From contig BROI01000036.1 in assembly GCA_027923505.1 (NCBI GenBank), positions 62,001 through 126,000 of the forward strand: a DNA stretch of 64,000 bases. The letters run 5' to 3'. A program made the translations under genes and the position numbers. This document shows positions 1 to 64,000 of the stretch, one piece after another (positions within the stretch are counted from its first letter, which is position 1; every line of letters starts with the position of its first letter). This DNA comes from Mayamaea pseudoterrestris (Eukaryota). The notes below the pieces were generated by a model. It was not told where the DNA came from and searched no databases. It saw only the letters and a program-made list of their open reading frames with translations.

Positions 1-3000
1 TTTCGCAGCTACTCGCCTTCCATTCCTGCAGTAGAGAAGACTCATGGACCACCTTTGCAAGGAGCTGTCGGAAGCAAGAATGCATATCATGGCCGAGTAA
101 CTCCTGGAATGACAGATAAGCTCCGAAAGCGCCAGCAACGAAAGCATGAGGAGCAGACTTTGTCGCCAGATGTTACAGGGAAACCGAGCTTGCCTCGAGT
201 GGCTACACTATCACAACCACGAACGTTGGCCGCGAACAAGGACTCCCCGGGCAAGGTTCTTCCAAGTTCGCCTCGCATTCCACCCAATCTAAGTATGACG
301 GGTCGTGGGCCGGGTTCAAAGACTATTTCAGCCGTAAGTCGGATTCATCCTCCATCTCCCACTTCGTCTGCAACGAAGCGATCAGATGCGGCAAATTTTC
401 AAGGACGACTCCAGCGTTTGCGTAGTTTCAGTCCTACCGTAATTGGAGAGCAAAGCAACGCAGTGAAATCATCTCCTGCTGTTATTACAACACGTCCGGA
501 TCCTCCAATAATACATGGGTTAAAAATGAAACCAAAAGCGGATGCACCTGCTCACAGCTATACGTTGCCAACCGTTGCCAGTCGCAAGAAAACTAGAGAT
601 GCCGCTTTATCGACGACATCTCGGTCCCCAAGGTCGAACAAAATACTTCCAGGAGTAAGCAATTCACCAACTAACAAAGATGACATCGTCAGGAATAACG
701 CTTTCTCAATGACGGGATCGACGGCGTCTGGGTTGTCTCGGCGACCTTACAATTTAGCGACAAGCACCGGCGCAGTTGTAAATCGCCTGCAGAGCTCGAG
801 TTCATGTTCGACCGATGAAGGATCGACAACGCTGTCGCTGGCGTCGATGGGAACTGATATCAACAAGCTGAGGACAATCATCCGAAAGTCGCGGTCAAAA
901 CCCATTCCGGAACGAGCGTTAATGCTTGACGAGTCTACCTCATTTTACTCATCATGCGACGAATCAAACATTAAAGACCCTGTCCACAGAGCTGGTCTGC
1001 GCTTTCTGTCCAAAGCCATCGTTCCTATTCAGTCAGCAGTACGGCGACACCTTGCACTGAGGGAGGCATTGACGCGGATGTGGGCCATTGTTATCATTCA
1101 AGCTCTCGCCAGACGCGTCTTGGCTCAAAAACAATACTTCCACACGGTTGTCACGACCATTATGATCCAAGCTTGGTGGAGGGGTTGTCAAGTACGCGAC
1201 CGACTGTTACTAAAGCAATGCTGTGCCATTGAGATCCAGCGTTTTGTCCGTGGGTATTTGGCGACCATGAGCGTCTACGAAGACATTTTTCGAGTTACCA
1301 TCGTGCAAAGTGTAGCTCGGCGGAAGGTTGCAATCGAGCGAGCTACCGATCGAATGATTTTCATCATCCATAGTCAATCTCTTGCTCGTGGGTTCCTTCA
1401 GCGACTTCGGATGAAGAGGATGATTTCAGCTGCAACCGTACTTCAGACAAAATGGCGAGCATTCTTCTGTCAATTCAACTATCAGCTAGACGTTCTCGAT
1501 ATAATCATCGTTCAAAGTGCTTGGCGGAGAAGGTCCGCCACCGTCAAGGTCCGAGACTTGCAACGCGTGCGGCGAGTCAATGCAGCGATCAAGATACAGT
1601 CAAAGGTCAGGGCCGGTGTTTGTAGATCCAACTTTGTCATTCTTCGAGCAATTGTCAAGATCCAGTCGACATGGCGAATGTGGGCCTGTTTCAATACTTA
1701 CCAAGACTACAGAGCTGCTGTAAAAATTCAATCAGTTTGGCGAGGTTTTGTTTGTGCTCGAACCTATTTGGAATATATCGCTGCTGTTGTCATTCAAGCA
1801 AAGGTACGGATGTTCCTAAGCACAAAACGTTATACTGCATACATCGCGGCAAGACTTATACAAAGCAACATACGGGCAAGATTGTGCCGTGTTACATTTG
1901 TCGAGTATTTAAGTGCCCGCAAGATCCAGGCTCGCATTCGGTGCTACTCTGCCTCCTCGTGGTATATTGGATACATAAATGCAAGGCGTATCCAAACGCA
2001 AGTTCGTCGCTATATCGCATTAAAGAGTTACACGGAATACTCGGCAGCAGTTGTGATTCAATCGAATCTTCGTTGCTTTCTTTGCTCAAAGCGGTACATC
2101 GAATACATTGCCGCAACAATGATACAGTCGCAGTTCCGCCGCCACCAATGCGCAAGTGCCTACATCGACTATTGTTCGGCTCGAAAGATACAAGCAGCTT
2201 ACCGGAGGTCGGTATGTCGTTGCATTTATGTTGAATACGTTGCCGCGCGAAGGCTCCAGACAGCGTATCGGCGTCGTTCTTGCAGAAATGCATTCGTGAG
2301 GTATGTTGCGGCTCGGAAAATCCAGGCCAGCTTTAGGCGGTACGTTTGCTCCAAATCGTACGTTGAGTATCTTGCGGCTACAATAATTCAGGCAACTTTT
2401 CGATGCTCCATCCAAAGGGCCAAGTGCAAACGGTACATTGCCGCTCGAAAGATCCAGGCTTCTTATCGGCGTCATGTTTGCTTATCATCTTACGTGCGGC
2501 ATATTGCTGCGTCAGCGATTCAAGCGATTGTTCGTCGGTATATATGTTTAAGTGCCTACCACGAATATATTGCTGCCAGAAAGATCCAGTCACAGTTTCG
2601 ACGCTACATATGTTATCAGCCGTACGTCGAGTATATCGGAGCAAGTCGACTACAAGCGGCGGCTCGCGGCTACTTGTGCCGTGAACAATACATTAAGTAC
2701 CTTGCCGCCAGGAGGATACAAGCAGCATTTAGAGGGTATGCGCGATACCACACTTATATCGAGTACGTTGCGGCACGCACAATCCAGTGTGGTCTCCGGA
2801 AGCATATTTGCATGCAGGTTTATCTGGCGATGAAGTCAGCCAAAGTCATTCAAACAGCATTTCGTCGGCATGTTTGTTACCAAGCATTCACAAACTTCAT
2901 GGCCGCGAGATGCATTCAAACACGTGCAAGAGGTTACCTGTGCCGTGTAGCATACGTTGATTACATTGCCGCAAAGATTATACAGACAACCTACCGCCGT

Positions 3001-6000
3001 CATGTCTGTTATCGAGCATACTCTGACTACATGGCAGCAAAATGCATCCAGACTCGAGTTCGGGGCTACTTATGTCGCTCAGCATACATTGACTACATTG
3101 CAGCAAAGGTAATCCAGACTTCCTACCGCCGTCACGTCTGCCATCACGCATACTCCAATTATATTGCGGCAAGATGCATTCAAACTCAAGTTCGAGGATA
3201 CTTGCGTCGCTCGGCGTATATAAACTACGTCGCTGCAAAACTCATCCAGTCGATCTACCGCCGCCATGTGTGCTATCAAATGTATTCAAACTATATGGCA
3301 GCGCTGTGCATCCAAACTCAAATTCGAGGTTACCTGTGCCGGTCTGCATATGACGATTACATTGCTGCGAGATATATTCAAGCACAGTTTCGCCGTCACC
3401 TATGTCGCAGTGCATATACTGAGTACATAAGCGCCAGAAAGATACAGAGCTTGATTCGAAAACTTCACAGCCGACGCAGGTTCACGCGAAAAGTTCTTGA
3501 AATTCGCAGTGCTATCGTCGCACAAACAACTTGGAGAAAGTATGTCAATGTAAAGGCCTACCGCCAGATAATTGCAGTCATCAGGATACAATCACAGTTT
3601 AGGAGCTATGTGGTCCGCCGGAAAAAGGAGCGGCTTGACTCTTCATTGAAAATTCAATGCAAGTGGAGAACATTTGTGTGCAGGCGGTCATATTTTGAGT
3701 TGCGTTCTGTAGTAAGAATACAATCCTACTGGAGAATGTTTGCGTGCTCAAAACATTACCTTGAGTATATTGCTGCGATGATTGTTCAGACTCAGTGGCG
3801 GGCCTTTGCTGCGCATAAAAGGTACAAGCAAGAACGCGGCGCAACAAAAATACAAGCTCACTGGAGAGCATTCGTATGCTCTCGGGAGTATTTGCTTCGC
3901 GTTGCTGCAACAATGATTCAGGCTCAGTTCCGAATGCAACGCCATCGAAAGGTCTACAAGCGATATAGATCAGCCACCAGCATCCAGGCAGCGTGGCGAT
4001 CTTATGACTGCGCCATGGAATATTTAAGAGTTGTCGCTGACCTTTTAATCGTCCAAAGTGTGGCTCGACGCTGGTTGGCCACCAGACGAGTACAGGCCGT
4101 CAAGAACAAAAGCGCCTTGAAAATTCAAAAAGCTGTAAAAGGATACTTGGCGCGAGTCTATTTGCAGTCGCGCAGGGAAGAATTGAATGCCGCCGTCAAT
4201 ATCCAGCGGGCATGGAGAGGTTTTGTGGTTTACACGGAATACTGTTTCACAATTGCTTATGTTGTCGTATGCCAAAGTGTGGTCAGAAGAATGCTCGCTG
4301 TCAAGTCGTGTGCTAAGATGCAAATTGTTCGCAAGAGACATGCTGTGCGGGTCATCCAAACCTTTGCTCGTCAGCAGCTGGCAAAGAGAATCAGGGCTTC
4401 GGTTCAAATTCAATGTTTTTGGCGCGGATTTCTCGGCCAAGCTCAATATCTCATTGCAAAGTGTGAATGCGACGCAGCAACAACTATTCAAAGCCATTGG
4501 CGTCGCTTCTGGTGCTATTCCAATTTCGTGATTAGCATTCACAGCTCAATCCTGATCCAGTCAACCTTTCGCATGCACAAGGAATTGACAGAGTATGATG
4601 TGAAGTTAGAAGCGATCGCTGCAATTCAGGATTGCTTTCGGTGTTACTTGGCACAAAAGAACTCCCATCAGCAGTCGCTTGTCCGTTGTATCATACAAGC
4701 GGCTGATCCAATCGAAGCTCGTGAGCGCCAAAGCGCCGTACAGATACAAAAGGTTTTACGAGGGAGCAAGGCTCGAGCATCCGTAGACAAACATTTGGCT
4801 GCTCGAGACATCCAGTCAGCTTGGAGACGTGCGTTTGCTAGAGCGTACTTCATCGACTACATCTCAGCGCGTCGTATTCAAGCATTTTGGCGTTGCAAGT
4901 TCCTCTCCATTCCGTACAAACGTCGACGAGCTGCTGTGCAGATTCAGTGCTTTTGGCGCCAACGAAGCGCGCGTCGCTACTTTGTCGCGTTGCGTGAAGT
5001 ATGCTTGGTTGATGAAATTAAGGCTGCGGTGTTTCTACAAAAGGTGTGGCGTGGAATTGCTGTCCGGTTGGATGAAGGAAAGTTTGTAACATGGCAGCGA
5101 CGTTTATATGTTGAAGAACCGGCTGCTGTGGAAATACAAAAGGTCTGGCGTGGGTTTAATGCAATGCTCCTTTACTGGCATACCCTTGGCTCAGCAATTC
5201 AAGTCCAGAGTACCGTGCGAAGCTGGATCACACGCGTGCGGCTATCTCGAGAGCGCCATTCAGTGCTTCTTCAACGTGTTACTCGCGGATATATTGCTCG
5301 TATGAGCGTCGCCAAGATCCGATCACACTTAGAGGCGATTGAGCTGCAGCATTTGGCAGCAACTTTGATTCAAAGTTCTTGGCGTGGGTACACGGCTCGT
5401 GTTACCTTCGAAGACCTCATTGTTTGCGAAGACAGTGCGACTCTCATCCAAGCGTCCTTCCGGGCGTACAAGGCTCGTCTAGCAATGATTCAATTGCTGA
5501 TGATTTTAAGATTGCAGTCGGTCGCGCGCCGATGGTTAGCTTGTTCCAGGAGTGCCGAGAAGCTTGGTGCTATCATTTACTTGCAATGCATCGCCCGTGG
5601 CATGCTTGCTCGCAAGCAAGCCACAGAGCGACGTGCCATCATGCAACTCGAGAAAATTGGCGCAGCCTCCTCAAGTCCCTCGCTTAAAATATTAAACTCA
5701 TTGCACTCCAGCCTCCTATCACCTCGCCTCGGTTCACTACGTTGCGATCGCAATCCCGTCGCTACTTTGCAACAAGATATTGAGCTCGATGAGACTGTTG
5801 CCATCAAGGAAAAGGCTGCTAGACGTATCCAGCGTTTCTTCTTGATGGTCAAAGCAGAGGTTGATCAAGAAATTCGTCGCGCACTTGAGAAGAAGCGTCG
5901 TAAGAAGCGAAAGATCCACAAAAAGAAGCTCAGAGATCGCGACGACGAGATTTTGGAGAACATTTGGTCCATGACAATGGACGAGAATGCTGGCGGGTTC

Positions 6001-6489
6001 GACTTTGAAGTTGCAAATTTTGCGGCGATGAGCAAAACCCGACCAATGCAAGAGCGAAATCGACCTGGATCATCGCTTCGCAACATGCCTTCCATGTCTG
6101 GGGGCTTTGTTTCCACCACAACAGACGCGGAAAGCAGCCATAAGAGTGGTCCGATTTGGGAACAATGGTCATGTACAGCACCATTGAGAGCAGCGTCGCC
6201 GGCATTCAGCGTCGAGATGAAATTTCCTCCGTCTCGTCTTGCAACACTGTCACGCGCTGAGTTTGATGACGACTTGTTCCTCGAAGAAGCTTGGATTGAT
6301 ACGGAAGTTCGCCAAGCAAAGGAGCGTCGTTTGATCAACAAGGCAAAAAAGTCTCACAGGACACAGATACCAGATGGCGCAGGGCCCCCATCCTCACGAG
6401 CCTCGAATCATGAGAGACCATCGTCAAGGACGTCCTACAAACCTGAACGACCTCCGTCACAATCATCGCACCAGCGAATGATGGTGTAG
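1..6489 (+). CDS. Giant IQ-motif repeat protein (ASPM/abnormal-spindle-like IQ array), 5'-partial
   Basis: Frame 1 is open from base 1, so the gene may start left of the window. It has a Ser/Pro/Arg-rich N-terminus, then dozens of IQxxxRxxxxR motifs (about 1020-5850) and a basic KKRRKKRK patch near the C-terminus. No CH or myosin motor domain is visible in the window. Confidence 0.85.
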   Translation, partial: FRSYSPSIPAVEKTHGPPLQGAVGSKNAYHGRVTPGMTDKLRKRQQRKHEEQTLSPDVTGKPSLPRVATLSQPRTLAANKDSPGKVLPSSPRIPPNLSMTGRGPGSKTISAVSRIHPPSPTSSATKRSDAANFQGRLQRLRSFSPTVIGEQSNAVKSSPAVITTRPDPPIIHGLKMKPKADAPAHSYTLPTVASRKKTRDAALSTTSRSPRSNKILPGVSNSPTNKDDIVRNNAFSMTGSTASGLSRRPYNLATSTGAVVNRLQSSSSCSTDEGSTTLSLASMGTDINKLRTIIRKSRSKPIPERALMLDESTSFYSSCDESNIKDPVHRAGLRFLSKAIVPIQSAVRRHLALREALTRMWAIVIIQALARRVLAQKQYFHTVVTTIMIQAWWRGCQVRDRLLLKQCCAIEIQRFVRGYLATMSVYEDIFRVTIVQSVARRKVAIERATDRMIFIIHSQSLARGFLQRLRMKRMISAATVLQTKWRAFFCQFNYQLDVLDIIIVQSAWRRRSATVKVRDLQRVRRVNAAIKIQSKVRAGVCRSNFVILRAIVKIQSTWRMWACFNTYQDYRAAVKIQSVWRGFVCARTYLEYIAAVVIQAKVRMFLSTKRYTAYIAARLIQSNIRARLCRVTFVEYLSARKIQARIRCYSASSWYIGYINARRIQTQVRRYIALKSYTEYSAAVVIQSNLRCFLCSKRYIEYIAATMIQSQFRRHQCASAYIDYCSARKIQAAYRRSVCRCIYVEYVAARRLQTAYRRRSCRNAFVRYVAARKIQASFRRYVCSKSYVEYLAATIIQATFRCSIQRAKCKRYIAARKIQASYRRHVCLSSYVRHIAASAIQAIVRRYICLSAYHEYIAARKIQSQFRRYICYQPYVEYIGASRLQAAARGYLCREQYIKYLAARRIQAAFRGYARYHTYIEYVAARTIQCGLRKHICMQVYLAMKSAKVIQTAFRRHVCYQAFTNFMAARCIQTRARGYLCRVAYVDYIAAKIIQTTYRRHVCYRAYSDYMAAKCIQTRVRGYLCRSAYIDYIAAKVIQTSYRRHVCHHAYSNYIAARCIQTQVRGYLRRSAYINYVAAKLIQSIYRRHVCYQMYSNYMAALCIQTQIRGYLCRSAYDDYIAARYIQAQFRRHLCRSAYTEYISARKIQSLIRKLHSRRRFTRKVLEIRSAIVAQTTWRKYVNVKAYRQIIAVIRIQSQFRSYVVRRKKERLDSSLKIQCKWRTFVCRRSYFELRSVVRIQSYWRMFACSKHYLEYIAAMIVQTQWRAFAAHKRYKQERGATKIQAHWRAFVCSREYLLRVAATMIQAQFRMQRHRKVYKRYRSATSIQAAWRSYDCAMEYLRVVADLLIVQSVARRWLATRRVQAVKNKSALKIQKAVKGYLARVYLQSRREELNAAVNIQRAWRGFVVYTEYCFTIAYVVVCQSVVRRMLAVKSCAKMQIVRKRHAVRVIQTFARQQLAKRIRASVQIQCFWRGFLGQAQYLIAKCECDAATTIQSHWRRFWCYSNFVISIHSSILIQSTFRMHKELTEYDVKLEAIAAIQDCFRCYLAQKNSHQQSLVRCIIQAADPIEARERQSAVQIQKVLRGSKARASVDKHLAARDIQSAWRRAFARAYFIDYISARRIQAFWRCKFLSIPYKRRRAAVQIQCFWRQRSARRYFVALREVCLVDEIKAAVFLQKVWRGIAVRLDEGKFVTWQRRLYVEEPAAVEIQKVWRGFNAMLLYWHTLGSAIQVQSTVRSWITRVRLSRERHSVLLQRVTRGYIARMSVAKIRSHLEAIELQHLAATLIQSSWRGYTARVTFEDLIVCEDSATLIQASFRAYKARLAMIQLLMILRLQSVARRWLACSRSAEKLGAIIYLQCIARGMLARKQATERRAIMQLEKIGAASSSPSLKILNSLHSSLLSPRLGSLRCDRNPVATLQQDIELDETVAIKEKAARRIQRFFLMVKAEVDQEIRRALEKKRRKKRKIHKKKLRDRDDEILENIWSMTMDENAGGFDFEVANFAAMSKTRPMQERNRPGSSLRNMPSMSGGFVSTTTDAESSHKSGPIWEQWSCTAPLRAASPAFSVEMKFPPSRLATLSRAEFDDDLFLEEAWIDTEVRQAKERRLINKAKKSHRTQIPDGAGPPSSRASNHERPSSRTSYKPERPPSQSSHQRMMV
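2900..3430 (+). repeat. Coding tandem repeat with a 132-nt (44-aa, two-IQ) unit, about 4 copies
   Basis: CIQT(R/Q)xRGYL recurs with TGC codons at 2911, 3043, 3175 and 3307, exactly 132 nt apart, alternating with IQxxYRRHVC. Confidence 0.9.
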
Positions 6490-6605
6490 AAGAAGTATAT
6501 ATCGTTTTCAGTTGTTTATTACCAGTGGTTGCTGCAACTATAGCAATGGGAAAGTTCTATTAAATATATGTAATGTTCAATCTAAATAAGACTTTATCAG
6601 TCCAA

Positions 6606-8273
6606 TCATGTGTCGTTCAGCTTCTCGTAATCCTTTTTCTTTTCCTGCAACTTGTTCCAGTCGCATCGCACTTGTAATCCCTTCCAACAGCTCTCGTAGT
6701 CAACGTCGCACAAGTCTTCCGCCTGCGGGCTCGTCCGCATCATAAGGCAGCTTTCAAACATGAACGCCAGCCCCTTGTCGAAATAGACTGGCGCGTCGCA
6801 GGGATCCGCCACGGCCGCGTCGTAGGCGTCGGCATCCGGTCCATGCGGCACCATGGCGTTATGCAGCGACGCTCCACCAGGAACAAAGCCACCTGCCGCC
6901 TGCTTGGCATCGTACGCTCCATAAATCAGTCCCATGTATTCGCTCATGCAGTTGCGATGAAACCACGGAGGTCGAAAGGTGTTGGCATCAGCCGCCATGT
7001 AGCGCGGCGGAAAAATGACAAAGTCGGCCAAGGCGGTTCCAGCGTGTGTGGATGGGTACGTTAGAACCGTGTAAATGGACGGATCCGGATGATCGTACGT
7101 GACGCTATTCATGGCGCAAAAGCGCTGCAAATTGTACTTGTAGGGCAAGAAGTTGCCATGCCAGGCAGCCACGTTGAACGGAGAGTGATCTGACTTGCGC
7201 GCGTACAACTCTTGATCCATTTTGAACAAGATTGAGTGAGGCTTGTGATACTCGTCTGGATCGGTAACGCACCAAGCGACTGGATGTGAAAAGTCTCGGG
7301 CATTGGCGAGACCATTGGAGCCCTGCAAAGGCATACGGAGAAGATGAGATGGAAGCATACGAATCTAATGTCAAGACATTCCGTTGTCATCCAATTTGCG
7401 TTACCAGCAACCACTTACAATCGGACCAAGCTCAGGAAGTCGAAAGCCTCCATTACTACTGCAAACTTCCAATACATATCCCTTGGCCGTCGCAGTAGCA
7501 CCTTCACCTGTTGCATCATCATCCTCCACGACAACGCCAAAGACGATACCCTTTGGCACGACGCAAACTTCCGTCGGTCCAATTTGCAGTTTCCCCACTT
7601 CCGTCGTCACCAGCAAGCGCCCCTGCTGCGGAACAATTAAAAAGTCGCCGTCGGCATTGTAAAAGGACTCGTCCACCATGTTGCTGTTGCAAGCATATAG
7701 GTAAATGGACAAGCCGTCGCCGCATCCAGTGCTGGTGGCGCCCGCCGCCACGACGCGCGTCAAACTGTGAATGAAATGGTTCTTCTGCTGTAGAGAGTCG
7801 CTGCTGCTGGTATCAGTATCTTCCGATGCCGCATTCTCTTCCATTGGTTTCCATCGCATGGGCTGCACCGCCACCTTGCAGTCGCGCGGATGATTCTTGC
7901 CAAAGACGCCTCGCTTCATCGTCGTTGCACTCGCTCCATTATCATTCACAAGACTAGATACACTTGGCTGCAGTCGATAGAGCCAGGTTCGCTTGTTTTC
8001 GTGGCGCGGCGCCGTAAAGGCCGTGCCCGACAATTGCTCCGCGTAATATTGACAATTGCGAGGATTGTTGCGGCCCATGGGGAGGGCGCCGCGAATGTAC
8101 TCGCTCTCGAACGAGTTGCCGAAACCAGGTAGATAGAGTAACGTGTCATGGTAAATGTACTGCTGCTGCTGCTGCTGGGCTGGAGTCGTCGCTAACGATT
8201 GCTTCTTGCTAGGCGAGGAAGCTGCAGCCGATTGCGCCGTGGATGGTTGCGACTGCGACTCAATGCTTGCCAT
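6606..8273 (-). CDS. HGD: Homogentisate 1,2-dioxygenase (2 exons; intron 7323-7418)
   Basis: Motifs YAEQLSGTAFTAPR, TWLYR, ADGDFLIVPQQG, DHPDPSIYTVLT, RPPWFHRN.MSEYMGLI and PGGASLH. A phase-0 GT..AG intron restores LGPI|GSNGLAN. Confidence 0.95.
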
Positions 8274-8657
8274 TGTGTAAAACTCCTTTTGCTTGGCTAT
8301 GACGCTACTAATGCTTGCGATTCTGTTTCAATAATCGCACTTCTATTGTATATCGAGTACTTGTACCAGCGAAATCCGAATCGTCGCGCTGCCACGGAAC
8401 AAAAAATCGTCATGGTGACACTTTGCATTCGGCCTGTCACAAAAGAAATGTCGCTTCGGTTCTGGCATCGTTAGAATCGTAGCGGCACTGATCGACCGTT
8501 ATTAACGTGTCGTGCAACGGCCTTTTCATCATTGCCCTGATTGGCTGACTCGCTCGTTACTGGGTTTTCCAATAGTGAAAACGGTTTGGCGATAAGCACC
8601 TCCGAAGATGCGAAAATCAATTTTGCCGATGACAAAGATATTGTGCTTGGCAAAACG

Positions 8658-10088
8658 ATGAACATGCCAAGAGAACAAGAGGTTCAATTCATGCCATTGT
8701 CGGTAGACGATGACGATCATGAGGAGATTTATGAGGAACAAGATTTTAATGAGGAGGATGAAGATTCGCAGCAACTGAACAAGCATCAGCAGCAATCGCC
8801 CGCTCATTCGCTGCAGCATACGGCCATGACTGTATCCATTTACGTCATCATATTTCTCCTTGGTCTCGCCACGATTCACCTCGTGCCAGGTAACCGGAGC
8901 AGCAAGCAGAAAGCGATGCTGCAGTCGTTCATTGACAATGAAACGTTGAGTGACTTACAGGACGAGCAGCAGCAGCAATTGCTTCTCTCATTTTACAACG
9001 AAACAAGCCATGACTTCTCACTCTATATGAATCTCACCAACAATGATGATCGCATTGTCTACGTGAACGAACACGTTCAAAATCTCTTGAGCTTTGCCGT
9101 CATTGCGCACAGCAAGTGCGGCACCAGCTTTTTGCAGAATCGTTTATACCAGCATCCGCAGGTCGGCATTCATCGCCACGAGATTCACCACGTGCAGCAT
9201 TATCACATTGCCAACATGGTGGAGGCGCTGCTTGATTTGGATGATCCAAACCAAATGGTTTCTATCTACGGCCACGCTGCGCGCCGGAAGAAACAAATAC
9301 TCGTCAGAGGCTACAAGGCACCCAACGACATTCGCAGACCAAACGCCTTGGAAGCCATTCGCACGTACTGGCCAAAGACGAAACTCGTCGTTGGACTACG
9401 ACATCCAATCAAGCACTTTCAATCATACTACAACTACAACACGGAGCGCGGCAAGCCTCCTTCCGTGCCTCCACAGGACATGTACAACAGGTACTTGCCG
9501 GAGGAACTGTTTCACGTCAACTTGTTTCTGCTGGGCAAGACTGCCTCTGCTATCAATACCTTCAACAGCAGTAGTGACAAAGACTTTACGCAGCTGCTCC
9601 GCAAGCACTATCGATGGGCGCACTACCATCCACCAACCTACATGCCCAATCCAGTGTTTTTGTATGAACTGGGACAAATGTCCTACGCCAAGGACGATCA
9701 CGACGTACGGTTCGCGGCGGATTTGCAAAACTACTTGGGCTTGACGGAGCCGTTCAACTGGGGCGGTCGCAAAGCAGCGTTTGCGACAATGGGCACGAAC
9801 AGTTCTACTTCTGCCGTTCCATCAGCAAATGGAACGAGGCGAGGATTGCGGATCCAACGACGTATTACACCCTCGGGCATTAACATTTGCGATCCCCTCT
9901 ACGACAAGGTGCGCGCCAATCTGCTGGTCCTTGGCGCGCAGGCGTCCCAGTGGATTCAGTCGCACTTTATGAACCACGCGGACGTGCGCATCTACAACCG
10001 GGAGCATTTCATCGAGCTCCTCAATGCCTGGGCCGTGGATCCGTGTGACGACGAAACGAGACAGTATAAGCAGCAGCATCGCCACTAG
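8658..10088 (+). CDS. Sulfotransferase-like type II membrane protein (P-loop sulfotransferase fold)
   Basis: Single N-terminal TM segment (VSIYVIIFLLGLATIHL), 5'-PSB-like HSKCGTSFL and 3'-PB-like LRHPIKHFQSYYNY. First ATG at 8658; the ORF track starts at TTG 8541. Confidence 0.7.
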   Translation: MNMPREQEVQFMPLSVDDDDHEEIYEEQDFNEEDEDSQQLNKHQQQSPAHSLQHTAMTVSIYVIIFLLGLATIHLVPGNRSSKQKAMLQSFIDNETLSDLQDEQQQQLLLSFYNETSHDFSLYMNLTNNDDRIVYVNEHVQNLLSFAVIAHSKCGTSFLQNRLYQHPQVGIHRHEIHHVQHYHIANMVEALLDLDDPNQMVSIYGHAARRKKQILVRGYKAPNDIRRPNALEAIRTYWPKTKLVVGLRHPIKHFQSYYNYNTERGKPPSVPPQDMYNRYLPEELFHVNLFLLGKTASAINTFNSSSDKDFTQLLRKHYRWAHYHPPTYMPNPVFLYELGQMSYAKDDHDVRFAADLQNYLGLTEPFNWGGRKAAFATMGTNSSTSAVPSANGTRRGLRIQRRITPSGINICDPLYDKVRANLLVLGAQASQWIQSHFMNHADVRIYNREHFIELLNAWAVDPCDDETRQYKQQHRH

Positions 10089-10706
10089 TAGTGGTGATGG
10101 TAGTCAGTGATGGCACACCGAGCGAGTTTGCTGCTTGCTACTACGACAAGTGCCAATACGTCAACTGTCAAAGCAATGTATGCTACAACTCGCAAGCAAC
10201 GAGCAAGTGCGCGCGCAAGTCGCAGACGCGTTGTGTCATCAACTCAGTGAAAAGTAAATACTATAAATAAATTGATCTGTGCCATGTAAAGTTTGCCATA
10301 GTCTTCTCGTGGAATAGTGTTTGAAGCGTAAAAAGCCGTTGCCATGGTGGCTGTACAGTTCACGGAAACGAGTCGTGGCCCTTATATTCTTTTCGCTGAT
10401 CAATTACATATTATGATGCCTTCTCTTGGAGTGTCGGCACAAAGTCCGTACATCATTGGCTACTTGTCGTTAGCTTGACTCAGTTATGACTTGCTAAACC
10501 ATGCTAGCTTACCGAAACTTCGGTTAGGTTCTGTCGCATCGTTAATCACGAGCTCGCACCAAAGAAGAACGACGACCATGGGAATTCTGCGTCCAATGCA
10601 AAGCTGTCACATCTGACCCATTATTCGTCGACCTAGCGTCTCCTTGCAAAAATAAAGCAGACTGAATTCCGTAACAATTAGCAGAGACTCGCTGCTGTTG
10701 ATATAA

Positions 10707-12290
10707 ATGGCGTTGCAGTCGCCTTCTTCATCTCGCCAGAGTCGCCGCCACTTGCATTCCAAAAGCAATCATGCTACTCGCGAAACTGCCAAGAAACCAT
10801 GTTTGGGAGTCTGCGGCATGACGTTGATTGTCGCACTGACCATGTTGCTGGTCAAGCAGCAGCAGAGTGTGTACCATAACTTGCAGTATGCCGCGCGGCT
10901 CGACGTGCAGCATCCGATACACTATTTGCAGAAGCTGCAAGCGAACGCAATGAGCAATGCTACGAGCAGCAAGCATGCAATTGCAAGTCGTCATGAGGAA
11001 GCTATTGCAATGGATGATGACGATAATGCTGCAATTGAAAGTGACGACAATGACGACGAGGAGGAGGAAGGAGATGATGACGACGACGAAGAGCAAGACG
11101 ACGAATTGGATGACGACGAATCCTTTAGCATTGACCAAGCCGATGAAGAAACACTCTTGAAGGATAAAATACACGATCCAAAACGAGTCTTGCGTCTTCC
11201 CCAAAGCGACTTGGAGTGGAACGCTGCTGCACAAACGAGTCAAATTGCCAAAGAAGACGCAACACCCGAAGGAGCCGACCCCTTTCAACGACAGCTACCT
11301 CCACATTTGCGCACTCCTCCACGCAACGAAATGCAGCACAAGGCCTGGTTGCTGGAACGAATGCGACGTCGACGAAGGGAAATGCCCCGCAAAAAGGCTC
11401 CCATTCCGTATATAGAGTATGGTGCCAGCTACAACGCGTCGAGTGTGAGTGTCGGCGTAGCAGTCAACGCGACTCATCCAAACTGTCTCATAGTGTACCA
11501 TGTTCCAAAGACGGTATGTATGAATGACATTGAGAAAGGAAAGACGGCATGAGTTGCATCTGCTCCCTCACTTTCTTTGTTCGTCTCAATGTCGCCTTGC
11601 TGTCAAACACAGGGCGGACTCACGCTCGGCGAGTACGTGAAACTCTTTGCCCGTTCCATGAAGTGGACCTTTCACCACTGGTACGCCTACTACAACCACT
11701 TTCAAGACACTGCCATTTCCAAACATCCCTTTCCATTTCGCAACCACTCGGTCGTTCACATGGGCCACATGACGAGACAGTTTGAGCGCGAGACGCAGAC
11801 GCAGCACTGCACCAAAATGACGCTGCTGCGCGAACCAGTCGATCGCGTCATTTCCGCCTTTTACTACCACGGGCACAATGACTCCGACTGGCAAGCGTGC
11901 TTGAGCGTCAATGCCAGCAAATCGTGTCGCTTGTGGTGGGAATACTCCAACGATGTGACGCGACGATTCACCACCAACCATGAAACGTGGAACTCGTACG
12001 TGACGCTCAAGTACTTAAGCAACGATCCATTGACGAGTAGGTCGCTGCAGGAAGCGCAAGAATCGCTGCAGCAGTTTGACTTTGTCTGCTTTATCGACAA
12101 TATGCGCGACTGCATACTGCGACTCGGCCAGCACTACGGAGTGCATCTCCACCTGCCGGCGGCCGAGTTGGTCTACAATGTCAACGCCAGGCGAAACAAT
12201 GTGACGGACGAATGGAAGGAGCGCATCGCCGCGCATAATTACATGGATGTTGCCTTGTATGAATGGGCGCAAAGTCAGTTTAGCGGTTGA
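10707..12290 (+). CDS. Sulfotransferase family 2-like Golgi-type membrane protein (intron 11514-11612)
   Basis: Splicing joins VYHVPKT|GGLTL (5'-PSB H.PKTGG). Also LREPVDRVISAFYY (3'-PB), C-terminal N..D..LY.WA, an N-terminal TM segment and an acidic stem. Confidence 0.8.
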
Positions 12291-12574
12291 CGGAGTTGAA
12301 GCGACAATGAATATGAATCTTGACAATGCAAGTGTCGTTGTCACTGTTTTGTCTACCGGAACATGGATACAACAGTCGACGCAGTACCGCGACAAATTCT
12401 AGTTGCGCGTCTGGATGACATCTGTACGATAAGTGCTTTCTATGATGAAAATGCTAAAACAAAAGGAGACGTGAAATGTAATCTATAGAAATGATGTAGG
12501 ATCATGTAGATTCCTAAAGCGCTAAAAGAATACAGTTCGAAGTCTACACATTAATCATCAACATGCTTCTCGTT

Positions 12575-14296
12575 CAAACCACCTCCTTTAATTCCCCCTC
12601 CAGCAATAGGTAATCACGGCAGCCAAAGCAATTTCCGCGAAGAAAGGTGAAGAGAGTTGTACTGTTCAATTGACCAAAAGCTTGTCCAATGTTAATGCCC
12701 GACTTGCTCCATTTGACGCATGCAGCATCGCCTCAAACGCAGGACCATGGACACGCTCAAGGCGGTTTACGTTCCAACGAACGTGTTTTCGAATTGTTCC
12801 CATCGAATCAAAGGTAAATATTCCAACCTTGATATCTTCCAGAGCTCCTTTTCCTGTGCGAACGGCCGTTAAAAACCCTTCCGACGGTACCTCTTTAAAA
12901 AGCACATGCTTACCACGCAGAGCTTTCGCAAGCAATCGCTTGTGGCAATATAACGAGCAAAAGATTCTTCCACTTGCTCAGTCCAAGAATCGCTATTGAT
13001 TTCAACTGTCAGTTTACGAACGTTCCATCTTGGAGCATGCTGCATGAATGCCAGGATTAAAACATCCAGCGGATCTGACTGCGGTGCCTCTGGCTCGGAG
13101 CCACAAACAGTCAGGCGCAGAACCTTAAGAGACGGACTGATTCCCCGCCCCAGTGTAACAAAGAAATCCACACTTGGATACCCTCCTGCATGACAACTAA
13201 AAGACAAATCTTCAATCTTGCTAGAGCATATCGCTTGGGCCACGGCTACCCCCTTGTCTTTCGGAAATCCCAGCGACATAGCGCGAAAGGTGGTAAAACT
13301 CGATTTGGCCATGCCGTCGCAAAAAATGTCAGTGGCTTCACTAGAGGCAAATGTCAAACATTGGAGCGAAACATTCGTCAAAGTTTTGACGAGCAGGGCG
13401 TTACGAAGCGATGCAGCTTCATATTCCAACGTGAAAGCAATAGGGAACCTGATAGAAATGTCATCAGGATGCGACCTTACCATGCTTATGTATTTCAAAC
13501 GCGGCATGCTGGGCAGTGGCTCAAAGAGCGTAGCTACAAGTTCGCTTGAATCAACACAGGTAATAATGTACTTCTCGATCGAAGGGTGTCCACGGAGAGC
13601 ATCCGTGGCAGCTTGTACCGTGGCAAGATGCGGGCGCCAGTTACCTGGCAGGTACTTAAAGTTCATTGTGACCTCTTTGATTTGATTGCAGTAGCGAACC
13701 AGATTTGCACAAAGCATGGCGGCGTTTGGAGCATGCGGGACTTTAAGACGAAACGTTACCGACTTGAGCGTCTCACCAAAAACAGTTCCAATATGTTTCG
13801 TCGTCTCTTGCGCTGCATGTACGGCAGGTAGTTGCGTAAGTCGTTGTTCAGCGAAAAAGTAGTCCGTAAGATCGAGCGTCATCGATGTGACCTGCCGGCT
13901 TGCAGGTCGCTCACGAAATGCTACCAACAACTGGTCCAGGAATTCCGGCTTAATAGTCATGAAAACGAGCGTGGCAAAATCCATACTGAGCACGTTCGTC
14001 ATTTTCGGCTTATAGGGGAAACAGAGATCCCTGCCTTGCCGAAGACAATCAATCTTGTCTATAATGAAGGGTAGGGTATATTTAGCCCAGAACTCGGTGG
14101 GAATCACTGGGCTATTTTCAGGCGCCGACTGCCAATCCAATAGAGGCGGCGGCGCAGTCTCGTGAGCATTTTCGTCGTTATTTGGACTTGCCACAGCAGC
14201 TTGCGCGAGTGAAGCAGCATCAGTACCAGCACCAGACTCAACATCCTCCTCCAACTCCTCCACAGCGTCTTCCATTTCTTCGTGATTTCGCTTCAT
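12575..14296 (-). CDS. Hypothetical RNI-like/leucine-rich-repeat protein with apparently frameshifted 3' end
   Basis: A 475-aa ORF with LxxLxL-type segments. Protein-like sequence continues in shifted frames (KEVPSEGFLTAVRTG..., then GQLNSTTLFTFLRGN...) after two T homopolymers. The true 3' end is uncertain. Confidence 0.55.
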
Positions 14297-14808
14297 GATG
14301 TCTGTCTCTGCTTATTATTAATTCCTTGTCAGTCGCCTAATTGCCAGCAAGTAGATGAAGTGTCAATGGACAAGGCAACGATCCGAATGCATGGTTTCGT
14401 CCACGGCGCCGCGTCCAAGATGGTGCAAAGATCGAAAACCACTACGATTTGTGAGAACCGCTCCGACGTGTACGTCTGGTCATCGCCCGACAGCAGCACC
14501 TCCCAGCGGCGGCCGTCACACAATCACCATGGGCTTGGGTCTGTCGCGCGGCTCATTCATCTGATATCACCTCCTACTATACTTGACACCAATCATTGAT
14601 ACATTCCCGCAACTATTAGTTACTCAATTTTGCTCATTGCTGCTTCTTCTCGCTGAGTCGTTCTGCGCTCTAAAAGCGAATATTTAATCCGAGTGACAGC
14701 AGACGGCAGAGTTACAAGCTTCTTCCATCTTTAATAAAAACTAAAAAACAATCTGCACATTCTTCATTAACAAAAAAGACATCAATTCACTACATTTAAT
14801 TCACTATC

Positions 14809-17800
14809 ATGCCAGCCTCTCCCACCGCCGCTGCCGCTGGCGCCACCAGCCTGACGCAAGCGTCCGAAAACTTTGGCTACAGTCGCGTCCGCCTTCGTCG
14901 AATTCAGCGCATGCAGTTTGGAATCATTAATCCGCATGAATTGGTATGTATATGAATGAATGTGTATGAATATGTATTGAAACTGTATTGACGATATCTC
15001 GGAGTGGAGTAGTTGATTCATGCGTTCGCTGCTGCTCGAGTGAATTGGAAAATGTTCGATCATTTTACCCTGTTTCACTCATCACTCACAATAATTATAT
15101 ACTATAAATTAAAAACAGCGCCAGTACAGTGTCACACAAGCCGTGACTGTCAATGGCCGCAAGGTTCCATCCGGAGTGACGCGTTACGAGACTCACTTTA
15201 ATGGCCAACCCGTCTACGGCGGCGTGAACGACCCAAGACTGGGTAGCATTTCCGACAAGTCGGACCCAGGATACTTTGGTCACGTGGAGCTCGCCAAGCC
15301 AGTCTATCATCAAGGCTTTATCACCACGACACTCAAAGTGTTACGCTGCGTTTGCTTTCACTGCAGCAAGATTCGTATGCTGCCCGATGAATTCAAGTTC
15401 ACCAAGGCATTGGAGATTCGCAACCGCAAGCGCCGACTGGCAAACCTGCACGAGCTGCTCCGCGCCAAGAAGCAGTGCGACCACTGCCAAGGCTTTCAAC
15501 CGAAATACACCAAGGTGGATTTGCACTTGGAGGCGGACTTTCCGTCGGAACATGCGGATGCTGCGGGCGGCGACTCGAAGCAGTTTCTGTCGGGCGAAAC
15601 GTTGGTCAAGATTTTTCGGCAAATTAGTAACGCCGACATGACGATTCTTGGTTTGGATGTGAACCATGCGCGGCCCGAGTTCTTGCTGGTGCAAGTGTTG
15701 CCCGTTCCGCCGCTGCATGTTCGGCCGAGTGTTTCGGTGAATGGTGGCTTTAGCGAGGACGATTTGACGCATCAGTTGGTGAACGTTGTCAAGAGCAACT
15801 TGTCGCTGCAGCAGGCGGTGACGAATGGAGAACCTGCCATTGTCGTGGAGCAGTTTGAATTGGCGTTGCAGCACAACGTGGCGGCATTCATGGACAATGA
15901 GATTCGCGGCATGCCGCAAGTGACGCAACGCAGTGGACGGCCCTTGAAAACGATTGCGCAGCGGCTCAAGGGAAAGGAGGGCCGCTTGAGAGGCAATCTC
16001 ATGGGCAAGCGTGTCGACTTTTCGGCGCGAACCGTCATTACGGCCGATCCGAACTTGGGAATTCATCAAGTGGGAGTGCCGAGAAGTGTGGCCATGAACT
16101 TGACATTGCCAGTCAAGGTGACGGCCTTCAACGTTGGTATGTTGAGTCAGTTGGTGGCGAATGGACCGACGCAGCATCCGGGAGCCAAGCATATCATTCG
16201 ATCGGACGGAACGCGCATTGACTTGCGCTACGTCAAGAACAAAAGCGAATTGTTGCTTGCGAACGGATGGATTGTTGAGCGCCACTTGAGTGACGATGAC
16301 ATTATTTTGTTCAATCGGCAGCCCTCCTTGCACAAAATGTCCATCATGGGACACAAGGCCAAGATTTTAGATTGGTCAACCTTTCGGTTGAATTTGAGTT
16401 GCACGTCGCCGTATAACGCCGACTTTGACGGTGACGAAATGAATTTGCACGTTCCACAGTCGCTGCCAGCTCGCGCCGAAGCCGAACTCATGATGTTGAG
16501 TTCTCGCGTGGTTGTCTCGGGTCAGTCGAATCGACCCGTCATGGGTATCGTGCAGGACTCCTTGCTGGCCGTGCAAAAGATGACCAAGCGCGACGTGTTC
16601 ATTGAAAAGGATTTGACTTACAACATGCTCATGTGGGTGACGAACTGGAATGGCAAGATTCCGATTCCGGCCATTATCAAGCCAAAGGAACTTTGGACGG
16701 GCAAGCAGCTGATAAGCATTATCATGCCAAAGATTAATCTAAAGGCCAAGTCGAACAACGGACCAACCAAGGATGCCAACGGCAAGCTCATGCCGAACAC
16801 CTTCAACATGTACGATCACCAAGTGACGATTCAGGAAGGCGAGCTCGTTGAAGGTACCATTGACAAAAAGACAATTGGTAGCGGTATGGGTGGTCTCATC
16901 CACACTGGCTGGTTGGACGTTGGCTTTGAAGAAAATGCTCGCTTCATGATCCAGGTGCAGCAGCTTGTCAACCACTGGGTGTTGCAGCAGTCGTTTAGCA
17001 TTGGCGTATGCGACACTGTCGCTGACGATGCCACCATGTTGCAAATCGAATCGACCATTGACAAGGCCAAAAAGCAGGTGCAGGATCTGGTTCGCCAAGG
17101 GCAGCTGGGCGAGCTGGAGATTCAGCCGGGTCGAACCATGATCGAGTCCTTCGAGCAGCTCGTCAACAAGGTGTTGAATACAGCGCGTGATCATGCCGGA
17201 AAGTCGGCGCAGTCCTCGCTCGACGAAACAAACTCGGTCAAGGCCATGGTCACATGCGGTAGCAAGGGTTCGTTCATTAACATTTCGCAGATTATCGCCT
17301 GCGTCGGCCAGCAGAACGTTGAAGGAAAGCGCATTCCATATGGCTTCAAGAAGCGTACGCTTCCGCATTTCTCCAAGGATGACATTGGTTCCGAGTCGCG
17401 AGGGTTCGTCGAGAACTCCTATTTGCGTGGATTGTCACCGCAGGAATTTTTCTTTCATGCCATGGGTGGTCGCGAAGGTTTGATTGACACGGCATGTAAG
17501 ACTGCTGAGACTGGATACATTCAACGTCGTCTTGTCAAGGCCATGGAGACAGTCATGGCGCGGTACGATGGAACGCTTCGAACGAGTGGAGGACAGGTCG
17601 TTCAGTTCCTGTACGGAGAGGATGGCATGGACGCTGTCTGGATCGAGCGTCAAGATTTCGATTCATTGACGCTTACCAAAACTGAATTTGAAAAGCTTTA
17701 TCAATTCGACACGGCAAGCCCGGACTTTGGCCACGATGATCAAGGCATTCCTTTCCTCGAGCCAGAAGTCATTGACGACTGTCGACGCAACCCTACCGTG

Positions 17801-20315
17801 CAGCGCTTGCTTAACCATGAGATTGAAGTTCTTCGCGAAGACCAAATTGCACTACGAATCATCATGAAGAATCGCGAACCGGGTCGAGAAAGTGACGAAA
17901 GCTCTTATGCTCCGGGAAACATTCGTCGGGTGGTTCAGAATGCTCTGCGCCAGTTCAAGATCAATCGCGGCAAGCCGTCGGATTTGCATCCAGAGGAAGC
18001 AATTGAAAAGGTTAATGGTTTGATTGAGCGTCTCGTTGTGGTTGTTGGTGACGATCCACTCAGTTTGGAAGCTCAGAGCAACGCTACAACACTATACCGC
18101 ATCTTGATCCGCAGTCTTCTTGCCAGCAAGCGCATCTTGAAAGATTTCCGTCTGAGTCGGGCTGCTCTCGACTGGGTGATCGGTGAGGTGGAAACGCGTT
18201 TTAATGTTGCCAAAGTTAATCCTGGCGAGATGGCTGGTGTTTTGGCCGCACAGTCCATTGGGGAGCCGGCGACGCAGATGACGTTGAATACCTTTCACTA
18301 CGCCGGAGTGTCAGCTAAGAATGTAACTCTTGGAGTTCCTCGTTTGAAGGAGATTATTAACGTCGCAAAGACACCGAAGACTCCTGGTTTGACAGTTTAC
18401 TTGAGCGAAGGAGTCAGCGGCGACAAGAATGTGGCGGAACTGGTTGTTTCGTTGCTTGAATTCACGCTCCTGGGCAGCATTGTTCGAAAGACGGAGATAT
18501 ACTACGATCCTGACGTGAAGAATTCGGTTGTGGCGAGCGATCGCGAGTTTGTCAAGGAGTTTTACGACTTTTCGGAAAAGACGGATGAGGACTTGCGTCG
18601 CCTTAGTCCCTGGGTGCTTCGCATTGAGCTCGACAAGGCTCTAGTTTATGTCAAGAAGATCAAGATGGCTGAGATATCATCGGTCGTGCTTGAAGAGTAC
18701 GGTGGCGACCTCAATGTCGAAGTTACCGATGATAATGCAGACGATCTTGTTGTGCGCGTCCGCATTGTTAATGATGCTCCACCGAACATGGGCCAGCATG
18801 GTGAGGATGGAATGCCACTGGAGGATAACGCGGACGCTGGCGACGATGACATTTTTCTCAAGCGGCTCGAGAAGAACATGCTCAGTAATCTGAAGCTTCG
18901 TGGTGTCGACTACGTCAAGAAGGTCTTTATGCGCGGCGGCGCCAAGCGAACGTACTGGGACGATTCGACAGGCTTTGCCACGAAGGACGAATGGGTTTTG
19001 GAGACGGACGGAACAAACTTGATGGCTGTGCTTGGCGTTGATTTTGTCGATACGTCTAGAACGACAAGTAATGACATTGTTGAAGTGTTTACCACCCTGG
19101 GAATTGAAGGAGTCCGCGGAGCCTTGCTGAGCGAGTTGCGGAATGTCATCAGTTTTGATGGTTCGTATGTGAACTATCGTCACCTTGCCTGCCTAGTCGA
19201 TGTCATGACAATGCAAGGTCACTTGATGGCAATTGATCGTCATGGAATTAACCGCGTCGAAAGCGGTCCGCTTTTGCGAGCGTCGTTCGAAGAAACTGTC
19301 GACATGTTTATGGATGCGGCAGTATATGCAGAGGAAGAAATCCTCAAGGGAGTAACGGAGAACATTATGATGGGTCAGCTTGCAAGAGTTGGAACGGGCA
19401 TTATGGACTTGCTTTTGGATGAAGACAAGGTCGTCCGAGATGCTGTCGAGGTTGTAGTCGAAGACTTTGGAATGGAGAAGGATATCTCGATTTCCAGTGC
19501 CATGGGCGGCGCTACACCTTACGCATCGACGCCCTTCTCTGCGAGTCCGATGATTGGAGGAGGCAACCAAATGTCGCCGTTCATGGGTGACGCCGCGTTT
19601 AGTCCTGCCGTCGGCGGAAGCTTCTCTCCAGCGTATTCGCCTGACAGTGGGAGCTATGGGTCGAGCTTTGCCAGTGGAAGCTACGGAAGTGGTAGCAGCG
19701 GCTCCCCGGCTTACTCACCCAACAGTCCAGCGTATAGTCCGACATCTCCGCAATACTCTCCGACGAGCCCTGCCTACAGTCCCACGTCGCCGGCATACAG
19801 CCCAACAAGTCCAGCGTATTCGCCGACTTCACCTGCGTACAGTCCGACGAGCCCGGCTTACAGTCCGACAAGTCCTGCATACAGTCCTACCTCGCCTGCA
19901 TACAGCCCAACGTCTCCTGCTTACAGTCCGACAAGCCCCGCTTACAGTCCAACATCTCCAGCCTATAGTCCAACGTCGCCTGCTTACAGTCCTGCCAGCC
20001 CAGCGTACAGTCCGACGAGTCCAGCTGTAAGTCATTCGGGCAATGATGGATTGTTTTGCTGTTTGGGTTGCCTTCTCACTCCATTTCTTGTTTCCCCGTT
20101 TTCAACAGTATTCGCCAGCGTCACCCGCATACAGTCCCACCTCACCGGCCTATTCGCCAACGTCGCCGGCCTACAGTCCTACCTCTCCCGCTTACTCGCC
20201 GACGAGTCCAGCCTACAGTCCTGCTTCTCCGGCGTACTCACCCACGAGTCCAGCCTATAGTCCAACATCGCCGGCATATTCGCCCAACTCCAAGCCGGAT
20301 GAAGATGAAAAGTAA
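14809..20315 (+). CDS. RPB1: DNA-directed RNA polymerase II largest subunit (exons 14809-14943, 15119-20026, 20109-20315)
   Basis: Motifs [19 protein letters not shown], catalytic [31 protein letters not shown] and the CTD heptads. Both introns are canonical GT..AG, phase 0. Confidence 0.98.
19712..20297 (+). repeat. RPB1 CTD heptad array (YSPTSPA consensus, about 24 units, split by an 82-bp intron)
   Basis: 15 heptads in 19712-20026 and 9 in exon 3, the last one degenerate (YSPNSKP). Confidence 0.95.
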
Positions 20316-20830
20316 AGCATGGCTGACCTCTTATCAATAAAAAACAAACAAAAAGATACATGCGCGACATGAATAAATGCATTGCACGTCCGTTATTGGC
20401 GTTCACTTAGTATAGTCACGCTTCTATATGAAGAAATTGCTGATGATTTAATGGAATAAAGACTGGTAGCTAGTCGTTCCTTTGAATTTCAGTTGTACAG
20501 TCCAGCGATTCCTGCTCATGATTTGCTAATGAGATAAAGCACTAGCCCAAGCCGGAAATGACAGCAGCTGCTGCGGCGCCTCCAAAGTTTAGGAGGTCAA
20601 CAAGACGTTACTCGACTCAGTAACTTTCTCTGGTAGATTCATTCAGTTCGTCCTCTACCGGTAGTCATGGCGGTTTCCACGCATCCCGCAGATTAGTACC
20701 GTTGCGTCTTATTATAACCGCTGCGACGTGTGTCACGCGCAACCAACGAAATAGTTTAAACGAAAATTCGCTACAACATGATCGATCGCTAATCCCGCAG
20801 CTCCGTAATACCTGCAACTCAATTTACAAA

Positions 20831-22042
20831 ATGCAACTCTATCGTAAAGATCTTATATTGATGTTACTGCTAGTCTTGTTACAAATTCATGAAGCTGCAG
20901 CATGGACGCTCCACAGTCATGCCGCTGCTGTCACATCAAGCTCTCGACATTTGAGTCTACAAGCAAAATCAAGGCATTTTGAACGAGACTTTTGCCTGCA
21001 CATGAACAGCAAGAATACATTTACTGAAGCAAAGAAGGCAGCTGCTCGAAAAAAGTCACTTTTTGCGCAACCCGCCTATACGCAACAGCAACAGTCGCAA
21101 TTAACGGAAACAACTTCATCATCATTTACTCCACGCATCCACAAAATAAAGAAACCCTTCCAATCCGATTCCACCATGATGAGTCTCCACCAGGAGCGTC
21201 TCCAAACAGCCGGTCGCATTGGCACCAAGCGCTTCGTCAATCCCTGCAAACTGTTCATTGGCAACTTGGCGTTTGACACGACGGAATCAGATTTGCAACA
21301 CTTGCTGCAAGAGTCACTGGGCGCACACTTGCCCAGCTACTTGTGGCTGCATCGGCTGCACATTGTGCGTGACTGGAAAACCTCCAAAAGCAAGGGCTAC
21401 GCCTTTTGCGACTTTACCGAGCCGCACTTTGCGACAGTGTGCTTGATGAAGTGCCACAACATGGAGCTGCAGGGACGCCAACTGGTGGTCAAGCAAGGCG
21501 TCAAGCAACTCAAGCAGAACGAAGTCTATGTGAAAAAGACCAAGCGGGAGCCACTCACTGATGAGGAAGCTGCCATTCAGGCTGGATTGGCGCAAGCCGA
21601 GGAGGAGGAACTGATGGTGTTGGATCCCGAGCAAGTGTCCATGCTGCGTCGACTCGACCCCGACTTGCTGCCCGACTATTTGCGAGTGGATTCGTCCTCA
21701 TCTAGCGGTGTAAAGCTCAAGCAGTTGCAAAAGGAGCAGCGAAAGGAGCAGCGGGTACAGGAGAGCATGCTGACAATGCTGGCTGCTACTGTGCGCGACC
21801 AAGATTTTGATCAAGATGACGAGGACTATGACGAAAACAATGAAGACTTGTATGAACTAGACATTGATGATGATGACGATGACGACGATTTTGAGTTTGA
21901 CGGCGACTATGACGAGGAGGTAGGCGAGTTTGACGACAGTGGCGCACCAGGCGGTGAACAGCCCATGAACCGAGAGCAGCGGCGACAGGCGGCCAAGGCA
22001 GTTAAAAGAAGAAAGAAACCTGCCAAGGGTTTTGGAAAGTAG
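20831..22042 (+). CDS. RRM-domain RNA-binding protein with a probable bipartite plastid-targeting presequence
   Basis: RNP2 LFIGNL and RNP1 KGYAFCDF. A hydrophobic signal peptide ends at EAAA-W and is followed by a Ser/basic transit-like region. Acidic tail, then KPAKGFGK. Confidence 0.8.
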   Translation: MQLYRKDLILMLLLVLLQIHEAAAWTLHSHAAAVTSSSRHLSLQAKSRHFERDFCLHMNSKNTFTEAKKAAARKKSLFAQPAYTQQQQSQLTETTSSSFTPRIHKIKKPFQSDSTMMSLHQERLQTAGRIGTKRFVNPCKLFIGNLAFDTTESDLQHLLQESLGAHLPSYLWLHRLHIVRDWKTSKSKGYAFCDFTEPHFATVCLMKCHNMELQGRQLVVKQGVKQLKQNEVYVKKTKREPLTDEEAAIQAGLAQAEEEELMVLDPEQVSMLRRLDPDLLPDYLRVDSSSSSGVKLKQLQKEQRKEQRVQESMLTMLAATVRDQDFDQDDEDYDENNEDLYELDIDDDDDDDDFEFDGDYDEEVGEFDDSGAPGGEQPMNREQRRQAAKAVKRRKKPAKGFGK

Positions 22043-22289
22043 ATAATAGTATATATTCTAGGTGGAAATGATGCATGTCTATGGAGAGAGACTTTCGCTC
22101 AGCGGCAAGAAGAGTGTCGTAGCATGACTCACAGTGAAAGGATCGTAGCGATACTCGTGATGGTTGAAGGAATCCGTGGCGCGGCGACCGCGACGACCAT
22201 GACGACGAGGAACATCAGACAAACGACATTCTTGCCAAAGGGGAGCAGAAATCAATCATCTACCGTACCGTTTAACGTATCTACATACA

Positions 22290-23294
22290 ATGAATAATCA
22301 CAAAACATCAAAGACTAATTCTACTACGGACGTGGCTTCCATGTCAGCCGCCCGCGATCCTTCACCAACGGCTCCACCCACTGCGTCACGCGACGGCTTT
22401 GACCTCATTGACCAAACGCCCATGCAGTTTGACGTGCATATACCAAGACTTAAGCTGGATCAAAACAACTTCTACAGCTTCACCGACATTTTATATTCGA
22501 AATCATCCCGCGACCGCTGCGCCAAGCTTTGCATTAACCGTCCCAACGTGCTCAACGCCTTTCGACCCAACACGATTCGCGACCTGCAAATGGCGCTGCA
22601 GGATGCCTCCGACGATCCAGCTATTTCCGTCATTCTACTGACATCCACCGTCATTCCCCATGAATTTACACCAGCATTTTGCGCCGGCGGCGACCAAACC
22701 GTCCGCAGCGACTCTGGCGGCGGATACAAGGACGCCAGTGAATCGTACGACACGGCCAAGCTGCGCGTGCTTGATTTGCAAGTCTCGCTGCTGCGCTGTC
22801 CCAAACCAGTCATGGCAGTCGTGCGCGGCTACTGCGTCGGTGGCGGGCACGTGCTGCACATGGTGTGCGACGTGACGCTGTGTAGTGAGAATGCAATCTT
22901 TGGACAAACGGGGCCGCGCATGGGAAGCTTTGACGCTGGCTACGGCTGCAGTCGGGCGATTATGTTAATGGGACAAAAGAAGGCAAGGGAGTTGTGGTTT
23001 CTGAGTAAATTCTATGGTGCAACGGAAGCGTTGCGAATGGGACTGGTCAATGCCGTGTATTCCGACGAGGAACTTGACGGAAGAGTGGCGCAGTGGACGA
23101 GGCGCATGTGCATGAACAGTCCGACGGCACTGGCAGCGACCAAGGCGGCCTGCAACGCGAGTGAGAATGGAGCGGCTGGATTGCAGCAGCTTGGTGGAGA
23201 GCTGACGCGGCTCTTTTACCTTTCCGCGGAAGGACAGGAGGGACGAAAGGCGTTTCTCGAAAAGCGGGCCCCGCAATTTCGTTCCAATCTTTAA
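22290..23294 (+). CDS. menB: 1,4-dihydroxy-2-naphthoyl-CoA synthase (naphthoate synthase)
   Basis: Motifs INRP.VLNAFRP, AFCAGGDQ, GGGHVLHMVCD, FGQTGPRMGSFDAGYG, GQKKARELWF and EGQEGRKAFLEKR. C-terminal SNL. Confidence 0.95.
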   Translation: MNNHKTSKTNSTTDVASMSAARDPSPTAPPTASRDGFDLIDQTPMQFDVHIPRLKLDQNNFYSFTDILYSKSSRDRCAKLCINRPNVLNAFRPNTIRDLQMALQDASDDPAISVILLTSTVIPHEFTPAFCAGGDQTVRSDSGGGYKDASESYDTAKLRVLDLQVSLLRCPKPVMAVVRGYCVGGGHVLHMVCDVTLCSENAIFGQTGPRMGSFDAGYGCSRAIMLMGQKKARELWFLSKFYGATEALRMGLVNAVYSDEELDGRVAQWTRRMCMNSPTALAATKAACNASENGAAGLQQLGGELTRLFYLSAEGQEGRKAFLEKRAPQFRSNL

Positions 23295-23565
23295 CGAATG
23301 CGATCATGCAATGTTGTGCTTGGCCACTTGATGCGGTGAAAGCAAAGGAGACAGTAGATGTTATTGCTGGAACCTTGTTGTATTACTGGAAACGTGTCCC
23401 AGCTTGCTGGTCAATAGGTTCTACCAATACATAATTTAAACATTTGTAATATGATGCTATAATTGTAAACATTCTAAAGTCTCGTTTGTCATTTCCCCAT
23501 GCTTGTTTAACGTCGTCATGTTCATTCTCGCATGTAACAACATGTATCGCTTTTATTGACTCTTT

Positions 23566-25598
23566 TCAATCATCAAACTTGGCCTTTGTCTCCATACTCA
23601 TTTGCATGACTTGCTTGGGCGTAATCTTACCAGCCGAAACAGCCATGGCCAGCTTGGGCGGCACCGCGTTTACCGGATCCGGCAGAAAGCCTTCCGGTCG
23701 CTCCAACTTTATTGGCGAAAAGTTTGGAACATGCTGCGGCACGAAGGCTTCCACCGTTTCCTGCATAAAGGCAATCCACTCGTCGAACAAGTCCTCACGA
23801 ACATACTCGAGTGGCGTTTGTCCTCGCTTATCCTCCAGAAACAATTGTCGCCAGTCGCGCTGCAGTATTAGCGTGGCAATCTCCGGACTGAACGACGACG
23901 CCCAGCAGCAGTGATGCAGCGGCGTGCGGCCAAAGCCGTCACACACGCGCAAGTCACTCCCGTGCTCCACCAGCGTGCGAAAGACACTGGCGTTGGCGCG
24001 CTTGCACACCAAGTCGACAATGGAGTCGCGAAACTGGTTGCACGGACTTGGTGACAAGCCGCACGACAGCATTTCCGAAAGCGTACCCAAGTCGCTGGTA
24101 TGAATCGCTCGCACAAGTTCCGTGCCAAAGCTGGCCAGTTGCAGTGGACTTGGTGTAATGTCATATTGCGCCACGTCCGCCTTGATGCGCAACTGACCGG
24201 GCGAGTAGCCTCGCATTTGAAGCAGTATGCGGTCCAAGCAATGCTGCGGCGACTCTTGCCGAAAGTTTTTGCGCTTGCTTCCATTGGCAGCGCTGGTATT
24301 CTTGCGGCGACGTCGCTGCTGCGCGTCGTAGTCGTCTGCTGCAACATCTGTCGCTTGTGGTGGTGTCAAGACGCTCGTCATGACGGACGGTGGCATGACA
24401 ATGGATGGAATCAAATAGGTGGCATTGGCAATGTCTTGACTCGAGTTCTTTGCCGCTTCCGCAGCTGCCGCTTTTCTGGACTGCGCCTTGGTTTGATACT
24501 GCGGCGCTGGTGGCACTAAATCGTGCGCAGCAGCGGAAGGAAACGCCTGCACCTTTTGCGGCGCAGCAAGAGCTTGCTGCTGCTGCAACGCAATCTGCTG
24601 CTGCTGCATTTGTTGCTGCTGCTGGTAAAACTGCTGCAGCATTACGTTGAGCGGATCCTCGTCACTGTTTGCAACGTCACTCATGCATGTAGTAGGCCAA
24701 CTTGTCTGCAGCGTTGGCGGTGGACAGAGTGCTGCCGCTGGAGCTTGCTGCGACTGCACCCGCGCCAAGGCGTGATGCGCCACGTTTGGCTTGGATTCCG
24801 CCGTCGAGCAAGACATGGCGGAAGGAGTCGGCGATGGCGAGTTCATGCGGCTCGTTGGTTTCTGTTGAACATGAATATATAGTATGAAAGTGAGTTTCAT
24901 AGCTCATGGTAGAGAAAGATTAATCGACTGACTAATCGCAAAGATTGCGCTCTCGCATCTCAACCACAATCAAATCCACGTACCATTGCTTCGTCATTCG
25001 TTTGATACATATTCTGCACATGGCTGCCAACACTAACGTTGCTTCCCATGCGCTCGTGGTGAGGATGGCGCGTCTGCGAAGCAGCAGACGCTTGGCGCGG
25101 TGCATCATGTTCGCGAATGGACGTGAGCGTTGGCGACCCTCCTTTGGCCTGATTTGGTGTCGTCGTCGTCGTTGCAGAGTAGTCCATGCTAAATGAGCTT
25201 GGTGCAGCTGCTGGTGTTGCACTGTGATTGTTATTGTTCGATGTTTCCTCCCAAAAGAGCTTCCAGAGCGCGGCATCCGAAAGGGCTTCGTAATTGTTAC
25301 TGCCGCCATGCGATGCGCAATTTGCATTCATCATGAACGAATTGTTGCTGCTGCTTTGAAAGAATTGCGCGCTCGTCAGTGGTGAGACCTCATGTCCCAA
25401 TACGTACTGCTGCGACGAGCCATGAGGAAGGAGCGTTCCGGGCGAGTTTGTCGCTCCGTGTTGCTGCATTGATCCAGCAGCACTGCCGCCATGGTGATGC
25501 GACTGACTATTCCTCTGCTGCAGCTGCTGCAACTGCTGAATCTGCTCCATGGTCATGAGTGGGACGCCGGAGGACGTGGTCGTTGGAAGTCCAAACAT
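23566..25598 (-). CDS. Gln/Ser-rich protein with C-terminal ankyrin repeats (intron 24862-24983)
   Basis: Ankyrin-like DGFGRTPLHHCCW and DKRGQTPLEY. A phase-0 intron joins the two ORF-track segments (EAM|KPTS). The start codon is uncertain. Confidence 0.7.
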
Positions 25599-26217
25599 TG
25601 TTAGCGTCGGCGGCGGATCAGATCCTCTCGGCAAGGATTAGCAGGAAAATCTCAAATAGCAAGAGATATTGGACCTATACTCTCTCTTGTAGGTAGCGTA
25701 TATGAGTAGCGTAGCGTAGATCACGGCTCTTTGGAACAAGGTCATGTAGTGTATAGGGACGGCAATGGTGATGCTTGGGTGATACGCCAAGGGGTCTTCC
25801 GCTTTGTGATGGCCTCGATTTCACGCGCGGAGACGTTGCGAACCTTTCGGAACGGGGCAGTTTTCGAGTCACATCTTCAAACACAGTGTGACTCCCAATG
25901 AGTATGCCCCTCGGAATGTGTTCGTGAATCCTGACGCGTAGCAGTTGGACTTTCTTCAAGGAACATTGTTCTCCGGATTCTCCCGAACGCAACATTGATC
26001 GGCGTCATCGATGCGTGCACCAATGGATGGATGGCGTCCTCAGGTGACCGAACGCCGGTACCGGACGGAGTCGCAGAGTAACCGCTACGACCTTCTGTCA
26101 CACTTTATAACCGGTACGACAGTTTGTCACACTTTTTCGTTTCAAATTCCATCGCCCATCACCTATCAAGGACTATTGTAAACCATCTGGCAGACGAATC
26201 ATCATGAAATACTACAA

Positions 26218-27440
26218 ATGAATACCTCTGTATCGACTACTGAGAAAGTCGTTAGTCTCCTTGGCTGGCCAACGACGACCATTTCCATACAATGGACAAA
26301 AAACGACAATGAACCGAAAGAAGATCCAGCAACTCTGCATAATAGTTTTGAACTTTCATCGCCGGATACAGTCATTTTCTTCGTTCCCGGCAACCCTGGA
26401 CTCGTGCAGTTTTATGTTCCAATGCTTTTGGCCATGATGCAGCGCCTTGGTCCAGGATTTGCCGCCTTTGGCGCGTCACATGCTGGCCATGGCGTTACAA
26501 ACGATTCAAACGAATGGGAGCTTGGTGACAACATGGCAGACGAGACCATTGACAATCAACAGCAAAATCATGAGCAGCAAGGTGACACGAGCATTTCCTG
26601 GACCATGGAGGGACAGGTGCTTCACAAGATGGCTTTCATTGATCATATTTTGCAATCGCTTGTATTTCAGCATTCTTCAACACTACAGCAACCTTTTATT
26701 ATATTCATATCACATTCCATTGGGTCCTACTTGACGCAGCAACTCTTGCTGCTTCGACCCGACGTGCTGCTTGAGACGCAACTGTTGATTCAGTTAATGC
26801 CGTTTACGCGCATGAATGCACCCCTGCGGACGCAGCTAGTGCTCGATTTAATCGCCAAAGAGTTCCCAAAGCGCACTGCCATACGCATGCTGCAGCAATT
26901 CTCCAGAGTCATGGCTCGCTTGCCGGAACCTACAGTGGATGCTATCTTGCTGCGTCACGGCAACATGACGGATGCTCACGCGCGAAGCGTTGCCTCAAAG
27001 TTGGTGCGAAACGCGAGCTTTGCCGGCAACTTTTTGGAGCTGGGGAGTCGGGAGATTCGGCAAGTGCCACGACACTTGGAGGTGAGTCGAGCTTGTGGCG
27101 CTGCTTGCTTGTGGCTTGCTGAAAACTTCCTAATGATGCCACGCGAACTGACCACTGTTTTGCGGACATGCAGACGTCGTCGCTGCGATACATAAACGCG
27201 TACGCACCCATCGCCATGCTCCTGGCCAAGAATGATCATTGGGCGCCGCAAGAGTCATTGACGAATGACATTAAACTGCTACAGAAACAAGACATTTTGC
27301 CAGAAAATGTTGATACACACTATAATGCAGCGTTGAAGCACGATTTCGTCAGCTACAGTGGACAGTCGGACGTTGTCGTCGACTTTTGCGTGGAGCAAAT
27401 TGGAATCCACTGTAACTATCCGGCACGAGCGAAGCTATGA
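26218..27440 (+). CDS. Lipid droplet-associated serine hydrolase-like alpha/beta hydrolase (intron 27082-27173)
   Basis: FFVPGNPGL..FY, nucleophile SHSIGSY, acid DHWAP and catalytic-His motif HDF, all typical of the LDAH/DUF2305 family. Ends in AKL. Confidence 0.8.
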
Positions 27441-27716
27441 TTGATGCATTTGTTATTGAAACTCTTTCGCTCGACAGCTTATTGGTTAAACTGATGAAAG
27501 TGGAAGAGCGAACGTTTGCTCGACATGGGCATGCGCCAAACTGATAGGCATCATGTGCATCATGGCAATTATAGTAAAGTGCCTTAAAATGTCTATTGAC
27601 GTACACATGATACTGATTATAGATATAGTATGCACAATATGTTTATGATAATAGCGGCGAGCCAAACCAAGTATAACGATTGACAAGTCAGTTATGCGTC
27701 AACCAATTGCGCTCTC

Positions 27717-29540
27717 TCAAATGCGAGGACCATATGGATTCATGGTTGCCGCAGGCTTGATCTTTTTCGAATCCGTCAGGGAGACTTCCGGTGGCGCGGA
27801 TCGCTTCATGTTTTTATTGTCAACGTTGTAGTGGTTCATTGGCGTCACTTGGTGCGGCTGTGGTTGTGCCAACGTGGCCAACGGATGGCTCGATTTATGC
27901 GACGTTGTTGGCCGCTGCTGCGTCGCATCGTAAAAGTCAAACGTTGTTTTGGTAGTGGTTGCCATGCTAGTGGAAGTTTGCGCGTGCTGCTGGATGAACG
28001 GCGTATTGGTCATGGCAGCAAGCGTTGCTCCAGGAGCGACACTGTTGAATAAAGCAGCGCTGCTTCCGTTACCTCCAGGTGCTGCACCATTGCCGACATT
28101 TGTAGGTGCAGCGTGTCCTCCTGCAGTTGAGGTCGTCGACTGGACATTATTGCGGGCCCAGTGCATCATGGGAGGAGACGGCTGCTGCTGCTGACTGGTA
28201 GGCAGCAACTTGGCAGCTAATGATAGTCTGCTTGGAACGGTCAATGGCGGCTGATTGGGCGCGACAGCATAGGAGGATCCCGCGTTGTTTGCAGCTGCGG
28301 TAGACGCAGAAGTTGCTGCAGCTGAAGAGTGCGGCATTGACGGACGCGCCATTGGCGGCTGCTGTTGCTGAAACAACGGAGGAGGTGGTAGTGCAGTCGA
28401 CGCCTGCGTCGTAGTCGTCGTAGTCGTCGGCGCTCCCATGAAAGTAGAAGTAGAGTTACTTGAAACAAGCGGAGGAGGCTGCGGCTGTTGCTGCTGCTGC
28501 TGATTGACACGATAGCCATTGGTAGGTGGTTGATGCGCTTGACTCGTCGTGGTTATTGAAGCAGCAGCCTTGCCATGTTCCTTGTGCACAACAGCATGTT
28601 GCTTCATGTCGTCTCCACTACTATTACCATTATGATTCCCATACTTTTGATTCCACCGCTTCTCCCAATCATCCAAACTCTCCTCCTGCGTCTTTGGCGC
28701 CGTATTGAAGGTAAAGTGCGCCGAATCATAGAGGGAATTGCCGAGCCGATCCCCAAAGTGCCGGGCCGCGCGCTTGAGTCCGTCGGTAATGCTGGACTTT
28801 TGCGCGTGCGCCGCCGCCTGCGAAAAGCTTCTATCCGTCGCGTCGCCGAAACCAACGTCTTCGCGAAATACGAGAGAGTGATTATGATTGTGAATGCTGC
28901 TGCTGCTATTGAGCAAGGTGATGCGCACGTGCGAAACGTAGGCAACGACAAACTTGAAGCTATGCGGCTGCACATTTGACGCCGCCGGCGCCACGTCTCC
29001 TCCCGGCGGCACGAGTCGCTCACTCTTGAGTATCGTCAAGTTCCATCCGTCGTAACCAAAGACTTGGTTCAGTAGTCGCGCCACGGCGTCTCCCTTGAGA
29101 TAGGTCAATCGCTTGTTGCCCGGACCAGGCCGCGTCGCTAGCTCCGACTGCAGCGGCTGCGAGCCGAGCATGCGGTCAATGCTCAATGGCTCGCCGCGAT
29201 GGTCCAGGAGAACGGAGCCGTCGCGGGGATGATGCATGTATTTTTGTGTACATATGTGAGTATGTTGCTGCTGCTGATCGTATGCGGACGAGTCTGGATG
29301 ACACACCAAATTGGATCCCCACGCATGATGACTGCGATTCATCTTGTAGTTGCTGTCGTGATTATTGACTGCAGTAGATTGCTGCATGCTGCTGTATTCT
29401 GCAAGAAAGTCTGCGTCGGAGATTCCTCCTTGCGTCAGATTTGTACTGCTTGATGATGATGACGCAGTGATTGATCTTTCTGCTGCGGCTTCGTCGGCTG
29501 CTGATTGAGCATTCATCGGATTAATCGCTTGCTGATTCAT
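27717..29540 (-). CDS. RAD52: Rad52/Rad22 family DNA annealing and repair protein
   Basis: TRPGPGNKRLTYL, NQVFGYDGWN, FREDVGFG and AQKSSITDGLKRAARHFGDRLGNSLY, followed by a long low-complexity C-terminus. Confidence 0.9.
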   Translation of the reverse strand: MNQQAINPMNAQSAADEAAAERSITASSSSSSTNLTQGGISDADFLAEYSSMQQSTAVNNHDSNYKMNRSHHAWGSNLVCHPDSSAYDQQQQHTHICTQKYMHHPRDGSVLLDHRGEPLSIDRMLGSQPLQSELATRPGPGNKRLTYLKGDAVARLLNQVFGYDGWNLTILKSERLVPPGGDVAPAASNVQPHSFKFVVAYVSHVRITLLNSSSSIHNHNHSLVFREDVGFGDATDRSFSQAAAHAQKSSITDGLKRAARHFGDRLGNSLYDSAHFTFNTAPKTQEESLDDWEKRWNQKYGNHNGNSSGDDMKQHAVVHKEHGKAAASITTTSQAHQPPTNGYRVNQQQQQQPQPPPLVSSNSTSTFMGAPTTTTTTTQASTALPPPPLFQQQQPPMARPSMPHSSAAATSASTAAANNAGSSYAVAPNQPPLTVPSRLSLAAKLLPTSQQQQPSPPMMHWARNNVQSTTSTAGGHAAPTNVGNGAAPGGNGSSAALFNSVAPGATLAAMTNTPFIQQHAQTSTSMATTTKTTFDFYDATQQRPTTSHKSSHPLATLAQPQPHQVTPMNHYNVDNKNMKRSAPPEVSLTDSKKIKPAATMNPYGPRI

Positions 29541-30084
29541 TATTTGATAATTTGCTATAAGGATGAGGCTTTACAGAGGTCCCGAGCGGTATCACTTGGG
29601 TTGAAGGGCCGCCAAGGACGACTGCATGCAGACGCATCTTGTGTCCATGGTCGGCCGTCGCACAAGTTCAGCAACAATGAAAACAAAACGTCATGCACTA
29701 ATTACAAAACGTGTTATGTGACGCATGCCATGTCGTTGCTGGAAGGGAACGCTGGAGAGTTCGATGGAGGGCGGAGGGAACGAGCGTCGCGCGCGCGCAT
29801 CACGATGGGCCCAGCCATTTGCATTTCGATGACTTGCCTCCATCTTGCGTTCTTTCCATCATCACTGCAAGTATTTAGTGTTGAGTCGCGTTCTTGCTTT
29901 GAAATAAATTTCATTACTTGTCTGCATTGAGAAAGTAAAATTGTACTGAAAGATTCAGACTTGCTGCAGCTATCGCTCGAACGAAGGGAAGCTCGACAGA
30001 CGTTCGTCTTGCTATTTTCTGATTTGCTGCTTCGCCAATTAGCCTTTACAAGCTCTTTAATACTACATCAACAGCAAGTAAATC

Positions 30085-32439
30085 ATGCCTCGCAATACTC
30101 CACCGCGCCGCTCCACGCGCGGCCAGGCCGATGCTGCTGCTACACCCAGCTCGGACAAGAAGCGCAAGCAGCGCGAGGAGAGCGCGTCGGAATCGGAAGT
30201 CGATGAGCAGCAGCAGCATGCGGCAACTAGTTCCAAGCCAAAGCCTGCGAAACGCACCAAGGCGTCCGCGTCTGTTTCGCGAGCGCAGGCCTTTATCGAG
30301 GAGCAGGCGCGCGAGAGACAGCGACGCGCGGAGTCAAAGGCGGCTGATGGTGGAAACGTTGCTCGTCCTGCGGCATTCAAAAAACCTGCTGCCACCAAGA
30401 AGCCGGCGGCTACTCTTTCGAGTCAGCCGTCGTCGGCTGCGTCTTCGGTAGCGTCCTCGACGCGATCGTCTCCGCGAAAGCCTGCTTCGCGCGCTGCGTC
30501 AGCGACAAGTAAAAAGCAAGTACCTGCTCCAGCCGCTGCGGCTACCAAGAAGCAAGCACCGGCACCGGCACCTGCCGCCTATAAACCAGAGGCTAAAACG
30601 CCGCCTCGCGCGGCTGCGGGAGAGCGAAAGAAGTTTCCCTTTCAGAGTCCAGTCAAGACGAGTGCAACTACAAGTGACGCGCCGTCGCAGCCAGTGGCGC
30701 ATCAACAGCCGCGGCAAGGAGTACAGATTCCCATTGTTCGCCAGCAGCATAAGCAGCCGCATTCAGTACCAGTTGCGCATCAACAGCATCAGCAGCGCGT
30801 TCAAATTCCCATTGTTCGCCAGCAGCGCAACAACAATTATCCGACGGGTAGTTGCGAAGCGGCGGCGGCGGCATCCACGACGGCGGCGTGGGAGCTGGCC
30901 GAGGATCACAACTACGTGGCGGCGCCGCCGGCAAGGGTGATTGGTCGTCCGCCGCCGCGGCAGCAGCCGCAGGTGCAACTCATGGTGAGCCAGTGGGAAT
31001 CGATTTCGCAGCAGCAGCAGCAGCAGCAACAACAACAGTTGGACGCGGATGCAAATGCGAAGAAGAAGAAAAAGTCAACGAAACCGGAGGACAATGACGA
31101 ACAAGACGTTGGGTACGAATCGGGCGACTCTGTACCAGAGGTGCGCGCGGAACGTTTGGCCGCCATGCGGAAAACCAAACAAGACGAGGAGGAGCGCCAC
31201 TTTGACCAAGTGCTGGCCCACCGCTTTAGGGAGGAGCAAACGCGCGCCGATGAGCGCGTCAAGGAGGAGCGAGACGAAGCTGCTGCTCGTGCAAGGTGGT
31301 GGCAGCATATGCCTGCGATCTTTACCAAGATCTTACCATATATTTTATTGCCATTTGCGCTCATGATGTTAATGGGTTGGATGACAAATAGTGGCATCTT
31401 GACATCATCGTCAGAAGCGAACGCTCCTTGCTTTGCGAGTACAGCGGCCGATGATTCTCCTTCATCTAACTGGAGCGAGCGATGCCGGCTGGCGGCGGAA
31501 GCGAATCAGTTGGTTCCTTGCCCACCAGCTGGAGTCTGCGTTGGAGGCGAATTGGTTTCTTGTGGTTTTGATCCGTCACATGCTGCCTTTTTTGTTCCTG
31601 ACGCGAAAGGCGTGGCATGCGAGTTATCGCCACAGGCAAATGATACAGTGCAAGCCATTTATCGTCGTCTCCAGCAGGTGACTGTCATGCACGTTTGCCA
31701 CGAACGACTACCAATCTCACCAGTGCACCTGGACGGAAAACAGAATGACACTGTCTTGTTTGACTACTTTGATTTTGGTCGCATTGCCGACTCGAATCAA
31801 GCTTCGCCCGACGTCGAAAAGCCAGTGGTTTGGGCTAGCACCCTGCCATGGCTGGAATACGCTGTGCGCAACGAGATTGTCAAACAGTTGGTAATCGAGC
31901 AGGGACCAGATGGCAAGGCGCTGATTGGTTTGTCACCGGAAAAGTTGCGCAGCTTGCCGCTTCCTCCCAAGTGCATTGCGCAGCACGCTGTTGTATCGAC
32001 GCTGGATGTCGCCAAGAATGCCATGTGGTTTGTTTTGGTGCGCACTTGGCATTTGACGTGGTTTGTATACGACGTTTTTGCCGGAGCCTTTGCTCAAGAT
32101 CCATTGACCATGTCATGCTTTGCAGGCTTGATGCTTGCCGCTCTTGCCGTATGGGAGTATTGGCGCAAGGCACGCAACATGAAGCAGTCTAGCATTGACG
32201 CTGATAGAGCTTGGGATGCAACATTGGAGTTTCTCAAGGTGTCTCCTGATTGGCACAAGGCTTTGATACTTCGGGACAATGTCAAGCATCGATTGTATCC
32301 CAATGACGCTGGAGCGCAAAAGCGATTCGTCACTGTGGTCTGGCCCAAGGTTGTTCGTCGCATTGAAGCAGACGAACGAATCGGCAAGCGCGACATGAGC
32401 GAAGAGGGAAAAATTATTGCGATTTGGAAGTGGTTGTAG
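30085..32439 (+). CDS. MAN1/Src1(Heh1)-like inner nuclear membrane protein (MSC domain)
   Basis: Basic disordered N-terminus with NLS-like KKRK and KKKKK, a first TM, a Cys-containing luminal region (PCPPAGVC..GELVSC), a second TM, and a C-terminal winged-helix signature LRD...WPKVVRRIEADERI...WKW. Confidence 0.7.
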   Translation: MPRNTPPRRSTRGQADAAATPSSDKKRKQREESASESEVDEQQQHAATSSKPKPAKRTKASASVSRAQAFIEEQARERQRRAESKAADGGNVARPAAFKKPAATKKPAATLSSQPSSAASSVASSTRSSPRKPASRAASATSKKQVPAPAAAATKKQAPAPAPAAYKPEAKTPPRAAAGERKKFPFQSPVKTSATTSDAPSQPVAHQQPRQGVQIPIVRQQHKQPHSVPVAHQQHQQRVQIPIVRQQRNNNYPTGSCEAAAAASTTAAWELAEDHNYVAAPPARVIGRPPPRQQPQVQLMVSQWESISQQQQQQQQQQLDADANAKKKKKSTKPEDNDEQDVGYESGDSVPEVRAERLAAMRKTKQDEEERHFDQVLAHRFREEQTRADERVKEERDEAAARARWWQHMPAIFTKILPYILLPFALMMLMGWMTNSGILTSSSEANAPCFASTAADDSPSSNWSERCRLAAEANQLVPCPPAGVCVGGELVSCGFDPSHAAFFVPDAKGVACELSPQANDTVQAIYRRLQQVTVMHVCHERLPISPVHLDGKQNDTVLFDYFDFGRIADSNQASPDVEKPVVWASTLPWLEYAVRNEIVKQLVIEQGPDGKALIGLSPEKLRSLPLPPKCIAQHAVVSTLDVAKNAMWFVLVRTWHLTWFVYDVFAGAFAQDPLTMSCFAGLMLAALAVWEYWRKARNMKQSSIDADRAWDATLEFLKVSPDWHKALILRDNVKHRLYPNDAGAQKRFVTVVWPKVVRRIEADERIGKRDMSEEGKIIAIWKWL
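30691..30826 (+). repeat. Coding direct repeat with 78-nt spacing (PVAHQQ...VQIPIVRQQ x2)
   Basis: ccagt(g/t)gcgcatcaacagc...attcccattgttcgccagcagc at 30691 and 30769. Confidence 0.85.
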
Positions 32440-32765
32440 TTTTCTCAACGAGTGTGATGGGGTTAATGTTTGAATGGCTTGCATTGGCGTGCGTTTTTGG
32501 TTGAGCAAAGCTCAGCCTATAATTGCTCTTTGGAAATATACTTTTTTATAAATCCACGAGAACATGCTACTGACGTATTTGCATACATAGATGAAGGGTG
32601 CACTTGTTTAGCAGTCGCTGCATCCACGGTGAATCATATATTTGAACTACGATTGCAGACGTCGTCTGCCGAGTTAAACAACTTTGTTCATCTATTTATA
32701 TGTTACTGATCGTTATGAACCAAATGAGATCATCCTTTGTACAACTTTGAACAATTCACTTCTTC

Positions 32766-33564
32766 TCACGCCGCTGGTGGATTCGAAAGAGTCAACTTAT
32801 AATTCTGCTGCTGCTGTTGCTGCTGTTCCGCTGCCAACTCGGAGAGCCCATCCGGAATGGCGCAGCAACGTCGAAGATTGGTAGGAGAATCAATGCATAC
32901 AGGGACCATGGATGATTGAAGTGTACTCGTTGACGAGTCGTCTCTCGATGTATCTTCCGGCAGCAACGAGTTTGACTCGATCAATGGAAAGGCTTCCGCG
33001 CACGTTCCGCCATGATGCGATTTCGAATCTTTCGCGCCAGCTCGCGATTCGACAAACAAGTCGCCAGATCCCTCATTGTCAAACCATCGATTCGAGTACT
33101 TGGCACTGTTTGAACGTAGAATACTCTGCAAAGCCTGCGTCGCCAAGTCAAGGGTGCTCATGGTGGTTGTCATTGTCAAAAATGGCAAGCGTGACGATGA
33201 GCTCCGCCGTGGTTGCCGTTCTCTCTCCGAATCGAAAGCGTGACTGTCAGTTTGTTCCACCAGAACTCGGCTTAAGTAATTTCGTCACAGTCTCCTGGAG
33301 AACTGGTTCACAAACGTTCGACGAGTTCCAAAGTTGAAGTGAATATTCTTCGGCGGAATTCATTGATGTTTGTTCTTCCGAGCCGTTCCGATCGCTGAAA
33401 ACCTCAATTTCACCGGATGCGAACCATCGGCAAAGCTTGGCGGCATGCAAATGGATGACGCTATCATAGGTGAAGGTCACTCTCAGCTGCCTTGATACCA
33501 TAGGCTTCTGGTTTACTGCAGGCACTTGCAAAGCTTTCTTATCGTCGGAGGCTTCCTGCACCAT
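32766..33564 (-). other. Possible hypothetical gene in two overlapping frames (frameshifted or unresolved structure)
   Basis: ORFs 33247-33564 and 32766-33260 overlap by 14 nt and both look protein-like (Ser-rich, polyQ). No family recognised. Confidence 0.3.
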
Positions 33565-33993
33565 ATCCTTTAACTCAAACCCGAAAGAATGATCGAATGG
33601 TGAGTATCATGTTAGCTGGGTCACGGTTTTTGAGTGAGTCGAACATTCGGAGCAGATGCCAATCGAAAAGAGAGTTTTTGACAGGAGTCGCACGTCGAAT
33701 TTGGAGTCCATGCACTGTGTTCATTCGTCCGTCCGACCAATGGGTTTCAAGCACTCGACTCTTCTTTTTGCATTGACTATTTATCGCTCGTATCAGTAGG
33801 TCAACGCAATTAGAGCTCCCAATGCATCACTACACCGTAGCAGTTTCCCTGTTTCCCTGGTCGCTTTCGAAAGTAGGACGACTATCGTACGCAAAACGTC
33901 ATTAATGTCGCATAGCAACTTAATTGACGCCGATCCAAAAATTCTTCGCCCGCCATTGAGCTTGATTTCCATTGACGATGAAGCTCAACCATC

Positions 33994-35400
33994 ATGTCGA
34001 ACGAGGCAAGCAACTATTCGTTAATACTAGCTGCCCCGGGTTGTTCTCACCTTGATCTTACTGCAGCGCTTCTGCAAAAGCAGTGGCCTCGAGGAGGAAG
34101 CATTCAGGATTATTTCGACAAAATCACGAGCTCATCAAAGCATCTTCCATGCAGCTACATTCTTCTTTATGAAGACGCTCCAGTCGGTCATGTTCGCATC
34201 ACTGAGTGTTTGGATGACTCCTCGGCCCGAGCCGTCGCTGCTACATACATCATCACGGAGCCTCGTAACCAAGGATACGGACGCATACTGATGAAACTAT
34301 TGGAAAAGCGCGTCAAGCAGCTCAACTATCACTACATTTACGTTTGGACGCATACCGCCGTTGACTTTTACACAAAGTGTGGATACAAGCCAACCCATCG
34401 AGTCTCGCTGCACCGGCCCTGCTTGAAGCGACTGGAATGCAGTCAAGTTTCGCGCATCGAGTCGCTCCTTGCGAGTCGAATGGCAGTCATGCAACATGGC
34501 AGCAGCAGCTGCGACGAATCTACCAAACGACAAGCTGCTACAGCTGAAACAGTTTTGCTGCCTCCGGATGAAATGGTTGATGGCGGCGCGTCGGTAATTG
34601 AGGACGTTTGGTTGCGCAAGCGGCTCGTCGAGTGCCTTCCATTGACAATCGTTTCACTCAAACATCGTCTACAGGAGTTACAAGCCTGCACTATAAAGTA
34701 TCCAGAATATGCGTCATGGAAGTACTACATCCGCCACGACGTTCCGTGGACGCAGCAGGTGGGACCATCGTGCGGATTGGCGGCGCTGCGCATGGTGCAT
34801 GGTGCCGCTCAACCGACTACAGCAGTTGCGACGACCGACGATTCCTTGCCTTCTCTATTGGAATACGCCATTCAACAACATTATAGCGATGACGGTGAAC
34901 TATTTGATGCAATGCACCTGCTGCGCCTGGGCCAAGACGTTTGCAACTTGTCATGCCGAACTGAATCGCTGCGAGCAACACCTGCTCGAAAAATATTGTC
35001 GCATTTAATGCAGCGTCGACTACTCGTATTTGCGTACGACTCGCAACCAGCGACCCGCCAACCATGCTGCAACGACGGAAAGTCGGCGCACTACGGCGTC
35101 ATGGTCGGAATGCTCGTGGGGCGCAAAGTGGACGATGGTTTGAATGCAGAGACGTTGCGTTCGCCAACGCCTATTGACGAGCTCAGTCAGGCCGACTTGA
35201 TATCTCTTGAGAATGATCCCTTGTCTTCAGAGTGCGTCATGCTAGCTCTTGTCCAGCATGGATTGTCAAACAAGCTGACGATTGCTACCTAGGATGCTTT
35301 CTGCATGTCGAATCTGCAGCTTCGAATGGTCGATGCCGACAAGTATCCTCACGCTACCAACCTCAATCTGATGGACCACTTGATAGTATTTACAGATTAG
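33994..35400 (+). CDS. Fusion of an NAA80-like GNAT acetyltransferase and an ACTMAP (C19orf54)-like cysteine protease; in-frame TAG at 35290-35292
   Basis: N-half: LLQKQWPR, LPCSYIL, VGHVRI, AcCoA motif RNQGYGRILM, FYTKCGY and terminal strand WLRKRL. C-half: QVGPSCGLAAL, GELFDA, AYD, PC..DGKSAHY, QHGLS and, past the TAG, SNLQL. Confidence 0.8.
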
Positions 35401-35739
35401 CATAAGCGTTTTGGTCAACATGCTATCGTGCCTTATAACCTGATAAGCACGTATCGTGCCGGTGCTTGTTAGAGTAAGAGCTCCGAGAACTGACGCCTAC
35501 TGTTAACAACGTATTTGACGAGCTGCGCTGGCTGGCCACAATGTTGTCGTAGAGTGCGTACAATAGCAGCGACGGCGGCTAGCTTGAACAGCAAAACATG
35601 AATTCACACAAACGAAGAGCGTGGGTAGAATAAAATTGCTGGCTATTGTTTCATTGTATTCTAAGGGATTCTCTTTAAAGGAAAGGCGCCATATCTCCTA
35701 AATATTCTCCTTCCACATCCGCTTAAATTCACATGATTT

Positions 35740-38484
35740 CTACGACGCAAAGGACGCAATCCAGTCACTGATGGATGAGTGGGCGGCTTGCTCATCAAGG
35801 CTCATAAGTTTTTCCACAACAACAGTCTCTTCATATGACACTGGACCGCCGCGTTTAGCGAGAACCATGCAGGCAAACTCAGCGGGACGACCGTCCGTCA
35901 AAAAGTAATCTGGGCAAGACTTGAGCATCTCCAGCGACATCAAGTCGAGTCGCATCCAACTGGCTAGAATCGTCGCCATGTGGCTGGCGGCTAGCGGCGC
36001 ATCAATCTCAATGTCGCGAAGACTTTCCATTGGAGCCTGTACGCCGGCCACGAGCGAGTCCGAACTAATCTTCTTCTCCTGAATGCACCGTTCCAATACA
36101 CTTAGCATCTTTTCAACCTCGTCCTTCTTCATTTCTAAAATCATCATTACAGCCGCTTCAATCATGGCGGCACCACGCTCCACATGACCGTCCTCTCCAA
36201 AGCAAACAATTTCATCCACTGTCAAGACGGCATCATTAAAATCACCGCTCATGAAAAATTCTTTAAATAAACTTTTGCCTCGTTTCGCGCATTCCGATGC
36301 ATCAAAGTGCTCTTTTGTCGTTCGAGCAGAAGGCGACTCTGTCGATAGCGCAGTCGGTGAGACAGTCCGCAAAGTCTTGGGGTTTACAGAAGTAGCCTCA
36401 CTCTTTCCACCATTCTTGCCCTTGCTACCGGTAGTCTTCCCCTCGGCAGCCAATTGCAAACTTGTCTTTGGTCCGCTGCCGCCAGATGGCTGGGCCTTGG
36501 TGCTTACAACCTCTAACGAGCTTCGGCGCGACGCGTTCTTCTTTGGCTTGGCAACGTTTACAAATCCATCTTCATCAGGAATAGCTTCCACGCTTGTCGT
36601 CGACTGCGAACGAATCATAGTCAAGGACTTGCGGCTGCCATTGCTGGCCAAGCTCACTGCCGACTGTTGGCTCATCCGTCGCTGTGCCGCCTCCTCCTGC
36701 AAAACCTCCTTGTGAATCTCCTTGATGGACTTGGCCTTCTCCTGCTTGCGACGATGCACCCAGTTATTTTCCTTGAGTTCAATGAGGTCCTGCAGTAAAA
36801 ACTTGACGCGAACAGAAGGTGCCTTCAGACGCTCCTTGTCAGCGTCAGTCAGCTCCTCCTTGCCGGCAGCAAGCTCCGTTGGAACAGGTATACCTGCCAT
36901 GACATAAACTTGCCGCCAAACTGCCTGCATGGCCTCGTCCTTCTCCGTCTCGTCATCATGCAGACGAGATCCAATCGTGGTCATGAGTTTGCAAAAGCAG
37001 TCCAACCGCTCCTCATCATCCGGCTGCAACAGCTTTTGCAAACAACCAATCATAATGTCACCCTTGATGAGACCAACGTGGTATAGCTCGCCGATGAAAT
37101 GCATGAGACCAATGCTCTTCTTGCGAGCCAGCAATTCGTCAAGTTCCTTTTCGCGCGCGTCGCTAGTTGTCGAGTCGTTGAGTGCGGCTGCGCTACTAGT
37201 TGACGCTGCATTACCACCACCGTTACCAGTATCCGCCGCTGCCGCAACTGCTGCTCCATTGCCACTACTAGTCGCAACAACATCTTGCTCATTAAACAGT
37301 TCCTGACATAGCGCCAGCAGCGTTCGTCGAAAGGACTTGTGCGCCTTGCCCAAGCGTTCGGCAAACCGCGCGTACAATTCACAAAAGTGCGGCTCCAACA
37401 TGGCCTTGTCAACCAACAAACGCATCATTTTTGAAATGACTGGTTTGGTGAGTACCAAGTCTTTCACGTCACTGTCCTTGGTCAAACCAAGGGCCTGTAG
37501 AAAGGACTTGGTGAGCTTGTCGAGCGTCGTCCAGGAAAGCTTGTTAAGAATGGCAAAGGCCTTGCCAATCTGCTCCTCCTCCTCGGGCGAAAGGACATTG
37601 GCGTCTCCAGTTTCGGCACTACTACTAATGTCATTCGCATTCTTCTTCTTGACGCGCTTCGGTTTCCATCGCGTGTCATTGTTCACCGCCAATGGCTGCA
37701 AGTCGTTCATGGCTTGCATTTCCGCTTGAATCAACTCGACGCGATCCTTGGCCGTCCAGTGCGCATACAAATGCGGAGTCCAATAGTAATTGTTTTGACT
37801 GCTGGAAGCTACATCATTCTCATCGCTTGCAGCTGCCGTATTGTCATTGCTAGCGCCAACTTTATCTGCTTTCGTTTCCTTCCGTTCAACCTCACGCGGC
37901 GCTTCCAAGTATTTCATGCGGCACGCGAGAAAGTGCGACTGCGGAATGCGAACGACTGCAGTATCCGCATTCGTATCGTCGAGAAAGAGTACAATTTCAT
38001 CCAGCGTCTTGGTCGAGGCCAATTTCGCCGGCTTGGGCTTGTCCTTGCTGCCGCTCATGCTGGGGCGCTTCTTGCTGTTTCCAGAATGATTGGATGCAGC
38101 AGCATGAGGAGTAGCAGCGGCAGCTAGCGAGGAAGGTCCGTGACTGGCGCGAGTCTGCTTTTCATCTTGGTGCTTGGAAAAGTGAGCGTGCTTTTGGCTG
38201 GAAGGTTGCGACGCATAGTTTCCGCTTCGATGTCCGGCGCCGCGTCCTCCGGCGTTCGTCACGCCTCGTCCGCCACTAGCGGCTGTACTATGCAAGCCTC
38301 TTCCAGCTACGCGGTCCTTGCTACTAGACGCGGCAGTCTTCCATCCTCCAGCGGCTGGCTTTGCTGTGGTCGTCGTCTTGCTGCTTCCTTTACTAGTCGC
38401 CGAAGACGCTGCTGAAGCAAGACTGCTCGTTGGCTTTGGCGGCTCCTTGACCACGGCGGAAGCTCCTTTGCCCCAGGCGCTCAT
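35740..38484 (-). CDS. eIF4G-family translation initiation factor (MIF4G + MA3 domains)
   Basis: MIF4G: ILNKLS, DKAMLEPHFCELYA, GLMHFIGELY, CKLMTTIG, RVKFLLQDLIEL..NNW. C-terminal MA3: KEFF.SGD, DIEIDAPLA. Confidence 0.9.
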   Translation of the reverse strand: MSAWGKGASAVVKEPPKPTSSLASAASSATSKGSSKTTTTAKPAAGGWKTAASSSKDRVAGRGLHSTAASGGRGVTNAGGRGAGHRSGNYASQPSSQKHAHFSKHQDEKQTRASHGPSSLAAAATPHAAASNHSGNSKKRPSMSGSKDKPKPAKLASTKTLDEIVLFLDDTNADTAVVRIPQSHFLACRMKYLEAPREVERKETKADKVGASNDNTAAASDENDVASSSQNNYYWTPHLYAHWTAKDRVELIQAEMQAMNDLQPLAVNNDTRWKPKRVKKKNANDISSSAETGDANVLSPEEEEQIGKAFAILNKLSWTTLDKLTKSFLQALGLTKDSDVKDLVLTKPVISKMMRLLVDKAMLEPHFCELYARFAERLGKAHKSFRRTLLALCQELFNEQDVVATSSGNGAAVAAAADTGNGGGNAASTSSAAALNDSTTSDAREKELDELLARKKSIGLMHFIGELYHVGLIKGDIMIGCLQKLLQPDDEERLDCFCKLMTTIGSRLHDDETEKDEAMQAVWRQVYVMAGIPVPTELAAGKEELTDADKERLKAPSVRVKFLLQDLIELKENNWVHRRKQEKAKSIKEIHKEVLQEEAAQRRMSQQSAVSLASNGSRKSLTMIRSQSTTSVEAIPDEDGFVNVAKPKKNASRRSSLEVVSTKAQPSGGSGPKTSLQLAAEGKTTGSKGKNGGKSEATSVNPKTLRTVSPTALSTESPSARTTKEHFDASECAKRGKSLFKEFFMSGDFNDAVLTVDEIVCFGEDGHVERGAAMIEAAVMMILEMKKDEVEKMLSVLERCIQEKKISSDSLVAGVQAPMESLRDIEIDAPLAASHMATILASWMRLDLMSLEMLKSCPDYFLTDGRPAEFACMVLAKRGGPVSYEETVVVEKLMSLDEQAAHSSISDWIASFAS

Positions 38485-38989
38485 GATTTCTTATTGTAGA
38501 TGCTTTATACTTTGGCTCGCTGTATGTCAATCGTATCGTTTCGTGGAAGCGAAACTGTGACGAAAAGAAACGCGCGCTCCATCATGGTGATGCCAATCGT
38601 TCCGCGTGGTTTCGCGGTGAACGGGTCATGAGTCAAACTTGTTGCTAACTCGAAAACGTGTTCAGTACCGGTCACTCATTCGTCGGCGCGAGAGGGTTAC
38701 ATTCATTTAGCTAGCAAGTCATTGTCAAGGATGCACCACAACTAACAATATCGCAACGGACGAACGGCACGTCAAAATCCAAGAGAGTGTTTCAAACGTT
38801 GAAATGTTTCAGAAAGGCTTCTCCCTGTTGAGAATCTTCCAGCGGAGCGTTGAGTGACTGCAAAAATTTCCGTCCCGTGGCTTTCGTGCAATCGAAACTA
38901 TGACATCGCTCGACCTCATTATATCGCTTGATCCGACAAGCTTTGACGACCTTCGTTGCATCAAGTAAAGCGCATTTCTTTAGTCAATC

Positions 38990-39907
38990 ATGAGCTCCGA
39001 GTAAGTCGAGTGACCTGTTGCAATGTGTGGGAAATTTGGTGTCTAACGTTATATATATTCTTCGTTTCTGCGTCCCATCAAAAGCCGGAAGAGCAAAGCG
39101 CCAGCTTTGCAGGAATCGGCGTCGAAGCGTTGCAAGCAAAGTGGTGAGGTTGCCAATGCTGGAGTGGCGACTGTACTCGACCCCAACGCTTCCAATGCGG
39201 TGCTAGTGGCGCCTGATCATGAGGCCTCTGTGGATCCAGGAGATCGGATTGCAAAGCTTATCATGACAGACTTTCGAAGCGACAATGAATCCATTGTCTT
39301 GCAGGCAGTGAAAGAGGTATATTCATTCGTGAACCCTTCCAATTCGCAAACTGACGCAGAGGAGAAGCAAAACGCTGACGTTATTACTAGTCTCGGCGGA
39401 TATTCCTTGATAAGAATTCTGATGGAAGATTGGATCGATTCGCAAGAGATACAGGAAAACGCGATTCATGCGCTTGTGGACGTTTCCTTCCATGACTCGC
39501 TCATGCCTTCGCGACCATTTATCAGAATTGGTCTGTTTGAGCAAATTTGCGTCGCTTGGCAACGCTACCAAGACGATGAGGTCTTTATTGACAAAATTTT
39601 TCACGCACTTTTTAATATGGTCTTGGACTCCAAGGACAACGCTCAACACTTGGTAGAAAAGGTTGATGGTATTAAAAAAACTGTTGCTTCAATGAAGAGG
39701 CACCAAAGTTGTGAAGATGTGCAGCTTATGTGCGCGGAACTTCTCGAAGAAATCACTTTTTACCAGAAATATCGTGCCCTGGTCATCAAGTCGGGCGGCA
39801 TTCAAGTGTTGGGAGATGCCATTCAGCGCTTCCCAGACAATGATGAGCTGCAGGATTTTGCGAAAGACGTTCTTGCGTGTCTCGCCACGCGGCCCAACAC
39901 TACGTAG
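38990..39907 (+). CDS. Armadillo-like helical repeat hypothetical protein (probable short first exon 38990-39000; intron 39001-39084)
   Basis: ARM-like segments (GGYSLI..LM..W.DSQEIQ, GGIQVLGDAIQRFPDNDELQ). ATGAGCTCCGA|GTAAGT splices in frame to give MSSD-RKSK. Confidence 0.7.
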
Positions 39908-41504
39908 ATATAAATGTTTAACTTTAATCTAGTATATTAATTAAAAAGCAACACGTATCTTGTTGGTTATATTCCGCAGACATCGCCCATGGTACTCTTG
40001 TTGTTGGCAGGTGTGCTCGTGTAGCAGTGCGGCAAAATCCTCCCAGCACTTTCCATGGCCGCCATCGAAAACAAACCCGCAGGCCTATGCCTTTTCACTT
40101 GACCATGCGCCCGAGAGCCGACGCCACGATCTGCCGGTATCAGCGCCGCGAATTCGACTTGTTGACACAGGTTACAAACGCTTAGAATGTCACAAGCATG
40201 CGATTGCTTTGAGCAAAAAGGTATGACTTGATCTATCGCAGTTTTGTCTCCTCTGTGATGTTGGGACTCAGCCACTCAGTGATTTTCTAGATGATCTGCC
40301 CTCTTTCCATTGCGTTTGCCAAGCTCGAATGACGACCACCACTGGTGAAAGTTGAACCGTGGCTAGTGACTGCGCCACCAAAGTTGCGAGAACGCCAGCG
40401 TTGGAGAATCATCATGCTTGGAAACGACGCGCGACAAGTTGGAGTCCTTTGCAGCAGTTGCAAATGTTGCTATGGAGCAAGCATTAACATCATGTTGTTT
40501 CGACAGGAGTGGCTCGCCGTCGACTTCATTCGAAACCCACTCACTGCGCTTGCGAAGGTTCTGTCCGATACTGTTACAGGATTACCATCCTTGGCTGCTC
40601 TTGGCTAATTGTTGTAAACGTAGTCGAGTCGCTTGGGCCGCGATCGGATGCTGTTCAAGTAAATGTAAAGATTGCACCGCTGACCGTGAAAGAGTATTGC
40701 TCCGAGTCCATGAGCCAGTCGCGGATCGACCGAATATGGACGTGATGACTTCGACTAGCGAATGCAGCATTCGTTTTGCAATAAGATGCTTGCTGTTATG
40801 TTTTCAATGAATCAAAAGATGAATCTCGGGAGCTATATTGTGGAGTCTTGGTCCAGCATGTAGTCACCGAGCAAGTAAAGCCATTTTCAGTCGATTCGGG
40901 ACGGCAGCGGCAGCTGTGCTGAAAGCTGAAAGTGGAAAGCGTTGCGAAGGAGTATTTCGCTGCTTCCACATCACTAGTGATAGCACCCCTTTGTACGTGT
41001 AGTATATGGTTCATGGTAGTCGGAATAGTTAAAAAGCAGTTCATGCCGCCGCTTGCAAGTCAGCAACCTCCATGGTGGATGGTGATGGTTGTGCGACGGC
41101 GCGGCGAGGCCGATTGCAGTCATTCATGCCGCATGGAAAACGAACTCTGTTTGTCACAAGTGAGTCATTTTCTTACTTGTGAAAGTGCGGCAATCGTGCG
41201 GGCATCGATAGGTTCACCCAACGATTCCTACGCGATTGCTACCTTGAAGTCCAACAATGGTATAATAGGCGCACTAACACGCGGACGCTTGATTGACAAG
41301 TTATCTTACGTTTGCTGTCGGACCCCTCTGAGCCAAAAATTATTGTGACAATCCTAGAGGAGTTGGTTTCTTGCAGCCCTCTGGACCTACCGGTAGTCGC
41401 AGTACATCACGACATCAAAGTGATGACAGCGAGCAAACGTTTCGCAATCTGTTCAAAGGGTGCAAGGTACAAGTATCATGCATACAAATATTGCGGAATT
41501 CAGA

Positions 41505-43877
41505 TTATGCAATAATGGGAAGCTGTGAAGCGGGCGCATCAGTACCGGCTGTTTCTTGCAACTTGCGCCACAGCTGAGGCGTCCAGTACCAGCCAGATGC
41601 ACCATAGAAAGTGTCGATGACATCACCGCATGGAATGATCCATCCATGGCTGTTCCGTGTCACCTTTGGCGGGATCTCCCTCACCCAGAAACACTTGACG
41701 TTGACTTCAGGCAGCTTCTGGAGGATTTCAGCTGTCGGTGCCGTTTGGTTTGTCGATTTATTCACCTTTGGATATGTTCTTCCCTTTCTTAACCGATACC
41801 CATAGAAATCGAGAATCTCGCCGCCTCTCCAATAGATTACTATGAGGTCAAAGTCCGGAAAGTTCATGCCGGTTGGACGAAAAATGAAGATTGTTGGCGC
41901 CTCTGCGATTTCAACCTGTTCAAGCAAACTAGACCAATCGTGAGTTCTCGAAATATCCCCTATCAAGCTTGGCCCAGAGTTATACTCAATTTTCACATTG
42001 AAATGTGCAAACCATTGCCGCGGAACAAGTGCGTACTCATGTGCAGCGTCATGCCAATTGGCAAGGCAACGAGCGATAAGCTGGAAATAAAACAGCGCCT
42101 GCCAGCCAACACCAGGCTCATCTGGTCCGCTTTTGAACTCGCTCAGTAATCCAGCCAATACTGTTGTTATATTTGTGATACTGTCATCTGGGACCTGCAG
42201 ATCCGTTAGTAGATGCTCCAGCGCAAAGGGGGGCCACATAGCTAATGCCCGACTTTCTCCCATTTTTGTGCCAAGCAATGTATGTAGAGGTTGAGGTATT
42301 TCATTAATGTTGCCGGTGAAAATAGACTTGAACAATCGTCTCAGCGACTTCATTTTCGTCGCGTCGTCCCACGCGTTGAACTCGCGGACTGCCTCCTGTT
42401 GTTGGTAACGTATGCCTGGTTGAAGTCGTTGAGTATAAATCGTTGCAGGCGACAAGGCATAAAATATGGCAACGTTTGCACTTTTCAAGTTTGAATCGAG
42501 CTTTGCTTGAGCTTCCGTCAAGTTGCCAACGAGCGGAAGATTTTGGTGTATAACGCGACGGTCCTTCGGCCTGAAGCCTTCGACCACGCCGGCCAACAAA
42601 CCGATGGTCGATAAAACTTGCGCTGAAAACACAAAGTAGGATCCAGCTTGAACTATAAAGTTATATCTGATGAAGTTGCCGATGTGTTCGTGTCCACATA
42701 ATACATTGCTCAGCTCGTCAACAAACACAATGACATGCGACTTTTTCAACCACTGCGTCACTTTGTCGAAATCGAAAAAGTAATCCTTCGCTAGGAATTC
42801 CTGATAGGCCTCATAAAGGTCGTCGCCAGCAGCAGCTGTTGTTTGTTGTGCTGCAAACATAAGTCGTCGGCAGAGCCCTTGTCCAGGATCCGCTTTGTCC
42901 AGTTGAGTGCACGGCGAATAATCGTTGAATGTAATGAATATCACACCGACTGGTCGAGTATTCAAACGTGCCTTGACATGTTTGGCTAGCTCCTGCATTG
43001 CCCGTGTCTTGCCGCTGCCGCTGTAACCGACGAGCGCCATGGGACGCACGCGCAAACCTGTCGCATCCGAACTGTCAAACTCATGTATCAAGGACTCTGT
43101 CGCTCGTTCCACCCATCCAGGCTCGCTGACAAACTCAGGTCCATCGATAGGTGGAAGCACTACGTCCTCGGGTTTTGGCAAAGTACTGTAATCGAATGCG
43201 ATTTTGCGTTTTGAAGAAGTAGCTGCTCCAGCTTGGTCGGTCGCAAACCAAACAAGTGAATACGTTGCACCATTCTGGAGCGTCTTGAACTGAACAATCT
43301 CGTTTCCTTTATCATCGGCCAAGCATGTCGCTTTGAACTGCCTGAGGAGAATATCCATGCCATCCTGGTCCTCGAGAATTCTGCGACGAGCATTGCCGTG
43401 AGCATCAATGTACGAAATCGTCTTGCTGGAGTCATTCATCGCTTCTTCTGCGCCCAAGCCAGAATTGACATGCGAATTATCTATCACTCGTGTAATTCTT
43501 GGAGCCTGTGACAGCCTCAACATGCAGTAGACGTGGCCGTCCGCAATGTCGTCAAAGTCATTGGCGCCGATCAGCTTTTCGTTCGAGTAATCAAACAGCC
43601 GAAACAAACGATATTCTTCAAATAATTGGCGCAAGGAGGCCGAGTCTTTCAAAGTATACTGACTTTCAGTGCCATTGTTGCCTTGACAAATAATGGTCTT
43701 GGCCGTCCAAAGAGCAGTGAATGGTGATTTGCGGTGCTGCTGAGCGCGCCGCCGCGACGGAGCTGGATGCTGCCGCGAATGACGGGGAATCAAGAAGCAT
43801 CGAACAAAGCAAGTATTTCCCAAAGTGATTGATAGAATAGCCAATGAGGCAAGCACGGCGATAGTTGTCCGCCGCAT
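41505..43877 (-). CDS. Crinkler/CR-effector-like protein: signal peptide, two small header domains, P-loop NTPase and restriction-endonuclease-fold C-terminus
   Basis: MRRTTIAVLASLAILSITLG signal, headers ending in DG.VY and NGATYSL, Walker A GYSGSGKT, Walker B VFVDE, and a C-terminal P....FPDFDLIV...YGY.L.K motif. Confidence 0.65.
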   Translation of the reverse strand: MRRTTIAVLASLAILSITLGNTCFVRCFLIPRHSRQHPAPSRRRAQQHRKSPFTALWTAKTIICQGNNGTESQYTLKDSASLRQLFEEYRLFRLFDYSNEKLIGANDFDDIADGHVYCMLRLSQAPRITRVIDNSHVNSGLGAEEAMNDSSKTISYIDAHGNARRRILEDQDGMDILLRQFKATCLADDKGNEIVQFKTLQNGATYSLVWFATDQAGAATSSKRKIAFDYSTLPKPEDVVLPPIDGPEFVSEPGWVERATESLIHEFDSSDATGLRVRPMALVGYSGSGKTRAMQELAKHVKARLNTRPVGVIFITFNDYSPCTQLDKADPGQGLCRRLMFAAQQTTAAAGDDLYEAYQEFLAKDYFFDFDKVTQWLKKSHVIVFVDELSNVLCGHEHIGNFIRYNFIVQAGSYFVFSAQVLSTIGLLAGVVEGFRPKDRRVIHQNLPLVGNLTEAQAKLDSNLKSANVAIFYALSPATIYTQRLQPGIRYQQQEAVREFNAWDDATKMKSLRRLFKSIFTGNINEIPQPLHTLLGTKMGESRALAMWPPFALEHLLTDLQVPDDSITNITTVLAGLLSEFKSGPDEPGVGWQALFYFQLIARCLANWHDAAHEYALVPRQWFAHFNVKIEYNSGPSLIGDISRTHDWSSLLEQVEIAEAPTIFIFRPTGMNFPDFDLIVIYWRGGEILDFYGYRLRKGRTYPKVNKSTNQTAPTAEILQKLPEVNVKCFWVREIPPKVTRNSHGWIIPCGDVIDTFYGASGWYWTPQLWRKLQETAGTDAPASQLPIIA

Positions 43878-44258
43878 GGTCCCGCCATGTTGGGAAGGTA
43901 GCTTATGACGGAACGATGTTGTCAAGATTTTCTCGTATGTCGTAGCGATACTCGTCATGACGGTGTACCCGTACGACAGGTAGCTACCCAGCTGAAGATT
44001 TATAGTAAGCGCATTTTTGCTGAGCTGAATCGCTGAACATTTCCTAGTCCAAAGTATGCAGTTGGGTATGTCCGTGCGAGAAATAAGTGTCGGTAAGAGC
44101 GGCCACCAATAAACAATTGTCGAGAAAGACATTACGCTGTTCGCTGCGAGCAAGGGGTAAGCCTTATGCTTTGCTAACGCCCACACATCAATACGACACC
44201 ACGATGAACAAACTAATTCGCATAGGTCATATATATATATCAAAACAACTTGCAGTAT

Positions 44259-46097
44259 CTAGCATTTCGAACTAACGCAAACATCCGCATTGATTTTACT
44301 GTGAATCACTGTCAAAAAGTTGACCCGGTCCACTGCTTCAGCTCGCTCGGCAATCTCCTCGGGCGAATAGCCAGGAATGCACTGGTTTCGAATCTTGATG
44401 CGCTCCATGCAGCTATCAAGATCAGCTTCCATGAATATGCGAAGGTCAAACATGCCTGGAACGCTTTCCCATCCATCACTGTCATGCAACAAATACAAAC
44501 CTTCGCAAATGACAACCTTGTGCACGTGGCGGTCAAACACGTGCGTGTCTGGCTCAGGATCAGCCCGCGCATGGTCAAAAGCAGGTACCTTGATGACTTC
44601 CTCCTGTCCGTCGCGAATGCGAACCAGGTCGCGTACCAGTGCATGTGGATCAAAGGTATCGGGGGCGCCGCGCCTGTAAATGGCGTCTTGCGGATTCGGA
44701 AAGGTTCTCAAATAGTCCAACGGATAGTGGTAGCCATCGTGCGGCATGATCATGCACGGCAAGTGCATTTGCTCCAAATGATTGGCCAGTAGCATGGCGC
44801 TCACCGACTTGCCCGAACCGGGGCCAGCTACCACGGCCACCATGAGGGGTGATCGATTAGTTTCCTCGGACATTTTCTTGATGCGCATGGCCATGTCCTT
44901 TTCCCAGCTACCGACAAACTTGCCAACCGGCTTTTCGGCCTGCTGGTGATCCGACTTGACCGAGTCGCTGCGGTCGCGTCGTGAAAGAGCGTTTGGTTTG
45001 AACGGGGACAGGTGACCTGCTTGCATCGAGTCGGACCTTGGCCGCGAACCAATATCCATGGCCCAGTCCGAGCTTCCACCGACGATATCGGCAAGCTCGG
45101 CGCTTGTCAAGAGACTCATGCTGCTCGACAGCTGCTTCTTGTGCATGGTCGACTTGAGCGGCGGACTGTGAATCGTTTTGAGAAGCGACTCGACCACCAA
45201 ATCGGCTCGGTCCTTGCTTTCCACGACAGTCAAGGCATTGACTCGATCCACCTTTTCCACTCGAATCAATATTTCCTCCGGTGAGTATCCTGGAATGCAT
45301 TGGTTACGCACCGCCAAGCGCTGCATGCACTCGTCAATGTCGGCGTCTATAAAAATCTTCCAGTCAAAGAACGACTCAACATCCTGCCAACCGTCGCGGT
45401 CATGCAACAGGTAGAGACCTTCGCACAAGACAACCTTGTGGCGACTTCGATCAAAGACGTGTTGATCGGGTTCTATGTGAATGGAAGAGATGTATGTGAG
45501 ATGTGAGTGCGTCGGCAACGAGCCATTAAAGACTACTCTCGCAAACAACTCATGACACATACCAGGATCTCCCTTGGCATGATCAAAACCAGGCAACGAA
45601 ATGATGGCTTCGTCTCCGTTTCGAATGCGCCGCAAGTCTCGCGCCAGGGCTTCCGCGTCCAAGGTTTCCGGCGCGCCGCGCCGATAGATAATGTCGTCGG
45701 CGTCAGAGTGCGCCACCCTCAAGTGCTGGAGCGGATAGTGGTAGCCATCATGCGGGGCAATGAAACATTGAATATTGTAGGTTTGCTCCAAAATGTTGGC
45801 GAGCACCATGGCGCTAATGGTTTTTCCTGTGAGCGAGAGGAGAGAAAAGGACGTAATGTGAGGGCGGAGCTGTCGAAATAACATTTTTCACAACCAATTC
45901 ACACTCATGATTCATCCAATTTCCATTCTCTCTTTCACTTCACACTCACCTGAACCAGGAATTCCAATCAAGCCAAGCATGTAGGGCCTTTCCGCGTTGA
46001 TGATATGATCCATCTTTTGTCGAATCGTTTCGGCAACCATGGGCTCCCATGTTTTCGTGTAGTCCGAATTGGACGGCTGGCGACGATGCTGGCCCAT
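44259..46097 (-). CDS. Tandem-duplicated uridine/pantothenate-kinase-like P-loop kinase (YggC/Yfh7-like); introns 45827-45949 and 45473-45562
   Basis: Two copies of GxPGSGK(T/S), HDGYHY, RRGAP.T.D, P.FDHA..DP and CEGLYLL in one spliced frame. Confidence 0.85.
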
Positions 46098-46607
46098 GAT
46101 GAAATTTAACTATTTGCTAGTCTGTCGTAAGAGGTGAGAGAAATTAGTAGATGGTTGTGACGGCAATAACGACAAGGCCATTGCGGCAGACGAACGCATG
46201 ATTGTGAAGACGAATTGCGACCGATGCTACCTTGCTTCTCGTCGCCCTACTGCTTCTTTGCGACCTCTCAACTAAAACTCACCAACTTGTCTAATACTTG
46301 GTACTCTAATCTTGCGTATATGATGATAGCGGCAAAGCTGGATCGTTTGTGTAAAGCAACAACAAGATCGGCGCAAATGTTCGTTCCGGTTCGAAAATGA
46401 AAGAAGAAAATGGCAGTCGTGTAAAAACCAGTCATGAGTGACGTAGGCGTCATCAAAGTTAGGGATGGAACTATGCTAGCTAGCTGGTTGTCGCCAATCG
46501 ACAAACTCTTGTTTGCGAGCAATTGAGCCGGTTACTTAAATTAGAAATGCATCATAAGGACGTAACCAACATATGCTATATATTCACACCTATAAGTGTG
46601 TATTCTA

Positions 46608-49600
46608 TCAGACAAACGAGTACTGTGCGTCACCGCCTGGGCCATCCATGTCGGCAAACTCCCTGACAAGCTCGGAAACAATTTCCTCTCCGCGAACCTC
46701 CCACTCGGCGCGGTTTCGCATGGCATAGTTCAAGCACTCGTCGCTGTTGACACCAAATACCTTGCAATCCTTGAGCTTCTTGGCGAGTGGAATGATGTAG
46801 CCATCAAAGAAACCAAGTTCACCCTGATACCAAAACGCACTTGGCGCAACCGTCCCGAGACGACCGGCACGAAAGGCAATCATCATTTCATGAAACAACA
46901 ATCTATTCCACTTGCGGTAAATGTGCCAGTGCTGCATGGTGTGCGCAACATCCGAGGCTTGGATAATGTGCTCCAGCACAATGGTGGCGCGGAGAGCATC
47001 CATGTCGTACCCACTCGCTTGCTCCGACCACGCCTTGTCCCAGCGAGCCTTGCGCAAGGCATTGAGCTCCTTGTCAAAAATGTCCGTTGCCATGACTTGG
47101 TTCACCAACAGACTGCGGAAGCGGAGAAAGTCATCCTTGGTGCAAAAGAGGCACTGGCGCAACTCTGTAAACTGGTCCGACATGAAGAGGGTCCAGGCAA
47201 TCTCGAGCGAGTTTTGCTCGGCGAGGCTCTTGTGCTGAAAGTGCTTTGCAAGCGCGGGCTCCTCCTTTTCCAGCTGCGCATTGGATATACCGCGGTGATC
47301 AACGTCATGGATGAGGCCGCTGAAGATGATTGCAAAATGCGCAATCGCATCCGAATTGATTCCGTGGGTGTAGTCATGCAATAGCGCCAGCGCGGCACTC
47401 TTGTTCTTGCTGCAAGCCTTCTTTTCATCCTCGTTGATATCCAGGTCTGGAGTGACGATGCGCTTCAAATGTTTGGCAATGCTCATGGTGACATGACAGG
47501 CGTGTTCAAAGTTGTGAAACGGATTGTTTCTATACATTGACGCAATGATGGAGACAAGATCGCGCAGCTGCTGCGAAACGACTGGATGGACTTGAATGGT
47601 GCGCCAGTCGCGCTCCTCCGTGGGAGCGTTGGCGTCAAATCGAGGGAGCGAAATGGCTTCGACAATCTCGTTGATACCAATGAGCTCTTCTGACATTTCC
47701 AAATCTTCCAACGCACGATCCTTGGGCTGTTTGGCTACAATCTGCTTGAGAAAGTCACCAAGGAGTTCCGTCATCCAGTCAACTTTGCGATCATGCTTGA
47801 GGGCAGCCTCGGTGCTGTCATCAATGGGAACGTCCGCATCTAACAAAGCATCGGTGTCGCTGCTTTGGGTTCCTCCGCTTGATGCAATGCTTCCAGCTGA
47901 CTGTTTGGATTGCAAACGGAGCCAATATGTTTGTAGCACTCCTTTGCCTTTTGCGTTAACCGTGTCTTTGCGAGGTGTCAGCCAGTGGCTTTTGCCAGCA
48001 ACAGTGAGCATGTTGGCTGTCTCCTGCGAGACTTGTATTTTTTCGCGTTCGCCCGTTCTGTAAGAGAGAGAGAAGAGCCGAGTCAGTTGAAATCAAAAAA
48101 CGAAAGAGACTGTTGCAGATACAGAGAGACTACTAAACTTACGACTCCATACGCGAGGCAGTATTGACAGTATCGCCAAAGAGCTGTTCAACAAAAGCGA
48201 TGTGAGATACTGATTTGTTGTCCCACGCGATCCAAGCACACGCATATGAAACTTACTTGGAAGCGACTTTTCGCTCCGCGTAGTACGCCTGCAGTTACTG
48301 GGCCCGAGTGCAGACCGACTCGCATGCTCAACGAGGTAGTATCGGGCCCAAGAGTGATCTCAAGCATTTGGGTAACTTCCTTCAGCTTAATCATGCACTC
48401 ACTCGCAAAGCGTGCCATGATGACAGCATGGTTCGGCTGTGGATCTGGTAAGCCGGTGACAGCGACTGGAACATGCAAAGTGTGAGTGCAAGGTGCTAAG
48501 CAAAATACCACCTCCGACAGCTCGATTCACACGCGTACCATAGCAATCGCCAATGGTCTCAACCTTAAACACTTTGCGAGCCTTTGCAAGTGCATCAAAT
48601 GCATTGTATATGGATTCAAGCAAATGAAAGACTTGCGAGGGATCGCGCGTTGACGACCATGCCGTGAAACCTGAGCGACAAAGTGAACGGCTGTTAGTCG
48701 ACGGCATGTAGAAAGACAATGGTAACACGGATTGACTGTGAAGGTAAACTCACCTGAAATGTCGGCGAAAAGCACCGTGCAAGCCGGAAACAAGTCAGCA
48801 AGACAGGATTTGCCTTGTTCATCGCCCTCGAGGAACTTGTTCAGCTTTTGGTTTGTCGATGCCAAGATGTCATTGTTATGCTTTTGTTGGATGAGCTTCT
48901 CGGCCACCTTTTTCGGGAACAAGGATTGGACAATCGCAGTCGTCTGCTCTGCACGTCGAAGAACAAGAGTTTGTCGCCGCTCCACAAGTTTGTCGTATAG
49001 CAAAAACATCCCAAGCGTGAAAGCAAACACCAAGGCAACAGCAAGTGTGACTAGCGCTGGCAAGTTTGTCTGATACTCGTTGACCATCTCTTGGCTTGGG
49101 TACGATGTCATGGTGTAAGTGCAGTTGTCATGATTCAATGGAACTCCGTAATGACTGCCATCATCAATCGCGTCAATGTCGTCAAAGCTGGCCATGCGTC
49201 CAAAGCGACTAAACTTGGGGTCATGCAAGTCACCTAGGCCAACGGGCGTCGGCTCGCGTCCGCTAATGGAAAAGGTATATACGTCTTCGCACTGATTGTC
49301 CAGCACAATGGTTATTCCTCGCAGATCCTCGGGCAAAACATTGACGAAATAGCTTTCCCAACGAATCAGGGCAGACAGCAATGCCACCGGCTTCCTCGTG
49401 TCGCGGTCAAACGTACTCCACACTGGTAGAAAAACTCTTGTGACTGGCGTAGATATATAAGCCGTTGATTTTCGACGCTGGATACTCAGCAGAGAGCTGT
49501 AGAAAGATGATTGCTGCGATGCGTTGACGCTGGTTGAATCAGGCGCATATTCCATGCCGCCAACGACGGCAGTTCCGGTGTCAAAGGCAATCTTTGACGT

Positions 49601-50548
49601 GTCAGCTGACTCTGGATCCGTCAACAGGTTGCGATTGCCAAGCGTCCGCACAAACACCGGCGACATTTGCCATCCGACAAGGTAGGGACCTGTGGATGGT
49701 TCGATAATGGCGTTAATTTTCTCCTCGTCAAGGCGGTAGATGTGGTTGGCAAGCCCATTGAGGATCAGCTCAGGCTCAATCGTCGTCCGCTCTACCACCT
49801 TGGTTGGGTCAAACTGGAATCCAAACTTGTCGAAACCTAGCGCTTTTTGATAGTCCAGTCCCTCTGCATGCCAGGCAGCATCGGTACTGTTGAAGCTGTA
49901 CTTCTCCCACTCGGCGCGAAGCTCACTTGGAATGAATGGATTTAGGCGAATGTAGAGAGCACCCGACAATGAAAGGATGGTGTGGCAACGTTGCTGCCAC
50001 CATGATACCGCAACAAAGGGCCATGTCTTGTTTGCCTGTCCGTCAATGGCGTAGGCTGTCGTCTGAGCCGATAAGGATCCAAGGGCGGCCAGACGGTTTG
50101 TTGCAATTTCTTGGAAGGTGCCTGTTGCGAATAGAAAGCGTGTGAGCGAAAGCAGTCGTCGCGTTTGGTGAACAAAGCGAGCAGATATAACCTTTCATCA
50201 ACGATCTGACAAGCAAACCAACGGCATAAACGTACTCAGTAATTTAGCAGAGGCAGAATAGTATAGGCCCTCCTGCTGCTTCTTTTGGGCTTGTGACATT
50301 ACAACATAGACGCAACTCGAGATTCCAATGGCCGCCAGTACCATGATCAGTAGCACTACGCGCTTCAACTTGACGACTTGTCTCGACTCGGTCTGAAACA
50401 TCTTGTCCTTTTCCTCCAGAAGTTCTTGTCCACTCATGCTGGTGGCGTTGGACGTGCTAAGGTTGGAGGAGCCTCCGCCAACATGGAGCACGCTTCCGTT
50501 GGTGCTGCTCTTGTCGTCACTGTCGCTGTTGTAGCTCATGGAGTTCAT
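46608..50548 (-). CDS. Receptor-type nucleotide (guanylate) cyclase fused to a class I cyclic nucleotide phosphodiesterase (introns 50122-50235, 48671-48753, 48466-48538, 48184-48256, 48058-48142)
   Basis: Two TMs flank an extracellular domain. Cyclase motifs LFADISGFT, KVETIGDCY, GLHSGPVTAGVL and FGDTVNTASRMES. PDE motifs FHNFEHA, HDVDH, ATD and ASDVAH. All five introns are GT..AG and keep the frame. Confidence 0.92.
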
Positions 50549-52656
50549 GTTGGAATATTTCGCTGAAAGGCACGCTATAGTTGAAAGCGTCAGTTGTGAA
50601 TGGATGACTGGGCAACTCGAAGAGTCATTGATTTTGGCGACGTACCTTCTCAACAGTATTAACCAGCTTGAGCGTATTCGATCTGTTTGTAGAATCGACA
50701 ATGACCTGATGACTGGTGTGCCAGACTTCAGACTTGAATTCGAGCAGGGTTATGCGATCGATTAAGGCAAAGCGTCAAACCTTTTGTGGCTAGACGCTGA
50801 GATGAATGCTTCGTGGCGAAAGGTTGGCAGTATAAGACTCTTCGTTTCTTTGGTTCCGATGTAATCGAAGCGTAACGACTTGCTCGAAGGACGAAAAATG
50901 AGGCTGGTTCGTGGTTTCAGGATCCGATTTTTCGAAACGGACGCGAGCAATCGGATGCATGACGCATGGGTTCATTTGTACTATTGCCCAGTTGGAAAAG
51001 CACCGAAGATTGTCGCTTATTGGACGAACAAGAAGAATGTCGTCAGTCGCAACGAGATTTGAATATTAAGCCCATGTCGTCACTTGAGACGCTCACGACC
51101 CAATCAAGTACATTAACAGGCATACTCCCTCACAAGTGCGAATGAACAATATGTCGAATATTCGGTGTGGCAACTTCTTGACTGTTCCGCTGCACCCAAA
51201 CACCATGCACGATCACATTGATATTTATGCCCAATGACCACGACTTAATCGAGCAGCCTTGCGCTTGACCATGGTGTGGCGCCAGAAGGCCGCAAAATCG
51301 ATCTCCGACCTCTCACTTGATGGTCGCTCATAATGGATGGACCGCAAAATAAAATGTCTATCAGGCCCGACCTTCGATCTCCCATCTGAAACCTCTTGGC
51401 GATCTGAATTTCAATGGCTGCAAAGCAAAGGCCATAACAGTCGATCTCGGACCTCTCGGATCGTAGTCGTCGATCTATGTTGCAAATGTGATTGTGTCAC
51501 AAGCCATTGGTTTGTACCGGTTACCTGCATGGTTGCGGTCGACTACCTTCCAATTCTGTGCATCAAGTTGTTGTCAAATTTGATGCAGCAGCCAAGTAAT
51601 AGCATAACGTCAACTAACTGCTAGTTGTCGTCTGTGCGACTTTCGCTTTTATGCAGTTGAGGCAAAGCTGACGACGGAAAAGTCAATGGAGTTTTGCGCA
51701 GTTGCTGGTGACAAACTACGAAGTTTGCTTCCTCTCCGTAAATTTCTGGTCGCGTTGCCGCGAAACGTCTTCGTTCCAGCTTGGCACGACAACAGGTCGC
51801 TTGCTAGGCTTCTTGCTACGTATCCCTTCGTACTATCAAAATTTAACACAGCGGAGCAGATATCGCGCCTATCGCTGTCTTTCTGTGTCTACATGGTCCT
51901 TGGCAATGCACAAGACGTTCGATTGTTTCCCCATCTCCTCCGGCGGCGGCGTCGTCCACTGCACCCTGGCTCGGTGATAAGCATTTGGCTTGATCGTCCC
52001 TCATCGTGTCGTTTAGCGTGCATATTTACGGCCACGGAAAGCAGTCGCCTTGCGCCAATGGTCGTTTATTCTGTTACTGTCACGCAAAATGTTCTTTGGC
52101 GGCTGCATCGCTGCGTTTGCTGATTGTTCAACTTCCTTGGTGCCGGGCACTGTCCACGCCTTGTTCGCAAAAGCAAAAGGGCATCATTGCCAATGCCACT
52201 GAGCAATAACAATAATACACAAGTCCATAGTGCCATTGGCCGATTTGCATCTATTGTCGACCGAATTGTAAGTTTTGATGCATGAAAAAACGACTCGTTA
52301 ATGCGCTGCCATGCGTTTGCGAATCATTAACGTCAGTGGCATGCCGGCATGCCATCAGGCCTTGGAGCGAAGGATATTCAACACCGTGCTCGTTGATGCA
52401 TTGCAGGAAAGGCTTGTCCGAGGCAGCAAGTGATTATGCGACAGCCGAAGCAATATACTTGAACGACGAGTGGGTTGGTCTTTGCTGTAGCTGCAGGCGA
52501 GACGCAATCAATTGTAATATCCTTGCTGGATCCAGACTCATCGTCATTGCTGTCGCTCTTTCCGTGCCACTGCTTTAACATTTTCATGTAGTCGCTCTTT
52601 CGCAAGTTGTTCCCTAGCAACGCATGCAATTGATGAAAAAAGTTGTCAAGGTGACG

Positions 52657-52706
52657 TTGCTGCTACTGCTGCAGCATTCGTCGTATCTGCTGCTGCTGCT
52701 GCTGCA
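52657..52706. repeat. Imperfect (CTG)n microsatellite, intergenic
   Basis: tgctgctactgctgcag followed by ctgctgctgctgctgctgca. Confidence 0.6.
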
Positions 52707-53096
52707 AGTGATAGAACGATGCAAATTTATTTTTTCATTGTCCTAGCTGATAGTTTAAAAGTGCGAGTAGTCTCGGTAGCGCTATTGCTCGCATAACATG
52801 ATTTCCCATGGTGACGGTTGTCGCTCGTCGTCGCGAGATTAAGCATGTCTTACCGGTTATCATAATTGGCGGATGTACTTTCATTCTTTGGCGCCAAAAT
52901 GTGTGGCTCGTCGCAGCGCAAATGCCTGGATGAGTGATCGCGCTGCCATGGAGGATCTCGGCTTGCCAGGTTCATCGTTTTGCGTTTTGCCAGCGCCGCG
53001 TTCAAGGAGCTGCTCTCTTGAGTACGACTAATTGACTGCGATAGACGAGGCTCCTACAGGTATATATTACGTCCCATTCGCAAAACCGCAGCAAGC

Positions 53097-55556
53097 ATGA
53101 CATCCGTCGTGAGTCTGACTGGCGCTTCCACCACGGATCCAATCGTTCATCATCATCCTTCATCTGCATCTACCGCAGCATCGGGAGCTCCCACTGGCTT
53201 GACCGTGCAGCCCGGAGTCGTCATGGATGCTGCAAGTCACTCTCACGATCATTCCCATTCTCACGCTCATCATGGAGCAGCCGCTTGTTCGTTGCATTCT
53301 CCCAGCAGCCTGCAGCGTCCATTGGTGTCACTCAACGTTCCCGTGGCGCAACTCATTCAAGACTACGATCCGACCAAGCCGCAGGAACTCTTTCACATTT
53401 TGCAGTATCTAGTGAAAATGGGATCCTATCAATTGTTTCACGAAATTGTCGTCGAGTTTGACAGCAAGTATAGTTCGAGTCAAGCGAATAGTGGCAGCAG
53501 CAATAGCAAACTGTACGACTTGCTGCAGATTCGCGATGACCATGGACATTCGCTGCTGCACTGGGCGGCCAAGCGATCCGATGAAGTTCAGTTTGTCGAG
53601 TACTTGGCGGAGCAGCTATTGAGTAGTGGAAAGGGCAAGTCGCTCAAGCATGCTGCAGCCGCAGTCGAGCAAGACAAAGACAGTAGCGTCAAGGATCCGT
53701 TGCATCCGTCACTGTGGATAGACACGGAAACAGGCATGACGCCCCTGCATTGGGCCTGCACGGAACCAAACAATCTCAAAATTGTGCAAATCTTGCTGCA
53801 CGCAACGGCTGCAAGTAAAGCATCATCATCAACACCATCCACTAGTACTACATCAATTTCACCATGGCTCGACGCCCGCGACGCGACGGGATGCACGCCG
53901 CTGCTCATGGCGGCCCAGCAGGGACACGTGGAAGTGTGCGCGCTGCTGCTGCAGCGCGGCGCCCACTTTGGCGCCACGGATTCGTCCAAGGATTCCGCCA
54001 CGCACTGGGCCGCCTACAAGGGAAGCTTGCCGGTGCTGGGGTTGCTGTGCTACTACGAACAAGTCAAGACACGTGGTGGTAACAGTAACGACATGGACTT
54101 TAATAGCAGCAATTCCATGCTTTGCGCGCCCGATGCGTACGGACAAACGCCGCTGCACTTGGCGGCGCTGCGAGGACACGCCAGTGTTTGTCGATACATT
54201 ATTCAGCGAGTGGTGGGAACGTCAAGTAATGCAGGCGCCATTTCAACTAGCAAGACGGCTGCTGCCACGAGCAAGCGGCGTCGGCGTCAAGCGGCCCGCG
54301 AGTTGCTCGGTTTAAAGGACAAGAATGGACGAACGCCGCTCGAGCTTGCCGTACACAAGAACCAGCACGCCGTGGCAACAGTGATGCGCAAGCAAATGGC
54401 TTGGCTTGGAGTAGTGAATCAAACGAACGACAACAGCAGTCATGTTGGTGTAAGTAGCAAGACGGCCAAGCTGAATACCATGAGGCATCGACTCGTCAAG
54501 ACGATGCGCGCCACTCTGTTTAGTCTCTTGCGCCTCAATACCTGGAAACGTTGGTTGGGCTTGCCAACGTCGAACGGCAGTGACAACGACGTTGGCGACG
54601 ATTACGATGTTTCATGGGTCGACGATGAGGCTCCGCAGTTTCCCTTTTACTACGTCAAGGCGCAAGTGGTGTTTAACTTGGTCTTTTACTTTTACGTGCT
54701 TTGCCCGCTGCTGGATCCAGGCGCGGGTGTACTTTGGGACTACATGGGACTGCAAATTGTCACGTTGGTGCTTTACGCCATTACATTCTACACCTTGTAC
54801 AAGACACATACGACGAATCCTGGTCGACTCACGGCGGCGGACGATGCAACGACGCAGTACTGGCGCAAAATGTACGAGCAAACGCTGGAGGGCTGCGCAA
54901 CGACAGATGATGGTAGTCAACAATCAGCAACGAACCATATGAACAACCTTTGTCACACGTGCCACATTGTCAAGCCACCTCGAAGCAAGCATGATCGTTA
55001 TACTCATGCTTGCGTACTCTTGTTTGACCATCACTGTCCCTTTGTCGGAAACACCGTCGGTTTGTACAATTACAAGTGGTTCTACCTCTTTTTGGTAAGC
55101 TTTACGGTTTACTGCACTTTTCTGCTCATTCTCTTGGGCATTTACTGTCATCGACAAGCACACTTGCCGCTGACGATACTGCTCATTGGCTTGTACCTTG
55201 GACTGCACGGGCTGGTGACGGCCGGCATGTGGATCTACCATACGCAGCTAACGATTATGAACTTGACGACGAATGAGCACATCAATCTGCAGCGATACGA
55301 GTACTTTTGGTCAAGTCGGGAGGCGGAGAGTGGTGTATCTCTTGCAGGTGCTGGCCGAAAGTTCCACAATCCATGGAACAAGGGATGGCTTGCCAATTTT
55401 CTGGACCGATGGGAGCCGACGAAGAACTGCTACATGCTGCATAGCAGAACGGCGCCGCAGTTGGGCCTATCGAGCTTGGAGATGCAAAATTTACTGGGTA
55501 GCTTTGATCAACATGACTTGCGCCGTACCGGTGCTTTGGACAATCATGTCGTGTAA
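53097..55556 (+). CDS. Ankyrin-repeat DHHC protein S-acyltransferase (Akr1/ZDHHC17-like)
   Basis: Several ankyrin repeats (GHSLLHWAA, GMTPLHWAC, GCTPLLMAA, GQTPLHLAA), TM segments, DHHCPFVGN, TTNE and the NPWNKG..N motif. Confidence 0.93.
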   Translation: MTSVVSLTGASTTDPIVHHHPSSASTAASGAPTGLTVQPGVVMDAASHSHDHSHSHAHHGAAACSLHSPSSLQRPLVSLNVPVAQLIQDYDPTKPQELFHILQYLVKMGSYQLFHEIVVEFDSKYSSSQANSGSSNSKLYDLLQIRDDHGHSLLHWAAKRSDEVQFVEYLAEQLLSSGKGKSLKHAAAAVEQDKDSSVKDPLHPSLWIDTETGMTPLHWACTEPNNLKIVQILLHATAASKASSSTPSTSTTSISPWLDARDATGCTPLLMAAQQGHVEVCALLLQRGAHFGATDSSKDSATHWAAYKGSLPVLGLLCYYEQVKTRGGNSNDMDFNSSNSMLCAPDAYGQTPLHLAALRGHASVCRYIIQRVVGTSSNAGAISTSKTAAATSKRRRRQAARELLGLKDKNGRTPLELAVHKNQHAVATVMRKQMAWLGVVNQTNDNSSHVGVSSKTAKLNTMRHRLVKTMRATLFSLLRLNTWKRWLGLPTSNGSDNDVGDDYDVSWVDDEAPQFPFYYVKAQVVFNLVFYFYVLCPLLDPGAGVLWDYMGLQIVTLVLYAITFYTLYKTHTTNPGRLTAADDATTQYWRKMYEQTLEGCATTDDGSQQSATNHMNNLCHTCHIVKPPRSKHDRYTHACVLLFDHHCPFVGNTVGLYNYKWFYLFLVSFTVYCTFLLILLGIYCHRQAHLPLTILLIGLYLGLHGLVTAGMWIYHTQLTIMNLTTNEHINLQRYEYFWSSREAESGVSLAGAGRKFHNPWNKGWLANFLDRWEPTKNCYMLHSRTAPQLGLSSLEMQNLLGSFDQHDLRRTGALDNHVV

Positions 55557-56647
55557 TGCGTCCGCTTGGCCGGAAGATCCAAGTTTTGGGCTCACTACGA
55601 GTATAATTACGAGATTCTTGCTCACCAAAGCTGCGACTAGATGTTATTGACAAAGGCTCGGACCAATATGTAAATAGCACAGATTTATCATTCTACGGTA
55701 GGCTGCAATGCTGCAATCAGTTCGATCACCGCACGCGGCCAAATAACCACCTGGATTGAGAGGCGGCAAATAGGGTCATCATCGAATCAAGCTACTCGTA
55801 GGTGTCAGGCGCGGACCTTGGCACAGAGGGTCCCACGTAGCAAACCTCTTGCCAGAGAAAGATGATGATGTCAAAAGTAATTGTTGTCCCGACAATGCGG
55901 AAAAGAATTTTACCATTCCTTGTTCTACGAAAGTAACGAGAAGGGACATGAGTGATGCAGAGCGCGGAGTGCCAATGGGTTGTTCGAAGAAGCGGTATGT
56001 AGATCATGAACTCATTGATGATTTAATGGTGATGCCAGCGGCGTTCGCGCACAAGTACAGAAATTGGTCGGCAGGCTCAATTTATACTGCCTCCAATCTT
56101 TGAAACAGCTTTAAAATCGGATCGTATAGCCACCACGATCAATGGGCTTCGCGCTTGTTGCATACTGCGTTCGCGTTGATGACAGTATTACTTGCGTATC
56201 GGGCTGATCGGACGTCACGGGCCTTTAAAGAAGTGTCACATCATTAACTCTGTGATCTCAAAAATACATCGGCGCACATAATCTCGGCAAACTATCTTTG
56301 AAAGTTTAACTCCGCCAGCATGCCACCTATCTCCAACAGTAAATCTACCGATAGCTATGCCGACCTGCATCGCTTGCAAAGCGCATTGACGATGGTGAAC
56401 GTGTATGCACCTGCCTCACTAACAATTGGTAGTATAACCGGCACAGGTCGATACAATGAGATCCAAGGTCAGTCATCAATCAAGGCGACAATCTTACGCG
56501 TCTTAACCGAAGCGCTTGATGAGCTCAACTCAGACGGTAATGAGGAATATACTACAGATTAATGCTGATCTGCTTGATTCAAAGATCATTGCTAGCTATA
56601 GACTGACGTTAACTATTTTATGTAATAACAGGAGCTACACTAGGTGC

Positions 56648-59398
56648 TTAAACATTTTCGCGCGGGCGCTTCAACTCGTCTTCGCCGAACAACAACGCAT
56701 TATCGTCATCATAATGCTTGGCCTCATCGTCGTCGACACGCAACACTGCATCATTCTCGTCAAGAAGGAGCGCCTCGCTACTTTCAAAGAATCCAGATCC
56801 TTGCGTTTCGGATCCTCTCGCTGTATGATAGGATGCTTCGGCGGGAAAAAGGTCAACACTCGTGGCATCGCCAACGACTGTATCCGAGCCTTGCGCTTCC
56901 TCATCACTGTCCTCGCCCTCACCGCGACGATACGGCATGGGTTTGCGTTCATCCTCGCTGGCCTTCAAGCATGGTTGAGCATAGGCGAGGCTCTCCAATG
57001 TATCGTTGCCATCACCCTTAAGCTCGCCTCGCTTCTCGTCAAACTCGGCAGCCGTCTCGAGCGAAACGTTCATGAGAGGGCCAGCTACGTTTTTACGCAG
57101 CTGGTGATGGGCAATCATTGTGCCGACTAGCGCGACAATGGCAGTAAAGATGGCTGGACCACCTGCTTCCTGTGATTGCGAAAAAGAAACGGTTTAAGAA
57201 GTTGTTACTAGAATGCGAAACACAGCATTCAATCTTCGGCGGAACTTACCTTCAAACCAAGATAGGCACACATAATAAACTCGGCCATGTACAAGCACAC
57301 TAGAATGAAAGCGGATATCTTCTCCCAGATCAATCCACCGGTCTCAAACTCTTGCGAGTAAACGTGCAAGCACTGATGCTTCCAGACCAAGTACCAAATT
57401 CCAAAGTAAACGGCCGCAAAGACTTCCAAGATGGGGACAATGGCCATGTACGTAAACGTCAACAAGAAGATGAAAATGATGGCGGGAACCTTCTTTCCAA
57501 ACTCAATCGACTGTGGCTTCTTTCTCTCATCCAGCATTCGCTGTGTCTGCGACGGCTCTGGTCGAATGCACTTCATAATAGCGTCCTTCACCCAGTACGT
57601 CGCCTGCGAAAGCTCGAGTCCGTAGTACAAGAAGGAGCCAGTGATGACAAGATTCACAAAGAAGGTTGTTGCACCCGGCAATGCCGCAGCCAGCAGGGTT
57701 GCAATCGAACTGGGATTCTCAAACAAAGCATTCAACTGATTGAAGGCGCTTCCTCCAATAATAATCAGCCACAAGTTGGCAAACTGAAAGATTTGATACC
57801 AAAACAACGCATAGGCGTCGACTTGCGCCATGCTCTTTTCGTGAATGAATTTCAGGGCGCACATCTCAAGCGCCTTGTAGAGCAGCGCCATGAAAACCTG
57901 CAAAAGAATGACTGGCAGCAAACCACTGATCAAACCGTAGTAGAATGAGTTGGGATCCAAGGGAGGAATGCCGATCGTCTGCAAAAGCGAGTTTAGATTG
58001 GAAAGTCCACTAACAACCGCCATCGGGAAGCTCCAAACTTCGAGAATGAAACGATGTTGGGGATCAGTTAGTAAGGTTGCGTGCCGACAATCATGAGTAT
58101 ATCAGCCGCGTATACTTACACAACGCAAGAACAATCCACATTCCAGCCGCCAGGGTTCGATAGAGTCCTTGCTTCTTGACAGGGAACGGAATATTCTCCC
58201 AATGAATATCTTTAGGAACCGGCGCATTGTCGCAGTCCAAAAAGTTGACCTTCTCCGACAGCTCGCACTGAACTGCTTCCTGCTTGGCTCGCATGCTACG
58301 AAAGGTGACAAAGGCTGTCGACACAGGCAATGGTGCGCTATCATCTTGTTCGGTCTGAGAGTCTTGATCCGTTAAGTCAACGCTCTTCGATTCATTGTTG
58401 CCTCTCTGTGAGCCCTTGAATGAGACTCTGCTCGATCCTTGCGCCGCAAGCTCGTTGTTTTTATCAGCAAGCGCGATGGCCTTGGCGCGTTCCTCGTCAA
58501 TCTCACGATTCAATCTCTCGATTTCGCCTTCGTAAAATGGCACCGCCTCGACTTTTGTGCCACCGAGTCCACACATTTTCGCGCCTTGCTTGGCCTTTGG
58601 TGCTGGCTTGTTTGGCTTGGCGTGAATGTGCGCCGTCGCCTTTTCCAGCTCTTCAATCGCTGTCTGCCGCTCCTTCACCAGCGCATCCAAAACCTTGGTG
58701 TCTTGAACGACATAGACTTGGCGGATATCGCCCGGGAAGAGTCGCTCCATGTATGCTCGCAGACGATGATTCGACTGCAAGTGCGACGGCACGTTTTCAA
58801 TGATGGCGGCGTATCTGTAGTCATCGTCAGTGCCCTCCATGCCGTGCACCAAGTAGTGGAGGCGGCGAGGAGCATACTCGTTCTTCCACTCGCTGTAAAG
58901 CAAGTGCATGGTATACGCGCAAAAGGCACTGAATGCAATCGCCGATGCCCACAACCTGTTACCGGCTTGCTCAATCGTCGCCGCGGTGATGCTGTTGAAC
59001 TCCTCCGTATCAGGTCCAGTTCGCGTGCCTGTCGCATAAATCGGAATCAAGAAAATGACACCAACGATACTGCCAAACACTGCGACGCGAAACCCGAGGC
59101 GAAGCATGCGACAAAACATGTACATGTCGAGGCCCATGCAGCGCAACGCTTCGTCGTTGTCGATGCGGTAGGCTGCCAATGCCAACCCCCACCAAGCGTT
59201 CCCCTCGTACGGCGGAGGAGATCGATGAGCCACGCGATGCTGCCGCGTTTCATACGGCATGTGATGGCCGTGCGACTTTTGGTAGCGACGCATCACAGTA
59301 AAAACGCAATGGAGAGCAAATCCAATCACCGAAGAGGTGACGAGGGTGGCCCACACACTCGACCATGGCACCACGGTCTTTGACGAAGAGGAAGACAT
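56648..59398 (-). CDS. OSCA/TMEM63/CSC1-family mechanosensitive channel, copy A (introns 58038-58119, 57169-57249)
   Basis: GLDMYMF.R, AFVTF, AP.P.DI.W.N, LPGA.TFF, HQ.LHVY..EFE.GG..W and many TM segments. Confidence 0.9.
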
Positions 59399-59673
59399 GA
59401 TAGGATATGCCAAACTGCTTGCAGATTTGCAATTGTCGGCAGATTTGATTTTGTGGCGCACCTCGCTGGGATATTTCGCAAGGTGTATCTTCCCGCCGGA
59501 GCATCGAAGGCGAGACGAAGAGATTCTTTGCGAACTTCTCGTGTCGCAGTGTGATTGTGGCGAATTCGTTCCGACTCCAAACATGTGCCGCATACATACC
59601 GGTACAAACAGCCTCAGCTAGCATATTTGTGACTACGAAAGACAAATGACACAAACCAATGATATTACTAGCG

Positions 59674-62470
59674 TTACATGAAGTGACTCGTCGGAGTCTT
59701 GGATGCATCCTCCTCAAAGACAACTTCAGTACTGGCCTTTTCACCCTCCGAAACATCGTCGTGCGGTGAATCGGTAAAAGCGGGAGCTTCCTCGTCCGTT
59801 CCATCGCCCTTGCGCCGATAAGGCATGGGACCGCGCTCGTCCTCACTGGCTTTGAGACTTGGTTGGGCATATAAGAGCGACTCGACGGCTTGCGCCGATG
59901 AGGCGGCATCTGCTTCACTCAGCGCCAGCTCCCCTTCCTCCGTGTCAATTTTGGCAGCAATGACCAGGGACAAATTCTTCAGCGGTCCGGCAATGTTTCG
60001 ACGGAGCTGGTAGTGCGTGAGGAGTGTGCCAATCACCGTGACCACCAGCGTAAAAATAGCTGGACCTGGAGCTTCCTGCAAGTTTATAGTAATATATAAG
60101 GATGCATAAGTTGCTAGTTCGACATTCTGCCACCATTTGCTTTCCCTCACTTACCTTTAATCCCAAATACGCGCACAAGATGAATTCAGCCATGTACACG
60201 CATGCCATAAAGAAGCTTGAAAGCGTCTCCCATATCAAACCCCCTCCTTCAAACTCTTGCGCGTAAACGTGCAGACACTGATGCTTCCACACTAGGTACC
60301 ATCCACCAAAATACACCATGGCAAAAATTTCCATGAGCGGAACAATCGGCATGTAAATCAGCCTGCAAAACAAGAGGGGACGGCGAGAAGTGAGCCATTG
60401 GATACAGAGAAACCCCTCGTAGCTTCACTCGTTTTCGTTCACTCCATTCCATGAAATACTCACGTTACCATGACAATAAAGACCACGGGAGGTAGTGTTT
60501 TGCCCCAAGCAATCGACGGTGGTTGGAGCTTGGCGTCAAGCATGCGTTGCGTCTGTGCTGGCTCCGACGTGATCATGCCAATGATCTTGTTGACAATGTA
60601 CGGCACAAACTGCGACAACTCCAGTCCAAACGCCAAAAAGGAACCCATGATAATCAAGTTCACAAAGAACGTACTCGCACCCGGCAACGACTTGGCCAGT
60701 ATGGTCGCAATCGAAGAAGGGTCTTCCAGGATTGCGTGAAGTTGATTGAAGGCACTGCCACCAATGAGAATCAACCACAAGTTGGCAAACTGGTAAATCT
60801 GGTGCCAGAAGAATGTATAGGAATCAACCTTTCCCATGCTTTTGACTCGCACCAGCCTCTTGGCGCATCCTTCAATCGACATGTACAAGACCATCATCAA
60901 AATTTGCAAAAAGACAACCGGCAAAATACCACTGATAATGCCGTAGTAAAACGTGTTGGCGTTGAGCGTTGGAAGCTTGAAGGTTGTCAGGAGCGAATTC
61001 AAGTTGGCCAATCCTGTGACGAACAAGACAGGCAAGGCCCAAACTGAAACGAATGGCCAGTACAGATGAGTGAATGAGTTGAGATTCGTGCGTCAAACCA
61101 TGAATTCATTGACAGTGCACCGGTACGTTTTACTCACACACTGCGCCGGTAATCCAAAAGGCTGCGGCAAGCATGGCGGCGTAGCGCTGTCTCGTGACTG
61201 ACACGGGCACGTTTCTCCACAAAATGCCGTTTGGAATGGGGGCATTTTCGCAGTCCATATTGTCCACCTTGCCCGACAGTTCGCACTGCACGGCCGTTTG
61301 CTTGGCGCGCAGACTCGTAAATGTGACAAAGGCGGTGGCGGCTTGACGATCCTGCTTGGACTGGTCGGTGGAAATGTCTGGATCGCTCTTGGTCATGTCT
61401 GGGTCGCTCATGGAGTGGTACTTAGTGTCGGGTTGCTGCTGCTTGATCGAGTCGCCTAGGGCCACCTTCTCATTGGCTGCAGTGGCAGCATCTCGGTCCG
61501 CCTGCTCATGTATCATGGCTCGCTTTGCGTCAATCTCCTTGTTCAAACGATCGATTTCGCTATTCAAATAATGAATGGCATCCACCTTGGGTCCTCCAAG
61601 TAGTCCAAAGAGCTTGGCGTTTTCCTTCATTTGCGGCGCCGGCTTGGTTGGCTTGGCCTTGGTAAAGGCAATGGCCTTTTCGAGCGCTTCAATCTTGGTT
61701 TGACGCTCCTCGATCAACTTGTCAAGCTCGGTCGTATTTTGAACAACGTATACAGACTTGACTTGCTTCGGAAACAATTGATCCAAATAGGAATGAAGTT
61801 TAGCATTGGATCGCAAGGCGACTGGAACACTTTCCAGCATGACCGAGTAGCGATAATCCTTGGGCGTATTGACATCTCCAGTCGCCAGGAACTGGCTCCG
61901 CAGCGGCGCGTAAACGTCGCGCCACTCCAAATACAGGGATCGCATCGTAAACGCCATGAATAGCAAAAACGCCAAGGCTGTCGCCCAAAGTCTTGCACTC
62001 TGCTGCTCCACGCTGGCAATGGTAATGACGTTGAACTGCTCGGTGGCGGCACCCGTCGCCTTGCCCGTTCCATACACAATCATGAGCAAAACTCCCAGTA
62101 TACTTCCAAAGGTTGACATGCGAAATCCAAGGCGCAGCAAACGCGTAAACATGAAGCAGTCCAAGCCCATGAATTTCAACGCTTCGTCATCACTGATGCG
62201 AAAGGCTTCCACCGCCCATCCAAACCAGGCGCTTCCAGTAAAAGCAGGCGGACTCGTACTGGATCGAGTCAATAGTCGCTTCTCATATAGTGTCAAGTGA
62301 TTGCTCTTGGAGTGCTTGGAGCGCGTCATGGCGAAGAATACGTAAAAGACGAAACCGACGGCGAAGGAAATAATGAGCGTCACCCAAACGACGCTCCAGG
62401 GAACAATCACGTCAGCGTCTCCCGTCGTGGCGTCGTCCGTATTGGCGGCGCCGCCGCTATTATCAGACAT
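59674..62470 (-). CDS. OSCA/TMEM63/CSC1-family mechanosensitive channel, copy B (introns 61044-61137, 60363-60463, 60076-60154)
   Basis: Same motifs as copy A. Shared C-terminal YAQP.LKASEDER.PMPYRR indicates a tandem paralog. Confidence 0.9.
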
Positions 62471-63057
62471 GGTAATTAGTTGTCGTCGTCGACTGCAGTC
62501 GCTTCCAGTTTATCAAGAGGAGGTGCAGCTGCGAGAAAGTGTCAAGTTGCGGCTGCGGCCATGGATCCTTCGCCAACGGTGGATTCTCACGTCTTCCGTG
62601 AGACACTTTCACATTTTGAAAACGATCATGGATCTCATAGTGTAGAGCAGAGTGTACAATTGCGGAGAAACTATTTTGCAAAATTTGGTGGCTGTGCTAC
62701 ACAACCTGGCTCGCATACTAGCTATTCAGCAAATGCCAAATCTATTTCATATCTTGAGCTTGCAGTTCTGCGCGCATCAGCGACGTCAGCGTCTTTCGTT
62801 AGTACCTGAACAGCTCTATCAATGCTGAATGCACCTTTTTGCGACCTGATTTCGTGTGTTGAACAAGACATGGAATGCCGTATATGGGTCAGGGAACCGG
62901 AAGACAGACAAACCGACCTCCATTTAAACCATCTACACTGTACTGCACTCGTTACACATAGAATAACGACAATCACAATTTATTCTATAACAAGCCAAAG
63001 TATGCAGTTGCTACGTCGCCTCACGCTTCACGGCAGCCGTAACAGCAAACGTTTGCA

Positions 63058-63840
63058 TCAGCAAGCAACCGTCGTTAGTATGACGCGCTTTCGTTCCGCG
63101 TTTGGTTTTGGAGACTTTGGTCTTGAATGCAGTTTTTGGCGATTACTACTTGCTGGCAAATCTTTCTCTGAATAGTCGCCGTTCGTCTTGATGGTTTGGT
63201 CATTCGACGAAACTGGATCGTCCGTCTGCATGGCGACGACTGATAAAGGCGTTGCACCGGTCGTTGTCGCAATCGAATCATGCTCCTTCACAGCCAATGC
63301 ATCCGCGGTTCCCATGATGCTCGCATATACCAGAGAGCTTGCCGCACAGTTTCTATACTCTTGTGCAATATCGTTTGCATTCGCGTGACATTCTTGCGAC
63401 AAGTGCACCACGGTTCGAACGGAACGCTTGACCGTTTCGGATCGGTGACGGCGCTGCTTTTGCGACACATACTTTTCCAGTCCACGTCCATCTCCCATGG
63501 TGTTCCAAAGATACAAGTCTTGGGCATGTGAAAATGGATCAAATGCAAAATGACCGGTCACGCTTGTCGTCATGGAAATTGCCAATCGTTCCGCAGCGTC
63601 AAGCGTGTCCTCCATTTGCTGCACGCCCTTTGCTGCCGTTCTTCGAACGTCGCGCGTCTCTAGTTTGGCGTGGAGCTTAATGTTGCTGAACTCTGTCGGC
63701 GTAAAGTAGCGACAAGCCTTGTTTTCGTCGGACATATCGTCGAGGCAAGGAATGGTGTCGTCGATGCGGACGGAGCATTCGGGGCTAGCGAAGCTAACTA
63801 CGCTGCGATGAATTAAAGGCAATGTCATGGTATGAATCAA
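63058..63840 (-). CDS. Hypothetical protein of a diatom-type family (VSF...V / YFT..E / RGLEKY)
   Basis: Intact 260-aa ORF with a motif pattern I associate with uncharacterised diatom proteins. No function can be assigned. Confidence 0.6.
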   Translation of the reverse strand: MIHTMTLPLIHRSVVSFASPECSVRIDDTIPCLDDMSDENKACRYFTPTEFSNIKLHAKLETRDVRRTAAKGVQQMEDTLDAAERLAISMTTSVTGHFAFDPFSHAQDLYLWNTMGDGRGLEKYVSQKQRRHRSETVKRSVRTVVHLSQECHANANDIAQEYRNCAASSLVYASIMGTADALAVKEHDSIATTTGATPLSVVAMQTDDPVSSNDQTIKTNGDYSEKDLPASSNRQKLHSRPKSPKPNAERKRVILTTVAC

Positions 63841-64000
63841 TAAGCGACAAGCAAGCTATGTAACGGAAGTTAATGTTGATGGGTTTGATCAAGAGAATTG
63901 AAAGATTACCTTGACTCGTTCGCCTACTCGTGGAAGAAAGAGAAGACGAGATCAACTTGCCGCGTTCATCGGTGGCAGGACATTTCCATTGATATTCTTC

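Follow-up and report, generated by a model that had tools for sequence, protein, structure and literature searches.

Whether a single-celled alga could carry out, with one gene, the two consecutive steps by which animal cells mature the N terminus of actin is the question raised by a locus of Mayamaea pseudoterrestris, whose surrounding 64-kb stretch of DNA was analysed and is here called the window. A review presents NAA80 (NatH) and the cleave-then-acetylate maturation of actin as exclusive to animal cells (PMC11735805), and the original survey of NAA80 found it beyond animals in some amoebozoa only, with Plasmodium, Tetrahymena and Emiliania scored as being without it (PMC5924898, Table S2). 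A sequence-only reading of this DNA had proposed that an NAA80-like GNAT acetyltransferase is followed, in one and the same gene, by an ACTMAP-like peptidase, and Pfam does find both domains in one ORF. The host of the gene is a pennate diatom, and the gene is nuclear, conserved and real. No published description of such a fusion was found in the literature searched.

Gene model and the two halves of the protein

An ATG at 33994 on the plus strand opens the ORF, which has 432 codons as assembled and matches the NCBI entry 'hypothetical protein MPSEU_001079400 [Mayamaea pseudoterrestris]' (P0001) with 100% identity over 95% of length. The database entry, mapped onto the DNA, starts instead at an ATG at 33905 and removes a 71-base intron. 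This 5′ model is probably wrong, because the intronless N terminus matches protein P0002 and folds in the predicted structure, with a strand at residues 8-12 and a helix at residues 20-30 (mean pLDDT 95-97 in 10-residue blocks). The features on which the following analysis draws are these:

33994..35292, plus strand: ORF as assembled, 432 codons and a TAG (translation; NCBI match P0001)
33905..34066, plus strand: database start (ATG 33905) and 71-base intron (33996-34066) of P0001, mapped onto the DNA
33994..34632, plus strand: NAA80-like GNAT domain, aa 1-213 (Pfam, PDB sequence searches, model, Foldseek, VIA)
34084..34113, plus strand: alpha1-alpha2 substrate-loop motif W31-P32-R33...Y40 (alignments, family columns, PMC5924903)
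34264..34281, plus strand: acetyl-CoA motif R91-N-Q-G94-Y-G96 (Q/RxxGxG), aligning to R96-G-Q-G99-F-G101 of Drosophila NAA80 (DmNAA80)
34417..34605, plus strand: about 63 inserted residues (aa 142-204) ahead of the last GNAT strand (model; compared with the human NAA80 loop)
34609..34626, plus strand: last GNAT strand, WLRKRL, with W206, K209 and R210 nearly invariant
34711..35397, plus strand: ACTMAP-like papain-fold cysteine peptidase, aa 240-468, with the TAG read through (Pfam, model, Foldseek, VIA, Atlas)
34756..34773, plus strand: Q255-V-G-P-S-C260, with C260 the putative nucleophile
35038..35040, plus strand: D349 of 'AYD' (D in 189/190 non-gap rows)
35089..35091, plus strand: H366, putative catalytic histidine (H in 188/189 non-gap rows)

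All of the motifs singled out earlier within the assembled ORF are present in its translation, namely LLQKQWPR, LPCSYIL, VGHVRI, RNQGYGRILM, WTH..VDFY.KCGY and WLRKRL in the first half and QVGPSCGLAAL, GELFDA, AYD and PCCNDGKSAHY in the second, and codon arithmetic bears out the positions given for WLRKRL (from 34609, W206), the cysteine codon (34771-34773, C260) and the histidine codon (35089-35091, H366).

As had been proposed, the first half belongs with NAA80 rather than with any other GNAT. Pfam places Acetyltransf_1 (E 1e-11) on aa 26-131; the modelled fold of aa 1-213 is GNAT-like, with a long insertion ahead of the last strand. In phmmer searches of PDB chains, human NAA80 (E 2.5e-8) and fly NAA80 (1.1e-7) are the best matches and all other chains lie above 0.1; a profile of the family reaches the two NAA80 proteins at 9.3e-18 and 5.2e-17, with the next chain at 4e-9 and NAA50, NAA20 and NAA60 at 1.5e-4 or worse. 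Structure comparison agrees, since NAA80 entries fill places one to five in the Foldseek results, and VIA-align gives Z 19.5 to both NAA80 structures versus 15.2 for the next GNAT, pairing model residues 1-211 with human NAA80 75-308. NAA80/NatH (human 6NAS, 6NBE and 6NBW; Drosophila CG8481, 5WJD and 5WJE) is thus the best match of this half in both sequence and structure. The window protein shares with it the WPR motif including the equivalent of W36, the equivalents of H71 and K73, and RxxGxG, whose three fixed positions are held by R in 163, G in 165 and G in 179 of 196 rows, the remainder being mostly gaps; it differs from NAA80 in being fused to a peptidase and in a VIA-aligned identity of only about 22-26%.

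The insertion at aa 142-204 lies ahead of the last beta-strand in the same place as the loop of human NAA80, for which the published position was used (PMC7141826). pLDDT is low in this segment, which has a helix predicted at 149-169 and conserved motifs peculiar to it, among them ETxxLPP; the proline-rich, profilin-binding loop of vertebrate NAA80 has no counterpart in it, as the translation holds no polyproline run or profilin-binding motif. Fly NAA80 is also without the long loop (PMC5924903), and a profilin-binding loop is therefore not a defining feature of the NAA80 family as a whole.

The second half is ACTMAP-like, as the sequence-only reading had held: Pfam ACTMAP-like_C (PF21646) matches aa 253-374 with E 9.5e-23, its 81.3 bits being well beyond the cut-off of 27, and both C260 and H366 fall inside this match. 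The model of the domain (pLDDT 93.5) has a papain-like fold, for which the best Foldseek match is the C39-like peptidase 3ERV (3.4e-4); VIA ranks Alr0975 (Z 14.3, rmsd 3.7, 177 aligned residues), 3ERV (13.3) and staphopain C (12.8). Neither phmmer nor the family profile found an ACTMAP chain among PDB entries; in the Atlas, the closest clusters belong to chordate ACTMAP (0.97, 0.96 and 0.95), which we treat as a lead only. Q255 occurs in 193/193 and C260 in 192/192 non-gap rows; by the papain pattern, we take Q255 to be a candidate oxyanion-hole residue. The Pfam family match together with the motif makes C260 the putative counterpart of C132 of human ACTMAP, and Q421/H422 or N440 are candidates for a third catalytic residue. 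That cysteine is catalytic in the human protein, the AlphaFold model of which is papain-like (PMC13367750). The domain thus resembles ACTMAP/C19orf54 in its PF21646 match and its papain-like fold, with a cysteine and a histidine invariant as would be expected of a Cys/His peptidase, whereas it differs in forming the C-terminal half of a fusion and in having lost its last 36 residues in the assembled copy. The full-length model, with a pTM of 0.83, hints that the two halves may be packed as one unit.

Spread of the fusion and its substrate-contact positions

The same architecture recurs far beyond Mayamaea. Among 196 family proteins that were fetched, 186 match the profiles of both halves, with the GNAT domain first in 186/186; precomputed Pfam annotation finds both domains in 73/81 close homologues, and all eight of the eight distant representatives exceed the Pfam cut-offs for both. 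A profile search of 1.84 billion representatives returned 226 matches at E<=1e-30, and the best 150 of these 226 all have E<=3.2e-55, most of them covering profile positions from about 30 to 485. Members include named diatoms, the coccidia Toxoplasma, Besnoitia and Cystoisospora, a haptophyte, a dinoflagellate, a diplonemid transcriptome and many marine sequences, an organism label being attached to 6/30 representatives looked up; a further homologue search with the family alignment returned the same clade again and added no taxa. Pfam recognizes both domains, and among the UniRef names in the family one reads 'Actin maturation protease'. Judged by this distribution of sequences, the NAA80-ACTMAP architecture is an old, widespread family. 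The earlier suggestion of a stramenopile speciality tied to gliding or valve formation does not fit, as the fusion also occurs in the coccidia, the haptophyte, the dinoflagellate and the diplonemid transcriptome.

One named relative is the Toxoplasma gondii 'acetyltransferase, GNAT family protein' (779 aa; XP_018634809.1 and others; P0136), which has the same domain order and aligns with the window protein by BLASTP in a single collinear alignment over both halves (E 1e-28). Together with its Besnoitia and Cystoisospora relatives it has the same catalytic and motif residues, but it is far longer, with large insertions, has 25% identity to the window protein and is annotated as a GNAT only.

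Where the family divides is at positions that contact the substrate in fly NAA80. In that enzyme, Trp36 of the alpha1-alpha2 loop is essential for binding substrate residue 2, R43 anchors Asp2 of the substrate and its replacement in R43A kills activity, and Lys73 and Ser88 contact substrate residue 3, such that R43 and S88 meet Asp2 and Asp3 (PMC5924903). W31 of the window protein is the equivalent of W36 (W in 157/160 non-gap rows), H66 that of H71 and R68 that of K73, in a column holding R in 134 rows and K in 10. Y40, however, occupies the column of R43, and tyrosine is found there in 78/78 proteins of the clade that contains the named diatoms, as against arginine in 70 non-diatom rows and lysine in another 4. 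For the S88 column the alignments disagree about the window protein, the pairwise alignment placing Ala83 there and the family alignment Tyr85; by the family alignment, the named-diatom clade has Tyr in 58 and Phe in 20 proteins, whereas Ser is kept in 66/74 non-diatom members. By the family alignment, the named-diatom clade thus lacks the equivalents of R43 and S88, both of which most non-diatom fusion proteins keep. At the level of sequence, these replacements argue for an altered peptide pocket in the named-diatom clade. Because two NAA80 contact residues are replaced there, we caution against assuming a specificity for acidic N termini.

The in-frame stop codon and the conserved tail

The gene had been described as one continuous frame, which does not hold for the sequence as assembled:

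35290-35292, plus strand: in-frame TAG, codon 433, at a family column that holds W, Y, L, F, M or A
35293..35400, plus strand: conserved 35-codon tail and the family-typical stop at 35398-35400 (alignment, P0002 match, pLDDT)

The end point of 35400 given for the gene is the second of these stops, the TAG at 35398-35400; the SNLQL motif does lie in the same frame (35308-35322), but downstream of the TAG at 35290-35292 and so outside the assembled ORF. In an alignment of 81 rows (the window protein and 80 homologues), the column of the TAG holds W in 45, Y in 9, F, M and L in 6 each, and H in 2. An intron over the TAG was ruled out, because the homologues align ungapped across this codon, with a residue in the column.

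Beyond the TAG, the frame encodes S439-N440-x-Q442-L443 (35308-35322), L459 and a final beta-strand at 463-467, and the alignment with homologues shows that S439, N440, Q442, L443 and L459 are all kept. The tail is identical to the C terminus of P0002 at 19/30 residues (63%, E 6e-11), compared with 56% for the whole protein, and pLDDT is high across it in the predicted structures. By removing a helix at 433-441, with the invariant S439 and N440, and the strand at 463-467, the TAG leaves the peptidase domain incomplete as assembled; the domain is complete only with the TAG read through, and 47/50 VIA rows for its model reach residue 254, the last of the model, the remaining 3 reaching 253. The TAG is the only interruption in 468 codons, without any other stop or frameshift. 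The tail past the TAG is conserved as well as the rest of the gene, which is why we do not take the assembled copy for an old pseudogene.

Two haplotypes are visible over the gene in contigs of public runs (four runs, with no joints reported), and the genome paper describes a diploid with 2.97% heterogeneity whose Nanopore assembly was polished with Illumina reads and purged of haplotigs (PMC9724779). A query of the C-terminal 108 residues, with the TAG entered as X, found no candidate for the other allele among the predicted protein fragments. In our reading, either a nonsense mutation arose recently on one of two diverged haplotypes, or the TAG is an error of the consensus.

Proposed function, competing readings and significance

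We lean, with modest conviction, towards a bifunctional enzyme of actin N-terminal maturation, composed of an NAA80-clade acetyltransferase and an ACTMAP-family peptidase. By extension of the animal pathway, the peptidase half would cut the acetylated first residue off newly made actin, the GNAT half would then acetylate the freshly exposed actin N terminus, and one polypeptide would perform both steps. Outside animals, one study reports rhizarian actin acetylated at Glu3 (PMC9237673). Against this reading count the replaced R43 and S88 columns, the lack of a polyproline profilin-binding motif in the insertion and the truncation of the gene as assembled. None of the 26 large ORFs in the 64-kb window is an actin gene, and the word 'actin' is absent from the main text of a Thalassiosira N-terminome paper (PMC3774753). 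We are more hesitant about the broader view, to which we give not quite even chances: that the pathway is no animal invention but an old eukaryotic one, that in much of the SAR and haptophyte world, Toxoplasma included, it would take the form of a single fused enzyme, and that in the named-diatom clade the pocket would have adapted to N termini of a different sequence, with aromatic residues in place of Arg and Ser.

A partial analogue is known from plants, where the RbcL pair AMPP2 and GNAT7 likewise takes N-terminal residues off a very abundant target and acetylates the new end, but these are members of other enzyme families encoded by separate genes, unlike the window fusion; the same source describes plants as having neither ACTMAP nor NAA80 (PMC13557074). 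A plastid role of the Rubisco type was set aside for the window protein, because the modelled GNAT fold begins at residue 8 and would leave no space for a targeting presequence.

An alternative interpretation is that the diatom protein is the same kind of trim-then-acetylate enzyme but that its substrate is not, or not only, actin, the pocket having been re-tuned to other N termini. The two replaced columns speak for this, with Tyr in all 78 proteins at one and only Tyr or Phe at the other in the named-diatom clade, since R43 and S88 are the very residues that contact Asp2 and Asp3 of the substrate in fly NAA80 (PMC5924903). We nevertheless consider it unlikely, because, in the review, actins are the only known substrates of NAA80 and actin is what ACTMAP acts on (PMC11735805), because it is exactly these two families whose fusion has been kept in 186/196 members, and because W31 and R68, the equivalents of W36 and K73, are retained.

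The TAG allows two further readings, which concern the state of the gene rather than its substrate. The gene could be dead or dying in this strain, with the TAG on both haplotypes and at most a GNAT domain with a misfolded peptidase stump being made; the TAG does stand in the deposited assembly, the database protein stops there too, and what is lost is part of the fold core, as reached by the VIA alignments, together with the invariant S439 and N440. Against this, the 35 codons past the TAG are open and conserved like the rest of the gene, no second stop or frameshift is found in the 468 codons, and the locus is present, in a diploid organism, as two diverged haplotypes, so we regard loss of the gene as quite improbable. 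Alternatively, the TAG might be decoded, by programmed read-through or recoding, such that the 468-residue protein is made from the sequence as assembled. An open and conserved frame past the stop would also be expected from decoding, but no sign of such decoding was seen, homologues have a sense codon in the column, and other ORFs of the window, translated by the standard code, are matched normally by Pfam, which together leave this reading with hardly any credibility.

For the favoured reading, of an actin maturation enzyme, the conserved fusion speaks independently, from the genomic side, for the two activities being parts of one pathway, and its occurrence in diatoms, coccidia, a dinoflagellate and a haptophyte pushes the likely origin of that pathway far back among eukaryotes. 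Phaeodactylum and Toxoplasma are genetically tractable, and in both of them a single knockout would remove the two steps, while the pocket changes specific to diatoms constitute a natural experiment on the specificity of NAA80.

Gene model and affinities of the two halves

One polypeptide joins an acetyltransferase of the NAA80 (NatH) clade to a peptidase of the ACTMAP family (C19orf54), with a conserved domain order and invariant putative catalytic residues. As assembled, its gene reads:

33994 (ATG) to 35290-35292 (TAG), plus strand: fusion ORF, 432 codons

It lies in a region of ordinary composition (GC 0.44-0.53) among ordinary nuclear genes, namely those for the largest subunit of RNA polymerase II, homogentisate dioxygenase and a convergent eIF4G-like protein, and has a 100%-identical database entry, 'hypothetical protein MPSEU_001079400 [Mayamaea pseudoterrestris]'. 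The protein model of this locus in the databases (P0001), when mapped onto the DNA, begins at ATG 33905 and treats 33996-34066 as a 71-base intron, which costs the GNAT fold its first strand and half of its first helix. With translation begun at 33994 and no intron, the N-terminus follows the closest homologue residue by residue and is modelled as GNAT strand 8-12 and helix 20-30 (10-residue blocks, mean pLDDT 95-97); the start at 33994, chosen in an earlier sequence-only reading, is therefore preferable. The motifs of that reading that were checked in the translated ORF recur there, both for the acetyltransferase (LLQKQWPR, LPCSYIL, VGHVRI, RNQGYGRILM, WTH..VDFY.KCGY, WLRKRL) and for the protease (QVGPSCGLAAL, GELFDA, AYD, PCCNDGKSAHY), and codon arithmetic puts W206 at 34609, C260 at 34771 and H366 at 35089, the positions given in it.

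The GNAT half (Pfam GNAT domain, aa 26-131, E 1e-11) was closest to NAA80 by every measure used, in agreement with its initial description as NAA80-like. A phmmer search of all PDB chains returned human NAA80 (E 2.5e-8) and fly NAA80 (E 1.1e-7) and no other chain below 0.1, while a profile of 64 family members gave 9.3e-18 and 5.2e-17 for these two, followed by a Bacteroides GNAT (4e-9), NAA50 (1.5e-4), NAA20 (0.014) and NAA60 (0.025). The read-through protein (468 aa), modelled with AlphaFold2 (pLDDT 87.1, pTM 0.83), retrieved five NAA80 entries at Foldseek ranks 1-5 (1.5e-9 to 2.1e-8) with NAA60 next (2e-6), and a structural search against all representatives gave Z 19.5 for both NAA80 structures (rmsd 2.4 and 2.7 over 151 and 154 aligned residues) and Z 15.2 for the next GNAT. 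The alignment to human NAA80 pairs model residues 1-211 with human 75-308, and thereby reaches WLRKRL, the final strand, beyond a long insertion; this insertion sits at the same place as the long loop described ahead of human NAA80's last beta-strand (PMC7141826).

The protease half, likewise first described as ACTMAP-like, matches ACTMAP-like_C (PF21646) at aa 253-374 (E 9.5e-23) and, modelled alone from 79 sequences (pLDDT 93.5, pTM 0.91), is predicted to adopt a papain-like cysteine peptidase fold. VIA-align matched this model to phytochelatin-synthase-like Alr0975 (Z 14.3), PeiR (13.8), a C39-like peptidase (13.3), staphopain C (12.8), the PCAT1 peptidase domain (12.4) and UfSP1 (12.3), and its top Foldseek match was a C39-like peptidase (3.4e-4); phmmer and profile searches matched no ACTMAP chain in the PDB. 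Chordate ACTMAP clusters were nearest in the protein Atlas (0.97, 0.96 and 0.95), which we treat as a lead only. Q255, C260 and H366 show little or no variation across the family alignment, and D349, S439 and N440 are almost invariant.

Family breadth and the substrate pocket

Precomputed Pfam annotation places both domains in 73 of 81 close homologues, the named ones being from Nitzschia, Cylindrotheca, Pseudo-nitzschia multistriata (UniRef name 'Actin maturation protease'), Epithemia and a Bacillariaceae MAG. When 1.84 billion representatives were searched with a profile, 3,890 matched at E<=1e-3, of which 1,099 reached E<=1e-10 and 226 reached E<=1e-30; the top 150 were all at E<=3.2e-55. 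By our own half-profiles, both halves were present in 186 of 196 fetched family proteins, with the GNAT half first in all 186; the remaining 10 (176-347 aa) look like fragments. These counts, with both Pfam domains in one ORF, bear out the proposed single-gene fusion. An organism name was attached to 6 of 30 representatives looked up: the apicomplexans Toxoplasma gondii, Besnoitia besnoiti and Cystoisospora suis, the haptophyte Chrysotila carterae, the dinoflagellate Polykrikos kofoidii and, from a transcriptome in which contamination is possible, the diplonemid Flectonema neradi. All eight distant members tested scored above the Pfam cut-offs for both domains, and the window protein aligns collinearly with the Toxoplasma protein over both halves (E 1e-28). 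This distribution, spanning coccidia, a haptophyte, a dinoflagellate and a diplonemid transcriptome, speaks against the suggested link to diatom gliding.

The pocket considered for clade-specific change, the ACETYLTRANSFERASE pocket, was read against the contacts of fly NAA80, in which W36 and R43 are reported to hold substrate Asp2, the alanine mutant of each being inactive, and S46, K73 and S88 to contact Asp3 (PMC5924903). Fly residue numbers were assigned by counting along alignments, and the letters agree at N33, W36, A42, R43, S46, K73, E87 and S88. The window protein retains W31 (=W36), H66 (=H71) and R68 (=K73), but differs from fly NAA80 in having Tyr at the R43 equivalent (Y40, codon 34111-34113) and no Ser at the S88 equivalent, a column that falls on codon 85 (34246-34248) in the family alignment and on Ala in direct pairwise alignment. 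Of 196 aligned rows, 78 have Y in the R43 column, 70 have R and 4 have K. A tree was restricted to the 172 rows with more than 75% coverage (24 were dropped); in it the Y sequences together make up the clade in which every named diatom lies, and R occurs in nearly all others, among them Toxoplasma, Besnoitia, Chrysotila, Polykrikos and Flectonema. For Toxoplasma and Besnoitia the assignment adjoins large insertions and is less certain, and in the haptophyte protein R aligns directly to R43 and 'TS' to E87-S88. The S88 column of the family alignment is Ser in 66 of 74 non-diatom members, and Tyr (58) or Phe (20) in the 78 of the diatom clade. Judged from these alignments, non-diatom fusion proteins appear to retain the residues by which NAA80 contacts an acidic substrate, and the family assignment gains strength from this. 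The diatom clade appears to have replaced two of these residues by aromatic ones, suggesting that the substrate pocket was remodelled at both positions as a pair.

An in-frame stop in the window copy

The sequence-only reading had described one continuous frame, but the in-frame TAG at 35290-35292 interrupts it. The SNLQL motif it listed is indeed in the same frame (35308-35322), only downstream of the TAG and outside the assembled ORF; the stop codon had thus been read through unnoticed. Past it, a further 35 codons follow in open frame before a second TAG, at 35398-35400. Among the window protein and 80 aligned homologues the TAG column holds W 45, Y 9, F 6, M 6, L 6 and H 2, and the alignment is gap-free on both sides of it; the tail keeps S439 and N440 (80 of 81 rows each), Q442 (79), L443 (78) and L459 (80). 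Against the C-terminal end of the closest homologue, 19 of 30 tail residues are identical (E 6e-11), no less conservation than in the whole protein (56% identity). The lost segment is modelled with high pLDDT as helix 433-441 and strand 463-467, and 47 of 50 VIA rows extend to the last model residue, while the other 3 stop one residue short of it. It is predicted to be a core part of the peptidase fold, so that truncation at residue 432 would probably leave the protein without a working peptidase.

The deposited protein P0001 ends at the same TAG. The genome paper describes an Illumina-polished Nanopore assembly of a diploid with 2.97% heterogeneity, from which haplotigs were purged (PMC9724779), and contigs of four public runs carry two diverged haplotypes over the fusion gene, both differing from the window in 35073-35700 (by 9 and 29 letters), a pattern compatible with a mosaic consensus assembly. 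Predicted protein fragments, when searched for the other allele, yielded no candidate. On balance we think it probable that the TAG is a young nonsense allele present on one haplotype only. That it is homozygous seems unlikely to us, that it is a consensus error slightly less likely still, and that it is decoded highly improbable. Two of the runs, X1 and X2, which come from different studies and bear different organism labels, gave contigs of the same lengths over window 33700-35700 that carry the same two haplotypes, neither identical to the window.

Downstream, the eIF4G-like gene (35740-38484, minus strand; MIF4G and MA3 domains) terminates only ~340 bases away from the fusion gene's family-typical stop, so that the 3' ends may overlap. 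Elsewhere, homogentisate 1,2-dioxygenase (6606-8270, minus strand) spans two ORFs, 7401-8270 and 6606-7355, and the 45 bases between them are most likely a short intron. An ORF of >2,100 aa at 1-6489 (plus strand), open at the window start, carries a large array of IQ calmodulin-binding motifs (E 8.7e-94) and no further Pfam domain at E<=1e-5. Two adjacent minus-strand genes with RSN1_TM and PHM7_cyt domains (OSCA/TMEM63-type channel family), at 57229-59590 and 61130-62467, are an apparent tandem duplicate; after the former comes a separate ORF, 57229-58020, that carries the 7TM region.

Proposed role and relation to earlier work

In animals, ACTMAP is described as removing the acetylated first residue of actin and NAA80 as acetylating the new end (PMC11735805). 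Most probably, by analogy, the peptidase half would take the acetylated first residue off actin and the GNAT half would then acetylate the newly exposed end; a report of Glu3-acetylated actin in a rhizarian (PMC9237673) lends indirect support. We caution that actin maturation by the fusion protein is less certain given the altered diatom pocket and the absence of the polyproline profilin-binding run. The pTM of the full-length model hints that the two domains may be packed as a unit, and substrate channelling between them is speculation.

A review presents NatH and cleave-then-acetylate actin maturation as exclusive to animal cells (PMC11735805), and the original NAA80 paper reports an orthologue beyond animals in some amoebozoa (PMC5924898); its survey, which included no stramenopile, scored NAA80 as absent from Plasmodium falciparum, Tetrahymena, Emiliania huxleyi, trypanosomes, plants and yeast (PMC5924898, Table S2). 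By title, none of the ACTMAP papers listed dealt with protists or a fusion, and no paper was found on ACTMAP in diatoms; for NAA80 in diatoms the one paper found was a Paulinella letter, none of the titles and abstract openings listed for NAA80 in Toxoplasma dealt with the fusion, and the passages of PMC11796330 that were read nowhere name NAA80 and Toxoplasma together. We found no paper describing the fusion; Haahr et al. 2022 or its supplement, which lay outside the search, might mention such fusions. Both domains are detectable by Pfam, and one UniRef name points to actin maturation. What appears to be new is that two known enzyme families, which in animals act one after the other, share a single gene in lineages said to lack the pathway, and the interest lies mainly in this family and less in the stop-bearing copy of the window.
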